Source: Bdellovibrionales bacterium RIFOXYD12_FULL_39_22 (GTDB taxonomy: Bacteria; Bdellovibrionota; Bacteriovoracia; Bacteriovoracales; Bacteriovoracaceae). From it: a stretch of 64,000 nucleotides of DNA. The stretch covers positions 1 to 64,000 of the forward strand of contig MEQL01000027.1 of the NCBI GenBank assembly GCA_001770205.1. The letters run 5' to 3'. The notes under the pieces were generated by a model. The model was not told the origin of the DNA and did no database searches. It saw only the letters and a program-made list of their open reading frames with translations. This document shows, piece after piece, positions 1 to 64,000 of the stretch; position 1 is the stretch's first letter; every line of letters starts with the position of its first letter. A program made the position numbers and the translations under genes.

Positions 1-22
1 AGACGTGAGTATTAACTCAACC

Positions 23-54
23 AAAAAAAAGAAGGGCCATCGCTTGGCCCCTCT
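23..54 (-). terminator. Intrinsic terminator for the LRR gene
   Basis: GGGCCA (34-39)/TGGCCC (45-50) stem with A8 at 23-30 on + (U-tract on -), just downstream of the stop at 91. Confidence 0.65.
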
Positions 55-90
55 CATGTTTTCTTTGTGTTTAAATTCAGATGTTGATTA

Positions 91-1017
91 TTATTCTAGT
101 AAATTCACATAAACTACTTTATCATTCACTTTGACAAATCTTAGATTTTTAAGATCAGCGGAAAACATCGATCGTTTTATTTTTACATCTAAATCATATC
201 CGAAAAAATCTACTTCAAAACTTGATAAAAACTCTTGGTTAGCAAATATACGATCAGGGAGAGATGACTTAAGATCTTTAATTTCGACCGTTTTAAGAAT
301 GGGTAGGCCTGCAAAGGCATTTTCCGAGATCGACTTCACATTATTTAAGCTCAATCCTTTCAACGTAGATAGCGATCTGAGCGTGTCATCAGTTATCACC
401 AAATTACTCGTGAATAGATAAAGTCTCGCTACTCCGCCGAGGGTTGAAAATGCACCGTCTTCGATCTGTTGATTATTACCGTAGAGCTGAATGTGTAGTG
501 ATCCAATAATTGGAGCATCCTCCATCGCTCTCATTGAAATATGTGTACCAGCGTCCCAGATCTTCAAAGAATCAAGTGGACCTAATCGCGAAAATGCCCG
601 ATCCGGAATTTCATTTACGAAACCGATTTCAAGAGATTTTAAGTTCGGTAATCCTACAAAAATATCAGGGTTAAATGTTTCGCCGACTCGGATCTTGAAT
701 ATAATACTTCTAAGATTTTTGAATGCCTTGAAGAAACCCGGAGTTGAGTGTAAAAATTTTGCCTTATCGTTGTTGTTAGGATAACTACTGATTACCACTT
801 GAGTGAAATTAGTGTCATCCAATCCTTCAAAATCCTCAGGAGTGAGTCCATCAAGTTCCTCTTGTGTCAGATGAGCACAGCCACCAATGCTCCAGGAATG
901 AGATTCTGGGATGTAAGTACAAGACATCATCTTATCCATGCCATTGCTTCGTGCATAAGAAATATTCCCAATACCAAGCAAAATAAAAGTAATTACCATA
1001 ATTCGGAGTCTGTTCAT
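91..1017 (-). CDS. Secreted leucine-rich repeat protein (BspA/LRR_5-like)
   Basis: N-terminal signal peptide; repeated LxxLxI and IxxxAF units (IPDRAFSRLGPLDSLKI, ISENAFAGLPILKTVEI). Confidence 0.8.
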   Translation of the reverse strand: MNRLRIMVITFILLGIGNISYARSNGMDKMMSCTYIPESHSWSIGGCAHLTQEELDGLTPEDFEGLDDTNFTQVVISSYPNNNDKAKFLHSTPGFFKAFKNLRSIIFKIRVGETFNPDIFVGLPNLKSLEIGFVNEIPDRAFSRLGPLDSLKIWDAGTHISMRAMEDAPIIGSLHIQLYGNNQQIEDGAFSTLGGVARLYLFTSNLVITDDTLRSLSTLKGLSLNNVKSISENAFAGLPILKTVEIKDLKSSLPDRIFANQEFLSSFEVDFFGYDLDVKIKRSMFSADLKNLRFVKVNDKVVYVNLLE

Positions 1018-1115
1018 ATATCCTCCAATTGTTAGTTCAAAGAAATAATTTTGTTACTTTAGCAATCTCCAAAAAACTTTCAAGTAAATTTGCTAAAATT
1101 GTAAAATCTATAGTC

Positions 1116-1217
1116 AATATTTAAAATTCGGGCCATGCCCGTTATTTCTCAACTTTCGTGATCTTGGGTAGTAAAGCTCGCTTTTCCGCGCAAGATCTAT
1201 AATCCGCCAACGTTACC
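1116..1217. repeat. 102-bp intergenic direct repeat, copy 1
   Basis: Ungapped alignment to 1652-1753, 78/102 identical by manual count; first 34 nt 33/34 identical. Confidence 0.9.
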
Positions 1218-1273
1218 GAGCATAAGCCACTTACAATCCTAGTGATAATTTAGTCGCGGACTATTCTGTCTGA

Positions 1274-1627
1274 CTAATTATATCTATCTAAATCCACAGT
1301 ACACTCATATTTCTTGAAATTCTTATCTTCAGTAAAAGATTCTAAACACATAATTTTATTGCTAGTGAAGCCGGATGCTTCGCCATATTGATCATGGAAA
1401 GCTATCGTCGTAACACTATCGTCAATTTGTTCAGTCGTAAGGGCCTTAGAATTATTAACGTCTTTCATACCATTATAAAGTTCTTTTGCAGTATTGCCCT
1501 TAATTGTTAAAGTTACACTATTAAACTTACGCGTTCCCTCTGGCTTATTGAGCACAGAAGAAACTATATCTGCGGCTATTGTTTGAAGAGAAAACAAAAT
1601 TGCAAAAGAGGCTAAAGTGTATTTCAT
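1274..1627 (-). CDS. Small secreted hypothetical protein
   Basis: Start reassigned to ATG 1627 (AAGGAG RBS); signal peptide MKYTLASFAILFSLQTIA; two Cys. Confidence 0.7.
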   Translation of the reverse strand: MKYTLASFAILFSLQTIAADIVSSVLNKPEGTRKFNSVTLTIKGNTAKELYNGMKDVNNSKALTTEQIDDSVTTIAFHDQYGEASGFTSNKIMCLESFTEDKNFKKYECTVDLDRYN

Positions 1628-1651
1628 AAAATTCTCCTTGTTCATTAAAGT

Positions 1652-1753
1652 AATATTTAAAGTTCGGGCCATGCCCGTTATTTCTTTGTCTTTGTGATTT
1701 TGATCAGAAAAGCTAACTTTTATATTTAAGATCTATTAATCGCCAACGTTTCC
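1652..1753. repeat. 102-bp intergenic direct repeat, copy 2
   Basis: See copy 1. Confidence 0.9.
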
Positions 1754-1774
1754 ATTCACAATCCAATCATTAAT

Positions 1775-2248
1775 CTAGTCACTTAAACGGATTTTTTTTA
1801 ATGTCATAGCGGGCAGTCCCGATTGTATTCCCAGTTTTTTACTTATTGTTATGAACTTGTTGAAATTAAGCGAATAGTCTTCGATGGCCGAAACATCTCC
1901 ACCTTTTAATTTAGTCACGCTTCCAAGGACAATCTCTATTCTTCTATAGATTGTGGTCAGTTCATCAATATTGTTGGACAGTTTTTTTTGATACTCGGCA
2001 CAGTTAACAACAAGCTGAAATTGTTTTACCACATTTTCTGTTGCATCAAAATAGTTATATACCGTCTCTGCAACAACCAAACGACTAACTTCCTCCAGCT
2101 TTTCCTCAAGGGTGTCTGTCTTGTTGGATAATTTTTCTATCTTTGATTCTAACGAAGAGGCGTTGCATGCAAGGAAATTTGGAACATCCAATGCAAATAA
2201 GTTAATCGATATTGATAATGCCACGAAAAAGGTGAAAGCTTTTAGCAT
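1775..2248 (-). CDS. Small secreted helical hypothetical protein
   Basis: AGGAG RBS; signal peptide MLKAFTFFVALSISINLFA. Confidence 0.7.
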   Translation of the reverse strand: MLKAFTFFVALSISINLFALDVPNFLACNASSLESKIEKLSNKTDTLEEKLEEVSRLVVAETVYNYFDATENVVKQFQLVVNCAEYQKKLSNNIDELTTIYRRIEIVLGSVTKLKGGDVSAIEDYSLNFNKFITISKKLGIQSGLPAMTLKKIRLSD

Positions 2249-2635
2249 AAAATTCTCCTGTTCATTAACCTAATGGTTTCTGTGCGCCGATCGCTCACAA
2301 ATTCCATGTGTTAATATTCTTGATCAAATCTTAGCGGAAAAATGAATTTTGATCAGATTTTTTTTGTTTTGGTTGTACAAAATACAGTGGTGTAAAAAAA
2401 ATAGTCATTTGCATAATTGCGTAATATGGTGAAAATACTAGAAAGTCGTTAATTTGCTACCGGCGAAGTTGCAAAACTCCGCCGAAATGGAATTCTAAAT
2501 TTAAAAATCACTTGGTGTCGTTTTGACCAAATAATAAAATCTTTTTTAGGATTTACCCATTTTGATATCGGGTAATTGTTACACTCTCTTTGTGTAAGCG
2601 CAATTAAATCAATACATAGCGTCAATTTATACTGT

Positions 2636-2651
2636 CGGCTCGATATTTGCT
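2636..2651 (+). promoter_or_regulatory. Putative sigma54 (-24/-12) promoter of the signalling operon
   Basis: CGGCTCGATATTTGCT: GG(2637-38)-N10-GC(2649-50) with TTGC, about 50 nt before the ATG; the operon encodes a sigma54 activator. Confidence 0.6.
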
Positions 2652-2699
2652 CAATGACATTCCACTGCAGCGTATGCGCTTATTAAAAAGGTGGTAATA

Positions 2700-4247
2700 A
2701 TGAAATTCTTTATCGGGATTATTGTTACTCTGATTATTGTGTTGGGAATAGTTATTTCAAAAAGTTCTCTGGCAAGCAAATTAATATCGCAAAAAAATCA
2801 ACAAGTGTACGTCAAGGCCATCTATTCAATGCCTGTATCCTATGATCCGATCAAAATGAATGATGGTGCCTCGCTAATTTTTTCTGAACTTGTTTACGAA
2901 GGGCTTCTTCGCTTCACCGAAGATTATGGGGTGCAAGCTGGCCTTGCTGAGTTATGGAGTGCAAGTGACGATGGAACAATTTTAACTTTCAAAATTAATC
3001 CCAAAGCAATATTCCATAATGGGGACGCTGTTACTGCCAATGACGTAAAGGTTTCGTTGACCAGAAATGTCAGTCAAGAGAGTGTTGTGTATAAATACTA
3101 TGACGTAATTAATGGTGCTAAAGATTATCATGCGGGGAAGGCGGTGGCGGTTGATGGATTGAAAGTTGTTGATAGCAATACCATCGAAATTCATCTTGAA
3201 AAAGCATTCCCACCGCTTTTATATGTTTTGGCAGGTGCTACCGCCAAAATTCTTCCAGCAAAATTAGTAGCAAAAAAAGATTTTTTCAAAAAACCAATTG
3301 GAACTGGCCCATTTGCGGTACAACGTATTTCGGAGAATAAAATTTATCTCACTCGTTTTGCTGTGTACCATTCGAAGTTACCACAGATATCAGGGATGGA
3401 GCTAGTTATGATGGATCAAAAGGACGCCATGGAAGAGGCTACGCTTGGAAAAATTCATGATCTTTCAAGTTGGCCGATGAATGGACAGGAGGCCGTTTTT
3501 AAATCAGGGAAGGATATTAGCTCGATAGTAGCAGATACGTGGGTGATTGGACTTAATGCGCGCCTAAAACCGTTTGATAATCTTGAAGTGCGAAAACTAT
3601 TTCAGCAAAGTTTTGATACTCAAAAATTCCGCGATACATTTTATCCTGACGCCAAGGTTGCGTTTGGTTATGTGCCGCCCTCATTTCCAGGCCATAGAAC
3701 TACAAAACTAGAAACAGTATCAAAAATAGAAAAACCTCCTCGTGAGTTGATCACCATCAATATCCCCGCAGAGTTAGATAAATCGTCGGAGATGGCGCAA
3801 TTTATTACCGATCAATTTAATGCTAAGGGGTGGAATGTTAAAGTTGTTATGACCAAATGGGATAAAATGATGGCCGAATATTCCGCCAAAACACTTCAGT
3901 CGTTTTTGGTTGCGATGATTGTTGATTATCCAGATCCAGAATTTTTGTTAAATAATTTTGAATCAACTAACCCAGATAATTTTAGTGGCCTAAATGATCC
4001 AGGTGTTGATTCATTGATTGTACAATCAAGAAGTACGCAAGATCGAATTAAAAGGCAAAGCATCCAGTTGGAGCTTGCCGAACGCATTGATGGATTGGCA
4101 TTATCAATTAATCTTTTTCATTCTCGCGCGCACTATTGGGTGAGTAAGTGCGTAGAGGGATTTAGGCCAAATCTGCTGGCGGTTGCGTATACTGATTATC
4201 GAAATGTATATTTTGACATGGACTGCTTGCGAAGAGGTGCTAAATGA
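2700..4247 (+). CDS. Orphan family-5 (OppA/DppA-like) solute-binding protein with N-terminal membrane anchor
   Basis: Motifs SYDP, VYEGLL, LAELW, FHNGDAVTANDV, PIGTGPF, DYPDP; no permease or ATPase genes nearby. Confidence 0.85.
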   Translation: MKFFIGIIVTLIIVLGIVISKSSLASKLISQKNQQVYVKAIYSMPVSYDPIKMNDGASLIFSELVYEGLLRFTEDYGVQAGLAELWSASDDGTILTFKINPKAIFHNGDAVTANDVKVSLTRNVSQESVVYKYYDVINGAKDYHAGKAVAVDGLKVVDSNTIEIHLEKAFPPLLYVLAGATAKILPAKLVAKKDFFKKPIGTGPFAVQRISENKIYLTRFAVYHSKLPQISGMELVMMDQKDAMEEATLGKIHDLSSWPMNGQEAVFKSGKDISSIVADTWVIGLNARLKPFDNLEVRKLFQQSFDTQKFRDTFYPDAKVAFGYVPPSFPGHRTTKLETVSKIEKPPRELITINIPAELDKSSEMAQFITDQFNAKGWNVKVVMTKWDKMMAEYSAKTLQSFLVAMIVDYPDPEFLLNNFESTNPDNFSGLNDPGVDSLIVQSRSTQDRIKRQSIQLELAERIDGLALSINLFHSRAHYWVSKCVEGFRPNLLAVAYTDYRNVYFDMDCLRRGAK

Positions 4248-5644
4248 GTAACGTTCATGAAAAAGTAGTACTCCCTTTCAAGAAATATATTCAAAAGCAG
4301 ATGGCATCTTATCAAATTGGAGTGCCGCTGATAATTGCCACATTGATTGCGCTTCTTGTTGGGACTACTGTTTTTGTTCAGTATGCAAACTCCAATAAAA
4401 CGTTCATTGAATCAATTGCTCCTCATGTTGCAACACTACTGGAAACGCAAGATCGGCCGGAGATTCAGCGGTTTTTACAAGCAGTATCGGCCAAACGTGG
4501 TGCTGCGATCGAAGTAATATCTAAAACAGATGAGATCATCGCCTCTTCTTTTGATTTTGGAAGAATTGGTAACCCGTTTGAGGGGAATTTAAAAGAGCTT
4601 CCTTTGCTTGATCTAAAAATTAATTAAGGAAGACTAATGAGTTTTACTGAGGTGAAACGAATTAATGGGCCGGAGGCGGCAACGGTATCTATGGGAATAT
4701 ATCTTGGACTATCTTCAATCATAATCCTCACTCTGGAAATTTCTCTTGGTACTTTTGTATTTTTGTTTTTTACCATCAATCTTCTTATCTCTAAAACGAT
4801 CAAGGAATCGACGGCCGGACTAACTTCTCTATCTGAGCTTGAAACAGCAATCAGAGAAGTTAAAACTGATTTTAATAAGAAGAACATCACTCAATCAAAT
4901 ATTTTAGAACTTGAAAATATCAGGGAAGCTTTCATTGAAACATTCACCGATCTTGAAGAGGCCAATAATAAACTGGCCAAGAGCAAAGCAAAAGAGATGG
5001 CAACAGCGGCATATAGAAATTTAATCCACGATCTTCAGGTGCCGGTTATGGCCATTGGCCACTATATGCAAATTTTAGATCATGAAATGGCCAGTATCGA
5101 AGATAGAAAGCAAGCGCAAGTGCGAATAGTTGATCTTGCCGAGCAGATAATCAAGCAGATTAAATCGGCCCGAACTAATTTGGCCTTGGAAGCTACTATA
5201 GAAAGTAGTGATTTATTGGTTTCAGTTGAAACTGCAACACAAAATGCCAAGGCGTCGCTTGCAGAGAAGGCCTTTGTGGAAGTTAAAACCATTCTGCCGA
5301 ATCAATCCATTAGACATCCACATGATTCGGTTTTGCTTGGACGAGCAATAAGCAATCTTGTTTCTAATGCGATTGATGCTGCCAAATCAAAAGTTTTTGT
5401 GGAAGTTGTGCCGGCGGACAAATTTATTAGTATCAAAATTAGCGACGATGGCCATGGGATGAGTATGGATGATGCCTCGCTATTTTTACAGGGCAGAGGC
5501 AAATCGACTAAAGCTGATAGAATGGGGATGGGCATATCGAGTGCAAATCACATAGTTCGTTCACACGGGGGAAAGATTGTTTATCAAAAATCACAAATGG
5601 GTGGAGCATGCTTTGAAATTAAATTACAAGGAGATCTAGCATGA
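4244..5644 (+). pseudogene. Membrane sensor histidine kinase interrupted by an in-frame TAA at 4625-4627 (ORFs 4244-4627 and 4637-5644)
   Basis: Both ORFs are in the same frame (AAT TAA GGA AGA CTA ATG). The first has TM1 and part of the periplasmic domain; the second has TM2, H-box (IHDLQVP), N-box (NLVSNA), DDGHG and GMG boxes. Confidence 0.75.
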
Positions 5645-7005
5645 AAAAGCCGACAGTACTACTTGCAGATGATGACAAGGATATTTTACAAACGATCAAA
5701 TTTTTCTTAAGCAATAGCTACGATGTGAAAATCGCCTCAAGCGTGGCAGAGGCCAAGGCGCAACTGCAAAAATATCAAATTGATGCGGCGGTGATTGATC
5801 TTAATTTTGAAGGGCAAGATGATGATGGCATTAATCTCATTGATTTCATCCAAGAGGAGATGCCATCGGTATCCATGATCGTGTTAAGCTCCGATCACAA
5901 TACCAAAAGAGTCGTCGAAGCAACCAGAAGGCCACTGGTTGATTTTATAACCAAAGATGAATATGCGCAGGCAGCAATTAGGCAAGCTTTATCGCAAGTG
6001 CTATCCAATAAGGAAAAGGTCAAATCCAACAATTCTTTTGAGTTTAAAACTCAGTCGCCGCTGGTAAAAAAGCTACTAGTAAAAGTTGATCAGGTGTTGG
6101 CCTCTAATAGTGGCGCACCAATTTTAATTCTTGGTGAATCAGGAACGGGAAAAGAATTTCTGGCAAAATATATTAGCTCCAAGGTAAATAAAAAATTGGT
6201 GGCGGCGAACATGGCCAGCATTCCAAAAGAAACTGCCGAAAGCGAACTCTTTGGCCACTGCAAAGGTGCCTTTACCGGCGCAGTCGCTGACAAAATCGGA
6301 CTACTTGAGCAGGCCCACAACGGAATTTTCTTTTTAGATGAGATTGGGGATTGTAGTCCAGCAATTCAGGCCAAGCTACTTCGTGCGATACAAGAAAAAG
6401 AGATTATGCCTGTCGGTGGAACCGTGCCAAGAAAAGTAGAGGTCAGATTTATTGCAGCTACTCATAGAGATTTAGCTCAAATGATAAGCGTGGATGAATT
6501 TAGACTTGATCTCCATCAGAGGTTAAATACGTTTACCTTTAAAATGCCACCTCTTCGTGAGCGTCCTGAAGATGTGGAGTATTATGCTCGAATATTTGTT
6601 AATGACTTTAAAGGCGGTGAACAATTTAGAATTGAAAAATCAGGCCTTGATATGTTAAAAAATCATAACTGGGAAGGAAATGTTAGAGAGCTGTGGAATG
6701 TAATTCAAAGAGTTGTTGTCTTTTCTAAAAGAAAATCTCTTGATCAGGAGTCTGCTCTGCAAGCAATCAGTTCAAAAGATTTAACAGAACCTGAAATTTT
6801 TGAAGAAAAAGAGTATGGTAAACAGCAGATCATTGATGCGCTTAAAAATGCTAATGGAAATCGGATGAAGGCAGCAGAAATTTTAAAAACACACATAACA
6901 ACTTTGCACAAAAAGATAAATAAGTTTGGTCTTCGAGATATAATTGGGCACAAAAATGCAGGCAGACCAGTTTGCAGTATAGATACGGAAACATTATGGC
7001 ATTAA
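5641..7005 (+). CDS. NtrC-family sigma54-dependent response regulator
   Basis: Receiver (LLADDD...IDL), [35 protein letters not shown] and a Fis-type HTH. Confidence 0.95.
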
Positions 7006-7802
7006 TAAAACTTGTAAAAAAAGCAGAACTCAAATCACCTAATCTGGTGTTTATCCCTGGTGGGCCAGGCCTTGGGCCTAATTCGTTTGATTTGCTTTCT
7101 GAAAAAATTGTCGGGGTTAATGTGTTTTATTTTTATCCGACAGGAACAATTTTAGAAGAGTCAGGTGGCCGGACACCATCGGTTTTAAGTTACGATGTGC
7201 AACTTGCAGATTTAGTAAATGAGATTAAAAAAATCAAAGCTCCTATCTTGTGTGGCCACTCTTTCGGTGGAATTATTGCCACGGACTTAGCAGTCAAATC
7301 TCCAGAATTAATCTCGGGCCTAATTTGTATTGCGTCACCATTTTCTAAAAATAGCTTTGATGAGGTTTCAAAAAATTTTATGGCAATACAAAATGAAGAG
7401 AGCGAAACGATCAACAATCTTTTTGAAAAAAATCCAACCAATGATTTGTATAAAAAATGGTTTGCTCACTACGCAGAACTCTATTTTTCGCATAAGAATA
7501 TAAAAAACGGTAAGAAACTACTGTTAAATGACTCTTCATGCGTTAAGGCCTATTTGGATGCAACGGAAGAGGCCTCGCAAAAAGAATCGCTACTTGCAGA
7601 AATAAAATCAAGCAGTGTCAGACGCATCTTTATTGCAGGAGAGGAGGATAGGCTGCTCCCTCCGAATGTTTTAGAAAAGGATGCCGCAAGCGGAGATTAC
7701 AAGTTTATTTCAATTGAATATGCTGGGCATTTTGCCCATTTTGATCAACCAGATATGGTCAGTGAGGTTATTATTAATTTCATTTTAACGGGGGGAAAGT
7801 AG
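6996..7802 (+). CDS. Alpha/beta hydrolase, proline-iminopeptidase (S33)-like
   Basis: PGGPG oxyanion motif, GHSFGG nucleophile, later D and AGHF; start ATG 6996. Confidence 0.8.
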   Translation: MALIKLVKKAELKSPNLVFIPGGPGLGPNSFDLLSEKIVGVNVFYFYPTGTILEESGGRTPSVLSYDVQLADLVNEIKKIKAPILCGHSFGGIIATDLAVKSPELISGLICIASPFSKNSFDEVSKNFMAIQNEESETINNLFEKNPTNDLYKKWFAHYAELYFSHKNIKNGKKLLLNDSSCVKAYLDATEEASQKESLLAEIKSSSVRRIFIAGEEDRLLPPNVLEKDAASGDYKFISIEYAGHFAHFDQPDMVSEVIINFILTGGK

Positions 7803-7803
7803 T

Positions 7804-8160
7804 GTGAAAAATCTATTACGCGTAATGGCCGTTTTGCTAGCAGTTGGGTCGATGGCCCAAGCAGTTTGTAATTTTAACAAATCACTTAGTGTAATAAATC
7901 CGGTACTAGTTGAAGATGAGGCAAATCTTTTAACTCAGCTAATTGAATTAAAAAAGCAAAGTGATCTGACAGGAATACCATTTTCAGATATCCAGACGGA
8001 AGCAGGTATGCCAGAGATCAAATCCAATGATGATTTTAAAGAACAGTTTTTACAGCACACACTTAAATATCTTCAGACGATTAAAGGTGGAGAGAACACT
8101 GTCCAGAAAGTTCTAAAACAGCAAGAGCTACAACCTAAGGGTTGTGGGCCTGGGATTTAA
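7804..8160 (+). CDS. Small secreted protein with C-terminal GCGPGI tail (possible signal precursor)
   Basis: GTG start after GGGGG RBS; signal peptide ending AQA; coupled to both neighbours. Confidence 0.75.
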   Translation: MKNLLRVMAVLLAVGSMAQAVCNFNKSLSVINPVLVEDEANLLTQLIELKKQSDLTGIPFSDIQTEAGMPEIKSNDDFKEQFLQHTLKYLQTIKGGENTVQKVLKQQELQPKGCGPGI

Positions 8161-8690
8161 TGAAGCAAGATATTGGAAAATATTCTGGCGCTCTTTTAAT
8201 GTTTGGGTTTGGTGTTTTGGCACTTTATCGTTGGCACCAAACTCAGCTTTTGTTTTTTTTACTGTTGGTGCTAAGAGATTTTGTCGCTGCATACTTTTTT
8301 CTAAAACGCAGGCCTGCGGAAATAAAATCTGGACGACTGCCTACGATTGCTTCTTACATCTCCTCGGCACTACCACTTTGCTATTTGGGTTCCGACAACG
8401 TACTACCGCTTTTTTTGCTGATCTCAACGATTATGGCCGTTATCGGTTTTCTTCTGGTCGCACTGGCCACTATTGAACTTGGAACATCGCTGGGAATTTC
8501 TCCTGCAAAACGTCAACTGGTTAAGAGTGGAGTTTATAAAATTATCGCTCATCCAATGTATGTAGGCTATGCTATTGCAGAATCAGGACTTACGCTAATC
8601 AATCCCATCAACGCCGGCATATTGATACTATCACTTCTGCTATATTGGGTAAGGGCCAAGCAAGAAAATAAGATTTTGGGCCCCTGCTAA
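8160..8690 (+). CDS. ICMT/PEMT-family membrane methyltransferase
   Basis: TAATG overlap; multiple TM helices; LVKSGVYKIIAHPMY and RAKQE motifs. Confidence 0.8.
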   Translation: MKQDIGKYSGALLMFGFGVLALYRWHQTQLLFFLLLVLRDFVAAYFFLKRRPAEIKSGRLPTIASYISSALPLCYLGSDNVLPLFLLISTIMAVIGFLLVALATIELGTSLGISPAKRQLVKSGVYKIIAHPMYVGYAIAESGLTLINPINAGILILSLLLYWVRAKQENKILGPC

Positions 8691-8932
8691 AGTTAAGTTG
8701 TATCTAATTTCAATTTAATATTCGTCTCCAATTCCATTTAATTGACGCTCGCTTTGTCATTTCGCTCTTTCACCCCTCCGCAAGCTCTGCCAAAGGTTTA
8801 CTTTGGCATTTACTTGCCCAAAGTGTCGGGGTGCGCTCCAATCCTTCGCTTGCTTTTTTTCCTCTCCGGGCCTCCGTTTTTGGGTGAAGAGGCCCTCAAT
8901 CAAGAGGAAAAAACAAAAATGGAGACTGCTTT

Positions 8933-9382
8933 ATGAAAATTGAAATCCAAGACAAACTTAATAAACTAGCATTAAAAAAATCAATTCCCTTTTGCTATGG
9001 CTGTTACCAAGACGCACCAACGGGCCGTTGTAATATTTGTGGCTCAGATGATTTGATGAATCGGCTGCCTGGAGTTGGATGCGAGTATGGCCAAGAGTGG
9101 ATCATTTCGCACATCTTAGAAACAGAGTTATCACCAGTTGACATTGAAGAAGCCTTCGAAGAATCCATTCGCCAAATATATCCTGAAGAGACCAAAGTTG
9201 GCTGGATGACGTTTGATACAGTCACGCTCATGAAGTCCCAAGATCCAGTTTCTTGGAATATCGCTAAATCAGAATGGGAATCTCAGGAAGAGGAAGATGG
9301 AACCATCATCAGTTTTGACAATGGAGCAACCTACTATTGGTATAGTGATCTTGAGAAATTTGTGGATGATCAAGAAGCTTGA
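8933..9382 (+). CDS. Acidic hypothetical protein with N-terminal Zn ribbon
   Basis: GGAG RBS; CYGC...CNICG; D/E-rich. Confidence 0.75.
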   Translation: MKIEIQDKLNKLALKKSIPFCYGCYQDAPTGRCNICGSDDLMNRLPGVGCEYGQEWIISHILETELSPVDIEEAFEESIRQIYPEETKVGWMTFDTVTLMKSQDPVSWNIAKSEWESQEEEDGTIISFDNGATYYWYSDLEKFVDDQEA

Positions 9383-9455
9383 AGCTTCGTCACCATTTTG
9401 AAAATTTTACAGGGATGTCCTCTGCTATCATCGGTTTATTCACGCAAATGACTCA

Positions 9456-9522
9456 TCAAGTTAATAGTAGCCACTACTATTATGAAATAGTAGCGCTACT
9501 ATTTCGGCTACTATTAACTTGA
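9456..9522. repeat. Nested inverted repeats built from the AATAGTAG(C) motif
   Basis: 17-bp arms 9456-9472/9506-9522; perfect 22-bp palindrome 9484-9505; 9-bp-arm palindrome 9462-9482. Confidence 0.9.
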
Positions 9523-9647
9523 AGTGTCATTTTTTGCAACTCCTTCTTTTTATTAAATTTCCAAAAATCAGATGAGCTGGCACAGCTTGTGGAATTACTG
9601 ACCTCAAGAAAGCAAATGAAAATGCTTCAAAATCTAAAGGGGGAAGT

Positions 9648-10118
9648 ATGAGAGCGATAGATGAATTTGGATTGACAAGAGTGAGAAAGGATCAAACGCC
9701 ATGGCTTGATCATAACGGAGTTCCATTTAACGATGATCTGTTAAAAGTTTTATCCAAGTATTGGAGTCATGAAACTTGGAGCGATTATTTGCAATGGTTG
9801 GAAACTCCGATGAGAGAGTCGCAAATTGGCCATCATGCCTTTGACTCGATCGCTGAACAAATGGAGGAGTCCGCGTTTATTACAGCGGCCATCCGTGAAG
9901 CAGATCAAGAGCTAAAAGCAGAGATTGCGGAATTGCTTAATCAGATCACGATCAAGCAGAAAACGGTTTTGCAAATGAGCTATTGGCACGGCCTTAGTGA
10001 AAGGGAAATTGCCAGCAAATTTGGCATCACAAGAATGAGTGTTCGAGATATTAAAAAAAGAGCGATTCTAAAAATATCAACACTATACAAGAAAAAACAC
10101 TGCCCAATTGCCCATTAG
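9648..10118 (+). CDS. Sigma-70 region-4 HTH domain protein
   Basis: C-terminal QKTVLQMSYWHGLSEREIASKFGITRMSV...KRAILKI. Confidence 0.75.
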   Translation: MRAIDEFGLTRVRKDQTPWLDHNGVPFNDDLLKVLSKYWSHETWSDYLQWLETPMRESQIGHHAFDSIAEQMEESAFITAAIREADQELKAEIAELLNQITIKQKTVLQMSYWHGLSEREIASKFGITRMSVRDIKKRAILKISTLYKKKHCPIAH

Positions 10119-10156
10119 TGAGAGGACAAAAAATTTTAACACAAACGGAGGACGAT

Positions 10157-10324
10157 ATGGAAACGAATAAATTTAGAACAATTTTAGCTTGGATTAAATC
10201 ATTTTTGACACAACTAGAGGGAACGCAGGATTCAGAAATGGCGTGGAGACGATGGGAGTATCTTGAATACAAAAAGTACGATGGTGGATTAGCAAAGGGG
10301 TTTGAGGATGGACGATTTTTCTAA
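10157..10324 (+). CDS. Small hypothetical protein
   Basis: GGAGG RBS before ATG 10157; lies within the operon. Confidence 0.5.
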   Translation: METNKFRTILAWIKSFLTQLEGTQDSEMAWRRWEYLEYKKYDGGLAKGFEDGRFF

Positions 10325-10565
10325 GGTAAAAAAGAAGAAGATTGAAAATCAGATTGTGAGTTTAAACCAGTTTTTACCAACGCTCAGCGATGAAGCCCAG
10401 ACGGCATTACATATGCGCTACTGGGAATTGATGACTATCGAAGAGATTGCTAGGGCCATGGGAAAAACTTGGGATGTGACAGATCGATTGATTGAGAGTG
10501 CGCTAAAGAGGCTAAGAGATTTATTAGCTGATGGCGTGGATGATTCAAAGGCCATTGCGGCCTAA
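10308..10565 (+). CDS. Stand-alone sigma-70 region-4 HTH protein
   Basis: LSDEAQTALHMRYWELMTIEEIARAMG...ALKRLR. Confidence 0.75.
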   Translation: MDDFSKVKKKKIENQIVSLNQFLPTLSDEAQTALHMRYWELMTIEEIARAMGKTWDVTDRLIESALKRLRDLLADGVDDSKAIAA

Positions 10566-10570
10566 AGGGT

Positions 10571-11032
10571 ATGGAGAACAATTTTATGCAAGAATTAAAA
10601 ACAGTATTGGACACGATTATGAGTAATGACGAGCAAGCAAATTTCTATCGTTTTGTCGTCTATCTAGGAGAGGAAAAAGGTTTGGGGAAGATTGAGAAAA
10701 CTAAAACCATCGGAATGGCGTACCTAAAAGATGGCCATGCCACATATACAGTTAGGCTATGGACACTTCTCAATGAACGCTTCTATTTGATTCCTCATAA
10801 ATCCGATGTAGGCCGATATTACATCATGACTAGAGAGGCAAATAAGTTTTCAGAAAGTAGAAAAAAATATTTTTGGAACATAGTTGGAATGGCCAGAGTT
10901 GATGCAGCAAATGGTTATATGCGCTTGGATTTTGATTTGATTGAAAAAACTATTTACATGAGCATTTATCCAGAAATGAAAGAGAGTTCGTCAACGCTAG
11001 CACACCCAAACACTTTTATGGATGCAGCTTAA
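10571..11032 (+). CDS. Hypothetical protein with weak internal duplication (IGMAY / VGMAR)
   Basis: ORF in the operon directly before the pilin. Confidence 0.65.
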   Translation: MENNFMQELKTVLDTIMSNDEQANFYRFVVYLGEEKGLGKIEKTKTIGMAYLKDGHATYTVRLWTLLNERFYLIPHKSDVGRYYIMTREANKFSESRKKYFWNIVGMARVDAANGYMRLDFDLIEKTIYMSIYPEMKESSSTLAHPNTFMDAA

Positions 11033-11054
11033 ACTAAAACATAAGGAAATTATT

Positions 11055-11357
11055 ATGACATTACAAAATTCTAGAAAAACACAGATGACAATTTTATTAC
11101 TAATCGTCGGTATCGTTGCACTAATGGCACCTGATCTTGCTTTTGCTGGATTGGAGTCAAGTTTGGTTGGACTAAAAACTAAACTGACGGGAGTAATTCT
11201 CCCCGTGCTGGCGGTAATCGGAATGGCAATTGCGGCGATTTCTTTTTTTACTGGAAATCCAAACGCCAAGTCGCACATGGTGTATGCCATCTTGGGTTGC
11301 ATTTTTGGTTTCGGAGCACAGGCGATTGTTGATTTTATATCACAAACGGTTCGCTAA
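11055..11357 (+). CDS. virB2: VirB2/TrbC-family pilin
   Basis: About 100 aa; signal peptide ending PDLAFA then two hydrophobic helices; first gene of the T4SS block. Confidence 0.75.
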   Translation: MTLQNSRKTQMTILLLIVGIVALMAPDLAFAGLESSLVGLKTKLTGVILPVLAVIGMAIAAISFFTGNPNAKSHMVYAILGCIFGFGAQAIVDFISQTVR

Positions 11358-11372
11358 ACATTTGGAGGATGT

Positions 11373-11699
11373 ATGGAAGAAGAATTACTCACAAGTTCGG
11401 TGCCACGAGCGTTAGAGATGAAGACGAAAATATTGGGTTTTGAACTTCCAGACCTCCTTTTGATATTTATGAACATGGCGATAACTAATCTTGTTTTTGG
11501 TGGAACGAGTTTACGTTATCCGCTGGTATGGGGAACGACGCTAGCAATAGCGTTGTTCCTCTACTTTATCAAAAGGGGAAAACCAGACAACTATCTTCAA
11601 CATCTGGGGGAGTTTTATACTAAACCGGCGATGCGATCGGCCGGAGAAGCAGATCTTTTATATCGAAAATTTAAACGCAAGGAAATAGACAATGAATAA
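11373..11699 (+). CDS. VirB3-like inner membrane protein
   Basis: Two TM segments; located between the pilin and VirB4. Confidence 0.6.
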   Translation: MEEELLTSSVPRALEMKTKILGFELPDLLLIFMNMAITNLVFGGTSLRYPLVWGTTLAIALFLYFIKRGKPDNYLQHLGEFYTKPAMRSAGEADLLYRKFKRKEIDNE

Positions 11700-14199
11700 T
11701 TTTATAAACACATCACTGGCAAGTGAGCTGCCCTATTGGGAATTTTTTGATGGGCCTCGTCCACATGCGATTTTATTTGATGGATCAATTATTGCCGGAG
11801 TGCAGGCATCATTGGTTGATATTGAGTGCTGGGATAGTGCGGCCATCAATCATCTAACCGAAGGCGTACGTTCGTCACTAAATTCCATTAGTGAAGGACT
11901 GTCAGTACAATTTTACCTACGAGTTGGATCGGACGCGTCTTCGTTTGTTGAAAAGCATAAAAATGGATTTAATCCATCAGCTCATCCCCTGATAAAAAAG
12001 ATTGCACAAAAAAGAGAGTCTGGGTTGCAGACAAGCTTGGAGTCAGGCGAATTTTATAAACCAGAACTTTTTATTTTTTTGAAAACGCCAATGCTGCAAG
12101 GACAGAAGTTTGGATTATTTAAACGGCCAGAAAAATTTGCTGAAGCTTCCAGGGAAAACTATGAAGAAACGGTGGAAATGCTTTTTCAAAATCTTGATAC
12201 GCTGATTTCATCGTTAGGAGGCCTTGGCATTAAGAGTAGGCCACTTTCTAAAAGTGAGTTGGTTGAGATTATATATCGTTTTTTAAATCCAAAACGATCA
12301 CTGAGTGAATCGTGTCCAAAAGTCCAAACAAGTAATGAGGTTGAGCTTGAATCATCGCTAATCCAAGAAGTACCTTGGATGGCCCAGCAATCTCCACGAG
12401 AGCAGTTAGTATTTGGGGATTTGATTTTAGAGTTTTCACATTTTGTGCTGGATTCGTATTTGCACAAGGTGATTACGCTTAAAACTCTACCAGAAATAAC
12501 TTTTGCCGGGCAGCTTGCAAATTTTTTAAGGCTTCCGTTTCACTATGATCTGCTTTTGTCTGTAGATATTCCGGAGCAGGCATCTGAGATGGCCAAGCTT
12601 CAGCAAAAAAGAAAGATGGCCCATTCTTTAGCAGCAACATCAGGTGGGAGGGCATCTGACCTTGAAAGTGAAACAAAGTTATCTTCTACTGAGGAGCTTA
12701 TTCGGGAGTTGCTTAGTAGTGGCCAGAGAATCTATGCGGCACAGATGAGTATTGTTTTAAGAGCACCTGTGGGCACTGATGGAATGCGACTTTTGTCTCG
12801 GCAAGCTAAAGAGGTGTTATCGCGCCTTAGAGCATTGCAAGGAGCAGAAGGCCTAGAAGAGAGTGTCGGTGCGTGGAAAGTGATTAGGGATTGCCTGCCG
12901 CTGGCACCACTTAATCTTGAGCGCGCTCGTCGGATGAAGACTAATAATCTTGCCGATTTTCTTCCTCTCTATGGGCCGCGCATGGGAGATGACGATCCAG
13001 TGGTGATTTTTAAAAATCGTCTTGGTGGTCTGGTGGGATACAACCCATTTGATCCTAGACTTCCCAATTATAATACGCTGGTAACGGGATCTTCTGGGGC
13101 CGGAAAATCGTTTTTGAATAATTGCATTTTATTACAAGAGATGGCCAGATCGCTTCGAGTATTTGTTATTGACATTGGAGGATCGTATAAAAAAATTACT
13201 CAGGCACTGGATGGGCAATATCTAGAGATAAATCTTTCGGATCAGTATCGACTCAATCCGTTTGATATTGCAGATATTGAAGAAGGGCCAACAAATCAGA
13301 AGCTAAAGTCACTACTGGCGGCAATTGAAAGTATGGTTACTGATGAGGATAAACCCAAACTGGCAAAACTTGATCGCGTATTACTCGAAAAAGAGATCAT
13401 TGAACTTTATAAAAAGAAGGCCAAGGAAAATAAAGTTCCGACACTTTCTGATTTGGTAGCGGCTCTGGAAAAATCCAAAGAGCAAACCATGCAGATTTTG
13501 GCCAAGCTTTTATACACCTGGACTGGAGATCGGCCCTATGGCCGTTTGCTGGATGGTTATGGTGGGCTTCGTGCAGATAGTACTATTTGTACTTTTGATT
13601 TGAAGGGACTTTCTAGTTATCCAGATTTGCAAAGTGTGATGATTATTATTTTAACCGATTTTATCTTGGGGCAAGTAGAAAATGATCGCTCGTGTAAAAA
13701 ACGGATAATCATGGATGAGGCGTGGGCACTTTTACAAAACCCGGCCTCCGCTGGATTTATGGAGTATTGCGCTCGGACTTTGCGCAAAACTGGTTCTGGT
13801 ATTACTTTTATAACTCAAGGAGTTGAAGAGATTGCAGCAAGCTCCATTGGGCCTGCAATTTTAAATAACACTGCGACTAAATTTATTCTTTTGCAAAGAG
13901 GTGATCCAAAGATTTTAAAAGATACTCTTCGACTAAATTCGCAGGAGATTTCTTTGATTGGCTCACTTGAACAGCGCAAAGGTAAATTTAGCGAGGGCTT
14001 TTTGATGGAAGGAGATGAAAAACAAGTAGTGCAAATAAGGCCAGGCCCTTTTGAGTATTGGTTATCAACTTCTGATGCTGAAGATAATAAATTTTTGGCG
14101 CAAAGACAAAACGATGGACTGAGCTTAATTGAGGCAATTGAAGAGGCAGTTGTAAAACATCCAAACGGCGTTGGAGCAAAAAAAGCGGAGGCAGCATGA
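11692..14199 (+). CDS. virB4: VirB4/TraC-type conjugative ATPase
   Basis: 835 aa; GSSGAGKS, IDIGGSY, LNPFD, MDEAW, RKTG..FITQ. Confidence 0.92.
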   Translation: MNNFINTSLASELPYWEFFDGPRPHAILFDGSIIAGVQASLVDIECWDSAAINHLTEGVRSSLNSISEGLSVQFYLRVGSDASSFVEKHKNGFNPSAHPLIKKIAQKRESGLQTSLESGEFYKPELFIFLKTPMLQGQKFGLFKRPEKFAEASRENYEETVEMLFQNLDTLISSLGGLGIKSRPLSKSELVEIIYRFLNPKRSLSESCPKVQTSNEVELESSLIQEVPWMAQQSPREQLVFGDLILEFSHFVLDSYLHKVITLKTLPEITFAGQLANFLRLPFHYDLLLSVDIPEQASEMAKLQQKRKMAHSLAATSGGRASDLESETKLSSTEELIRELLSSGQRIYAAQMSIVLRAPVGTDGMRLLSRQAKEVLSRLRALQGAEGLEESVGAWKVIRDCLPLAPLNLERARRMKTNNLADFLPLYGPRMGDDDPVVIFKNRLGGLVGYNPFDPRLPNYNTLVTGSSGAGKSFLNNCILLQEMARSLRVFVIDIGGSYKKITQALDGQYLEINLSDQYRLNPFDIADIEEGPTNQKLKSLLAAIESMVTDEDKPKLAKLDRVLLEKEIIELYKKKAKENKVPTLSDLVAALEKSKEQTMQILAKLLYTWTGDRPYGRLLDGYGGLRADSTICTFDLKGLSSYPDLQSVMIIILTDFILGQVENDRSCKKRIIMDEAWALLQNPASAGFMEYCARTLRKTGSGITFITQGVEEIAASSIGPAILNNTATKFILLQRGDPKILKDTLRLNSQEISLIGSLEQRKGKFSEGFLMEGDEKQVVQIRPGPFEYWLSTSDAEDNKFLAQRQNDGLSLIEAIEEAVVKHPNGVGAKKAEAA

Positions 14200-14885
14200 G
14201 AAAATTAAAAAGATTGTTGTTGAGCGGACTACTTACAATAATAATATCTAGTTCCGCGTCAGCGGACATGTTTGGCGGAGACATCGTTGTGCTTACCCAG
14301 CTTCTGTCAAATGCCCTGCAACAGCTTGTACAGCTTCGCGAAATTGTCGGTAACGGGCAAGATACTTTGGGAATGATGAGAGATATTAATCAGGGAATTA
14401 GAGATGGCCTTGATCTGATTCGCATTATTAACCCGAAGTTTAATCCAGGCCTTTACAGTAATTTGGATACTGCTGATCGAGTATTAGGTGTCATTAATGA
14501 GCTTTATGGAAAAGTTCCTCAGACGGCCGAGTTTAGGCTGCAACAAGCACAAGATCAATCGGTGGCAGAGAGTATTTCGATGAATGGGAATTTGTTTGAG
14601 TATGCCGATCAAGTTGATTTGGAATCTAAGCGAATTATGGATCATGCCAAGGTGGTGAGTCCCCAAGGAGCGGAGAAGCTAAATGCACAATCGCTCGCTG
14701 TGCTAATAGGAGTTACTACCCAGTTGCTTAGAACTAATTCGATGATGTTAAAGATGATGGGAGAAAATATGGCACTGTCCAATCGGAAGGAAAAATTGCA
14801 GTCAGCGCAATTTAAAAACCAATACGATGGGATGTCCAGTGCTCTTGGAAAATTGCCTCGCAAAAACAGTCTGCCGTCACTTTAG
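14196..14885 (+). CDS. VirB5/TrbJ-like secreted protein
   Basis: Signal peptide, Q/L-rich helical protein, follows VirB4. Confidence 0.55.
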   Translation: MRKLKRLLLSGLLTIIISSSASADMFGGDIVVLTQLLSNALQQLVQLREIVGNGQDTLGMMRDINQGIRDGLDLIRIINPKFNPGLYSNLDTADRVLGVINELYGKVPQTAEFRLQQAQDQSVAESISMNGNLFEYADQVDLESKRIMDHAKVVSPQGAEKLNAQSLAVLIGVTTQLLRTNSMMLKMMGENMALSNRKEKLQSAQFKNQYDGMSSALGKLPRKNSLPSL

Positions 14886-14909
14886 AGGTGGCAAGATAGG
14901 AGGTGAATA

Positions 14910-15776
14910 ATGCCATCATTTGAATTATTAGGAAGTTTGATGCGCGATTTGCACCGAGAGTTTGTGCGAATCTATTACTTGATGCTGCCAGTTTTCTTTT
15001 TGCTCTCCGTTGCGGTTACATGGTTTAGGCATCCACAAGGTAGTCCGGAATTTGTGAGTATAATAAAAAAGGCGGTAGTATCTACTTTTTTATTAGTGGC
15101 CTTTCCTGAAATTAGTCAGGCGATCGTTTCTATCTGTGATGGGATAGCAGATAAAATTGATTCGATGAATAGCATTGATACCATAATTAAAATGGCCGGA
15201 CAAAAAACGCAGGGCTATTCGTTTTCACCGACCAGTATTTTGTTGCAGTTTAACGATCTGATAATCGCTACACTTGCCTTTTTAAGTTACCTCGTCCTCT
15301 ATGTGGCACGTTATCTGACGGTGGCGATGTATCACTTTTTTTGGCTTTTTTTTATGGCCACCGCTCCGCTCCTTTTACTTTTTAATCTGTTTCATGGAAC
15401 GGAGCAGATCACTGGCAATCTATTTAAAGGGATGATTGAAGTTGCTAGTTGGAAAATTGTCTGGGGTGTGCTCGGCGCGATGCTAACTTCACTATCTTTT
15501 GGTGATGCGTATCGTGCCGAAGGATCATATGTCACTTTGATGGTGATGAATTTTATGATCGCAATTTCCATGCTGATGACCCCGATGATTGTAAGAAGCA
15601 TCGTCGGATCAGGGTTTCATGCAATGTCCTCGACAATAGGAGCAAGTACAGTGGCGGCAATGGCCGCAGCACCTGCAAAAGCGTTGATAATGTCAACGAA
15701 AACGAGATCGGCGATTAATTTAGGGCAAAATTTTATGAGGCAAAAATTGATGACACCAAAGAGTAAAAAAGAATGA
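14910..15776 (+). CDS. VirB6/TrbL-like polytopic membrane protein
   Basis: About six TM segments, small-residue-rich tail, synteny. Confidence 0.65.
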   Translation: MPSFELLGSLMRDLHREFVRIYYLMLPVFFLLSVAVTWFRHPQGSPEFVSIIKKAVVSTFLLVAFPEISQAIVSICDGIADKIDSMNSIDTIIKMAGQKTQGYSFSPTSILLQFNDLIIATLAFLSYLVLYVARYLTVAMYHFFWLFFMATAPLLLLFNLFHGTEQITGNLFKGMIEVASWKIVWGVLGAMLTSLSFGDAYRAEGSYVTLMVMNFMIAISMLMTPMIVRSIVGSGFHAMSSTIGASTVAAMAAAPAKALIMSTKTRSAINLGQNFMRQKLMTPKSKKE

Positions 15777-16399
15777 AAACGATTAATAAACAAAAATTTT
15801 ACAAAGGAATTAGTATGGATCAAAAAATTATTTTGAAAGCGGCCAATTGGCCTAAAGTTGTCGGAGATATGACTCACTCTAACCAATTACTAAAAACTTT
15901 TTCGCTTTGCTCACTGGCAATTGCAATCATGAGCTTATTATTTGCGTTTATTCTAAACAATCGGCCCGCTTTGGTGTTGGCATTTAGCACAGATGGAAAA
16001 GTATTCGAAGAGACAAAACTTCCTTCTGCTGAATTACAGATACGTGAAGCACTAAATGCGTACATCCGCTATCGCTATAACTGGACTCCGCAGAATATCA
16101 AAGACAACTTATCGGTAGCAATGAATTTCATCCTACCAAGAAGTAGCAAGGCGTTTGATGGAGCGATGAGTGAGGTAATGAAGTTTGCCCTAGAAAAAGA
16201 GGTGGTACAAAGGGCATATCCCAATCAGATGTCTATTGATCTTAAAAATAGCACAGCGATTGTTACGGGTGATCGGGTTAGTTCAATTCAGGGCCTTCGT
16301 GCTGCGGGAGAGCTAAAAGTATTACTGCAATTTGAAAATGGGCCAAGATCAACGCAAAACCCATGGGGAATTTATGTGGTGAAAGAAAAGGAGGAATAG
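15773..16399 (+). CDS. VirB8/TrbF-like protein
   Basis: Single TM; C-terminal NPWGIYV motif typical of VirB8. Confidence 0.7.
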   Translation: MKTINKQKFYKGISMDQKIILKAANWPKVVGDMTHSNQLLKTFSLCSLAIAIMSLLFAFILNNRPALVLAFSTDGKVFEETKLPSAELQIREALNAYIRYRYNWTPQNIKDNLSVAMNFILPRSSKAFDGAMSEVMKFALEKEVVQRAYPNQMSIDLKNSTAIVTGDRVSSIQGLRAAGELKVLLQFENGPRSTQNPWGIYVVKEKEE

Positions 16400-16403
16400 G
16401 TTT

Positions 16404-17123
16404 ATGAAATGTATTTTGATTTGTTCGCTCATACTATTTGGATCAATTGCGAATTCATTTGAGAATCGTGTTCGTTATGTTGAAGTGCAACCTGACCAAG
16501 TTGTTACCGTAAAAACAGCAATTGGAATTGCTACCATTGTTCAGGTGCCAGACTCCCCCAACAGCGTTGTTGTCGGCGATCAGAGCGCTTTTAAGGTGGA
16601 GTATCTTGATAAGGCGATTACCATTAAGCCCCTTGTGAGTGGGGCCAAGAGTAATCTCTATATTTATACTGAATGGAAACGGTACAATGTGCAACTGATT
16701 ACTGGTGCCGAAGTCAGGGCGGATTATGTGGTTTATCTGAAACATCCGAAAAAAAAAGAAGATGGATCAGTTATCGCTTGGAGAAGTATTAGTAAAAAAC
16801 TAACCAACGATGACATTTCGTTGGAGGTAACAAGAGTTGGAAATACTTCTGGAAAATTTTTGTTTCTTGAGTTTCAGATTATCTCTAAACAAAATAGGCC
16901 AATCAAACCAGAGTGGATTTGGTTGACACAAGAAGGAGTTACAAAGCCGATTAACAAATTGATTTTTTCGTCACTGACAATGAAAAAAGGTGAATTTGTT
17001 AAAGGTGTGATTCAGCTTGCCAAAGAGGATATTGATGTAAATGCATACTTGCGCTTTGAGTTGAGAAGAAAAACGATTTCTTATTTAACCATTGCCAAGG
17101 CGTCTGCATGGAAAACAAAATAA
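16404..17123 (+). CDS. VirB9/TrbG-like protein
   Basis: Signal peptide; VGD...ITIKP...SNLYIYT..KRY pattern. Confidence 0.7.
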   Translation: MKCILICSLILFGSIANSFENRVRYVEVQPDQVVTVKTAIGIATIVQVPDSPNSVVVGDQSAFKVEYLDKAITIKPLVSGAKSNLYIYTEWKRYNVQLITGAEVRADYVVYLKHPKKKEDGSVIAWRSISKKLTNDDISLEVTRVGNTSGKFLFLEFQIISKQNRPIKPEWIWLTQEGVTKPINKLIFSSLTMKKGEFVKGVIQLAKEDIDVNAYLRFELRRKTISYLTIAKASAWKTK

Positions 17124-18067
17124 AAAATGCCTTCTTAAAAGCACCCAAACCGTTTTCGTCAAGGCAAGAGATCAATTGGAAAACGATAATCACATTGTGC
17201 GGTGTCACTCTCTTTCTATTTGTTGTTGTGATTTTAGTTTTACCAGAAAAACCCAAAGAAGAATTAGACTTTCACGAGACAGCGACTATTGATGAGACTC
17301 CAAACAATGCGGAACGAATAACGGCAACTGAAGATACTTTGGCTCAGTTGCAAGCGACAAGTGGTTTTTCAAGATCAGTTGCCGATCCACTAACTGCTTA
17401 TGGAAATGGTGGAACAGCTCAAGGTGGTGGCGGAGGTGGTTCAAATCGTGATCGCAACACTTCGATGATTTTGGCCAGAGAGGGGGCAACCTCGAAAGGT
17501 AAACTTCCACTTGGGTCAAGGGTTGTATTTAAAATTGCCGAGGCCATGACAGTAACAAAGCAAGCGATGCCGGTAGTTGGCGAGGTGGTAAAAGATGTGA
17601 TCTATGAAAATAGTGTGGCCATTCCTGAGGGGGCAAAACTATATGGGGAGATTAGTTTTGATGATTCATCTGAGCGGGCCAACATTAATTTTCAGTCGAT
17701 AATTTTTCCAAACGGCAGAGAGCGAGCTATTTCGGCGATCGGCATAGATGCAGACGGGAGGATTGGTATTAATGGAGAAGTTCACTCGGAAATTCTAAAA
17801 AATTTGATGGGCCATACCATTACGCGATTTGTCGGAGCTTACGCCGAAGGAGCAATGACACGCGGCCAGATGGGGGCCAGTAGTGGAGGACATGAGAATG
17901 GTTTGAAAAATGCAGTTGCAGAAACTGCCAAAGATTATGCTGAAGGATTTGGTGAGGAGATGAAAAAAGAACAAAAATGGATTGAGCTTCCGGCCGGAGT
18001 TGTGGCCGAAGCAGTTTTAAATCAGGGCCTTATTTTCAAAGACCCAGGGGCGGTTAATGGATTCTAA
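17108..18067 (+). CDS. virB10: VirB10/TrbI-like protein
   Basis: TM, Gly-rich linker, IPEGAKLYG, DADGRIGING. Confidence 0.75.
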   Translation: MENKIKNAFLKAPKPFSSRQEINWKTIITLCGVTLFLFVVVILVLPEKPKEELDFHETATIDETPNNAERITATEDTLAQLQATSGFSRSVADPLTAYGNGGTAQGGGGGGSNRDRNTSMILAREGATSKGKLPLGSRVVFKIAEAMTVTKQAMPVVGEVVKDVIYENSVAIPEGAKLYGEISFDDSSERANINFQSIIFPNGRERAISAIGIDADGRIGINGEVHSEILKNLMGHTITRFVGAYAEGAMTRGQMGASSGGHENGLKNAVAETAKDYAEGFGEEMKKEQKWIELPAGVVAEAVLNQGLIFKDPGAVNGF

Positions 18068-19688
18068 AAATAATAATAACGATATGCATCTTTTAGTTTG
18101 GGCCGGAATACTGTTTGCGTGGATTGGGTATCAAAAATATCACGCGCGAGTATTTCAATTTTATTACGATCACCAGTTTAAGATTGTCTCAATTTCAATA
18201 GCCCTAAGTTTGTTTGTGCTACTAATCGTAATTGAAAGAATTGCAACCAAAAGATCGAAGATTATGGAGGAGCGAGCAATTTTAGCAGACGCTCCAGAAG
18301 CGGTGTATTGTGGGAGAGATTCGGATAGGAAAAAGGTATTTATCAAGCCAAAGCAGAGAGCAATGCATACTCAAGTAATTGGCACAACCAACGCAGGAAA
18401 AACCGAGTCAGTGATTTTACCTTGGGCCATACAAGACATCAAAGATGGGCGCGGCCTTTTGCTAATTGATGGCAAGGCCGATAAATCCTTGCTGAATAAA
18501 CTTTGGGCCTATACCAAAAAGTACAACAGAGAGGCAGATTTCAAGCTTTTTAGTTTGTCTAATCCACAATTTTCTGAGGCATTTAATCCGCTGATTGGAG
18601 GGACAGCAGAGGAGATTACTGAGCGAGTGTTTAATGCGTTTGAGTTTGAAAATCCCTACTATCGCAGTCTGCAATATGAAGTGATGAGTCAGGTGATGCG
18701 GATATTTGAAAGCAACAAAATAACGCCAACCTTTGAAAAGTTGCTTCAAGTGATAAACGATCTAGCTCTTATAGATAAGTTAGCCAGTCAAACAAATGAT
18801 CTGCAACTTATAACGTGGGTTAAAAAGTTTAATGATCTTTCTCCAACAGAAAGAGAGATGCGCACCAGCGGACTGCTTACAGCAATGGGCCATTTTGTTT
18901 ATGGAAAGGTGGGGGAACTTTTTAATGCTGAGAATAATATGATCTCGATTGATGAGGCCTTGAGCAAAAATCAGATTGTCTACTTTCAGTTACCAGTACT
19001 GCTTTCTCCCTTTTTGGGAAAGGCAACTGGTAAGTTAGTATTGCAGTCGTTGCAGGCGGCTGTTGCCAACAGGCATAGAGGACAAGGAGGAAACCCAAGA
19101 TTTTTCGGTGCTTATTTAGATGACTTTTCTGAGTATCTGTATCCTGGCTTTGTTTCGATTTTAAATAAATCCAGAAGTGCTAATGTGGGAGTGGTGTTTG
19201 CGCATCAGGCCTTGGGAGACATAACGCAGCTTGGGGATTCTGTGGCAAATGCTATTTTGACCAATTCAAATTTGAAGATATTTATGCGCGGTAATGATCC
19301 TGAATCGGCGGAATATTTTTCAAAAACGATAGGTACAAAAGCAACAACCAAATTTACTGAGCGGCAAAAGAATGGATTTTTTAATAACAAACAAAGAACA
19401 GGAGAGCTGTCGGCCAGAGAGGTGGAGGAGTTTATTGTTCATCCAAATGTATTCAAACGCGAGCTTGGAGTTGGTGAAGCTTTAATGATGATTCCACATG
19501 ATGGAGGTAGCAAAACAGTGAAGATAAAATTTGATATATTCGATGACTTGCCATCAGTGCCACTAAAACCAGTAGTAAAAGAATCAAGGCAAATAGTGCA
19601 GTTAGTAACAGTGAGTGACAGCAAAACAGAACGAGGTGAAAAAATAACATTAACCCTTTCCCAAACACACTCTTCGGAGGTTTTATGA
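18057..19688 (+). CDS. virD4: Type IV coupling protein (VirD4/TraD-like)
   Basis: Two N-terminal TMs; GTTNAGKT, IDGK, FNPL, LDDF, SRSANVGVVFAHQ. Confidence 0.9.
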   Translation: MDSKNNNNDMHLLVWAGILFAWIGYQKYHARVFQFYYDHQFKIVSISIALSLFVLLIVIERIATKRSKIMEERAILADAPEAVYCGRDSDRKKVFIKPKQRAMHTQVIGTTNAGKTESVILPWAIQDIKDGRGLLLIDGKADKSLLNKLWAYTKKYNREADFKLFSLSNPQFSEAFNPLIGGTAEEITERVFNAFEFENPYYRSLQYEVMSQVMRIFESNKITPTFEKLLQVINDLALIDKLASQTNDLQLITWVKKFNDLSPTEREMRTSGLLTAMGHFVYGKVGELFNAENNMISIDEALSKNQIVYFQLPVLLSPFLGKATGKLVLQSLQAAVANRHRGQGGNPRFFGAYLDDFSEYLYPGFVSILNKSRSANVGVVFAHQALGDITQLGDSVANAILTNSNLKIFMRGNDPESAEYFSKTIGTKATTKFTERQKNGFFNNKQRTGELSAREVEEFIVHPNVFKRELGVGEALMMIPHDGGSKTVKIKFDIFDDLPSVPLKPVVKESRQIVQLVTVSDSKTERGEKITLTLSQTHSSEVL

Positions 19689-20110
19689 CAAACAGTTTAA
19701 TAATATTAGTTGTACTTGTTGCCGCAATTTTTGGAGGTTGCGCAACAAGTACAAGAAGCACCGCCCTTGGCGGTGCTATCGGAGCAGGCACGGGCGCAGT
19801 CCTAGGTGGAATCGCTGATCCTGGAAAACATGGTGAGTACCGTACTCGAAATGTAATCGTTGGTACGGCGCTTGGTGGAATGGCCGGAATGATGGCAGGC
19901 TCCATCATCCACGAAAACACAGAAGAAAAAATGCAAGAGGCATACGCCGCAGGGAAACGATCAGCTCCGATGTCAGGAGCTATGCCAGCTTTGCAAAAAC
20001 CAAAAGTAGAAGCTCGCTGGGTTGAAAGTCAAATTGTAGGCAATCGTTATATCGAAAGCCATTTTGAGTATGTGATTATTGAACCAACTAAATGGGAGGA
20101 GAGCGAATGA
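19685..20110 (+). CDS. Glycine-zipper lipoprotein (transfer-associated)
   Basis: Lipobox FGGC; GAIGAGTGAVLGG zipper. Confidence 0.7.
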   Translation: MTNSLIILVVLVAAIFGGCATSTRSTALGGAIGAGTGAVLGGIADPGKHGEYRTRNVIVGTALGGMAGMMAGSIIHENTEEKMQEAYAAGKRSAPMSGAMPALQKPKVEARWVESQIVGNRYIESHFEYVIIEPTKWEESE

Positions 20111-20880
20111 ACTTTTTAAATATTCCTGGCAGACCTCTTGGGGAAGCTGGATTTGAGGCAATTGCTCTAGCTGGAAAAACAGGTTTTATCTGTCGTCAAA
20201 CATGGAATCTGTTTTTTGCAAAAGGTACTTTTAGATGGCGGCACAAACAATTACATAGTCTAATTAAAAATGGCTATTTAAAACCACATGCAAATCAGGA
20301 GGTAAAAAACATATATGTTTTGGGGCAGCGGGGAAAAGATTTGTTGAAAAGTAAAAATCTAGGTTTTGTTATGCCTCCAATGTTACATACGGTAACGCAC
20401 GATCGTGTTTTAATGCAATCACTATTTCGGTTAGCAAGTAGAGGATTTGTTGCCAATTGGAATACCGAAGCAGAACTAAAAAAAGAGAACTTCGGTGACT
20501 GGGGAATAAGAGTTAAGAACAATAAAATCAAATATCCAGATGCCACGGCAGAAATATCTGTGGCCGGGAAAGTGCGATTAGTTGCCTTTGAATATGAAAA
20601 AGAAAGGAAATCTTTTTCGCGCTATCGGGATATTTTATTTTCCTATGCGCAACAATCGACCTATTCAATGATACTTTATATTTGTGAAACGGAGGCCATT
20701 AAAATGGCACTTGTAAAGACGATGGCAAAAATTCGAAGTACCAATCTTGAAAGTAGAATTGGTTTTGTTGATGCTGATTCGTGGAAGAGCAATCCAGAAT
20801 CAGCACCAATTTCTCTTCGAGGTGGAGTCATAAAATTGATAGATATTTGTAAAGTTGATCATAATAAATTCGCAGTTTAA
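20107..20880 (+). CDS. Replication-relaxation-family protein (wHTH plus PD-(D/E)xK fold); candidate relaxase
   Basis: wHTH-like N-terminus (LIKNGYL...YVLGQRG), THD, YPDA...AFEYEKERKS..RY; ATGA-coupled to the tra operon. Confidence 0.65.
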   Translation: MNFLNIPGRPLGEAGFEAIALAGKTGFICRQTWNLFFAKGTFRWRHKQLHSLIKNGYLKPHANQEVKNIYVLGQRGKDLLKSKNLGFVMPPMLHTVTHDRVLMQSLFRLASRGFVANWNTEAELKKENFGDWGIRVKNNKIKYPDATAEISVAGKVRLVAFEYEKERKSFSRYRDILFSYAQQSTYSMILYICETEAIKMALVKTMAKIRSTNLESRIGFVDADSWKSNPESAPISLRGGVIKLIDICKVDHNKFAV

Positions 20881-20977
20881 TTATGTTCCTTTTCGCAGGC
20901 CAGCATGATCTTTAAAAAGAGTGAAGTTATTTTTTTAAAATTATCCATAAGAGTTTAAATCAACAGAACTATTTCCG

Positions 20978-21080
20978 CCGCCGCCCTTTGTTCGCCATCC
21001 TGTCTTTGTTGGTGACCACTCCCCCCCAACGATGTTGAGAGGAAGTGGTCACCAACAGGAAGGAAGGCAGTGGGCGGCGG
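20978..21080. repeat. Long GC-rich imperfect inverted repeat (candidate oriT/origin)
   Basis: 14-bp perfect arms 21007-21020/21044-21057; outer arms CCGCCGCCC 20978-20986/GGGCGGCGG 21072-21080; inner CAAC/GTTG. Confidence 0.8.
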
Positions 21081-21100
21081 TAGGAAGAGGAGTAGAAAGT

Positions 21101-21640
21101 ATGAATGATATGATAGTTAAAGAAGTAGGAATAAGTAGTGATAGTAAGAATAGGAGTGAGGAATTAGGTAGTAATATAGATAATAGTAGGGATAGGAGAA
21201 GAGAGGGAGAGAGAGAAGAAAGAGGAATAAAGAATGAAAGTAGAGATCAGGGGTTGTATAGAGTAGTAGTGAATAAGGGGGCGGAGAGGGCGTTGTCGTT
21301 TGTAATGGATAAAGTAAATGAGGGATTTATAGGTGGCAAAGTAAATAAGACGGAAGTAGCAAATTGGATAATGATAAAATTTAAAGAGGCTTTTAATGAG
21401 GATGTTTTAAGGGAGATTCGGATGGAATATTTTGACGAGGTGGCGGTGTTAGAGTCAATTTTGCGTCGGGCCAAAGAGAGCGGTAAAGTTCCGAGTGAAT
21501 TTAAAAGCTTATTGCAAAAACAAATGATTTTAGATGAGGCACCGAAAAAAAAGATAAAAAAGGCCTTGACAGGTAATGGTATCAATGATGTCATGGACGC
21601 TGATGAAGAGATAAAAACAGTTGTTGCAAAAGATAAATAA
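21101..21640 (+). CDS. Hypothetical charged protein
   Basis: GAGGAG RBS before ATG 21101; the upstream ATG 21032 lies in the hairpin loop. Confidence 0.6.
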   Translation: MNDMIVKEVGISSDSKNRSEELGSNIDNSRDRRREGEREERGIKNESRDQGLYRVVVNKGAERALSFVMDKVNEGFIGGKVNKTEVANWIMIKFKEAFNEDVLREIRMEYFDEVAVLESILRRAKESGKVPSEFKSLLQKQMILDEAPKKKIKKALTGNGINDVMDADEEIKTVVAKDK

Positions 21641-21651
21641 GGTAAAAGCAT

Positions 21652-21873
21652 ATGGAAGGTGATGACATTAGAAAAGTAAGAGAAAAACTTGGACTGACTC
21701 GTCATGAGATGGCCGAGTTCCTTTGTTTGGCCGGATATCGGAGTATGATGAACATAGAAAATGATTTTCGACGGTCATCAAAATTCACCGCAAAGGTTTT
21801 ATCTTATCTGGATTCATTACCAAAAAACAAAGCGCTTGGATTAATTGAGGAGTTAAATCGCCATGAACCGTGA
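21652..21873 (+). CDS. XRE-family HTH regulator
   Basis: IRKVREKLGLTRHEMAEFL...NIEN. Confidence 0.8.
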   Translation: MEGDDIRKVREKLGLTRHEMAEFLCLAGYRSMMNIENDFRRSSKFTAKVLSYLDSLPKNKALGLIEELNRHEP

Positions 21874-22105
21874 ATTTTTTTCCCAAACATGGAGACTTCT
21901 TGTGGCAAAAAACAAATTACTTTCTGGAGCAAAAAAAGCTCCGAAGAAGCTTAAAGTTAGATTGATTCCGTACTATGAAAATATGATTGAGTTCCAACAA
22001 CGTAAAGAAGAAGCGCAAGAGATCATCGCTAAAATGATCATTCTTGCCACTACTCGTGGCCGTCCTCGCAAAGACGAAGAGGAGGATTTTGAACATGCAG
22101 CATAA
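21863..22105 (+). CDS. Small basic protein with AT-hook-like RGRPRK; candidate recombination directionality factor
   Basis: Overlaps the HTH gene and the integrase start; function is inferred from position. Confidence 0.55.
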   Translation: MNREFFSQTWRLLVAKNKLLSGAKKAPKKLKVRLIPYYENMIEFQQRKEEAQEIIAKMIILATTRGRPRKDEEEDFEHAA

Positions 22106-23867
22106 GATTGGGATATACGTTCGCGTCAGTACTGAGGAGCAATCCCAGATAGCTGACGGATCATTGGAAAGCCAGCAACATCGAGTGCGATCCTTTGTTG
22201 AAGTAAAAAATCTCCAAGAGAAAAATTGGGGAAAGATTGTCGAAACTTATATTGATGACGGATATTCTGCAAAGAACACCAATCGCCCTGCATATCAGCG
22301 GATGTTAAAAGATATTCGCAGTGGCCGGATTAGTTTGATTTTGATTACCGATCTTTCCAGACTTTCGCGCAGTATTTCAGATTTTTGTGTACTTTTAAAA
22401 GACCTAGAAAAGTACAAAGCAAAATTTCTTTCGATCAAAGAACAGTTCGATACTAGTACACCGGCCGGGGAAATGATGATCTTTAATATGATAAATTTGG
22501 CCCAATTTGAGAGACGGCAAACGTCAGAGAGGATCTCCCTAAATTTCCATTCAAGAGCAATGAGAGGGTTGGTTAATGGAGGTTCTCCGATACTTGGATT
22601 TGATAAAGATCCAACCAATCCAGGACGCCTTGTTGTCAACGAAGACGAGGCCAAGATGATCAGATATATTTTTGATCTGTACTTGGAAGTCGGAAGTTTA
22701 TCCCAAACGACTAAGCGATTAAATGATGAAAAAATTAATCGCAAGGCCAATGAGAAGCAAACTGCTCGCCATGTTGCCGCTGGACGGTGGACCGTTGTTG
22801 CGGTTCAAAGGTTACTAAAAAATTTCGCCTATGTAGGAATGAGAGAGGTTAATAAGGGCAATATTGATGAACAAGCAAGTTCACTGAAGGCGTGGCAACA
22901 GTACCAACTGGTGAAGGCATCATGGCCAGCCATTGTGGATAAAAAGGTTTTTGATCAAGTGCAAAAGGCCATAGAGCAGGCAAAGGAATCCGAACGCAAG
23001 AGGATTTCTGGATCAGAAAATAGAGTTTTTCTGGCATCAGGATTTTTACGCTGTGGCCATTGTCATCGCGCACTATTTGGCCAATCTGCGCACGGAAGAA
23101 ACCAAGTTCACCGTTATTACGCCCATAAAACTTCAATTGGTGAGAAGCTTGATTGCCCGATAAGGCGTATTCCTGCCGATGAAGTTGAGAACGCGATTAT
23201 TCAATACTTGGATCAGGTTATTTTGAGCGTTGGCCATCTGGATAAAGTTGAGACTAATATCGAGAAATCTTTGGGCGTTAATCAATCTGCATCTGTGGCC
23301 AAAAAAGAGCAGGTGGAAAGATCGATTTCTAAAATCACTGGCGAAATTGACTCAGTTTTTAGGATTTTATCCAGCTTCACTGATGGCAGTGCTGGCGGTG
23401 ATTTAGTACGGGAACGGTTACAAACATTGGCAGTGAAAAAAAGGGATTTGGAAAAAGAATTGGAAGATTTGGTTCATAATGGAAGCTTTTGTGTGGACAC
23501 AAAAGAGGTAATAAAAGTAATTGAGGAGCGGGTTTTGGAGTTCAAACGTGGATGGAAAAAGGCCACGGCAATTCTTCAAAAAAGACTGCTTAGAAAAATT
23601 TTTCATCAGCTTTTTCTAACGGAGTGTGGCCTTGATGTCTACTATCCGTTGGGCGAAGATTCAAAAGATTGTGGTAATGATTCTAAAACAAAAAGGCCAT
23701 CGGGAGTTAATCCCGATGGCCTTCTATTTCCGTTTCGACGGCCAGCTGTCGGTCTTCCGTTCGCTGGTTCGTCTATTGTAACGGTTGGTGGACCTGACAG
23801 GGATCGAACCTGCGACGCCTTGACTGCCAGCCAAGTACTCTACCAACTGAGCTACAGGCCCACATAA
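22095..23867 (+). CDS. Large serine recombinase (integrase)
   Basis: IYVRVSTEEQ catalytic Ser, DDGYSA..RP, DLSRLSR, recombinase domain, CGHC..C Zn ribbon, coiled coil; GGAGG RBS at 22081. Confidence 0.93.
   Translation: MQHKIGIYVRVSTEEQSQIADGSLESQQHRVRSFVEVKNLQEKNWGKIVETYIDDGYSAKNTNRPAYQRMLKDIRSGRISLILITDLSRLSRSISDFCVLLKDLEKYKAKFLSIKEQFDTSTPAGEMMIFNMINLAQFERRQTSERISLNFHSRAMRGLVNGGSPILGFDKDPTNPGRLVVNEDEAKMIRYIFDLYLEVGSLSQTTKRLNDEKINRKANEKQTARHVAAGRWTVVAVQRLLKNFAYVGMREVNKGNIDEQASSLKAWQQYQLVKASWPAIVDKKVFDQVQKAIEQAKESERKRISGSENRVFLASGFLRCGHCHRALFGQSAHGRNQVHRYYAHKTSIGEKLDCPIRRIPADEVENAIIQYLDQVILSVGHLDKVETNIEKSLGVNQSASVAKKEQVERSISKITGEIDSVFRILSSFTDGSAGGDLVRERLQTLAVKKRDLEKELEDLVHNGSFCVDTKEVIKVIEERVLEFKRGWKKATAILQKRLLRKIFHQLFLTECGLDVYYPLGEDSKDCGNDSKTKRPSGVNPDGLLFPFRRPAVGLPFAGSSIVTVGGPDRDRTCDALTASQVLYQLSYRPT
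23685..23723 (-). terminator. Intrinsic terminator for tRNA-Ala, embedded in the integrase CDS
   Basis: 13-bp perfect stem AAGGCCATCGGGA (23693-23705)/TCCCGATGGCCTT (23711-23723) followed by a U-rich run on the - strand. Confidence 0.75.
23786..23861 (-). tRNA. tRNA-Ala(GGC)
   Basis: 76 nt GGGCCTGTAGCTCAGTTGGTAGAG...CT-GGC-AG...GGTTCGATCCC...CCACCA; cloverleaf with G3:U70 and encoded CCA. Confidence 0.97.
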
Positions 23868-23882
23868 CAAATTGTGAGCTAT

Positions 23883-23911
23883 AATTTATGTAATTGATAA
23901 CGCTTTTGCAA
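23883..23911 (-). promoter_or_regulatory. Putative sigma70 promoter of tRNA-Ala
   Basis: TTGCAA-N17-TAAATT on the - strand. Confidence 0.5.
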
Positions 23912-24032
23912 GAGGTTTGGATATATTTTATCTAAGCGGTATGCGAAAGAGGTCTACCAACTTGTGTTTCGGCCAAGTTTCATAAATAATCAGAGAAGTA
24001 GTTTAAATTTACGAAAAACCAGGGAAAATTTG

Positions 24033-25385
24033 ATGAGTATATATGTAAACCGTGTATTGAATATGAAAAAAATCAAGGCCATTGGTTTTGATATGGATTA
24101 TACCTTGGTTCGCTATAATACAGAGAATTTTGAAGAATTTACGTACTACGTAATTATAGAAAAACTGATAAAAGAGAAAAACTATCCAGCAGCAATATCG
24201 GAGTTTAAGTTTGAATATAATCGCGTCATCCAAGGCCTGGTTTTAGATAAAAAAAATGGGAATATTTTAAAACTGAGTCGTTTTGGAAAAGTTAAGTCTA
24301 GTTATCATGGGACTTCTCCGATTGATTTTACCAAGCAAAAAGAAATTTATGAGAATAAAGTTATTGATTTGTCGGATAATAATATTGAAAGTCTTGATAC
24401 TCTCTTTGCCATTGCCCATGGGGTGCTTTTTTCTCAGTTAATTGATTATAAAAATAGTAACGGTGGCCTATCTAGTTACGAACAAATTGCGCTGGATATT
24501 CGGTATGTTCTGGATCTGGCACATCAAGATGGTTCTATTAAAGATGAAGTGCGACGGAATATATCAAAATATATAATCCCAGATCTTCGATTACCTCGCC
24601 TATTAGAGGTATATAGGGATTTTGGAAAAAAACTAATTATTGTGACAAATTCGGATTACGCATACACCAAGTTGTTAATGGATTATGCATTTACTCCATA
24701 TTTGGCGAAATATAAATCGTGGACAGATCTTTTTGAACTTGTCATTACAGGATCGTCCAAGCCAAAGTTTTTTACCCAGAAATCACCTTTTTTACATGTA
24801 AATCCAGAAACTGGCCTAATGTCTAATTACCGAGATAAATTACGTCCAGGAATCTATCAGGGGGGATCTGCATTTCAAGTAGAACGTGATCTGGATTTAA
24901 ATCCAACGGAGATTTTATATATTGGCGATCATATTTATGGTGATGTAGTTAGCTTGAAAAAAACATTTCAGTGGAGAACCGCACTAGTTTTGGCCCCACT
25001 TGAAGAAGAACTGGCAGCACTCAAAACGAGTCTTCCAAATCAGCATAAAATAGATAAGGCAATGCAGGAAAAAAGCGAGTTAGAGGCAGAGATTAATAGA
25101 CTCTACAATACCGAGGCCCCCCATAAACATCTGTCGACGCCAATTTATGAAAAAATTGAAAAAATTAACCAGAAAATTTCTACATACATAGAAGAAAATC
25201 AAAAATTTTTCAATCCATATTGGGGAAGCCTGATGCGTGCCGGCCAAGAAGAAAGTTTAATGGCCGCGCAGATTGAAAAGTATGCTTGTCTCTATATGGT
25301 TAAAGTTAGTGATTTAGTGGAGCTATCTCCTAAATCGTATTATCGCCCTCGGCGCAGAACTTTACCGCATGAACATTTAGAATAG
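24033..25385 (+). CDS. HAD-IG family 5'-nucleotidase (cN-II-like)
   Basis: GFDMDYTL, TNS, KPKFF, YIGDHIYGD. Confidence 0.9.
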   Translation: MSIYVNRVLNMKKIKAIGFDMDYTLVRYNTENFEEFTYYVIIEKLIKEKNYPAAISEFKFEYNRVIQGLVLDKKNGNILKLSRFGKVKSSYHGTSPIDFTKQKEIYENKVIDLSDNNIESLDTLFAIAHGVLFSQLIDYKNSNGGLSSYEQIALDIRYVLDLAHQDGSIKDEVRRNISKYIIPDLRLPRLLEVYRDFGKKLIIVTNSDYAYTKLLMDYAFTPYLAKYKSWTDLFELVITGSSKPKFFTQKSPFLHVNPETGLMSNYRDKLRPGIYQGGSAFQVERDLDLNPTEILYIGDHIYGDVVSLKKTFQWRTALVLAPLEEELAALKTSLPNQHKIDKAMQEKSELEAEINRLYNTEAPHKHLSTPIYEKIEKINQKISTYIEENQKFFNPYWGSLMRAGQEESLMAAQIEKYACLYMVKVSDLVELSPKSYYRPRRRTLPHEHLE

Positions 25386-25403
25386 TGGCGGATTATTTTT
25401 ATT

Positions 25404-26420
25404 TTATTTTCTAGCGCCAATTTTCTTATAACAAATTTCATCTAAAAATTGTGCATGAATTCGCCAGACATCGGCTCCATATCCGCCGGCCATGAGGTAT
25501 AGCTGTGGCAGTCTAAGATGTTCGAAGAAATTATAAAGGAGCATATCTCGTTCTTTCATTTGCTCGATTGTTAGCTTGAGCGGTTCAGTACTTTTTAGGG
25601 CATCATGTTCATAGGGATCAGAGCCATGGACAATAACAACCAAATCTGGCAGCAAGTTCGATATTTTTTTTAAGCGCTGCAGTCCATCCTCCAGTTTGCT
25701 TAGATAGTGATGCTCTTCACCTGCGGCAATGGGTATATCTATATTGCTTGGAATAAACCATGGATGCAAATTGCCATTAACATCAACCTCATCACCAATA
25801 AGCGGCCATCCATTGGCCATATGAATGCTCAAGGTTAGAATCGATGGATCGTCTTTTAGAATTTGGGCGGTGCCATCACCTTTGTGAGCATCAACATCTA
25901 CCACCCAGGCGGTTTTGACCTTTTTTAATTGTTGCATTTTTCGAATAGCTATAACGATATCGTTAACTAGACAAAAGCCGCGAGGCGCAGAGGACATAGC
26001 GTGGTGGCCTCCTCCTCCTAATACATAGGCGAAACCATGCTCTAGTGCTACCGATGCTCCTTGAATACATGCCCCGGTATGTAAAAGGAGGGTTGTTGCC
26101 AGATTCATAAGAGGGTGTTGAGCACGCGCAGGATTATAGCGATTATATTGGCCCGAAGAATCTACTAATTCAAAACCTTCTATAATCAACTGATTTAAAT
26201 CTTCTCCTTTGGCCAAAATTTTTTCAACAAATTGTGGGCCATGGGCCAAGAGCAAATCTTCGCGTGTAGGCATGGCCAGAGATGGGGGAGTAGCAAATTG
26301 ACTTTCGTGATAACGGCCTCTTAAAAAATCAAAGCTTTTAGAGGCACGATCATCTTGCATGGGAATTTCGATACCATATTCATCAAGCTTAAGATCAAAA
26401 AGTTCATGATACAGAATCAT
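25404..26420 (-). CDS. Histone deacetylase-family protein
   Basis: GGGHHA, GFC, DVDAHKGDGT, GSD, GGY. Confidence 0.9.
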   Translation of the reverse strand: MILYHELFDLKLDEYGIEIPMQDDRASKSFDFLRGRYHESQFATPPSLAMPTREDLLLAHGPQFVEKILAKGEDLNQLIIEGFELVDSSGQYNRYNPARAQHPLMNLATTLLLHTGACIQGASVALEHGFAYVLGGGGHHAMSSAPRGFCLVNDIVIAIRKMQQLKKVKTAWVVDVDAHKGDGTAQILKDDPSILTLSIHMANGWPLIGDEVDVNGNLHPWFIPSNIDIPIAAGEEHHYLSKLEDGLQRLKKISNLLPDLVVIVHGSDPYEHDALKSTEPLKLTIEQMKERDMLLYNFFEHLRLPQLYLMAGGYGADVWRIHAQFLDEICYKKIGARK

Positions 26421-27237
26421 ATATTTCCTCTATTCGGTAATAGTTTTCCATGTTGTTATGTTTTTTATAACCATTTAGCAAGATAGTTGCCTTTCTTTTT
26501 ATTTCCTCACGGGTTGGCAAAATATTCTCATCTGCCAGCTTGCCGCTTTTTAACATTTGATGCATAGAGAGTACGCGCCAAAAATCCATGGCAAAAAATT
26601 TGCGTGATAGTTGATCTTCATGCCCGCCATATTTATTTATTATGGCCGTTTCCACGAATCCTACTTGATATTTATTGGTAATTCGTAGCCACAGATCATA
26701 GTCCTCACATACTAAAAAACGCTCATCAAAATAACCTACATCCTCAAAAACGGTACGATGAATAAGCGCGGCGGAAGGACTAATTAGACAGAGTGGAAGA
26801 CATTTTGAATAGATCTCGCCACCAAATTTTTGGTGATGATTTTTTTGATTAACCCTAACACCTCGACGATACCAGAATTCTTCCCCGTGGACGATTTTCA
26901 AAGTGGGATTTTTTTTTACCACTTCCATTTGCAGGGCCAGTTTATGAGGAAGCCACTCATCATCAGAGTCTAAAAAGGCCAGCCATTCGCCGGTAGATTT
27001 TTGTATTCCTAAGTTGCGAGCAGCGCTAACACCTTTGTTGGCCGTTTTAATATAGCTTAGTTTTTCATTGGGCGAAATGATTGTCGAAGTATTATCAGTA
27101 GATCCATCATCAATAACATATAAATCAAGATCAAATTGCGAAAGATCTATTTGCTGTTTTAATACTGAATTAACGGCGCGCGGAAGACAGTGGCCGCGAT
27201 TAAATGTAGGGATAATTGTACTAATTTTTATTTTCAT
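26404..27237 (-). CDS. Glycosyltransferase family 2
   Basis: IIPTFNR, DDGSTD, FLDSDD, EDYDLW. Confidence 0.9.
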   Translation of the reverse strand: MKIKISTIIPTFNRGHCLPRAVNSVLKQQIDLSQFDLDLYVIDDGSTDNTSTIISPNEKLSYIKTANKGVSAARNLGIQKSTGEWLAFLDSDDEWLPHKLALQMEVVKKNPTLKIVHGEEFWYRRGVRVNQKNHHQKFGGEIYSKCLPLCLISPSAALIHRTVFEDVGYFDERFLVCEDYDLWLRITNKYQVGFVETAIINKYGGHEDQLSRKFFAMDFWRVLSMHQMLKSGKLADENILPTREEIKRKATILLNGYKKHNNMENYYRIEEIYDSVS

Positions 27238-28175
27238 TCTGCCATCGCTTGGTCGATTATTGACTTGGCCTGCGCTATTAGTGATCTTGGAGGAGGATTT
27301 TTTACAGCACGAATTGTTTCATTTAGCTGCCAAGGGGTTCGCATGCCACAGAGCAGATGTGTTAATGGGGGGTGAGTAAGATTGTATCCACAGGCCAACT
27401 CGAGAAGAGTGTGGCCGTGTGCATTCAAAAGAGTGGCAATTTTTTCGATAGTAGCAATTTTTTTCCGATTGGCCTTTTTGTCCCACCAGGGCGCCCAACC
27501 TCTTGCATCACTTCGATCATATGTTCTATCATTAGTAACGGTGCCAGAAATAATTCCTTTATCAAAAGTGCCCCAACTCATAAAAGCGATATGATGCGAA
27601 GATAGGTAGTTTAGAAAATCTTCACTTTGACGATGGAAAAGGTTGAATTCTGACTGCACTACCTCGATGGAATCAATCTGTGCGGCCAAATCCAAATCGA
27701 CAAGATTGGTATTACACAATCCCAAATGTTTTATTTTTCCCTGTGATTTTGCAGAGGCCAGGGCCTCCATTGGGCGTCTAATGTCAATTTTGTTATCTGG
27801 CCAGTGAATCATATATAGATCGATATAATCACTTTGAAGATCACGAAGGGATTGCTCCAACATTTTAATAGTAGTAACCGGATCATTAGTCATGTTGACG
27901 CGTCGATTGTTATGCCAGGTTACTCCAGATTTTGAAATTATAAAAACCTTCTCTCTCTTTCTTCGGAAGGCCATCCCCAGGCGTTTTTCGGAAAGGCCAA
28001 AACCGTAGATTGGAGCAGTGTCAAAAATAGTAATACCCAAGTCAAATGCTTGCATAAGCAGAGCATTGGCAGAGGTATCAGATATTTCGCCAAAACCATA
28101 TCCTCCCCCCTCGCCACTGATGGCCGCTCCACCAAAACAGATGGGTATCTCAGAAATTGTTTGTAGTAGATTCAT
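27234..28175 (-). CDS. Aldo/keto reductase
   Basis: DTAPIYG, SK, DYIDLYMIHWPD. Confidence 0.9.
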   Translation of the reverse strand: MNLLQTISEIPICFGGAAISGEGGGYGFGEISDTSANALLMQAFDLGITIFDTAPIYGFGLSEKRLGMAFRRKREKVFIISKSGVTWHNNRRVNMTNDPVTTIKMLEQSLRDLQSDYIDLYMIHWPDNKIDIRRPMEALASAKSQGKIKHLGLCNTNLVDLDLAAQIDSIEVVQSEFNLFHRQSEDFLNYLSSHHIAFMSWGTFDKGIISGTVTNDRTYDRSDARGWAPWWDKKANRKKIATIEKIATLLNAHGHTLLELACGYNLTHPPLTHLLCGMRTPWQLNETIRAVKNPPPRSLIAQAKSIIDQAMAE

Positions 28176-28237
28176 AAAATTTAACTATAAATTTCAATAT
28201 AGTTTTTATAACATTATCAATTATTTTAATCTCAAGG

Positions 28238-29440
28238 ATGTGTACTACGGAAACACCAAAAAGTTCAACCAATTTACCACCGCAAGGCCAAGAACTTTTT
28301 AAAGTAGATGATTCTCTTAAAAGGGATGACTGCTTTTTCACGGTGCTAGAGTCCCTTCCACATCCATTTTACGTTATAGATGCAAATAGTTATAAGATTT
28401 TACTGGCAAATTCTGCGGCCAGGGGGGCGCAAAACTTTTTAAATGCGCAAACGACCTGTTATCAGCTAACGCATCATCGCAATACACCATGTCACGAAGG
28501 AGAAGTTAATTGTCCATGTCCCTTGGAGACCGTTAAGAGAACAAAGAAGTCATTTGTTATTAAGCACACCCATTATGTTGAAGATGGTGTAGCGCGTGAA
28601 TATGAGGTACATGGCCACCCAATTTTTGATGAAAATGGAAACGTTTCCAAGATGATTGAATATTCATTAGATATAACCGATCGCTTGGTGGCACAAAAAG
28701 AGCGCGAGATATTGCAAAAGCAGATTTTTCACATATCTAAGATGGCCTCATTAACCACCTTAGCTTCTGGTATTGCTCACGAATTAAATAACCCACTGAC
28801 TGGAATTTTGGGATTTGCACAGATAATTGAGATGCAGGCAACGGGTAATGAGAAATTGATTAGTAATGTTAGCAAAATAATAACTTCGGCCATGCGCATG
28901 AAGGCCATTATTGAGCAACTTGGCCGCTTCTGTGTTCGGCCAGAAGACTATCGACTACAGTCAATTGATTTAAATAAAATTATTAAGAGCTCTCTTATTT
29001 TACTTAATAAACATTTAGAACATCGAAATATTATAGTTGAGCTAAATTTAACGGAAAAAGAATGTGAGGTTTTTGGTGATGATATGAAATTGGAAAATGT
29101 TTTTCATAATCTTATCTTAAATTCACGTGCCGCTTTTGAAAAATCTTCTCAGACAATGGAAAAGAAAATAGTCATAAGTTCAAATATAGAAGGATCTAAC
29201 GCAATTGTAACTTACATGGATAATGCGGGAGGAATTCCGGCAGAAAATATTGGCCGTATTTTTGATCCTTTTTTCACTACAGAGGAAGCCGGCAAGGGAA
29301 TGGGCCTTGGACTATCATTAGTGCATGAGATAATTCAAGGCCACAAGGGAGAGATTTCTGTTGTCTCCGATTGTAAAAAAGGAATCACCACATTTAAAAT
29401 ATCTATTCCACAAAATTCAATGAAGGAAACTGTCAAATGA
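28238..29440 (+). CDS. Cytoplasmic PAS sensor histidine kinase
   Basis: Cys-rich [31 protein letters not shown]. Confidence 0.9.
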
Positions 29441-30282
29441 ACAACAATCTCTTTGTCCAATGGGCCGATCAAACACCACAAATAAGAAAAAATATTTTAC
29501 AAATGATTGCTAAAGCGCAAAGTGGCCATCCTGGCGGGAGTTTGTCTTGCGTAGAAATTATATATACACTGATGGCACCAAACGGGGTGATGAAATATAA
29601 TCCAAAAAAACCATTAGAACGAGAGCGTGATCGCTTTGTTTTAAGTAAGGGACATGCTTGTCCGACCTTGTATGCAGTACTATCTGCCGTGGGCCATGAT
29701 ATTTCGCAAGACGAACTTATGAGTTTGCGACAGCTAGGTTCTCGTTTGCAAGGACATCCAGATCGCGCTCGACTCCCATATGTGGAGGCCAGTACTGGAA
29801 GTTTGGGCCAGGGTGCCTCTATTGCGCAAGGAATTGCCATGTCCTATAAACTAGATTCTCTCAATCATCGCGTCTTTGCTTTACTTGGTGATGGCGAAAT
29901 GCAGGAAGGACAAATTTGGGAAGTGGCCCTTTCTGCCCCTCATCAAAAATTAGATAATCTAACTTTGATATTGGATTACAACAAAGGGCAGATAGATGGC
30001 CCGACTAATAAAGTTCTCTCCCTGGATCCGTTAACTGATAAGTGGCGATCATTTGGATGGGAGGTGTCAGAAGTAAACGGCCACAGCTACTCTGAGCTAT
30101 ATACTGCGCTTAGCAAGAAATCTCCTCGGCCACAGATGGTCATAGCGCACACAATTAAAGGCCGCGGAGTTTCTTTTATGGAAGGAAATACTGATTGGCA
30201 TGGCCGCGCACCTAATGTGAAAGAGTTAGAGCTGGCACTACAAGAAGTTGCAGCAAATAGGCAGATTGGTCTGTCGAATTAG
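29437..30282 (+). CDS. tkt: Transketolase, N-terminal subunit
   Basis: GHPGGSLS, DRFVLSKGH, TGSLGQG, GDGEMQEG. Confidence 0.92.
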   Translation: MNNNLFVQWADQTPQIRKNILQMIAKAQSGHPGGSLSCVEIIYTLMAPNGVMKYNPKKPLERERDRFVLSKGHACPTLYAVLSAVGHDISQDELMSLRQLGSRLQGHPDRARLPYVEASTGSLGQGASIAQGIAMSYKLDSLNHRVFALLGDGEMQEGQIWEVALSAPHQKLDNLTLILDYNKGQIDGPTNKVLSLDPLTDKWRSFGWEVSEVNGHSYSELYTALSKKSPRPQMVIAHTIKGRGVSFMEGNTDWHGRAPNVKELELALQEVAANRQIGLSN

Positions 30283-30310
30283 TTTATATAATAAAAGGGG
30301 GAGAGGGCCA

Positions 30311-31234
30311 ATGAGTGGAAAAATTGCAACCAGAAAATCTTTTGGAATGGCCTTGGCCGATTTTGGAGAGAAATATAAAGACGTAGTTTGTTTTGATGCG
30401 GATCTATCAAAATCAACAATGTCGATTTTGTTTGCCAAAAAATATCCGGGGCGTTTTTTTGAGATGGGTATTCAGGAGGCCAACATGATTGGCTGTGCGG
30501 CCGGCATGTCTTTTATGGGTAAAATTCCGTTCATTTGTAGCTTCGGAGCATTTTTAACTGGCCGCTTCGATCAAATTCGTATGTCTATTGGGTACGCTAA
30601 CGCTAACGTTAAGTTAATTGGAACTCATTGCGGAGTGGCCATTGGAGAGGATGGCCATTCACAGATGGGATTAGAAGATATAGCGCTTATGCGCTCAATT
30701 CCCAATATGGTGGTTTTGCAACCGGCCGACGATAAAGAGTGTCGTGAAATGGTAGAGTGGGCCATTAATCATCAAGGGCCGGTCTACTTGCGCCTAACGC
30801 GCCAAGAATTGCCACAGTTTAATATGGATAAGTTTATTCCAGGGATTTTTCCGCAGCTAAAAATGGGAGAGAAAATGGCCTTTTTGGCAACAGGGGGAAT
30901 GCTAGAAGCGGCCCTAAATGCAGCGGAGGGCCTTGCCAAAAAAGGGACTGGAAAGAATCCAGCAGTCTTCAATGCTAATTTAGCTAAACCGTTGGCCGAC
31001 AATTTTATGATGAATCTTGCAGATAAGTATGAAACGTTGGTAGTTTTTGAGGATCACACTGTTATGGGTGGAACGGGCTCGGCAATAGCTGAATGGGTTT
31101 CCCAAAATGCCAAAATTCCACGAAGAGTTATTCGTTATGGAGTGAATGATAGTTTTGGAGAGTCCGGAACGCCAGAGGCCCTTCTCGATAAGCATGGATT
31201 GACTGCCACGAAAATTGAAAATTACTTTTCTTAA
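30311..31234 (+). CDS. tkt: Transketolase, C-terminal subunit
   Basis: ADLSKST, GIQEANM, GEDGHSQ, EDH; ATG 30311. Confidence 0.92.
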   Translation: MSGKIATRKSFGMALADFGEKYKDVVCFDADLSKSTMSILFAKKYPGRFFEMGIQEANMIGCAAGMSFMGKIPFICSFGAFLTGRFDQIRMSIGYANANVKLIGTHCGVAIGEDGHSQMGLEDIALMRSIPNMVVLQPADDKECREMVEWAINHQGPVYLRLTRQELPQFNMDKFIPGIFPQLKMGEKMAFLATGGMLEAALNAAEGLAKKGTGKNPAVFNANLAKPLADNFMMNLADKYETLVVFEDHTVMGGTGSAIAEWVSQNAKIPRRVIRYGVNDSFGESGTPEALLDKHGLTATKIENYFS

Positions 31235-31330
31235 GGGAACTTTTAGAAGATTTTCTTGCAAATTTTGTCGATTATGACTATATTGGGCGTTTCAATTAAG
31301 GCCGAGTAGCTAGTTATCAAAGGAAGTATT

Positions 31331-31564
31331 ATGGCACGAGTATGTGATTTATCTGGAAAAAGAAGATTAGTTGGAAACAAAGTTTCTCACGCAAATAATA
31401 AAACCAAAATGGCACAACGGCCAAATCTTAGAACAAAAAGAGTTTATGATCCTGAGTCAGGTGAAACCATTACTCTAAAAATTTCGGCCAGGGCAATTAA
31501 AACTTTAGATAAAGTTGGCTCTCTTTCAAAATTTGTTCGCAAGAACAAGAGCAAATTTGCCTAA
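31331..31564 (+). CDS. rpmB: 50S ribosomal protein L28
   Basis: MARVCDLSGKR..GNKVSHANNKTK...PNL. Confidence 0.95.
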   Translation: MARVCDLSGKRRLVGNKVSHANNKTKMAQRPNLRTKRVYDPESGETITLKISARAIKTLDKVGSLSKFVRKNKSKFA

Positions 31565-31639
31565 TAATATTGAATATTTGCTCGTCATTAGAATAAATCT
31601 CGACTTGTTCTGCTCTCTAATTTGAGTTACTATTGTTAA

Positions 31640-32431
31640 ATGATCCATGGAAGTTCTTCTGATCCTGTTTTAATCAAAAAAATTGCGATGCGCATTTGGA
31701 CGTTGCGCGCAGAAGTTGAATCGATTGTCGAAGAAAGAATTTTAGAAAAAGGTGGGAAGGATATTCGTCCCATTGATATTTCCGATCTGGTTAAAGAATA
31801 CTCCGGAGAAATATTGGCCGCAGATCAGGCATCCAAAACGGAAGAGGCCGCGATACTAGAGATTGCCCCGTCTGATGATGCCACATCAGACGTTGATAAT
31901 TCCGAGGATTTGATGGCCAAGGCCATCGCCGGGGAGGATGTGGAAATTCCCGAAACGACTGCTGCTAAAGTACCTAGTGATGCGGAATCTGCAGAGGTCG
32001 TCTCTGTAGAAAAAAATTTAGAGGAATCGGAGTATTTAATTCAAAGACGCCCAAATCTCCCTCCTCAGGATATTGCGATTGGAAAAACCATTCTTAGCGA
32101 AATCTATATGGACAAGATGTATTTTTTTTGTGGGCGACATTTTTTGGCCGGAGAATCCATTGTTATTGAGTTTCTTGTTCCGAAGGCATTTATAGTTAAT
32201 GCCCATGTGCTTTTTTCCACAGAGTACAACATGAAAAGTCGGATTATCAGTGAAAATAAATTGCCTTATAGGACCGGAGTTAAATTTAGCTTTTTAAGGC
32301 CAGGAGAGCGTACCCTTTTACGACATTTTCTAACTTCAATTGGGCCAACGGTTACTAAAAAAGGTGATGACGGGGCGGCAAAAAAAGGAAGTGATAGCGA
32401 TCCCGATCTTGAGGGGTTGGGAGACCTCTAG
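31640..32431 (+). CDS. Hypothetical protein with acidic linker and possible PilZ-like C-terminal barrel
   Basis: C-terminal YRTGVKFSFL..ER..L..F pattern. Confidence 0.5.
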   Translation: MIHGSSSDPVLIKKIAMRIWTLRAEVESIVEERILEKGGKDIRPIDISDLVKEYSGEILAADQASKTEEAAILEIAPSDDATSDVDNSEDLMAKAIAGEDVEIPETTAAKVPSDAESAEVVSVEKNLEESEYLIQRRPNLPPQDIAIGKTILSEIYMDKMYFFCGRHFLAGESIVIEFLVPKAFIVNAHVLFSTEYNMKSRIISENKLPYRTGVKFSFLRPGERTLLRHFLTSIGPTVTKKGDDGAAKKGSDSDPDLEGLGDL

Positions 32432-32443
32432 TCTTTGCAGCGC

Positions 32444-32863
32444 TTACGGCGAGGCCTGCTCTGCGGCGATAGCAAATTTTTCAGCACCAGCTTCTTTGGC
32501 GATATCCATAATTTGAATTGCCATTCCCAATTGAGAAGTCTTGTCTCCTTCAAAGACAACTACGTCACTTTTTTCGTTGGCGAGAGCTTCTTTGATAGTA
32601 TCACCTAAAGATTCCATGGTGGCGGCCTTGCCCTGGACTGAAATTGTGCCATTAACACTTAGAGAAACTATTACGGCGTTGCCATCTTTGGCAGAAGTTT
32701 TAACTTTGGTTTTTGGCAGATCAATATCAAGGCCAGACTCAAGAGAAATTGAAGAAGTCACCATGAAAATAATTAGAAGCACTAGCATGATATCAATTAG
32801 AGGAGTCATATTAATATCGGCCATGATTCCATCTTGATTATCGTTATCTAGTTTTATCGCCAT
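32444..32863 (-). CDS. exbD: Biopolymer transport protein ExbD/TolR
   Basis: INMTPLIDIMLVLLIIFMV. Confidence 0.88.
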   Translation of the reverse strand: MAIKLDNDNQDGIMADINMTPLIDIMLVLLIIFMVTSSISLESGLDIDLPKTKVKTSAKDGNAVIVSLSVNGTISVQGKAATMESLGDTIKEALANEKSDVVVFEGDKTSQLGMAIQIMDIAKEAGAEKFAIAAEQASP

Positions 32864-32910
32864 AAAAACCTCGATGCCACAGAGCTTAAGTTAAAAGAGA
32901 TTACTCCGCA

Positions 32911-33510
32911 CTACTCAATTAGATCCAATAAATCTTCCAGACGGTTTTTAAACTGTAGATTAATTATAGACAATTTGCTTTGGAAGTAGTTGTAAAGCAT
33001 GACGGCCATGACTGCAACGATAATTCCGGCCGCGGTAGCAATAAGGGCCTCGGATAAGTCTGCGGCCACGACAGAGAATCCACCTTTTCCGGAAGTTGCC
33101 ATCGAATCAAAGGATTTAATTATTCCCATTACAGTTCCAAATAGGCCGATGAAGGGGGCAGAGCTTCCAATGGTTCCCAAGATCCAAAGAAAACGTTTAA
33201 GGCCGATTTGAGTTTCAGACAGACGTCTGGAAATTTTTTGCTCCAATTTGGCCTTATCGGAATGTGTCTCAAATATTGCTGAATATGGCCCCTCAATCAA
33301 TGGATGCGCATTATGATAGAGTCCACGGGCCTCACTAATTTTTTTATCTTTCAATAAAAGCAGGGCAGCACCGTATAGCGAGGAAAAACTTTTATTAAAA
33401 GAAAAGATGAACCAGATTTTTTCAAAAGATATTGCCCAAACAATAATAGAGCAAATAAGCAAGGGATACATTACAAAACCACCATCTTCTAAAAACTTTA
33501 ACCAACTCAT
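32911..33510 (-). CDS. exbB: ExbB/TolQ/MotA proton channel
   Basis: APFIGLFGTVMGI, EALIATAAG; start ATG 33510. Confidence 0.88.
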   Translation of the reverse strand: MSWLKFLEDGGFVMYPLLICSIIVWAISFEKIWFIFSFNKSFSSLYGAALLLLKDKKISEARGLYHNAHPLIEGPYSAIFETHSDKAKLEQKISRRLSETQIGLKRFLWILGTIGSSAPFIGLFGTVMGIIKSFDSMATSGKGGFSVVAADLSEALIATAAGIIVAVMAVMLYNYFQSKLSIINLQFKNRLEDLLDLIE

Positions 33511-33639
33511 TTTGAGATCCTTTGTTTTTATAATTCCTTTTGTGAGTATGAAATTATTGGCAACTAAACAACTCATATCATCGCTATACTTACTCAAATT
33601 ATCAAGCTAGAATGATTAAAGATTTTAGGAAATTATAAA

Positions 33640-34668
33640 ATGTTGATTAAATTGCAATTAAAGAAAAATGATCTTTCTAGCTGGTTGCTGATTTTTTTTC
33701 TGGTGGCAATTGTTATTTTGTCCACAGTCAGTGATTTGTTTCAAACGCCAGTTTTGGTAGGACACGACGTAAATAGATATAAGTTTTTATTTGATAAAGA
33801 TGAGCTAAAAAACGTTTCGGCCATAGATTTAAAAAACAATCTAACTAATGTTTCGTTGGGTAATCAAAAAACCCATTGGCAAATGACCGCCCCTAAATCT
33901 CTACCGGCCAATGAGGAGACTGTTCAAAAAATAATTTCGGCCATTGAAGGAATTAAAATAAGAGAAGTTCATACGTTGGATCAAATAAATATATCGCATT
34001 TTTCATTAGATAATCCTCTTATGCAAATTTCTTTTAAATTTGATAATGCTGAGGCCATTTTAAAAATGAAGTTTGGTCTTATTAACTCTATAGACAATCT
34101 TACCTATGTTACGCTTTCAGATAAGGATGCTATCTATGAAGTAGAGGCAGTAAAATTGCCTATAGAATCGTATGATTTGGCAGAGTTTATTGAATCTCGG
34201 CCAATGCCATTTAATATTTCGGACATTGAGCAATTAGAAATATATCGCGGATCAAAAAAACAAAACATTTTGCAATTGTCGATTCACCAAAAAGATGGAA
34301 TTTGGCTTGATCGCGCAAATAGCGAAATTGCTTCTGAGCAGGTCAATCAATACCTACAACAATTAACGGCAGTAAGAAGTTACATGATCATTGATAGTGT
34401 AACGGATGAGCAGAAAAAAATCATTGATGATTATTTGAGTAATTTGGCCTATTCAGTGTATATTCAAATAGGAGGGCAAGAATTTGCCCTTCATGCTTCC
34501 AACATTATCGGTGGTATTGCTGACCTAAAGATTGAAAAGAAGCTCTATTTTATTGTTGCTCCTGAAGACAGAGCAATATCCTACTTGTTGCACAAAGACG
34601 TTCAGTCAATATTTTCAAAAAGGCAAAGTGATTTTCCAAAATCTTCCGCTAAGAGGCCTTTCGATTAG
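33640..34668 (+). CDS. Membrane-anchored DUF4340-like protein
   Basis: N-terminal TM; WQMTAP..LPA...FSLDNP pattern. Confidence 0.55.
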   Translation: MLIKLQLKKNDLSSWLLIFFLVAIVILSTVSDLFQTPVLVGHDVNRYKFLFDKDELKNVSAIDLKNNLTNVSLGNQKTHWQMTAPKSLPANEETVQKIISAIEGIKIREVHTLDQINISHFSLDNPLMQISFKFDNAEAILKMKFGLINSIDNLTYVTLSDKDAIYEVEAVKLPIESYDLAEFIESRPMPFNISDIEQLEIYRGSKKQNILQLSIHQKDGIWLDRANSEIASEQVNQYLQQLTAVRSYMIIDSVTDEQKKIIDDYLSNLAYSVYIQIGGQEFALHASNIIGGIADLKIEKKLYFIVAPEDRAISYLLHKDVQSIFSKRQSDFPKSSAKRPFD

Positions 34669-36100
34669 GAACAATTTTTGAGTTAGATGGAAGAATATTT
34701 TCTTTGACCAATTTACCCGGATCAGCAAAAACGCGAATAAATTTTTCAAAGATTGCCGAGTTATATCTAGCAACTAATGGTTTATCCACCAACATTGTTT
34801 TGAGTGCTTCCACTGGAGTAACTTTTTTATCAATAACAATGTGAACAAAATCATTGGCCAAGGCCACAATGTTTGCCAAAGTCAAAATTCGACTATTTTT
34901 TAGCGCACCGGGGAATCCAGTGCCGTTGTAATACTCATGATGTTGTAGAATTATTTGCTTAACAGCGTGATTGATCAAAATGTGGCCCTCCACAAGTTCG
35001 GCCCCCAGCTGCGGATGCTGTTGATATAAGGCGCGTTCTTGATCACTAAAGTCTGCCGGCCTTTTATTTAATAATTCAGGAGGAAGTTTGCTTTTTCCAA
35101 TGTCATGAAACATGCACGCCAGAGCAGTATTTTCAATTGTGGCCCGCGACTGCCACTCAAATTGCTTAATAATTGAACTGGCAAAAAGGGTGACAGAAAA
35201 AGCGTGAGTGAAAGAAGAGGGGTCTGCTTCGTGAAAATTACGGAGAAGTTTGTATAGATCATCTTGTTTTTCAATAAAATGATACACATTCGTGCAAATC
35301 TCTTTACCTTGCTGTACTACTTGCGGTTTGAGGCCGGCCTCTAAAACTTCTTGGCTAAACTTTTCGGAAACGGTTTTTAACATATCAACTTTGTGTGTCC
35401 CACTAATGGATACGTTTTTTACAATCTTGTTTGTTATATAGTTAGTAAACTGGAGATATTTTCTACGATCGGATTTATGAAAAAAGAGAAACTCAACCTT
35501 CTTCTCCACCTTATACTTATCTAAGCGTTCCTTGGAAAAAGTATCTCCAGCATGGAGAATTTTTACATATCTGCCACTATTGAGTTTTATAAAAATATCA
35601 AACAAAACGGCCTTGGAGGAATAAAATTCATCAATTTTGATACTTATGAAATTTTCATCTGCCATCTGAACTTCTACTTCTTCAGAAGTTCCCTCCTTTT
35701 GCGGAAGAGAAGAGACCAGATCCCCTAGCGTTTGATGGCCCTCTAAAACAGAAGAGAGTGCTTCAAAAGTAAACGGTTTTACTAACACTTCGGTCGCACC
35801 GATTTTAATTAATTTATCTATGGAGGTTTCCCCAGACTTAAAGGGATTTTCATCTTCCATAATTAAAATAACTCGTTGGGCGGAGTAGTTAGTCTTGATG
35901 AATTTTAACACTTGCATGGCAGAATGATTTTGCACCATATATCCAATGACAACTGCAAAGAATTTTTCATTATACATGGCGATTTGGGCATCTTTTCCGT
36001 TGGTGACACTTTTTACCTGATACATGTTTTTCTGCAGATGTTCAGTGGCAGATTTTAACCAATCACTGTCAGGGTCGACCAAAAGCAGTTTAAGCGCCAT
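34649..36100 (-). CDS. Response regulator (atypical receiver) with HD-GYP domain
   Basis: N-terminal receiver fold; HDIGK, HHEYYNGTGFP. Confidence 0.85.
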   Translation of the reverse strand: MALKLLLVDPDSDWLKSATEHLQKNMYQVKSVTNGKDAQIAMYNEKFFAVVIGYMVQNHSAMQVLKFIKTNYSAQRVILIMEDENPFKSGETSIDKLIKIGATEVLVKPFTFEALSSVLEGHQTLGDLVSSLPQKEGTSEEVEVQMADENFISIKIDEFYSSKAVLFDIFIKLNSGRYVKILHAGDTFSKERLDKYKVEKKVEFLFFHKSDRRKYLQFTNYITNKIVKNVSISGTHKVDMLKTVSEKFSQEVLEAGLKPQVVQQGKEICTNVYHFIEKQDDLYKLLRNFHEADPSSFTHAFSVTLFASSIIKQFEWQSRATIENTALACMFHDIGKSKLPPELLNKRPADFSDQERALYQQHPQLGAELVEGHILINHAVKQIILQHHEYYNGTGFPGALKNSRILTLANIVALANDFVHIVIDKKVTPVEALKTMLVDKPLVARYNSAIFEKFIRVFADPGKLVKENILPSNSKIVPNRKAS

Positions 36101-36330
36101 TAATTTATTCCCTATTGAGTTAAGTGCAGCTTGGTAATAATTCTACATAACAACCAAGTCACTACCTTCTCGTAATATTTGTCAAAGAAGTTAGATTTTA
36201 ATTGGCAAAAAAAGGATTTTCCACTGACAAAAAGTAACAGCTATAACGACATTGGCCGACCAAAACCATCGTCATAACTGCAACATGTTGATTTGGAGAT
36301 AAAAAAAGAAAATCAGAGGCAGATAATCAG

Positions 36331-36513
36331 TTATTTAATTTCTTTGTGGGGAGTATGTTTGCGCTCAAACTTACAAAACTTGCTGAATTCTAATCGATCA
36401 GGTTTTGTCTTTTTATTTTTCGTACTAGAGTAGCGACTTACTCCGGGAAGGCCACTCTTTCGGCACGTCTGACACTCTAAGTGGATAATAACTCTTGGAC
36501 CTTTTTTTGCCAC
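36331..36513 (-). CDS. rpmG: 50S ribosomal protein L33
   Basis: R..IHLEC...RYSSTKNKK...RLEFSKFC...HTPHKE. Confidence 0.93.
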   Translation of the reverse strand: MAKKGPRVIIHLECQTCRKSGLPGVSRYSSTKNKKTKPDRLEFSKFCKFERKHTPHKEIK

Positions 36514-36710
36514 AACAACCTCGCTGTTTTAATTTCAAAAAATATAAAAAATCAACCTACTACGTTTGGCCTTGGCCGACAATAGAAATTTTAGGTAAGG
36601 ATCTAGATTAATGGAAGAATTCTTGACAAGATGATAAAAATTGTTCAGACTGCCCGACATTACAAAACCGCACCTGTATTATAGCAGGCGCATTATGCAA
36701 GGATCCAGTT

Positions 36711-36929
36711 ATGAAAAAAGAAGGACATCCGGCCTACAACGAAGTTAATGTTGAGTGTGTTTGTGGCGCCTCGTTTTCTACTAAAAGTACTAAAGAATTC
36801 AACAAAGTAGACATCTGTTCTCAATGTCATCCATTTTATACCGGTAAGCAAAAAATCATAGACACAGAAGGAAGAATCGAGAAGTTTAAAAAGAAATTTG
36901 GCGATTCATATACTAAGACAAAAAAATAG
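36711..36929 (+). CDS. rpmE: 50S ribosomal protein L31 (Zn-binding type)
   Basis: [26 protein letters not shown]. Confidence 0.95.
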
Positions 36930-36936
36930 ATTTAAC

Positions 36937-38010
36937 TCATTTAAGCATTACTCGAAGATGTTTATTCTCGTCGATCGTTTTGATCGTCGAGAATTTTATT
37001 TTTGTTCCCTGAATCATTTCTTTCATTTTTATAATCTCTTTTTTGCTCAGAGTTTTTTTGGGAATTTCAATTTTCAAAGTTAGCAAAAGAGCAGTGTCTG
37101 TGCAAATTTGATATTCAAAACTATGTTTAGTTTCGTTTAGAAAACGGAGAATGATTCCAGATTCTACCTTCGTATCATCGGTATTGCCACTATCTTTAAA
37201 ATGTTGGGCAGCATCTTTTTTTTGCGCCACAAGCGAGGACATAAACATAGTTCGGCGATCAATAGAGAGAATTTGAGAAAGTCGCTCAATGCCGTCGTCA
37301 TAAGAGCTTCTTACCATTTGGTGACACCAATCTTTTCTTAGATCTAGCGGGCAAGGGGAATTGAAAGTATGGCATGGGTAAATCCCTTGATATCCCCATG
37401 TTGGCAAGATTTGACGAAGCGGGATAATTAACTTAGAAAAAATTTCATGAGTGCCTGGCTCAAGGAGAAATAGAAGTTGAGGAGAAATATCTTGAACGAT
37501 TTTACTGATTTTATGAATACCTAATTCGTTAGCACTGTTTCCAAAAAAAAGTGTGTTATTGGTAGAATTCGAAGAGAAGCTCCCGTGATAATCGGAAGCG
37601 GTCTGATAATTTGTAAAAGTAGGATGAAAAGTTTCGAAAACCTTGCGTGCTTGCGCCAGCATAGTAGGAGATTTATCTATTAAAACTATTTTTCCATGGA
37701 AATTCTCTGGCCCTAGGGCATTAAGCAGTGCAATGGCATATGTTCCAGGGCCACAGCCATAATCGATAAAATTATTTTGAGCGAGTGTATGTAAAACGGC
37801 GACAGGCATATTTTTCAAAAGATAGGAAAGTTTTTTTAAATTGCTGGGCATATAAAACAGGGTATATGCAGATACAAAAACAGGGTCGTTCATGTATGAA
37901 TCAATTTGCTGGCGAGAAATAAAAATTTTTTGAATTTTTTTTATAGTAGAGACTAAAGATGCCTCATCTAAGTCGACAAGTAGAGAGCTTTTAATTTTTT
38001 GATAATTCAT
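36937..38010 (-). CDS. Rsm22-like SAM-dependent methyltransferase
   Basis: DYGCGPGT, LEPGT, PCH...CP...WCH. Confidence 0.75.
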   Translation of the reverse strand: MNYQKIKSSLLVDLDEASLVSTIKKIQKIFISRQQIDSYMNDPVFVSAYTLFYMPSNLKKLSYLLKNMPVAVLHTLAQNNFIDYGCGPGTYAIALLNALGPENFHGKIVLIDKSPTMLAQARKVFETFHPTFTNYQTASDYHGSFSSNSTNNTLFFGNSANELGIHKISKIVQDISPQLLFLLEPGTHEIFSKLIIPLRQILPTWGYQGIYPCHTFNSPCPLDLRKDWCHQMVRSSYDDGIERLSQILSIDRRTMFMSSLVAQKKDAAQHFKDSGNTDDTKVESGIILRFLNETKHSFEYQICTDTALLLTLKIEIPKKTLSKKEIIKMKEMIQGTKIKFSTIKTIDENKHLRVMLK

Positions 38011-38094
38011 TTAAGGATTATAATATCTGAGTAAAATGTTATGCGTCAAATCTGTTTGTAAATAGGTCTAGATATGAATTAGAATATAGTTATC

Positions 38095-39114
38095 ATGAAT
38101 CCATTTGCTTCTATGAATAAATATTTGTTGGGACTTAAAATGGTTCCCATAAACTTAGGGGAACTCTTTTTTCTCGTTGAGGCACCTTGTAATGTTTATG
38201 GATTTCAGAATGAGCAGTATAAGCTTATTTTGGATACGGGGTTATTGATTAATAGAGCATCTATCAAACAGATAATTGATAATAAATTTTTTCACATCTA
38301 TGTAAAGGAAGATGAGTACGCTAAATATTTGGCCAGCTTTCAAGATGCTATGCGGACTTTAACCCGCTCATTGTCGGTGGGAGATCCTAATAAAAATGCT
38401 ATTTCGCTTATGAATGTTATCTCCTTGCATATGCGTCATGTCTATTTTGATAACGTTAATGATGAGAGTTTGAAGTTGCAATATCAGGGAGTGAAGACAT
38501 TGGCAGGATTTTTATTGGAACATTCTAAGTCACATCCTTTGATTATGACAGAATACGATAAGCTTAAGCATAATTTTATTTGGGCACAACCGATTTTGTC
38601 CTCGGTTTTTTTATTGGGAGTTTTGAAACATTCACAAGTGATGAGTAAAAACGAGATCGAATCTCTTTTTATCGCTAGTTATTTTAAAGATATTGGTATG
38701 TCGGTTATCTCAGTTGATAAATATGAGGCAGGTCAGCTTAATGATGATGATAAACTGATGTTACTGCAGCATCCAAAGTATTCGGTACAATTACTTTCAG
38801 GTCGAGTCCCACTGGCCCATGCCTATCTCAGTGTCATTCAAAATCATCACGCCTTTAGTTTACTTAATAGTTATCTGGGAGATGAAGCTATTTCTCATAC
38901 ACCAGAAAAAGTAATGTTTGGTTTTGAAACAGTTATGGTTAATGTTATAGATATCATTGCTGCGATGATATCTGGCCGGCCTTTTCGTGAGGCAACTTCG
39001 TTGTATGATTCTTTGGAATTGGTCAAATCGCTTATCGCCGACGATTATCCTAGAGAGTTTAAGTTGATCGTGCATTATTTCCAACAGTTTTTCTCAAGCA
39101 AAAAAAAGATTTGA
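38095..39114 (+). CDS. Degenerate HD-GYP domain protein
   Basis: FKDIG, QHP, NHH, RPFR; HD and GYP motifs are altered. Confidence 0.7.
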   Translation: MNPFASMNKYLLGLKMVPINLGELFFLVEAPCNVYGFQNEQYKLILDTGLLINRASIKQIIDNKFFHIYVKEDEYAKYLASFQDAMRTLTRSLSVGDPNKNAISLMNVISLHMRHVYFDNVNDESLKLQYQGVKTLAGFLLEHSKSHPLIMTEYDKLKHNFIWAQPILSSVFLLGVLKHSQVMSKNEIESLFIASYFKDIGMSVISVDKYEAGQLNDDDKLMLLQHPKYSVQLLSGRVPLAHAYLSVIQNHHAFSLLNSYLGDEAISHTPEKVMFGFETVMVNVIDIIAAMISGRPFREATSLYDSLELVKSLIADDYPREFKLIVHYFQQFFSSKKKI

Positions 39115-39264
39115 TAGAAATCATCCACCATTTTTTTTATATAATAGAATTGATGCACTTCGAAAAAAAACTTTTCAATCTGTATATTATGCAAGACAAT
39201 CAATAATATGTGAGAGTTAAAGGAATAACTCTTTGCGTGACCATCAAATTCTAAGGAGGGAATT

Positions 39265-39480
39265 ATGGCCCAGGAAGCAAGTCCTCTTACGGGGATAATC
39301 GAGGAAGATAAGGTCTTTGTCGATTTTGGCGAGCATGAAGGCAAATCGGTTCTCGAGATTGCCGATACTTTCCCTGATTTTTATGATTTTTTAATTGAGC
39401 GAAAAAATTCGGGCCGCTGTTCTATTCGAAGATCAAAGGATAAAACTTTCCGTCTTTACATCGGCCAAACAGTTTTTTAG
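39265..39480 (+). CDS. Small hypothetical protein
   Basis: GGAGG RBS; VDFGEHEGKSV..I...PDFY motif. Confidence 0.65.
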   Translation: MAQEASPLTGIIEEDKVFVDFGEHEGKSVLEIADTFPDFYDFLIERKNSGRCSIRRSKDKTFRLYIGQTVF

Positions 39481-39498
39481 GTAGAGACCATCATATTT

Positions 39499-40326
39499 CT
39501 ATTCTAGTAATTTGGTAATGACTCCAGGCCTGGAATTTGCTTGTGCTAACATCGCAATAGAAGCATTTCTTCTAATGTCTAAAGCGGCCCGATTGGAGGC
39601 CTCTGCGGCGATATCGGTATCTCTTATTTTTGAATTTGAAGATGATAAATTTTCTTTTGAAACTAAAACATTTTGCATCACAGACGTCATACGATTAGAA
39701 ACACTTCCGAGATTTGCCTTGCTCTCATTGATATTTCCAAGGAGATTATCAATTTTAGAAAGTGATGCTTGCGACTCACTCTTGTTTAATATGTTGAGAG
39801 AAGTCGTTCGCAATTCGTTAACTGGCCCCAGTGTGCGCTGCATATTGTAGGTGATTTGATCAATGTTGGTCTGATTGTCTAAACCTATCTGTATTTCATA
39901 TACACTTCCATCATTTTTTAATACCAAGTTACCATTAAAGGAAGTTGACTGGGCCAATCTCCCGATTTCTGTTTTTAAATGCTGGAATTCAACGTCGGCC
40001 ATCGAGCGCTCAGAGTCAGTAATGGTGTCATTAGCAGATTGTAATGCTAACTCTTTAAGACGAATTGTCATGTCGCCAATAACGTTAAGAGATCCTTCGG
40101 CAACTTGAAGTAAGGAGATACCGTCATTAACGTTTCTAGTTAATTGAGACATTCCGCGAATTTTAGATTTCATCTTTTCGGAGATAGCAAGGCCGGCCGG
40201 ATCAAATGCGGCCCGGTTAATGCGATCTCCGGAGGATAGTTTCATTTCGCTATCGACCAGTTCACCGTTTGCGTCACCTACTCGGCGCAACGCAACCATA
40301 GAGGAAACATTGGTTGCAATTCTCAT
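39499..40326 (-). CDS. fliC: Flagellin (minimal, D0-D1 only)
   Basis: MRIATNV, LSSGDRINRA, N-terminal QVAEG, C-terminal SKIRDTDIA..AQAN. Confidence 0.92.
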   Translation of the reverse strand: MRIATNVSSMVALRRVGDANGELVDSEMKLSSGDRINRAAFDPAGLAISEKMKSKIRGMSQLTRNVNDGISLLQVAEGSLNVIGDMTIRLKELALQSANDTITDSERSMADVEFQHLKTEIGRLAQSTSFNGNLVLKNDGSVYEIQIGLDNQTNIDQITYNMQRTLGPVNELRTTSLNILNKSESQASLSKIDNLLGNINESKANLGSVSNRMTSVMQNVLVSKENLSSSNSKIRDTDIAAEASNRAALDIRRNASIAMLAQANSRPGVITKLLE

Positions 40327-40333
40327 GCAACGT

Positions 40334-40360
40334 CTATCGGAGTTATTTGGATGGATATTA
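40334..40360 (-). promoter_or_regulatory. Putative sigma28 promoter of flagellin
   Basis: TAAT-N15-TCCGATAG on the - strand. Confidence 0.55.
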
Positions 40361-40401
40361 TTATCAGGTAAAAAACAAGTACTCGAGGCAAAATTTGCCC
40401 A

Positions 40402-40968
40402 TTATTCTCGCAATTGAAAGAGGTAGACGAGTTCTTTTTCGCTGGCCACTGGCCCGATTTGGTTAAAGGCGGGACTAAATTTGGTGCGCTTAGCGGCCAA
40501 GAGCGCTGCCTCATCAAGACGTTTATATCCACTGGCCTGGATAATTTTTGCCATAGTTATTTTTCCGGCCGCATTAATTTTAAGTGAAATGACAACTTTT
40601 CCACTTTCCTCTAATTGGCGAGAGATTTTTGGATAATGTGGTTGAATTTTTTTTACAATGGTGGCCGGGGAAATTGTCGCTTGTCCATTCGCTGGCCCAT
40701 TGTCATGAAGTGTCTCGTTAAATGATTTGGTTGTGGCCAAGGTGGATGATTGTCCAGGTGAAAAGGAAGATGTAGATGTAGACGTAGATGTAGATGATAA
40801 ATTTTTGTGAGGTGTAGCGCCAATTACAGATACTTCATACTTATCTTCAGGCGTTTGTAATAATATTTTTTTATTTTCTGATAACTGGAGAGATGAGTTG
40901 GTGAGAAGATAAAGAAAATAAATATGAAGGATCGTAGAGATAAGAAAAAATTTACCAAATGATAGCAC
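40402..40968 (-). CDS. tonB: TonB-family energy transducer
   Basis: TM, ST-rich linker, PHYP..SR..EESG, SGYKRLDEAA. Confidence 0.85.
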   Translation of the reverse strand: MLSFGKFFLISTILHIYFLYLLTNSSLQLSENKKILLQTPEDKYEVSVIGATPHKNLSSTSTSTSTSSFSPGQSSTLATTKSFNETLHDNGPANGQATISPATIVKKIQPHYPKISRQLEESGKVVISLKINAAGKITMAKIIQASGYKRLDEAALLAAKRTKFSPAFNQIGPVASEKELVYLFQLRE

Positions 40969-42810
40969 TTAAATACCCCAGCGCAGTCCGGCCATAAAAC
41001 TCCGTCCTGCACTATTGTAGCCATCAATTTCCTGATAGTGATAATCTAGTAAATTATCAAGTTGTAAAAAAATATCAAGATTGGTCTTGCGATGATATTT
41101 TTTTGCGAGATGTAAATTTACCAGAGAGAAAGAAGGTAGCCCTTTTCGGTGGTTCGTTTCTGCATCATAGTCATCGCGGCGGCCAATTAGCTGATAGGAT
41201 AGTTTACCTAGCAGGCCAGAATTTGCTTCATATAATAACTGAGAGTTGAAGGTCATTGATGGACGACGATAAAGTTGATTGCCGGTTTGCATATCGTGAG
41301 TATAAAAACGAGTAAATTGATTCTCCCAGCTAAAATTGGGCGAAAAATTAATAACTGCTCTGTTTTCCCATCCACTTATTTTTGCTTTACTTCCATTGAT
41401 TGGCCGCCAAGAAGGTGGTGGATAGTAAATTTGATCGGTTATATCAATGTGGAAAAAAGTAGAAGTTAGTGTAATGAAATTTTTAAATTTTTTTTCAACT
41501 CCCAAGTCATAACTTAAACTTTTTTCTGGCCGTAAGTTTTTATTTCCATAAAGTTCATCATAAAGATCTGTCAGAGTGGGAGTTCTAATTCCAGAGGCAA
41601 TACTACTTCGCAAGATGATGTCGTAGTTGGTGAAACAGTAACCCGGGGCCAGTCGATAGGTTTGATGGGTTCCAAAGTTATCACTAGTAGCGCTGCGTGC
41701 ACCTATAGATAGAAATTTTTTTTCTCCCTGATAATGGTCGTTTATAAATATTGATAGAGTCGATGCGTTGTCTTTTTCAAGATCAACGGAAGGAGAATTG
41801 TTTTTTTCAGTTAAGCGTTCTATGCCAAAAATGATGCTGTTTTTTTCGGAGGTTAAAAAATTATTTTGTAGTTCAAGCTTTTCAATACTTCCTTGATAGG
41901 TGGACTCAAAGCGTGGCAGGTCACTATCATTTTTCCAGTGATTACTAATAGAAAAAGAGAGAGCTGTTTCTGCCGGAATAATTTCCCATTGCTTGGCCAG
42001 TTGCACTTTGCCATAACTATCGCGACGAGATAATGTGCGTGACGAATTATCTCCACCATCTCCACCTCGTTCATCAATGTCGTTTTCTTGAGAGGTATAT
42101 CGCCCGGTGATATCAATCTTAAATTTCTTACTAAAGCTTTTAGTTAGAGCAGAACTTATTGTTAAAAGGTTGCTTCCATCTTTGTCCGGAGGAGATGCCA
42201 AGGTATCGGCAGCGGCAGAAAATCCTTCCTCACTTTTATTTTCAAGGCCGAAAGAGTATTTCCAATCAGTAGTTGCACCAGACAACTGTACTGCGGCCAT
42301 ATTTTTTTGAAAAGAGCCAAGGCCTGCTGTAATTTGCACTCGAGGAATTGGGGCGCTTCCCTTTTTGGTTATAATGTTAATTACTCCGCCAATTGCACTG
42401 CTTCCATATAGCACACTCTGGGATCCGCTTAACACCTCAATGCGTTCAATATTAGCAAGAGAAAGCGTGGAAAAATCAAAGCCGTGTCCCGGGGAGCTGG
42501 GATCATTCATGATGATACCGTCAAGTAAGATCAAAGTTTGTCCCGAGTCAGTTCCCCGTAAAAAAAAAGTGGCCGGCAGAGTGGAAGTGCTACTGTTGGA
42601 GACATAAACGCCAGGAAGTAGGCCAACTTTTATTCCGGCATTAGAGTTCATTCCATCGCGGATAGTCTCTTCTGTAATGGCAAAAATGGTGCTGGCCGTG
42701 TCGGCGGAAGATGCTTCAATACGATCAGCAGTTACGACTATTGTATCTGCTTGGAGAGGAATGGAGATACCTGACGAGAAGAGAGTAATAATTAGGATAA
42801 TAGTTTTCAT
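40969..42810 (-). CDS. TonB-dependent receptor (BtuB-like)
   Basis: TonB box DTIVVTA; IERIEVL.GSQSVLYGS.AIGGVINIITK; NLRPEKS; start ATG 42810. Confidence 0.88.
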   Translation of the reverse strand: MKTIILIITLFSSGISIPLQADTIVVTADRIEASSADTASTIFAITEETIRDGMNSNAGIKVGLLPGVYVSNSSTSTLPATFFLRGTDSGQTLILLDGIIMNDPSSPGHGFDFSTLSLANIERIEVLSGSQSVLYGSSAIGGVINIITKKGSAPIPRVQITAGLGSFQKNMAAVQLSGATTDWKYSFGLENKSEEGFSAAADTLASPPDKDGSNLLTISSALTKSFSKKFKIDITGRYTSQENDIDERGGDGGDNSSRTLSRRDSYGKVQLAKQWEIIPAETALSFSISNHWKNDSDLPRFESTYQGSIEKLELQNNFLTSEKNSIIFGIERLTEKNNSPSVDLEKDNASTLSIFINDHYQGEKKFLSIGARSATSDNFGTHQTYRLAPGYCFTNYDIILRSSIASGIRTPTLTDLYDELYGNKNLRPEKSLSYDLGVEKKFKNFITLTSTFFHIDITDQIYYPPPSWRPINGSKAKISGWENRAVINFSPNFSWENQFTRFYTHDMQTGNQLYRRPSMTFNSQLLYEANSGLLGKLSYQLIGRRDDYDAETNHRKGLPSFSLVNLHLAKKYHRKTNLDIFLQLDNLLDYHYQEIDGYNSAGRSFMAGLRWGI

Positions 42811-42878
42811 ATTGATAATATTAAAACATAATTTCCAAGATGCCATAATAAATTTAAAAAATTTGAAAGGAGAATAGT

Positions 42879-43445
42879 ATGAGTTTAAAAAAAGCGCTAC
42901 TTATTTTAACTGTTTTTTTGTTAACAACAAACGTATTTGCGATGCAATTTCTTGAGCGAGAAATTCCAGATAAGATTGTTGTCGATGGAAAAGAATTGGC
43001 CTTAAATGGAGTCGGAGTGCGAACAGTTTCAGTGGCCTTTATTGATATCAAAGTCTATTTAGGATCTCTTTACCTTGAAAAAAAAACAACCAATCACCAA
43101 GACGTTTTAGCAGCAACAACTCCTGTATATTTGGGAATGAAATATCTTCGTGAGGTGGATAGGGATAAATTAGTTGATGGATGGCAAAAGGCATTTAAGG
43201 CCACCCATAAAGATGTAAAACCGTATCAAGCTTCTTTGGATAAGTTTTTTTCTACTATGGAGGCAATGAAGGAAAATGATGAGAGTAATCTAACGTTTTA
43301 TCTTGATCGAGGGGTTAAAGTTGCCACTAAGGGAAAGGAGGTCTTTATTGAAGATAAGGGCTTTGCCAAAGCATTACTTTCCGTATGGTTTAATAAAAAA
43401 TCAGACCAGAAATTGCAGGCAGGCCTTTTAGGGAAAAGTAAATAA
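42879..43445 (+). CDS. Chalcone-isomerase-like secreted protein
   Basis: Signal peptide; LNGVGVR...VYLGSLYL...LLSVW...GLLG. Confidence 0.8.
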   Translation: MSLKKALLILTVFLLTTNVFAMQFLEREIPDKIVVDGKELALNGVGVRTVSVAFIDIKVYLGSLYLEKKTTNHQDVLAATTPVYLGMKYLREVDRDKLVDGWQKAFKATHKDVKPYQASLDKFFSTMEAMKENDESNLTFYLDRGVKVATKGKEVFIEDKGFAKALLSVWFNKKSDQKLQAGLLGKSK

Positions 43446-43446
43446 T

Positions 43447-44505
43447 TTATAACGGTGGCCACTCATTGATGAGATGGGCCACTTGTTTTTCTGGGAGTTG
43501 TTCATTTATGGAAGAGAAGCTTAAAGTCTTTGACTGCCCATATTGCGAAATATTATAGAGACTCTCTTCTCTTTGCAGGAGAACATTTTTTATTGCAATC
43601 AGTTCTCCTTCCGCTTTCCAAGTTTGTAGTTGTTTCTTTAAACTCTTGTTGATAATTAAAAAATTATCGGCGTGAACAATGCTCCCCAGAGATGATTGAA
43701 TGGCCAGTGCTTCTGCAACTTTTTGTTGATCGGCAGAAGTTACTAGATACCAGTTGGAAAAATTAGGATCGTTGAGTTTTTGGCCAAATTTTAAAGCATT
43801 TAAAAAGTAGTCGCGGTTTTTATAGACGGTAAAAAGAGATTCTGCAAATTCATGGACGAAACTTTCCCCAGTTACTTTGCCTAAGTAGTTTAACAATTTG
43901 TTGACGCCAGAGGAGATTACGCTTGAGAGTATAGACATCTGTTTGATTTGGCCAGTTCGCTTACCTAAGAGCGTGAAAATTTCAACAAAGGCAGAATCAA
44001 AAAAAGTAGTTATTTTTTTTGATGCCTCTAGAAAATCAAGAAAATGTTTTCCTGGTGGCGTGTCGAGAACTATGGCATCATAGTCGTTAGAGCGAAACTG
44101 AAATTCAAGTTCGATGAGAGATAAAATTTCATTCATTCCGGAGGATGGACGCGATAATATTTTCAAGAGACGATTTTTTACGATCTCTTGGCGATTTTCG
44201 TCGTTAATGATTCTTTGAAATGTCGCCGGAGGAGACATTAGTAGCGCATCAAAATAAATGCTGGGTTGGCCAAAGAAGGCCCCATCAATTGTCTCGATTT
44301 TTCCGGAGTGAGTAGAGGAGAGATGTAAAATATCTTTGAGACGGTGTGCCGGATCAATAGTTATCAGAAGTACGCGTACTTTTTGAGTGGCCAAAAAAAC
44401 GGCACGAGACGTTGCAATAGTTGTTTTGCCGACTCCGCCAGTTCCGTAAAAGATCTCTATGGATTTTGCTCGTATATGGGGATGTGTGTTTGGTTTCATT
44501 GACAT
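43447..44505 (-). CDS. ArsA/Get3-family ATPase (subunit 2)
   Basis: GTGGVGKTT, TIDPA, DTPP. Confidence 0.85.
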   Translation of the reverse strand: MSMKPNTHPHIRAKSIEIFYGTGGVGKTTIATSRAVFLATQKVRVLLITIDPAHRLKDILHLSSTHSGKIETIDGAFFGQPSIYFDALLMSPPATFQRIINDENRQEIVKNRLLKILSRPSSGMNEILSLIELEFQFRSNDYDAIVLDTPPGKHFLDFLEASKKITTFFDSAFVEIFTLLGKRTGQIKQMSILSSVISSGVNKLLNYLGKVTGESFVHEFAESLFTVYKNRDYFLNALKFGQKLNDPNFSNWYLVTSADQQKVAEALAIQSSLGSIVHADNFLIINKSLKKQLQTWKAEGELIAIKNVLLQREESLYNISQYGQSKTLSFSSINEQLPEKQVAHLINEWPPL

Positions 44506-45314
44506 TCCCCATTATGATCTTTTGCTAATTCGATTTTATCGGCTATTTCTTGGATAATATCCAAAGTAGAGGATGAAAAAACAAAGGGGATTTGTGTTGT
44601 TATTGCGGCAATGTTTTCTTGCGCAACCTCTTTTTCCAGTCTTATCTTTTCGATCAAGAAAGGTGGAAGATTGTCATCATGTTTTTGTAAAGAGGGGGCC
44701 AAGGCCAAATTTAAAATAATATTGACGTTGAAATTACTACAAAGCGAAAGCAGTGATTGTTTTAACTCTATTGCCTCGTGTAAACCCATTGTGGTGGGGA
44801 TGGTAGAAATTAAAATATCGGATATTGTGCGGTTGGAGATGAAGTTCCAAATTTCGCTCAAGTCACTGGCCAATACTCCCGGGGAAAATATTTCTTTGAA
44901 ATTAATTATGGATTCAAAAAGGGTGGTAGTGTGGCCAGAAGATGGCATGTCAAAGACAATGGTTATCTCAGGATCTCGCTTGAGTAGATCTATAAGCTCT
45001 CCAATTATGACAATGCTTTCCAGTCCAGGCAGCATTTGAAAGATTGCTCGAACAAAGGGAGCGCGTGTTATCCAAGATGCGATAATTTGTGAGTTCAGTT
45101 TTTTTGCAATATATTTTTCAATGCTATCGAGAGGCCCTAATAAGATAAAAGGAATATTAAGCTGTTCGCATAAGTAGGAGTTTTGTTTTTGGTCGTTAGA
45201 AGTATAAAAAACTTTGCGATTGGATTTTTGTAATTGTTTTGCGAGTGCTAGCGCTAAAGTCGTCTTCCCGACACCGCCTTTGCCGGTAACAAAATAGATT
45301 CGCTTGTGCAGCAT
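44496..45314 (-). CDS. ArsA/Get3-family ATPase (subunit 1)
   Basis: GKGGVGKTT, DMPSSGH. Confidence 0.85.
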   Translation of the reverse strand: MLHKRIYFVTGKGGVGKTTLALALAKQLQKSNRKVFYTSNDQKQNSYLCEQLNIPFILLGPLDSIEKYIAKKLNSQIIASWITRAPFVRAIFQMLPGLESIVIIGELIDLLKRDPEITIVFDMPSSGHTTTLFESIINFKEIFSPGVLASDLSEIWNFISNRTISDILISTIPTTMGLHEAIELKQSLLSLCSNFNVNIILNLALAPSLQKHDDNLPPFLIEKIRLEKEVAQENIAAITTQIPFVFSSSTLDIIQEIADKIELAKDHNGECQ

Positions 45315-45330
45315 GATTATGCCATTACCA

Positions 45331-46023
45331 TTAATAGATATAGTAACCGGTGATTAGTAATTTAAAATAGGAGCCAGTAACCTTCGGGCCAATTTCCTGT
45401 TTTATATCAAAAGGATCATGATATTGTGCAAGTACTCCAATGGAGTAGTGGTCGTTTAAACGAAGATCTGCCCCCCCACCAAAGTGAATACCAAAAGTAA
45501 CTTTGCTTTCAGAAGAGCGCCAAGAATCGTCGGAAACTTCGCGTCTAACCGTTGGTGCATAAAAACCAAGGCCGGCCAGTCCAAAGGGAGAGAAGGCATC
45601 ATAGCTGTAGAGTTTCCCTTTAATTCCTACGACTGCGCCTTTTAATGTGACAATATTTTTGAGAAATTCATGTTCAGAAAAATGAAAATTGGCAAACATG
45701 TCGAAAGAGTAACTTGCGCTATAGCCGTAGAGAAGATCGAAAGTAATGCTGTCTTCTGCTTTTTCGCGAAAATCTCCTAGCAAGAAGGTTTGGCCGATGC
45801 CCAATCCAACAGAATGTTTTTGTATTTCGCCTAAAAGTTTTGCTACTTTGGGTGAGGTGGCCACCATTGGAGGGGCCTCCTCTTTGATTTCAACAGGAGA
45901 GTCATCGTCAGACTGAGATGTCATGCTTTTTAACGATTCTTTGGCAGAAGCATTAGAAAAATTTATAACTGATAAAAGGACTACTAAGCTAAGTAGGAAG
46001 TTACTTAAATGGATTCTTTTCAT
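45331..46023 (-). CDS. Outer-membrane beta-barrel protein
   Basis: Signal peptide, alternating beta-strands, aromatic C-terminus. Confidence 0.7.
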   Translation of the reverse strand: MKRIHLSNFLLSLVVLLSVINFSNASAKESLKSMTSQSDDDSPVEIKEEAPPMVATSPKVAKLLGEIQKHSVGLGIGQTFLLGDFREKAEDSITFDLLYGYSASYSFDMFANFHFSEHEFLKNIVTLKGAVVGIKGKLYSYDAFSPFGLAGLGFYAPTVRREVSDDSWRSSESKVTFGIHFGGGADLRLNDHYSIGVLAQYHDPFDIKQEIGPKVTGSYFKLLITGYYIY

Positions 46024-46090
46024 AAGGAAGATTACTCACTGATTGGGCCAATATTATCTAGTTAATACATTACAGTTTACACTATAAAAA

Positions 46091-46477
46091 CTAGTTTAAC
46101 AGTCCCGAAGACTCAAGTGAATTATTAATATTTGTAGTTGATGGTTGTGCAAAGCTGTCGGCCATACTGTTTTTAGAGGCCTGAGCAAGGCCTGCTTCTA
46201 ACATCTTTATGTGGCCAGAGAGTGTTCCATCTATGCTACGAATAACTCTCGTCAATAGTTCGGTATCACCAAAGGCGGTGGATTTTCTCTCTTGATCAAA
46301 AAGAAGTTGAATTTGAGTTATGTAGGTTATGTCTTTTTTTGTGTGATTATCAATTACCAAAATTTCATTTCCCGCACGGATAATTTGTGCGATTTGGTCT
46401 AGTGTTACGTATGAACTGAGATGGGTGTCATACAGCTTACGATTTTGGTATCTTTTGATTGTTCTGATGTCGCTCAT
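46091..46477 (-). CDS. PhaR-type DNA-binding domain protein
   Basis: IKRYQNRKLYDT..SSYVTL...KDIT. Confidence 0.85.
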   Translation of the reverse strand: MSDIRTIKRYQNRKLYDTHLSSYVTLDQIAQIIRAGNEILVIDNHTKKDITYITQIQLLFDQERKSTAFGDTELLTRVIRSIDGTLSGHIKMLEAGLAQASKNSMADSFAQPSTTNINNSLESSGLLN

Positions 46478-46889
46478 AAACTACTCTCCTGATGTTAATA
46501 AACTATATTTAACCAAATTCCAACTTATCTATCAAAAATTAAAAGTTAAATCAGTTGTCTGCGCACTTATACATCAAATTTGAAAAAAAATAATACACCG
46601 TGTATAAAATTCACTGCGGCGCGTTTCATTAAATTTTATGATCGCGCAGCGCACAAATGAATATAAGGCAAAACCACCAAATATCAGTATGTTATTCACA
46701 ATAGGCGAACTAATCATAGCATTGTCCCATTGCGAACATTAATTGCAAAATGGCCAGAAATACCCACAGAAAAGTTTAAGTATTTTTTTAAAAGTTCGAT
46801 CAGGAATGAAGAACATGGGGCCCTAAAAGGCCAACACCATGTTCGCATCCGGCGCTAAATGAATAATGCGCTCAGGGCATTGGAGTTGT

Positions 46890-48773
46890 ATGAGAAAACT
46901 TATTCTGCTGATGTTAGTGCTTCTGGCCTTTTCTTGTGCGACCAATAAAAGTTCAAAATTAAATAGCGATTCAACTATGGCCGAACTACCGGTGGCCGCA
47001 GTTGATGTTTCTAGCGTGGCCGCAGGTGCGTCGGCCGATAGCTACTTGGCGGAGGTCGAAAAAAAATTTGAAGAGGTTGTGTCGGCCGCTCAAAAGGCCG
47101 GGCCCGCGGCCATAAACTATTTATCAGATGATCTTTATATAAAGGCAATGGATGCATCACTAAGCGGCGACTCAAATACTTCCGCTTTGATTTTGAAGTA
47201 CGTGGTAAAACTCAATGACAAAGATCTTTATTTGAAGAAAAAATATGCCATAGAGCTGATCCGCATTAGCAAGATGGCTGAAGCGCAGGCGGTTTTGGAA
47301 GATGCATTTGCGTTAACGAATGGATCGGATGAATCTATTGGCCTTATTTTGGGAGGAGTCTATGTCTCCTTTGAAAAAGATGATGAAGCTGCCGATGTCT
47401 ATGCTAAAATAATAAATAAACATCCGGCCAATGAAGAAGCGTGTGTATTTTTATCTAAAACATATGCAAAGAAAAAATCCTTTGAACAGGCCAGTAGCGT
47501 TCTATCGCAGTGTAGAGCTCAAGATAGCAAGAACCCTCTTTTCCCATACTATTTGGGCAAAATAACGTATGAGCGAGGGAATAAAGAGCTTGCCAAAAAA
47601 TATTTTAAAAGTTCACTGAAGTTAGATCCAGAATATTATCAGGCGGCAGTTGGAATCGGTGCAATATTGGAGGAAGAGGAAAAGTTAAAAGAAGCAACCG
47701 CCGTTTATAAAGACTTTTTACAACAGTCGCCGCAAAATTATGCGGTTTTATCAAAGTTAGTGCAGATTCTTTTTGCGCAAGGGCGATTTGGTGAAATAAC
47801 TGGATACGCAGAACAACTATCCGGCCTTGACCCCAGTGATTTAAATTTAAAAGTTAAATTAGGAATTTTATATACGGATGCTAAACGATACGAGGATGCG
47901 AAGGGAGTTTTTAAAGAAATACTCAAAGAGGTTCCAGATTCAGATAAGGTGTTATATTACTTGGGGGCAATATATCAAGAGACTAAAGATTTTGAAGATG
48001 CCGTAAAGTATTATTCGAAAATTCCAGAATCAAGCGCACTCTTCCATGATGGGCACATTCAGATAGGCAATATTTTAATGGATTTAGCGAATCAAGAGAG
48101 CGATAAAGATAAGGCAAAGACCTATTTTGATCGTCTAATAAGTTTTGTTACTACAACATCCAAAAAATATCCGGCGCTGAAATTGGATTTGTCAGTAGCG
48201 CTTGCTGGTTTTTTTGATGATAGAAAGGATTACACTAAGGCGATCGAGATAATTGTGGGACTGAGAGTAGACAAAGAAAAAGATTACAATAGTGGCCATG
48301 ATTATTTTCTTGCTTCGCTATATGAAAAAAGCGGCCAACGAGACAAGGCCATTGGAATAATGGAGGCCGTTATTGCAACTGATCCAGATAATGCTGATGC
48401 ATTAAATTTTATTGGTTACATATTTATTGAGGAAAATCGAAACTTGCCGATGGCCTTTGAATACATAACAAAGGCGTCTAAGCTTAGACCTAATGATGGT
48501 TACATTTTGGATTCGATTGGATGGTATTATTATCGAACTGGAAAACTAAAAGAGTCACTAGAGCATATTAAGAGGGCCGCCAGAGTAATAAAAGATGACG
48601 CAGTAATAAATAAACACTTGGCAATTATTTATTATGAGATGAAAATGTATGATCTATCCAAGAAGTCTTTTGCGGAGGCACTAAAGAGTTGCAAACAAGA
48701 ATCAGAAAAAGAGGATGTAATCCGCGCAATGGAGGGATTAGAAAAAATCCGTCTGCCGGCATCGGTAAAATAG
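46890..48773 (+). CDS. TPR-repeat lipoprotein
   Basis: Lipobox AFSC; many TPRs; ALNFIGY...ILDSIGW. Confidence 0.85.
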   Translation: MRKLILLMLVLLAFSCATNKSSKLNSDSTMAELPVAAVDVSSVAAGASADSYLAEVEKKFEEVVSAAQKAGPAAINYLSDDLYIKAMDASLSGDSNTSALILKYVVKLNDKDLYLKKKYAIELIRISKMAEAQAVLEDAFALTNGSDESIGLILGGVYVSFEKDDEAADVYAKIINKHPANEEACVFLSKTYAKKKSFEQASSVLSQCRAQDSKNPLFPYYLGKITYERGNKELAKKYFKSSLKLDPEYYQAAVGIGAILEEEEKLKEATAVYKDFLQQSPQNYAVLSKLVQILFAQGRFGEITGYAEQLSGLDPSDLNLKVKLGILYTDAKRYEDAKGVFKEILKEVPDSDKVLYYLGAIYQETKDFEDAVKYYSKIPESSALFHDGHIQIGNILMDLANQESDKDKAKTYFDRLISFVTTTSKKYPALKLDLSVALAGFFDDRKDYTKAIEIIVGLRVDKEKDYNSGHDYFLASLYEKSGQRDKAIGIMEAVIATDPDNADALNFIGYIFIEENRNLPMAFEYITKASKLRPNDGYILDSIGWYYYRTGKLKESLEHIKRAARVIKDDAVINKHLAIIYYEMKMYDLSKKSFAEALKSCKQESEKEDVIRAMEGLEKIRLPASVK

Positions 48774-49453
48774 TTTTTACTTTTTTTGTTCTATCTATAA
48801 CTTCCTGCGCTTCGCTGTTTAATAAAAAATTGACAATGCCGCCGGAAGTAATACTTGCAAAATCACTCGAGCAAATTTGCCTTTCGGCAGCAGGAAGAGG
48901 CAAGATAATTTATCGTGGTAATAACTATACTTTTGGTTATGAAAGTTTGTTGGAGCAGAAGGAAAAAAACTGGGCACTAGCGGCCAATATCCCGCTACAC
49001 GGTGAAGAAGTTATTCGTCTGGGATATACCCATATTGAAGAAGGCCGGTTTTTGATATCAGGGGGAATTTATTCCTCAATAATGGATACGCTAGAAAGAA
49101 AAAAAGAGAAGCGTTCTATCCAGGCAATAAATCACTATCTGAAGAATTTAGCGTTGTTTTTAGATTTTTATCAGCAGCGCCAGGATGGTTTATTGCAATG
49201 TTTGATTAAATATTCAGATGAATATGAAGTCAGTGGGCGTTGTGCCCTGGGACAGAAGGGTGAGCAAAACTTGTATTGGAGATTTAAAAACGAAACTTTA
49301 ACTTTCAGTGAAAAAGAGGGGACTATTGCTCTGCCGATTTTGATCTTTTCTCGGCCACAGAATGGAATATTTTCTGGCCTTTCTGGCCAAATAGGTATCG
49401 AAGGTGATCTATTGTTGGAGTTAAATTTGTTGACCGATGAATGCTTTAGATAA
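48689..49453 (+). CDS. Putative lipoprotein (start uncertain)
   Basis: Hydrophobic stretch with ITSC lipobox; follows the TPR gene. Confidence 0.6.
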   Translation: MQTRIRKRGCNPRNGGIRKNPSAGIGKIVFTFFVLSITSCASLFNKKLTMPPEVILAKSLEQICLSAAGRGKIIYRGNNYTFGYESLLEQKEKNWALAANIPLHGEEVIRLGYTHIEEGRFLISGGIYSSIMDTLERKKEKRSIQAINHYLKNLALFLDFYQQRQDGLLQCLIKYSDEYEVSGRCALGQKGEQNLYWRFKNETLTFSEKEGTIALPILIFSRPQNGIFSGLSGQIGIEGDLLLELNLLTDECFR

Positions 49454-49597
49454 AAAAATAGAAAAAACAGAAAGAATATTGATTTGGCATATTTTACCGG
49501 AATAAAAAACTGTAATGTTTACAACCCATATTTATTTTTTTTTTTTTTGATGTACTATGAATTGAGGTTAAATTAAGAATATGCCAGGGGGGAATTT

Positions 49598-49957
49598 ATG
49601 AAGTTTTATTCTTTCGTGTTTTGTTCTATGATTTTTTTTGCATCGTTTGCTAGCGAGTTTTCTTATCAGTGTTTTCCAGAGATTGGGAGTGGTAATGAAA
49701 TTGTGAAAATTACTTTAAATTACGATACAATGCTGGCCAGTCTATACGTCAATGAGAAAGCAGAAGAGCGTTGTTACCAAAAATCATTTTCTGAAGATTT
49801 TGATGAGGAAGATTCGGAGGAAAGCGTTGTTGTTGTAACCTGTAACAATAATCTAGAGGTGATTTTAGATAGTAATCATGATGAACTGGTACTAGATATA
49901 TCGAGTCTGCGTCTAGAACGGCTAAGCGATAAAAGATATATGTGCAGTCTTCTGTAG
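49598..49957 (+). CDS. Small secreted acidic protein
   Basis: GGGGG RBS, signal peptide, four mature-region Cys. Confidence 0.65.
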   Translation: MKFYSFVFCSMIFFASFASEFSYQCFPEIGSGNEIVKITLNYDTMLASLYVNEKAEERCYQKSFSEDFDEEDSEESVVVVTCNNNLEVILDSNHDELVLDISSLRLERLSDKRYMCSLL

Positions 49958-50003
49958 TGTGTGTATAAAAGAATTAATTATTTTTTTGTTAGATCTTTTA
50001 AAC

Positions 50004-50684
50004 TCAAAATTCCCCGGATAATGGAGCAGTAGGAACAGACGTTGGAATTATCTCCGGTGTATTCTCTTCACGGGCCTGATTGTTGGTTGGCATTATTGTT
50101 GGCGAAGTTGGCAAAGACCTCTCTTCTGGGTCCGCTGGAGGATTCGTTGGGGGGTGACGAGTAAGAATTGTACCGCTATTTAAATATGATTCCAGTATTG
50201 TATAAATGCAATAAACTTTGCCATGATCACTTTGAAGATCTTCTTTTTCTCCCTTGGCAAAAATAAGTCCATCATCTTGGATAATTTCAATTAGTTCTTT
50301 GTAGGTATTACAGTATTCAGAGGTGGCCCCACTAGAACAAAAAGAATTACCTTTTTTAACTACTTCGATTAGATCGGTTCCGGTTTTTATATGCACAGGA
50401 GTTCTGCAAACATCAATCTCCCATTGTTTTTTCATAAATTTAAATTTGCGGTGACTAATTTTGATATCACATAGGTTTTTGTTAAAGGAAAGTAATGTCT
50501 TTGTTAGTCCAAATGGCATTGCCTTATGAATGATTTTATTAGTAAAAGATTCATCGAGGCACTCCTTTTCTGTAAAGGCGTAAAGGTTAACAGAAAAAAA
50601 GGCAAGCACGAACGTAAGCAAAGCTAGCAGTGGCAAGGTTGATGTAAGTTGTATTGATGTGTTTTTAGGTTCTGATAATAACAT
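50004..50684 (-). CDS. Secreted Cys-rich hypothetical protein with Pro/Thr-rich tail
   Basis: Signal-like hydrophobic segment; overlaps the upstream gene. Confidence 0.6.
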   Translation of the reverse strand: MLLSEPKNTSIQLTSTLPLLALLTFVLAFFSVNLYAFTEKECLDESFTNKIIHKAMPFGLTKTLLSFNKNLCDIKISHRKFKFMKKQWEIDVCRTPVHIKTGTDLIEVVKKGNSFCSSGATSEYCNTYKELIEIIQDDGLIFAKGEKEDLQSDHGKVYCIYTILESYLNSGTILTRHPPTNPPADPEERSLPTSPTIMPTNNQAREENTPEIIPTSVPTAPLSGEF

Positions 50685-51846
50685 TTTTCCCTACCTCCAC
50701 GTAAATGGCCATGGCATCATGTGACAAAAGATCACCATCTTTTTTTCTGCGTAAGTTGTAAAATAGTTCGTCTAAAAAGAGGCGATGTCCTGAAAAGATA
50801 TGTTCTTTAACAAATGCCGTAATATCAAATTGCTTATCGTTTTTCATTACTCCAGGGGACATTATGGCCAAGCGGTCATTGCGTCCAATTTTGAAAACAA
50901 GAGAAGTTCGTTTCAAAAATTCAGGATCTGGAGGGAAATTATTACCGAGAGTAATTATATTTTTATTTGAAATTAAAATATTAGGGCCAAAATTATAACC
51001 CAAAATATCTAAGCTTGAGGTGTCAATTTCCAGGCATAGCATAGAAAAAGAAATGGCCTGATCACTACTTTTGACCTTTTTAAACATGGCAATCATGTCG
51101 GTGGCACATTTTTTTGCCCCTAGCGGAATATTAACTTTGGTTTTGTTGGGGTTGGAAGGAGAATGAAAGTAAGCAGCAATATCAGAGGAAAAAAGATAGG
51201 AGTTGGTTCCGCTAACAAATAATAGCACGCGATGATCATCTAGCTTGGCCACATGGTAAAAATCGCCCCCTGATGATTCTCCGGCCCCATATTTACTATG
51301 AAAAGTTATGCCTTTAAAAACATCTTCGCGGAATGTTACTTTTTTGGCATGAATCTTTTTTATTTTTTTCATTTCCGAGATTGTTTGTTTTACCAGTTTA
51401 TCCAGCCGATCTTTCACTGTCACAAGCTCATCATTGAAGTCACTAATTTTTTTACTTTTCAAATATAATTTTGCTAAAAAAAGAAAAACAGGTAGATGAA
51501 CATCTACTGGATGAGTTTCCAAACAAAAAGTTGCACAAATGTTTTCCAGCGAAATAGGAGGAGGGGCCGTAAAAGTTGTGGAAGGTAAGTCCAATGCCAC
51601 AAATACCGATTTATTGGAGAGTTGTTTTTCTAAAAAGCTTAGTTGCTTATTGTGCGCAAGATTGGCCATGTCCAAGATAAAGATTACATTGTTTTTGAAT
51701 TTATCTAATTCTGGCAGGACGCTGCGATCAAAAGTGAGTAGAGAGATAATGGATAACTCAATTTGATGTTGCTCTTTTAGTTGTTGTTTTATTTCTAGAA
51801 GATTTTTTTTATTGGGTTCGCCTGTAATGTATAAAAAACGATTCAT
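50665..51846 (-). CDS. SpoIIE/PP2C-like phosphatase domain protein (degenerate)
   Basis: Coiled coil then SGGDFY; metal-binding DG motifs altered. Confidence 0.6.
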   Translation of the reverse strand: MNRFLYITGEPNKKNLLEIKQQLKEQHQIELSIISLLTFDRSVLPELDKFKNNVIFILDMANLAHNKQLSFLEKQLSNKSVFVALDLPSTTFTAPPPISLENICATFCLETHPVDVHLPVFLFLAKLYLKSKKISDFNDELVTVKDRLDKLVKQTISEMKKIKKIHAKKVTFREDVFKGITFHSKYGAGESSGGDFYHVAKLDDHRVLLFVSGTNSYLFSSDIAAYFHSPSNPNKTKVNIPLGAKKCATDMIAMFKKVKSSDQAISFSMLCLEIDTSSLDILGYNFGPNILISNKNIITLGNNFPPDPEFLKRTSLVFKIGRNDRLAIMSPGVMKNDKQFDITAFVKEHIFSGHRLFLDELFYNLRRKKDGDLLSHDAMAIYVEVGKNVIIRT

Positions 51847-51996
51847 TAATTACTGCCAATGTTAATTACTTGATATGCAAACGAAGATTATACCCTTATC
51901 GCCTTTTCCTTTTCAAGGGCGGCCACAATAAAATGCTCAGTTATTTGATCAAGATATGGAAACGTTTTGGTCGGCCATTTATTATAGTAAAGAATG

Positions 51997-52023
51997 TAAA
52001 TATATTATTTTAAGCTCCGATAT
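51997..52023 (+). promoter_or_regulatory. Putative sigma28 promoter of the HD-GYP gene
   Basis: TAAA-N15-TCCGATAT. Confidence 0.55.
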
Positions 52024-52055
52024 GTATGCACTCGTGTGGTGGTTGGGATGTAAAT

Positions 52056-52805
52056 ATGAAAAAAACAAGTGGTAAAGAACAAAAAAATTCGGCCAATGTT
52101 CTTAGCTTTGAACGGCCATTTTATGATGCGCAAATAAGAAAATTTGAAGCAGAAATTTCAAAATTGCAGGCCTTGCATAAGGAGACTTGTGAAATGGCCG
52201 TGCGAACTATCTTGCGTGCACTAGATCACAAAGATCATTATACTTACGGACATAGTATGCGCGTGGCCCATTATGCGCTGATTTTGGGTGAGGAACTGGG
52301 TTTTTCACCTCAAGAGTTATATAATCTTGAGCTTGCATCGATCTGTCACGATATTGGAAAAATCGGTGTTCCTGATGCGGTTCTTTTAAAACCATCTCGT
52401 TTGGACGCCGAAGAAATGAAGATGATGCAGGAACATCCAGGAAAATCGTATGAGATAATAAAAGAATTTAATTTTTTGGCCAACGTAGCAGACTATGTGC
52501 GATTTCATCATGAGCGAATTGACGGAACTGGCTACCCTCAAGGATTGGCCGGAGAGGAAATTCCACTAGTTTCTAGGATAATTCTTGTCGCAGATACGTT
52601 TGATGCTATGACCTCTTCTCGCCCATATCGTAAAGGGTTGACGCACCAGGCGGCCATTGATGAACTTGTTAAATTTTCTGGAACGCAATTTGATGGTGCT
52701 CTTGTTTCGCTCTTTTTGCAAGGAATGGAAAAAGAAAATCAAAAAAAGCGAGATCAATTTTATTTGCAAATTGTTAATGAACTATTCAATAAAGATGCGG
52801 CCTGA
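52056..52805 (+). CDS. HD-GYP cyclic-dinucleotide phosphodiesterase
   Basis: KDHYTYGHS.RV, HDIGK, HHERIDGTGYP, RPYR. Confidence 0.92.
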   Translation: MKKTSGKEQKNSANVLSFERPFYDAQIRKFEAEISKLQALHKETCEMAVRTILRALDHKDHYTYGHSMRVAHYALILGEELGFSPQELYNLELASICHDIGKIGVPDAVLLKPSRLDAEEMKMMQEHPGKSYEIIKEFNFLANVADYVRFHHERIDGTGYPQGLAGEEIPLVSRIILVADTFDAMTSSRPYRKGLTHQAAIDELVKFSGTQFDGALVSLFLQGMEKENQKKRDQFYLQIVNELFNKDAA

Positions 52806-52865
52806 GATTCTACCGTTAACAAATTCTTTGCGAGGAAGATAATTTCGGTTGTCTTTGATTATCGA

Positions 52866-54002
52866 TTAATCGCAAAAGGCCGTGGGCATCTGAGTGTTGA
52901 TATTGTGAATTTGAACAATCTTACAATCACCTGAATTAGCATATACATTGGAAACGTAGCATTCTATTTTTTTTTCGTTACGTATGGCCCATTGCATATT
53001 GCCGCGACAGTCTCGATAACTTGCTTCGTCAACACACGCCCAGTGGCGGCCAAGGCAATTATAAACAAGGCCTCGGCCTAACTTTTCATAATTGGGAGGA
53101 GAAACATATGGGAGTTGTTTTCCAAGTAAAATCTCTTTTTGTTGGCGAATAGATACTGGCCGGTCTACTGACTGATTGGATAGGTTCTGTTGTTTTTGAA
53201 TTAAATCATCACTAAGTTTTTGCAGACGCAATTTTTCTTCTTCTAGCGCGGCCCTTTCTTGCTCCAACGCTTTCTTTATCTCTTCACTATTTGTTGGCTG
53301 ATCAGGTTTACTAGCACCAGATTCTAGCTCACTTATTTTTAACTTATATTCTTCAATTGCTTTGATATTTTCTATTTTCTCTTCTTCGCTTTTAGTTATG
53401 GCATCTTTTAGTGCCAAAATCTCTTCTTTATAGGCATCCCTTTCCCGTAACACTTGTTCATATTCGGCCTTAGCAACCAATGTTTTCGTTGGCAAAATTG
53501 TTGGTGTAGCGGGAGTTTCCTCCGCAACTTTATTTTGTGTGGCAGGAGGATTGTCTTCCTCAATATCTTTTTTGCTGTTGTCCATTGTCGAAAAAACATA
53601 GATAGCAAAAAAAACAACGAAAACCATCAAAGCTCTCTGCCGTAACTGTGGATCTGATTTCAATTTTTCAAAAATAGATGCTGGATCTGAATCAGCGCTA
53701 ATATCTTTTTCTTCTGTGGACTTTATTTTTCTTCTATCGCTATTTATATTTTTTTTAAATTTATCTTTGACTTGAGAGCCAAAAACTTGGGCACGCTCAC
53801 GAATGGTGGTAACAATTCCTTTTCCCTCTTCTTCGTCATCATCGTTAACATTGCTTTGGGCGGCAAGTGGTATTTTTTTTGAAGAAGTAATGGAAGTTTT
53901 GTCCTTTATGGACATATTACTTGTGGCCATTTTTTTTATATCGGTTTTAATTGTCTTGCTTCCGTCGGAACTATTTAGTGCCATGCTTGGGGACTCCACC
54001 AA
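52866..54002 (-). CDS. Bitopic membrane protein with coiled coil and Cys-rich C-terminal domain
   Basis: Central TM, long heptad region, six C-terminal Cys. Confidence 0.6.
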   Translation of the reverse strand: MVESPSMALNSSDGSKTIKTDIKKMATSNMSIKDKTSITSSKKIPLAAQSNVNDDDEEEGKGIVTTIRERAQVFGSQVKDKFKKNINSDRRKIKSTEEKDISADSDPASIFEKLKSDPQLRQRALMVFVVFFAIYVFSTMDNSKKDIEEDNPPATQNKVAEETPATPTILPTKTLVAKAEYEQVLRERDAYKEEILALKDAITKSEEEKIENIKAIEEYKLKISELESGASKPDQPTNSEEIKKALEQERAALEEEKLRLQKLSDDLIQKQQNLSNQSVDRPVSIRQQKEILLGKQLPYVSPPNYEKLGRGLVYNCLGRHWACVDEASYRDCRGNMQWAIRNEKKIECYVSNVYANSGDCKIVQIHNINTQMPTAFCD

Positions 54003-54156
54003 AAAGAGAGGGAATAATTTTTATCCATGCTTTGATTGTATCAACTAACTGCTCCGGAGACAATTGGCGGAAGGCCTTGACCTATTAAACAATGTTGAGT
54101 TGACCACTCTGGTAATTTTAGATGTCTATTTGGCCATAGATTGGTATAATCAAAAT

Positions 54157-55302
54157 ATGAATTTTGATGGCCTAGAATTTTTAATTGTTGGGAGTGGTTT
54201 TTTTGGATCAGTACTGGCAGAACGAGTGGCGACAGTATTGGGAAAGAAAGTGATTATTGTAGAAAAGAGAGGCCATATTGGAGGCAATTCCTACTCCGGA
54301 TTATGTTCTCAAACAGGAATTGAAGAACATCTCTATGGTGCACATATTTTTCATACATCCAATAAGCGTGTTTGGGATTATATAAGGTCATTTAGTGATT
54401 TTACAAATTACCAGCATCGAGTTTTTACCGAGTATAAATCGGTTATCTATCCATTGCCAATTAGCTTGGCCACGATCAATGCTTTCTATAAAAAGCAACT
54501 TCGGCCATACGAGGTGGAGGCGTTTATGCAAAATGAACGCGCCAATGAGAATATAGTAAATCCGACTAACTTGGAGGAGATGGCCATCTCTTTAATCGGC
54601 CGGCCATTATATGAAGCATTTATTAAGGGATATACTAAGAAGCAGTGGGACAAAGATCCTCGATTTTTACCTGCAAATATTATTACTCGTTTGCCAGTTA
54701 GAAAAAATTATAACAACAATTATTTTAATGATTCCTATCAAGGGTTGCCTCAAAACGGTTATTTTAAGTTGTTTGAAAATATACTTTCCAACCCCAAGAT
54801 TGAGGTGAAATTAAATACTAATTTTTTCGAGATAAAAGAAAAAATTCCATCGTCTTGTCACATAATATTTACTGGACCGATTGATCAATATTTTAATTAT
54901 AAATTTGGCGCTCTGGAATGGCGAGGTCTGCGCTTTGTGCGAGAAGTATTAAACTACGAAGATTTTCAAGGAACGGCGGTAATGAATTATGCGGATGAGT
55001 TAGTGCCATATACTCGTATTCATGAATTTAGACATTTTCACCCAGAAAGAGTGGCACCGGCCAATAAAACATTGGTAGTTAGAGAATATCCACAGGCCTG
55101 GAAGGTTGGAGAAGATCCTTACTATCCAATGGGGACCAAAGAGAATTTGGATCGTTATGAACTATATCGCCGGGAAGCTGCGAGCATTTCTAACTTGCAT
55201 ATCGGTGGCCGGATGGGACAATATTGCTATTTAGATATGGATAAAACTATTTTATTGGCCCTAGAACTTTTTGATAAAATTAGAGTGAGGTATGCAACAT
55301 GA
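54157..55302 (+). CDS. glf: UDP-galactopyranose mutase
   Basis: GSGFFG, HIGGN, YGAHIFHT, YTKKQW, PYYP, YLDMD; start ATG 54157. Confidence 0.95.
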   Translation: MNFDGLEFLIVGSGFFGSVLAERVATVLGKKVIIVEKRGHIGGNSYSGLCSQTGIEEHLYGAHIFHTSNKRVWDYIRSFSDFTNYQHRVFTEYKSVIYPLPISLATINAFYKKQLRPYEVEAFMQNERANENIVNPTNLEEMAISLIGRPLYEAFIKGYTKKQWDKDPRFLPANIITRLPVRKNYNNNYFNDSYQGLPQNGYFKLFENILSNPKIEVKLNTNFFEIKEKIPSSCHIIFTGPIDQYFNYKFGALEWRGLRFVREVLNYEDFQGTAVMNYADELVPYTRIHEFRHFHPERVAPANKTLVVREYPQAWKVGEDPYYPMGTKENLDRYELYRREAASISNLHIGGRMGQYCYLDMDKTILLALELFDKIRVRYAT

Positions 55303-56006
55303 GTCAACTGCGTGATCTAATAGTTATAATTCCCGTATATAACGAAGAAGCGGCAATTGAAATAGTTCTTTCTTCTTGGGCAAAAAAGCTTGAGGAGATG
55401 AAAATTGATTATCAAATACATGTATATAACGATGGTTCTAGGGATAATACGCTTAATGTTGTGTACTCGCTGGCAAAAGATAATCCCAGAATTGAGGTAC
55501 ATGATAAGGCCAATAGTGGGCATGGCCAGACGATCTTACTTGGCTATAACGAGAATTGTTCACAGGCGGAGTGGCTTTTTCAGATTGATTCGGATAATGA
55601 GATGGGCCCGGAGGGCTTTGATAAATTATGGAATAAGCGCATTCAATATGATTTTTTGCTGGGATCACGGGCCGGAAGATCACAACCCCTATCTCGCAAA
55701 ATTGTAACTCTTGTCTCTCGTATCGTTATCGGAGTAATGTGTGGAAGCGATATTTACGATGTTAATTCTCCTTATCGTTTGATGAGATCTAGCGTTTTCT
55801 CTTCGCTTTTTTTTAAGATTCCGGCGGATACTTTTGCACCCAACGTAATTATTTCTGGCCTTGCAATACGCAATCACCTGCGTATTTATGAAGCGGCAGT
55901 AGTATACTCAGATAGAACTACGGGTGAGGTTTCAATAAAAAAATGGAAGCTCTTGAAAGCGGCGGCAAAATCTTTTTGGCAAACTATCACCTTCTTCGCT
56001 TCTTAA
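55299..56006 (+). CDS. GT2 polyprenol-phosphate glycosyltransferase-like protein
   Basis: IPVYNEE, NDGSRD, GHG, IDSD, DVNSPYRL. Confidence 0.85.
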   Translation: MSQLRDLIVIIPVYNEEAAIEIVLSSWAKKLEEMKIDYQIHVYNDGSRDNTLNVVYSLAKDNPRIEVHDKANSGHGQTILLGYNENCSQAEWLFQIDSDNEMGPEGFDKLWNKRIQYDFLLGSRAGRSQPLSRKIVTLVSRIVIGVMCGSDIYDVNSPYRLMRSSVFSSLFFKIPADTFAPNVIISGLAIRNHLRIYEAAVVYSDRTTGEVSIKKWKLLKAAAKSFWQTITFFAS

Positions 56007-58590
56007 ATCCCAATTTACTTTTTCCACCGGCGGGATGTCTTTTGTCTGCTGGCAATTGGTGTTTAGAGTTGTTTTTACGAGAAGGGCCTGGCCGTTTAAA
56101 TCCTGGCCGACGGTGCTGATTGGCCTTACCGCGAAAGCAGTCTTCGCAAATGGCAAATTCAAACCCCTCAGGGAGAGTTTGGCCACAGTTGGTACATTTT
56201 ATGACCAACTTTTCTGAGAGAACGTGATTTAATTTGTGAATGGCCAATCTTTTATTTTCCTGCAATTCTTGTTGATTAAAATCAAAATTCTTTCCGTTAA
56301 AATGGCGGGCCAACCATTGATATAACTCTACACATTTAATATTACTTTCTAAATATTCAATGTCAGAAGAACTAGCATCAATCACAATACTTTTTATCAC
56401 TAGGCCATTAGCATATCGATTGAGTATAGTTGAATAAAATTGCACATGCTCAAGTAGGCCTAAATTAACAGGAGCGCAGGCAAAGCCAAAGATCTCTGCG
56501 TCAGATAATGTGTTTTTAGCATTGGCATCCTCAATCATTTCTGCCAATTCAATCATCTCTTTAAGGTCGACACAATAGAATGGATTTTTAAATTTCATGG
56601 TATTGAAGAGACGTAAGAATTCAGAGAGGCGCAATTGTGGTAGTGAATTACTTTTAAGTACTGAATTAACTTTTGAAAAGATATCTAGATCTGGCCCCAC
56701 CATACATTGTGTTTTTTGTGGTAACTCTGTTTTGAGTGCCTCTCTTATTTTATTAAGTCCATCTTCATCTTTGGTTAGACAAGATACATATCCAATGGGG
56801 AATCGTTGATATCGGCCACAGCGGCCAGCAATTTGTTTTATTTCGCTGTTAGTAAGAGGGAACTCTTGATTTTCGATATATTTAGAAAAGGCAGAAAATA
56901 CAATACGTCTAATAGGCAGATTCATTCCCATAGCAATAGCGTCGGTACTTACGATAATATCCGTTTCGCCAGCATCAAACTTTCGTGCCTGCTCTTTTCT
57001 GACCTCGGGACTTAACATGCCATAGACAATAGATATTTTAAAATTTCTTTTTTCTAGATCCATCTTAAAGGCCAGTGCTTTTTTTCTAGAAAAAACAATT
57101 AAAGCGTCCGAACGAATTAATTGATTTAAGACTACGGGTTGTGATTCCACTTTAATCTCTGTCATTCTCTCATACTTTTTTATCTCTAGCGTATCTCCAC
57201 AAAGTTTTACAATTTGTTCCACCAAATCTTGCACTGAATGGTCTCCGCAAATATGAAGTTCGGGAGTACATAATCCAATTAGTGCCCGAGTCCAGGCCCA
57301 TCCTCGTTGAGGATCAGAAAGCATCTGCACTTCATCAATAACACAACAGTCGAAATCCTCATGTAGTTTTGCCATCTCAATGGTTGAGGAGTAGTGAGTT
57401 GCTTGCGGTGTTTCGATAATTTCTTCGCCGGTTAATAGTGTAGTTGGCACCCCTTTGCCATTCATGGTGTCATATAGCTCGGCGGCCAGCAGTCGAAGTG
57501 GGGCAAGATAGCTTCCGTTTTTTGCCTTACAAAGGGCCTCAATGGCGTGATAGGTTTTTCCAGAATTGGTGGGGCCCATATGATAAATTATTTTACGATT
57601 TATTCTTCTCGCGTTAGTGTGAATCCAAAATTCCCCCAAATATTCTTTGATGATGTTTGAAGAAATATCAGTACGTTTTATTAAAAGCAAAGAGTTTAAG
57701 AATTTTTTAAATTCTCTTTCTAAATAGCGTACGTCACGCCAAATATTAGTCGCGAGTTGAATATAAAAACGCTCATACTCCTCTTGGTCAATGAGATCGG
57801 AACGGAGGTTGTTATCACGCAAATATGAAATAAAAAGCTTCTTTAAATTGGCCGTTTGCGCCAGAGCTAGTTCGGCTGGATATTTGAAGAAATTGTCCAA
57901 TTGTCCACGAATTTGCGCTTCTAATTTTCCAATAGATGATTTTTTGAGGCGAGACTGATTTTTGTAAATATGTTTTTCTAAATTTTTTTTAAGATCATAA
58001 AATATTGCGCTAATGCGATCAATGTTTTCAGCAGCGATTTCTGGCCGTAGTCTGGAAATAGCATTATCGATTAGTAGCAGCATTTCTTTCCAAACTATTT
58101 CGCGAAGCTTGGATTTATATTCCGCTGAACAGATATTGCAGCTACATTCCAGATCCTCTTCGTAAAGATCGGAAGATAGATTCTCTCTGATTTGGTTACG
58201 AGTTTTTATGTGGATATTTTCTAAGGCAGTAAGCCAGTCAGTGATCTCTATTTTTATGGAATTAAAATAATCATCAGAATTAGCGGCCGAGGAATCTAAT
58301 TCATAGAGTTTTCGCTCAAGAAATAGATATTTGCCGCGCAAGGCGGTATCTATAACGTTTGACGGGCGAAGATAGTTTTCAAAAATACCAAACTGCTTGG
58401 TTATATTTGTTCGCAGCGATGGATGTTTGGATAAAAATAGAGAAAGCATTTTATGCACATCTTTTTGAAGTGCTAAAATATTTTTTGCCAACTCAAGCTG
58501 GTGACAAGCTTCATCGTGATTTTTTTCAAGCTGAAGTTCAATTTCTTTGTAATTGGGTAGAGTACTGCTGCTACTAGTAGAATTATCCAT
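55987..58590 (-). CDS. Suv3-like SF2 helicase
   Basis: GPTNSGKT, APLRLLA, IDEVQ, RGWAW, TDAIAMGMN, QIAGRCGR. Confidence 0.9.
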   Translation of the reverse strand: MDNSTSSSSTLPNYKEIELQLEKNHDEACHQLELAKNILALQKDVHKMLSLFLSKHPSLRTNITKQFGIFENYLRPSNVIDTALRGKYLFLERKLYELDSSAANSDDYFNSIKIEITDWLTALENIHIKTRNQIRENLSSDLYEEDLECSCNICSAEYKSKLREIVWKEMLLLIDNAISRLRPEIAAENIDRISAIFYDLKKNLEKHIYKNQSRLKKSSIGKLEAQIRGQLDNFFKYPAELALAQTANLKKLFISYLRDNNLRSDLIDQEEYERFYIQLATNIWRDVRYLEREFKKFLNSLLLIKRTDISSNIIKEYLGEFWIHTNARRINRKIIYHMGPTNSGKTYHAIEALCKAKNGSYLAPLRLLAAELYDTMNGKGVPTTLLTGEEIIETPQATHYSSTIEMAKLHEDFDCCVIDEVQMLSDPQRGWAWTRALIGLCTPELHICGDHSVQDLVEQIVKLCGDTLEIKKYERMTEIKVESQPVVLNQLIRSDALIVFSRKKALAFKMDLEKRNFKISIVYGMLSPEVRKEQARKFDAGETDIIVSTDAIAMGMNLPIRRIVFSAFSKYIENQEFPLTNSEIKQIAGRCGRYQRFPIGYVSCLTKDEDGLNKIREALKTELPQKTQCMVGPDLDIFSKVNSVLKSNSLPQLRLSEFLRLFNTMKFKNPFYCVDLKEMIELAEMIEDANAKNTLSDAEIFGFACAPVNLGLLEHVQFYSTILNRYANGLVIKSIVIDASSSDIEYLESNIKCVELYQWLARHFNGKNFDFNQQELQENKRLAIHKLNHVLSEKLVIKCTNCGQTLPEGFEFAICEDCFRGKANQHRRPGFKRPGPSRKNNSKHQLPADKRHPAGGKSKLGFKKRRR

Positions 58591-58678
58591 CTTTTATAAT
58601 GCCTTTGCTTTGCAAATTGTTTAATTCCATTATACCATAGTAGCACTATACTGATTAATTGCACCAAGCAAGATTAAT

Positions 58679-59602
58679 ATGTTAATAAGAAAATTGTATT
58701 TTCGTTCCTCTAATGATGGGCCACGAAAGACTCCTTGTCTGATTACACCGGCGGATGCAAAATATCTTCAAAGTAGTGGGTTCTCCATCCAAGTTGAGCA
58801 TGGCCATTCTGCAATTTATTCTGATCAAGACTATCAGCTATCAGGCTGTTTACTTGTTCCACTTAATAGCTGGTCAGCATTAGAAGCGGAGGTGGTAGTG
58901 ATTGGATCTTCTTTGATTCCAGAAGAAGAATTTCCCTTAGGGCAGATTCATATTGCACCCTTCGATCAAAATGAAGATAAGCAGTCGGCGGACGCACTAC
59001 TTAAGAGATTTATTATTGGCAATGGAAAAATTTTTGAACTATCTACTTTTTTAGGATCATCTTTAGAGGACTACGTTAGTGATAATATTGTAAATGATGC
59101 TAAATTACCTCCGATTCCCGGACAAGAAGGCGGCCTGAAATTATCCGACTGTGTGGTTAGGCGCATAATTCAACTGTTAGTGGATGAAAAATCCACGTTA
59201 TTTATCAACCTTTCAGATTTGCATGATCGCTTAGTGGATGATTACCAGAAAGAGCGCTCGACCCGTTGGTCTAATATCTCTGTTGAAAAACGGGAAGAAA
59301 TGCGAGTTCCTTTTCATGCAAAAGTTCGTGTCATATTCAGTAGTGGCGATGGCATTGAAGCAGAAACAAAAAATATAAGCGTCAGCGGAGTTTTTATTAA
59401 TACCGATTATTCCGCAAAGTTGATGGATAAATGTCAAATCAGTCTTCTTTGGGATTATAAGGGAAAAAATATTCCCTTCATGGTTAGCGGAGAGATTAGT
59501 AGAAGTACACCAGAGGGGTTGGGTGTCTATTTTACGGATATGGATATGGATACTTTTTATTTTATAAAAGACTTAATAAAATACTCATTCCCCGAATCGT
59601 GA
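58679..59602 (+). CDS. AlaDh/PNT_N (saccharopine-dehydrogenase-like) domain fused to PilZ
   Basis: N-terminal ITPADAKYL..GFSIQVE...IYSDQDY..SG; C-terminal REEMR and NISVSG. Confidence 0.7.
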   Translation: MLIRKLYFRSSNDGPRKTPCLITPADAKYLQSSGFSIQVEHGHSAIYSDQDYQLSGCLLVPLNSWSALEAEVVVIGSSLIPEEEFPLGQIHIAPFDQNEDKQSADALLKRFIIGNGKIFELSTFLGSSLEDYVSDNIVNDAKLPPIPGQEGGLKLSDCVVRRIIQLLVDEKSTLFINLSDLHDRLVDDYQKERSTRWSNISVEKREEMRVPFHAKVRVIFSSGDGIEAETKNISVSGVFINTDYSAKLMDKCQISLLWDYKGKNIPFMVSGEISRSTPEGLGVYFTDMDMDTFYFIKDLIKYSFPES

Positions 59603-60865
59603 TATTGTAGGTGCCGCAGAATTTGCGCTTAGTTTTTTGTGAGCATTAAATAGCGGAATAATTGATACAATCCAAGAAATAAAAAAGGTAAATAACATGG
59701 TGTCGATAACAATCGCAGCTTGAAACAAAATGAGGATAACAGAGATAGCACCCTTGGCCGCCCTATAGACCACAATATCTGCAATGTATTTTGCACCATA
59801 ACGTTGTGTGCGATTAAGAGGGAAATATAAGATCTCTTTAGCAGAGGAAAAAATGGAGTAGTCCATGCCTTTAAAAATAACAAAAGTGATGGCCACCGAC
59901 ATAAGTGTCCCACCCCCAATAAAAAATCCCAAAAGAGCAACTACTAGATAAGTACTGGGGATGAAAAACTGAATGCGCTTATTGGCAAAAAGCTTCAGAC
60001 CAACAGGAACAATGATCACTTGAATAAATAGGGCGAGACCATTCATTGCAGCATTGATGTTTCCAAAATATCTGGTGCGAATTAGTTTATCAGGAACAAG
60101 CTGTTCAAATAAAATATTAAATTTAAAGGTAACCAAGTTGATACAGAATTGACTCATAATGACAATAAAGACGATCCAAAAGACATACTCTTTAACATCG
60201 GACACGGAGGCCAGCGGTGATATTTGAGGCCTCTCATTTCTATTTTCGCCATTAACTATTTTTCTATTAGTAAGTAAGAAAATAAAACCACTGGCCAAAA
60301 CTATTATTCCACCAATGAGAAGAATAATTTCCACACTTACTGTTTTGGTTAATTCTGCCGTCCAGAGTCCACCTAATACTCCCGCCAAACTATTGATTGC
60401 TCCGATCGGGCCATAAAGGACTTTGGCCATCTCCACATCTACCGAGGCATTGATGTAACCAAAGAGAATATGGATTAATAGAACAATATATGCTTCTTTC
60501 CAGATATATAACCAATAGGCAAAGGAGTTGTGTTGTCCTTTGATCATGGCCAGACCAATGATAAAAAGAACAGGAGTGAAAATGGTAATGGAAAGAAAAA
60601 TATCTTGAATGTTAACTCGTTTTTGCAGCGAACTTAGGAAAGAAACCACTACGGACAGTACTATGACAGAGTATAACCAAACGTGCGGTGATTTATTTGC
60701 ACCGATTGCATCTAGAAAAATTGAATCAATAGTTGAACGGGTAATCGGATAGGAGAACAAGACAAAAAATAAAACCGCAGAAACAATTGTCATGTTGCGT
60801 TTTTGAGTAGGAGATAGGGCCCGTAGCTGCTGTATTATATCTTTAAGCAATTTTCCAATTTTCAT
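59585..60865 (-). CDS. NTP/NDP exchange (NTT/TLC-like) MFS transporter
   Basis: About 12 TMs; AKVLYGPIG, DYSI..SAKEILYFPL...RYGAK...D..VYR.AKG. Confidence 0.75.
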   Translation of the reverse strand: MKIGKLLKDIIQQLRALSPTQKRNMTIVSAVLFFVLFSYPITRSTIDSIFLDAIGANKSPHVWLYSVIVLSVVVSFLSSLQKRVNIQDIFLSITIFTPVLFIIGLAMIKGQHNSFAYWLYIWKEAYIVLLIHILFGYINASVDVEMAKVLYGPIGAINSLAGVLGGLWTAELTKTVSVEIILLIGGIIVLASGFIFLLTNRKIVNGENRNERPQISPLASVSDVKEYVFWIVFIVIMSQFCINLVTFKFNILFEQLVPDKLIRTRYFGNINAAMNGLALFIQVIIVPVGLKLFANKRIQFFIPSTYLVVALLGFFIGGGTLMSVAITFVIFKGMDYSIFSSAKEILYFPLNRTQRYGAKYIADIVVYRAAKGAISVILILFQAAIVIDTMLFTFFISWIVSIIPLFNAHKKLSANSAAPTISRFGE

Positions 60866-60898
60866 TTTCCATCCATGAAATTATACTAAATAATAAGT

Positions 60899-62713
60899 AT
60901 GTCGAGGATAATAGATAATTCGACAAAAGGAAATAGATCCATGAAACATGTAACCCAAAATGGCCAGAAAACAGAATCATCTTCTACTATGGCAATGCTG
61001 ATGAGCGATTGGTGGTTTTGGGCCGTGATAATCCTATTGCTAGGGATTATTCTTCGATGGATAAATCTCGATCAACGGCCATTTCATCACGATGAATCCC
61101 TTCATGCTATTTACGGAATGTATACCTATATGAATCCGGTTGGACAGTCTTATAAGTATGATCCAATGTTACATGGGCCCTTTATGTATAATCACGTTTT
61201 ACCATACATCTACAATTTGTTTGGTAGTTCCACTTGGGCCGTACGAGTGATGCCGGCATTTTTAGGATCACTTCTGATTTTTTTTCCACTTTTTTTTAAA
61301 AAATATCTATCGCCCACCATGACACTTTTTTTTATGGCATTACTATCTTTTTCTCCCTCAATGATTTATTGGTCTCGTTTTTTGCGAGAGGATTTATTGA
61401 TTGTAATGGCAACGGTAGCAATTTTACTTGCCAGACTACTAATTAAAAATCTTCGCTGGAAGATGTCCATCATTGCCGTGCTGTTTGCCCTTTGTTTTAC
61501 TATTAAAGAGAATGCTTTTTTGCATGTGGCCCTAATGCTTGGTTTTGTGTTGTTTGAATTAATTATTTGTTTTAGCGACTACAAGAATTCTTCACTTTTT
61601 AAATTTATATTAATAATTCGTGATAATCTCCAATGGTCCTTAATCTCGTTTGCTTTGGCAGCTTTTGTTTTTTCATACATTTTTTCTACTGGCCTAACGC
61701 ATATGGCAGGGATTATTGATGGGCTTTATGCTAAAAGTCTTACTTTTTGGACCACTCAACATTCCATTGATAGAATTGTTGGGCCATTTATTTTTCAAGT
61801 ATTGATGATCGGATTTTATGAAGCACCATTAACTATTTTGACAATTATAACAGGTCTGCATTTTTATTATAAAACAGATGGCAAATATCGTTGGGCCATA
61901 CTGGGTAGTTTGTTCGTGGCCATTATTTTACACCTGTGGCTAAAAGAGAATTTAAACTTTTCGCCATTTTTCAAAGATGTTCTTAAGCTTAAAATACCCA
62001 TCGATATATACCCGTTTATTCTAATTGCTGTTCACGCTGTTTTGGGCACTTTTTACTATTTGAAAACAAAGCAAAAGTTATTGGCAATCTCATTTTATGC
62101 TTTCTGGTCAACACTCTTTACCTACAGTTTTGTAGGTGAAAAAGTTCCCTGGCTGGCCATGTATCCACTGATTTTAGGATTAATGTTTAATATTTTATAC
62201 TTAGAAAAAAATAACATCATACAATTTACAGGAAAAAATTGGATTTTGAGTTGGGCACTTCTGTTTTTTATAAACGGTTATACCCTAATAATTGTCAATT
62301 ACTCGAGAGCTGGGGCAGACACGGAATTAATTTCGCAAGTTCATACCAACGAAGTTTTTCAAAATACAATGTATAAAATAAGAGATGAAATGAATTATCC
62401 AACTAATGGGCATCCGCCTACGTTATTTGCGGAGGAGCTATGGCCCACAAGCTGGTATTTTTACAATAATCCCCAATATAGCTTCTCCTTAGGAGACAAA
62501 AAAATTTCCGATTATGATTACGTGTTAGTTGCACAGGATAAATACAAAAATGAGCTTATGGCCACTCATGAAAGTAGCATTATATCTCTTCGCCACTGGT
62601 GGGTTCCAGATTATGAAAAATTGTCTCCGCTAAATATTGCGATCTATTTACTCTCAAGACGGCCCTGGAATGATCCGGGGGATGCGAAGGTATCTTTGTA
62701 TAAGAAAAAGTAA
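60899..62713 (+). CDS. GT-C fold membrane protein (TIGR03663/Agl23-like)
   Basis: RPFHHDES, YKYDP.LHGP, SRFLRED, KEN, EKVPW. Confidence 0.75.
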   Translation: MSRIIDNSTKGNRSMKHVTQNGQKTESSSTMAMLMSDWWFWAVIILLLGIILRWINLDQRPFHHDESLHAIYGMYTYMNPVGQSYKYDPMLHGPFMYNHVLPYIYNLFGSSTWAVRVMPAFLGSLLIFFPLFFKKYLSPTMTLFFMALLSFSPSMIYWSRFLREDLLIVMATVAILLARLLIKNLRWKMSIIAVLFALCFTIKENAFLHVALMLGFVLFELIICFSDYKNSSLFKFILIIRDNLQWSLISFALAAFVFSYIFSTGLTHMAGIIDGLYAKSLTFWTTQHSIDRIVGPFIFQVLMIGFYEAPLTILTIITGLHFYYKTDGKYRWAILGSLFVAIILHLWLKENLNFSPFFKDVLKLKIPIDIYPFILIAVHAVLGTFYYLKTKQKLLAISFYAFWSTLFTYSFVGEKVPWLAMYPLILGLMFNILYLEKNNIIQFTGKNWILSWALLFFINGYTLIIVNYSRAGADTELISQVHTNEVFQNTMYKIRDEMNYPTNGHPPTLFAEELWPTSWYFYNNPQYSFSLGDKKISDYDYVLVAQDKYKNELMATHESSIISLRHWWVPDYEKLSPLNIAIYLLSRRPWNDPGDAKVSLYKKK

Positions 62714-62727
62714 AAAGATCGGAGAAA

Positions 62728-63282
62728 TTAATCGATGTCTTCACCGCGATAGTTGGCGGTGGTTTGGCCACCAATAAATTCTCCAGCAGAATTAAAATCG
62801 CGCAAATTAAGATCGCTTTTAAAATTAAGAGTGGAGGCATCGATTTGTTCACCATCGGTCAAGCGCTTCATAAAAGCAAAAAACTTTTCCTGCGTTTCGC
62901 TGCCAATCAAATGCTCCATCAAGCAAGAATCTTGTTTGGCAACAGACTCACTGACTTTTAAAATATCGCGTAAAAAATAAAAAAGTAAGGAGCGAGCAGA
63001 GAGAACGCGATGTACTTCACGATGGCCATCTTCTGTTAATAGGAGAAATTTTGATCCATCTTCTTCACGAATAAGTCCTATTTTTTTTAGATTTCCCAGG
63101 GCAATAGAGACGCTTCCCTTAGTAAGTTTCAAATCTTTTGCGATATCTGTGACTCTCGCGTAACCCTTACTCTCTTTTAAGCGATGAATTGCCAAAATAT
63201 AGTGGGCCATGGAGTGAGTAAGTCGTTTGTCGTCATTGCCTTGTTTTTGCTTGGTTCCCATTTGTATAAATTCTAAAAACAT
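62728..63282 (-). CDS. DtxR/MntR-family metal-dependent regulator
   Basis: YILAI...ARVTDIAKDL...SVS; DSCLMEH. Confidence 0.85.
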   Translation of the reverse strand: MFLEFIQMGTKQKQGNDDKRLTHSMAHYILAIHRLKESKGYARVTDIAKDLKLTKGSVSIALGNLKKIGLIREEDGSKFLLLTEDGHREVHRVLSARSLLFYFLRDILKVSESVAKQDSCLMEHLIGSETQEKFFAFMKRLTDGEQIDASTLNFKSDLNLRDFNSAGEFIGGQTTANYRGEDID

Positions 63283-63467
63283 TTGTTATGTGTGTCAAAC
63301 GCCAACTAATTTGGTCGGCCACCAATAAGTTCAAATTAGTTAACCAGGCAAAACTATAAGACATATTTTACCCAACTTATCCCCATCTGCCTCCGGTGTT
63401 AATATCAATAGTATAGGTGCGGATGTGGGATGGTTAAGATAAAAAGGCCGCGACAGAGGTCATCTCT

Positions 63468-64000
63468 ATGAAAAATAAGAATCGATCGAAAACAACTATT
63501 ATCAAACATGTCTGTGCCGTTTCATTTGCAGGCCTAACTTTATTTTCTCTTTTAGCGGACTCTACCACCGGTTATCAACCCAAAGCACTTGGCAGTGCGG
63601 GCCTAACAGATCAAGAACAGCAGATCGCAGAGACCTATATACATCAAGGGTTAGTAAACGATGTCTACAAAGAAAGTTGTGCAGGCAAAGAAGATATTTG
63701 CAGTGGCTCTGATCCTGACTCCTCACGAAATAATATGATTGGCGCTCTCTCCAAGGCGTATGCTCTGGTAATCGGAACTATTGATACCAAAATTAAAATG
63801 AAACCCAAGGTTACTGCGGAAGCTTCGCCATCGCCAGGTGCTAATACTGCGACAGAAAAAGCAAAAGAACCAGGCGAAAAAGATGCCGAGGGCAATACGG
63901 AGCAGTATGATTATTGCAAACATATTGCCCAGGCCACCGAAATAGTTACCGCCTTCAAACAGCAAACTGCTCAAGCAAATCTTAATAGTACCGTTCCACC
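63468..64000 (+). CDS. Partial secreted hypothetical protein (runs off the window)
   Basis: ATG 63468 after GAGG; frame stays open to the window end in manual translation; signal-like N-terminus. Confidence 0.6.
   Translation, partial: MKNKNRSKTTIIKHVCAVSFAGLTLFSLLADSTTGYQPKALGSAGLTDQEQQIAETYIHQGLVNDVYKESCAGKEDICSGSDPDSSRNNMIGALSKAYALVIGTIDTKIKMKPKVTAEASPSPGANTATEKAKEPGEKDAEGNTEQYDYCKHIAQATEIVTAFKQQTAQANLNSTVP

Follow-up and report, generated by a model that had tools for sequence, protein, structure and literature searches.

The window analysed here, i.e., the whole stretch of 64,000 nucleotides, carries a six-gene module on a contig that begins 2.6 kb ahead of it, so that the left end of the element lies outside the view. 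All features described below are on the forward strand, except for one cluster of half-sites to which no strand is assigned. The open reading frames (ORFs) encode, in order, a solute-binding protein (SBP; 2691 or 2700–4247), a sensor kinase (frame 4244–5644), a sigma54 activator (5641–7005), a hydrolase (6972 or 6996–7802), a small protein (7804–8160) and an ICMT-like methyltransferase (8142 or 8160–8690). A preliminary description of this DNA had reported six tightly coupled genes. The order and the junctions are confirmed, with ATGA overlaps at 4244 and 5641, an overlap at 6996, a 1-nt gap before 7804 and TAATG at 8160, whereas the kinase gene is interrupted by an in-frame TAA at 4625–4627. 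Going by how related contigs are labelled, the host is a predatory bacterium of the Bacteriovoracaceae type (Bdellovibrionota type). Literature searches found no published description of this six-gene architecture.

The module had been placed about 1 kb upstream of the transfer operon. The type IV secretion system (T4SS) genes start at 11022, 2.3 kb past the module end, and their leader genes at 8933 and 9648. The transfer-operon leader genes (9648–11032; Pfam, NCBIfam) encode two proteins with sigma70 region 4 only (9648–10118 and 10302–10565), together with a 68-aa ORF and a 153-aa protein, the latter conserved ahead of VirB2. The T4SS operon (11022–19688; Pfam, NCBIfam) encodes a VirB2 pilin, a VirB4/TraC-like ATPase, VirB9, VirB10 and a TraD-type coupling protein, and the right element end (20092–23867; Pfam, NCBIfam) holds a weak MobC/replication-relaxation-like protein (20092–20880) and a large serine recombinase (22044–23867). 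Of the features of an integrative and conjugative element (ICE), the VirB4-containing T4SS, the coupling protein and a terminal recombinase are present. No relaxase was found with confidence using Pfam and NCBIfam, the MobC/replication-relaxation match reaching 35.5 bits vs. a cut-off of 200.

A synteny search, as suggested with the preliminary description, showed that both the gene set and its linkage to VirB4/T4CP recur across many loci. The set of SBP, kinase, sigma54 activator, hydrolase, small protein and ICMT-like methyltransferase is found in 46 of 67 loci, counted as all five BLAST-detectable genes present in order, among related MAGs that are not independent of each other. At least two T4SS genes lie in the examined flanks of 20 of these 46 complete modules (11 downstream on the same strand, 9 upstream and divergent), and the examined flanks of 20 of the 46 hold none. 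VirB4 was also located 17–21 kb from the module in two of five further genomes, on the same contig with certainty in one and probably in the other. Module clade and T4SS type are shuffled relative to each other, with the linkage kept. Three variant loci (L055, L091 and L092) without activator and T4SS keep the SBP, kinase, hydrolase, small protein and methyltransferase, and one of these activator-less variants sits amid polysaccharide genes with no adjoining T4SS.

The first gene (2700–4247) encodes an orphan family-5 (DppA/OppA-like) SBP with an N-terminal hydrophobic signal or anchor. The OppA-like binder proposed earlier is borne out by the Pfam SBP_bac_5 match (162.6 bits vs. a cut-off of 32.4), and no NCBIfam equivalog matches at its cut-off. 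The upstream-region alignment with relatives makes ATG 2700 the likelier start, although GTG 2691 gives the longest ORF. The SBP profile matches PrgZ (4faj) with an E of 2.6e-32, and its DYPDP stretch aligns with GDYADP of an OppA, in which the Asp presumably holds the peptide amino group. As had been stated, the binder is without transporter partners: Pfam finds no permease or ATPase genes in the window's element, nor do the annotated related loci contain any, and Opp/Dpp-type permeases are encoded elsewhere in the same genome. The nearest solved chains, HbpA, DppA, DppE and OppA, belong to relatives that bind dipeptides, oligopeptides, murein peptide, heme/glutathione and nickel. Together with the fact that the predator hosts live on prey peptides, this ligand range would suit a module whose two-component part controls the T4SS while the binder senses outside peptides (from prey or cell-wall breakdown), with the small protein and the enzymes serving, e.g., envelope changes for mating or exclusion. 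However, such a division of labor leaves the conserved tail of the small protein, described below, in need of explanation, and it is rather unlikely given that the five genes other than the activator gene remain linked in the three variants without activator and T4SS and that the methyltransferase start overlaps the small-gene stop (TAATG at 8160), which couples the two genes translationally.

The kinase is encoded by two ORFs that share one frame and are separated by the TAA at 4625–4627. The N-terminal piece (4244–4627) comprises the first membrane helix and most of a periplasmic domain of about 100 aa, and the C-terminal piece (4637–5644; ORF, Pfam) comprises the second membrane helix, an H-box (LIHDLQVPV) and HATPase_c (62.9 bits vs. 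a cut-off of 26.4 in Pfam); no receiver domain was matched in the kinase by Pfam. The kinase of the preliminary description is thus broken in the window, the stop codon falling within the periplasmic domain. Related loci keep the homologous frame uninterrupted in 49 of 50 cases, and the kinases are single ORFs of 443–473 aa in 18 of 18 loci. The same letters are present at 4200–5000 in contigs of 4/4 public runs, which do not constitute independent support because the runs may come from the source sample. A AAGGAAGA stands ahead of the ATG of the C-terminal piece (4637), making a translation restart possible.

The third gene (5641–7005; Pfam, translation, HTH alignment) encodes a sigma54-activator-type response regulator of the NtrC type, with a receiver (Response_reg, 52.6 bits), an AAA+ sigma54-interaction domain with GAFTGA (Sigma54_activat, 181.8 bits vs. 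a cut-off of 20.2) and a C-terminal Fis-type HTH (HTH_8, 30 bits), and rpoN is found in the genome on contig C35 (220 bits). A site scan places a sigma54-type -24/-12 promoter of the GG-N10-GC form, CGGCTCGATATTTGCT, at 2636–2651. The preliminary description had noted such a promoter ahead of the unit, and its position proves to be conserved far above chance: at a score threshold of at least 9, a -24/-12 promoter stands about 55 nt upstream of the SBP gene in 37 of the 56 testable loci, with 1.4 expected by chance. No sigma54 promoter was found in the three variant loci without the activator gene. Comparison across loci supports the operon being driven by this predicted promoter. An alignment of upstream regions, which took in L016, L035–L038, L059 and L062, further reveals a GGTAATTGTTACA block at 2571–2583, between palindromes and promoter, that is conserved in 8/8 aligned regions and may provide another site for protein binding or bending. 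At 2400–2427, where the closest relatives carry ATAGTAGCGCTACTAT, what is left of the upstream palindromes in the window is degenerate (ATAGTCA ... ATAATTGCGTAATAT).

Across the related loci, three module clades are distinguished, each with one palindrome of its own that stands before the module promoter and the T4SS-side promoter alike. TAGTAGC/GCTACTA occurs at both promoters in L016 and, in the window, before the T4SS leader; ATATCGC or CTATCGC occurs at both promoters in 6/6 clade-2 loci; and TCTCTCA/TGAGAGA occurs in 9/9 module promoters and before the T4SS-side element in 10 of 11 aligned loci, L054 having none and the stretch in L095 being partly masked. The recognition helix of the activator is constant inside clades, differs between them and tracks the palindrome, and the activator most likely binds these element-specific palindromes. 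In the window, four ATAGTAGC half-sites cluster at 9464–9514, as judged by motif count and comparison with L016, and contain among them the perfect palindrome TAGTAGCGCTACTA; the ATAGTAGC-type motif has 8 copies in the window vs. 0.93 expected and is the same as the motif ahead of the module promoter in the closest relatives. At 9576–9594, CTGGCACAGCTTGTGGAAT provides a -24-like TGGCAC box without the canonical -12 GC, which is conserved in L016 and lies 71 nt ahead of the next gene. The T4SS-side element of clade 3 has a spacing one base under that of canonical sigma54. A terminator-like hairpin at 8788–8817 overlaps TGGCATTTACTTGC, which is shaped like the relatives' T4SS-side element (TGGCAC-N4-TTGCT) and is a lead only. 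The window holds two matches to this form vs. 0.38 expected, a number also attained by 10 of 100 shuffles.

Because the module and T4SS-side promoters have these palindromes in common, the module's activator is argued to drive both. The earlier claim that the module would control ICE transfer through sigma54 is well supported by this comparison, and with predicted activator sites before the module promoter (feedback) and the T4SS operon, the module would decide the timing of transfer-machine production. In the window, the four half-sites before the T4SS leader are intact, whereas the palindromes in front of the module promoter have degenerated. This degeneration, together with the kinase stop codon, suggests that the input side of the module is probably dead or rewired in this genome.

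The product of the fourth gene (6996–7802; Pfam, alignment, model) is a cytoplasmic alpha/beta hydrolase, in which a GGPG oxyanion motif and the triad S89-D218-H245 (Ser-Asp-His; A5 numbering) are recognized. It matches Abhydrolase_6/1 and Hydrolase_4 in Pfam, and its predicted model has a pLDDT of 94.1, with nearest folds (generic esterases, BioH, MenH, KAI2 and proline iminopeptidase F1) that do not discriminate. The S33-like assignment made previously is not upheld, as TIGR01250 scores 30 bits vs. a cut-off of 167.65 and general alpha/beta-hydrolase families alone pass. For the last gene (8160–8690), the ICMT-family assignment stands: the encoded membrane methyltransferase passes both PEMT (PF04191, 34.2 bits vs. 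25) and ICMT (PF04140, 30.9 vs. 24) in Pfam, with 29.5 vs. a cut-off of 160 for isopcys_mtase in NCBIfam. Its invariant residues (R118, G124, Y126, H131, P132, M133, Y134, R165 and E169) form an R, G-x-Y, HPMY, R, E pattern that we take to be the C-terminal cofactor motif of ICMT/PEMT enzymes, and the catalytic residues of the hydrolase and the methyltransferase are both invariant across loci. Neither a prenyltransferase nor a CaaX protease was found in the locus by Pfam. Enzymes of the ICMT/PEMT type transfer methyl to carboxyl or lipid head groups in membranes, and esterases, the methyl esterase BioH among them, have folds similar to that of the hydrolase. Both points would be in line with a pair of enzymes that make or destroy a small lipid-like methyl ester sensed by the binder, as in the 3-OH fatty acid methyl ester signalling of Ralstonia, with the small protein being unrelated. 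However, the binder belongs to the peptide-binding family 5, and all 43 loci with both enzymes also carry the small ORF, always between the hydrolase and methyltransferase genes, so that a lipid-like signal appears very improbable.

This small ORF (7804–8160; translation, family comparison, prediction) encodes an exported protein of 118 aa with a signal peptide, a helical middle and a disordered tail ending in ...KGCGPGI, for which there is no Pfam family. Changes at third codon positions dominate in it, as in coding genes. The family members at the loci compared all have a predicted signal peptide and a Pro at position -3 of the C-terminus (49/49 sequences by hand count for the Pro), mostly within x-x-P-G-I, and the same ending is found in 26 of 28 and 32 of 35 further database members, which include weak matches whose aligned part stopped short of the C-terminus. 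With lengths from 37 to 122 aa, the family thus has no constant parts other than the signal peptide and the tail. The 49 C-termini comprise 26 different pentapeptides with P-G-I near-identical across all clades, so that any specificity could reside only at positions -4 and -5. A CaaX box was ruled out for this tail, which ends in x-x-P-G-I and has no conserved near-end Cys. The secreted small protein of the preliminary description is thus recognized as a conserved family with a predicted signal peptide and a fixed C-terminal tail, which fits a candidate peptide precursor; the predicted layout of signal peptide, variable spacer and constant tail is Phr-like.

In the long forms, the tail is preceded by some 70 conserved residues that make up a helical domain, and a 98-aa periplasmic protein cannot pass the outer membrane unaided. 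Both points would favor, in place of a diffusible signal, a periplasmic protein that partners the binder or kinase as inhibitor or co-sensor and plugs the binder with its tail, the module then reporting on the envelope or secretion state of the cell itself, not on cell density. We regard such a partner as unlikely, since the short forms, with about 17–30 hydrophilic, low-complexity residues past the predicted signal peptide and conservation in the tail alone, suit a released peptide better.

Taken as a whole, and with the peptide steps included, we favor with moderate confidence the explanation that the module is the regulatory unit of an integrative, probably conjugative, element in a Bacteriovoracaceae-type predator, sensing a self-made exported peptide via binder and kinase, upon which the sigma54 activator switches on the module and the T4SS. 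Self-made peptide signalling is plausible. The small gene would yield a Sec-exported precursor, of which the tail x-x-P-G-I is the sole family-wide constant part, and the membrane methyltransferase and the cytoplasmic hydrolase would act on this tail before export. As a guess, the methyltransferase would have its active side toward the cytoplasm and methyl-esterify the C-terminal carboxyl, and the hydrolase may be the corresponding esterase or a peptidase that trims the tail. The short tail peptide would be freed in the periplasm or outside the cell and caught by the orphan binder, which would dock on the small periplasmic domain of the kinase. The kinase would then set the phosphorylation state of the activator, which would act at the palindromes before its own module promoter (feedback) and the T4SS operon, and the transfer machine would be made. 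We put forward only tentatively a more specific form, in which Gram-negative predators harbor an element pheromone consisting of the last four or five residues, methyl-ester-capped by the ICMT-family enzyme and sensed by binder and kinase, with sigma54 feedback and conjugation as its output and many pherotypes set by positions -4 and -5. The module is present in a cultured strain, Halobacteriovorax sp. HLS (NCBI name), and the model is therefore testable at the bench; even without its peptide part, the common clade-specific palindromes offer a directly testable model for T4SS switch-on.

Peptide-signal control of conjugation is textbook knowledge for Gram-positive plasmids and ICEs, and the Gram-negative conjugation signals known to us are acyl-homoserine lactones or opines. 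Like Rap-Phr of ICEBs1 and Bacillus Phr, the module would combine a small Sec-exported precursor with a C-terminal functional part, an OppA-family binder and an output in mobile-element transfer. However, it would sense outside the cytoplasm via an orphan binder and a kinase, with a sigma54 output, two extra enzymes and a Gram-negative host, and no Rap/RRNPP (TPR) receptor was found by Pfam in the module or its flanks. PrgZ/PrgX of the enterococcal pCF10 likewise involves an element-encoded OppA-family peptide binder and a peptide that gates conjugation, but PrgZ delivers its pheromone for uptake through the Opp permease of the host, whereas the binder of the module precedes a kinase with a periplasmic domain and the candidate peptide is encoded on the element itself.

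The logic of periplasmic binder, membrane kinase and sigma54 activator is shared with Vibrio LuxP-LuxQ-LuxU-LuxO, in which LuxP comes from a different family of binders and LuxQ, a hybrid kinase, acts via LuxU. In contrast, the module kinase is without a receiver domain, its binder is of family 5 and the Vibrio signal is not a peptide; the module does not qualify as a LuxPQ-LuxO system, the LuxO model giving 224 bits for its activator vs. a cut-off of 800 (NCBIfam).

With Ste14/ICMT of yeast a-factor and CaaX proteins, the module shares the enzyme superfamily, the cofactor motif and a proposed C-terminal carboxyl target in a signalling peptide, whereas its tail is x-x-P-G-I, with no conserved Cys, no CaaX box and no prenyltransferase or CaaX protease in the locus. 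Few substrates of bacterial ICMT-family enzymes are known. The methyltransferase part of AgeMTPT, from the aeruginosamide cyanobactin pathway, is presumably ICMT-like. AgeMTPT methyl-esterifies a ribosomal peptide C-terminus (PMC10496146). It differs from the module in that its pathway yields a cyanobacterial natural product, includes prenylation and has no sensing part. If the proposed explanation is true, bacterial ICMT-family enzymes would gain a candidate peptide substrate, and the module would represent a Gram-negative counterpart of peptide-controlled conjugation built from different parts, in which an orphan peptide binder is combined with a kinase and a sigma54 activator, and a precursor with two enzymes that tailor it.

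In the window, six genes on the forward strand form one tightly coupled unit, as the preliminary description had stated, i.e., a family-5, DppA/OppA-like substrate-binding protein (SBP; 2691/2700–4247), a sensor kinase (4244–5644), a sigma54-type response regulator (5641–7005), an alpha/beta hydrolase (6996–7802), a 118-residue small protein with a signal peptide (7804–8160) and a membrane methyltransferase of the ICMT/PEMT family (8160–8690). ORF listing and translation recover all six. Their junctions consist of ATGA at 4244 and at 5641, overlapping ends at 6996, a gap of 1 nt ahead of 7804 and TAATG at 8160. The claimed domain calls were backed by Pfam and NCBIfam, in neither of which the small protein has a family. 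However, the kinase does not stand as a single gene, as it is interrupted by an in-frame TAA at 4625–4627.

This stop falls within the periplasmic domain of the kinase, which is only about 100 residues long, directly 5′ of the second membrane helix. Identical letters were found at this position in contigs from all four public runs compared (all DNA contigs), which may themselves be the source of this assembly. The kinase homologue is a single ORF of 443–473 residues in 18 of 18 loci, and in 49 of 50 its reading frame runs on through the split point, the exception being L088, a related locus with an insertion; the residues aligned opposite the stop in intact proteins are N, E, T or S. Since AAGGAAGA and an ATG follow 9 nt 3′ of the stop, translation could still yield a truncated kinase without the sensor domain. 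In three other elements, insertions of about 1.8–3 kb lie in the activator (L022/L067), the hydrolase (L078) and the kinase (L088); those in the activator and the hydrolase mean that loss of module genes is recurrent. Together with the nonsense codon of the window, the insertions suggest that the module is repeatedly inactivated, and in the window its input side has probably been lost or rewired.

Relatives of the SBP (E ≤ 1e-20) were detected in 20 of the 151 family genomes sampled and in 18 of 69 genera, a patchy distribution which fits a mobile element. SBP, kinase, activator, hydrolase and methyltransferase stand in the same order in 16 of the 19 regions taken from SBP-positive genomes. 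A synteny check of the gene set over a pooled set of 67 loci (62 from one search, the window and four others) bore out the proposed unit, all five BLAST-detectable genes being present in 46. The claimed linkage to a type IV secretion system (T4SS) was supported: at least two T4SS genes lie in the flanks of 20 of these 46 complete modules (11 downstream on the same strand, 9 upstream and divergent). Another 20 have none in the flanks covered, which reach no further than 5.8 kb downstream and 10 kb upstream. A further six show one weak T4SS match, and five contig-truncated modules likewise adjoin a divergent T4SS. VirB4-like genes are present in all five checked genomes without a T4SS near the module, in one of them about 17 kb downstream on the module's contig and in a second about 21 kb off, apparently also on that contig. 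The window module belongs to clade 1 (SBP 63–67% identical to those of L016 and L035–L038), and its type of T4SS (VirB4 about 65%) is found elsewhere divergently placed beside clade-3 modules; from this pairing, module and T4SS have been reshuffled yet have stayed linked.

The interval between module and T4SS holds variable cargo, mainly defence systems and metal resistance. Bordering the module in seven loci (L037, L040, L042, L044, L045, L060 and L077) are type I restriction-modification, BREX and AbiE systems, and the same flanks also carry a CBASS-like pair (DncV-like protein and patatin) and a heavy-metal P-type ATPase with CsoR; in L040 and L042, a second, unrelated ICMT-family gene adjoins the metal ATPase.

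Downstream of the module in the window lie, in order, leader genes that include two proteins of sigma70 region 4 only, the T4SS operon (VirB2, a VirB4/TraC-like ATPase, VirB9, VirB10 and a TraD-type coupling protein), a weak MobC/replication-relaxation match and a large serine recombinase (22044–23867), beyond which ordinary metabolic genes follow. This layout is that of an integrative and probably conjugative element, in which Pfam and NCBIfam identified no relaxase with confidence. The left end of the element lies outside the view because the contig begins at window position 1. The contig opens, ahead of the module, with a BspA-type leucine-rich-repeat protein (91–1017, reverse strand) and two ORFs of unknown function; homologues of these were not found beside the module in other loci. 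The DNA of the window has a G+C content of 36–42%, and related contigs are labelled almost exclusively Bacteriovoracaceae, Bdellovibrionales, Halobacteriovorax or Oligoflexia, labels which point to a predatory bacterium as the host and speak against Legionella, which the G+C content had suggested. Pieces or copies of the module also occur under the labels Opitutaceae, Chlamydiae, Elusimicrobia and Saprospiraceae (L094, 10001–10360; L087; L090; L071), the Opitutaceae contig, a complete chromosome, having no more of the SBP than its first 123 residues; these could reflect either cross-phylum transfer or mis-binning.

A second whole module, more distant (SBP 47% identical), is found in the same genome on contig C53 (locus L028, 4257–10001). 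It has an intact kinase of 449 residues and a small protein of 50 residues ending in HEPGI, and is flanked by Abi_C, SIR2-like and methyltransferase genes, with no T4SS on the 18-kb contig.

The sigma54-type promoter that had been proposed ahead of the unit was confirmed, CGGCTCGATATTTGCT at 2636 being the best intergenic match of the element. When sites within 190 nt before the SBP start were scored out of 12 with a fixed GG-N10-GC, a score of at least 9 was reached in 37 of 56 testable loci against 1.4 expected, and a score of at least 10 in 29 against 0.35 expected. The genome possesses rpoN, and GAFTGA is present in the activator. A variant represented by three loci (L055, L091 and L092) consists of SBP, kinase, hydrolase, small protein and methyltransferase without the sigma54 activator, and no sigma54 site was found in the tested stretch upstream of its SBP. 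The small proteins of L055 and L091 end in KPGV, and L092 is cut off before the small gene. L055 has no T4SS, and glycosyltransferase, O-antigen ligase and capsule genes surround it, which argues that the five genes of the variant make up a single functional unit with an exchangeable output.

Three conserved blocks are seen when the closest relatives are aligned upstream of the module, i.e., ATAGTAGCGCTACTAT palindromes about 200 nt before the module promoter, a GTAATTNTTAC block and the −24/−12 element. These blocks emerged only on aligning relatives. Positions 2240–2700 of the window hold no convincing inverted repeats, and the palindromes before its module are degenerate (2400–2427). Before the T4SS leader, the window has four perfect half-sites at 9464–9514: the 64 kb contain 8 copies of ATAGTAGC (0.93 expected), of which 4 fall within those 51 bases. 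Between module and VirB2, a search of the window for canonical sigma54 sites gave only a weak one (score 8) at 9411, and a TGGCAC box at 9577 is without the −12 GC. In L016, the nearest relative with the T4SS in view, the motif precedes both promoters, in each case followed by the same box, CTGGCACAGCT(C/T)GTG; the T4SS-side box lacks the −12 GC there as in the window.

The other two clades carry palindromes of their own. In all six clade-2 loci, ATATCGC..GCGATAT or CTATCGC..GCGATAG stands before both promoters, at −150 to −205 of the module promoter and, on the T4SS side, at −80 to −127 of a sigma54 site TGGCAC-N6-(C/A)GCA that lies 953–1015 nt upstream of VirB2. In clade 3, TCTCTCA..TGAGAGA precedes the module promoter at −160 to −193 in each of the 9 loci examined, with only one half-site exact in L077. 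On the T4SS strand, a TGGCAC-N4-TTGCT element, one base short of canonical spacing, is conserved in 11 of 15 divergent loci. Of the 11 aligned, 10 show the palindrome ahead of this element (none in L054; the stretch partly masked in L095). A second short-form element in the window, TGGCATTTACTTGC at 8804, is not significant alone.

The recognition helix of the activator HTH reads HKTTLHR with TAGTAGC in clade 1 (HKVTLHR in L035), HISTLHR with ATATCGC and HFSTLHR with CTATCGC in clade 2, SEATLYR with TCTCTCA in clade 3, and HITTLHK in the window. The match of palindrome and helix is a correlation, the clades also being lineages. The palindrome follows the module clade and not the type of T4SS, and the module's activator is thus the best candidate for binding it. 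In seven loci (L040, L042, L044, L051, L060, L081 and L083), the opposite strand carries a second sigma54-like site about 270–390 nt ahead of the module promoter, which faces the cargo genes; the same palindromes may serve it as a divergent promoter. The two leader proteins with little beyond sigma70 region 4 (9648–10118 and 10302–10565) follow the palindrome cluster and precede the T4SS genes, with homologues at the same place in L086 and L089, and could constitute a second regulatory tier.

A small ORF lies between hydrolase and methyltransferase in 43 of 43 loci with both enzymes, as well as in the window and five others. Its product has either 37–68 residues (short forms) or about 83–122 (long forms), always with an N-terminal signal peptide of the MKxxLKxxAxxLAIGAxxQT type. 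By hand count of the C-termini, proline occupies position −3 from the end in 49 of 49, the endings being PGI (35), PGV (6), PTI (3), PTV (2), PGP (2) and PNV (1), with 26 different pentapeptides among the last five residues (CGPGI in the window). Outside the compared loci, a word-indexed search yielded 28 members, of which 26 end in PGI or PTI and the other two are truncated. An exhaustive profile search of 1.84 billion representatives gave no more than 41 proteins at E ≤ 0.001; of 35 retrieved, 32 have proline at −3, including weak matches aligned over the N-terminal half only, and three are truncated. The database members are hypothetical or unannotated and have no Pfam domain. Differences between close pairs fall mostly at third codon positions (e.g., 13, 4 and 48). 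The model of the long form shows a signal helix followed by three helices and a tail that is disordered. For the small protein, the Protein Atlas gave a best feature score of 0.77 and no meaningful fold match. The Phr precursors of Bacillus consist of a signal peptide, a variable spacer and a constant C-terminal tail, a layout which the small protein fits. Its tail does not form a CaaX box, and the vicinity encodes no prenyltransferase.

The GGPG motif and Ser-Asp-His triad of the hydrolase are invariant, and its model (pLDDT 94.1) matched only generic esterases in a fold search, including BioH and a proline iminopeptidase, with no specific function. The methyltransferase has invariant R, G-x-Y, HPMY, R and E positions, and our own reading of its sequence by the positive-inside rule, made without a tool, would place the catalytic loop in the cytoplasm. 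As the hydrolase has no signal peptide, both enzymes could then meet the free C-terminus of the precursor before export. For the SBP, the nearest solved chains are HbpA, DppA, DppE and OppA, and its DYPDP segment aligns with GDYADP of an OppA, whose Asp holds the amino group of the bound peptide; a short free peptide would therefore be favoured as ligand over a protein tail. Complex prediction for the mature SBP and the mature small protein, both supplied as alignments, gave a score of 0.00 (mark 0.32), which weighs neither for nor against their binding.

The comparison of loci shows a conserved operon with T4SS linkage, a sigma54 promoter and clade-specific palindromes common to both promoters. 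In our working model, the activator would bind these palindromes, the small protein would be the substrate of hydrolase and methyltransferase, the tail peptide would be set free, and the binder would sense it and signal via the kinase. We consider this model, a sigma54 module linked to the T4SS with the proposed peptide-sensing steps, fairly probable; the full pheromone reading seems less likely than not.

Methyl esters at the C-terminus of ribosomal peptides have a precedent in AgeMTPT (PMC10496146). A literature match for ICMT plus RiPP concerns a polyketide cluster (PMC11264947). Full-text searches, with subscription journals mostly outside their reach, yielded no description of the module or of a sigma54-controlled ICE. 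With respect to known systems, the module is like Rap-Phr and PrgZ/PrgX in purpose and precursor layout, and like LuxPQ-LuxO in signal flow, whereas it lacks the defining features of each. We rate signal-gated conjugation as known, and the set of parts brought together here as new.
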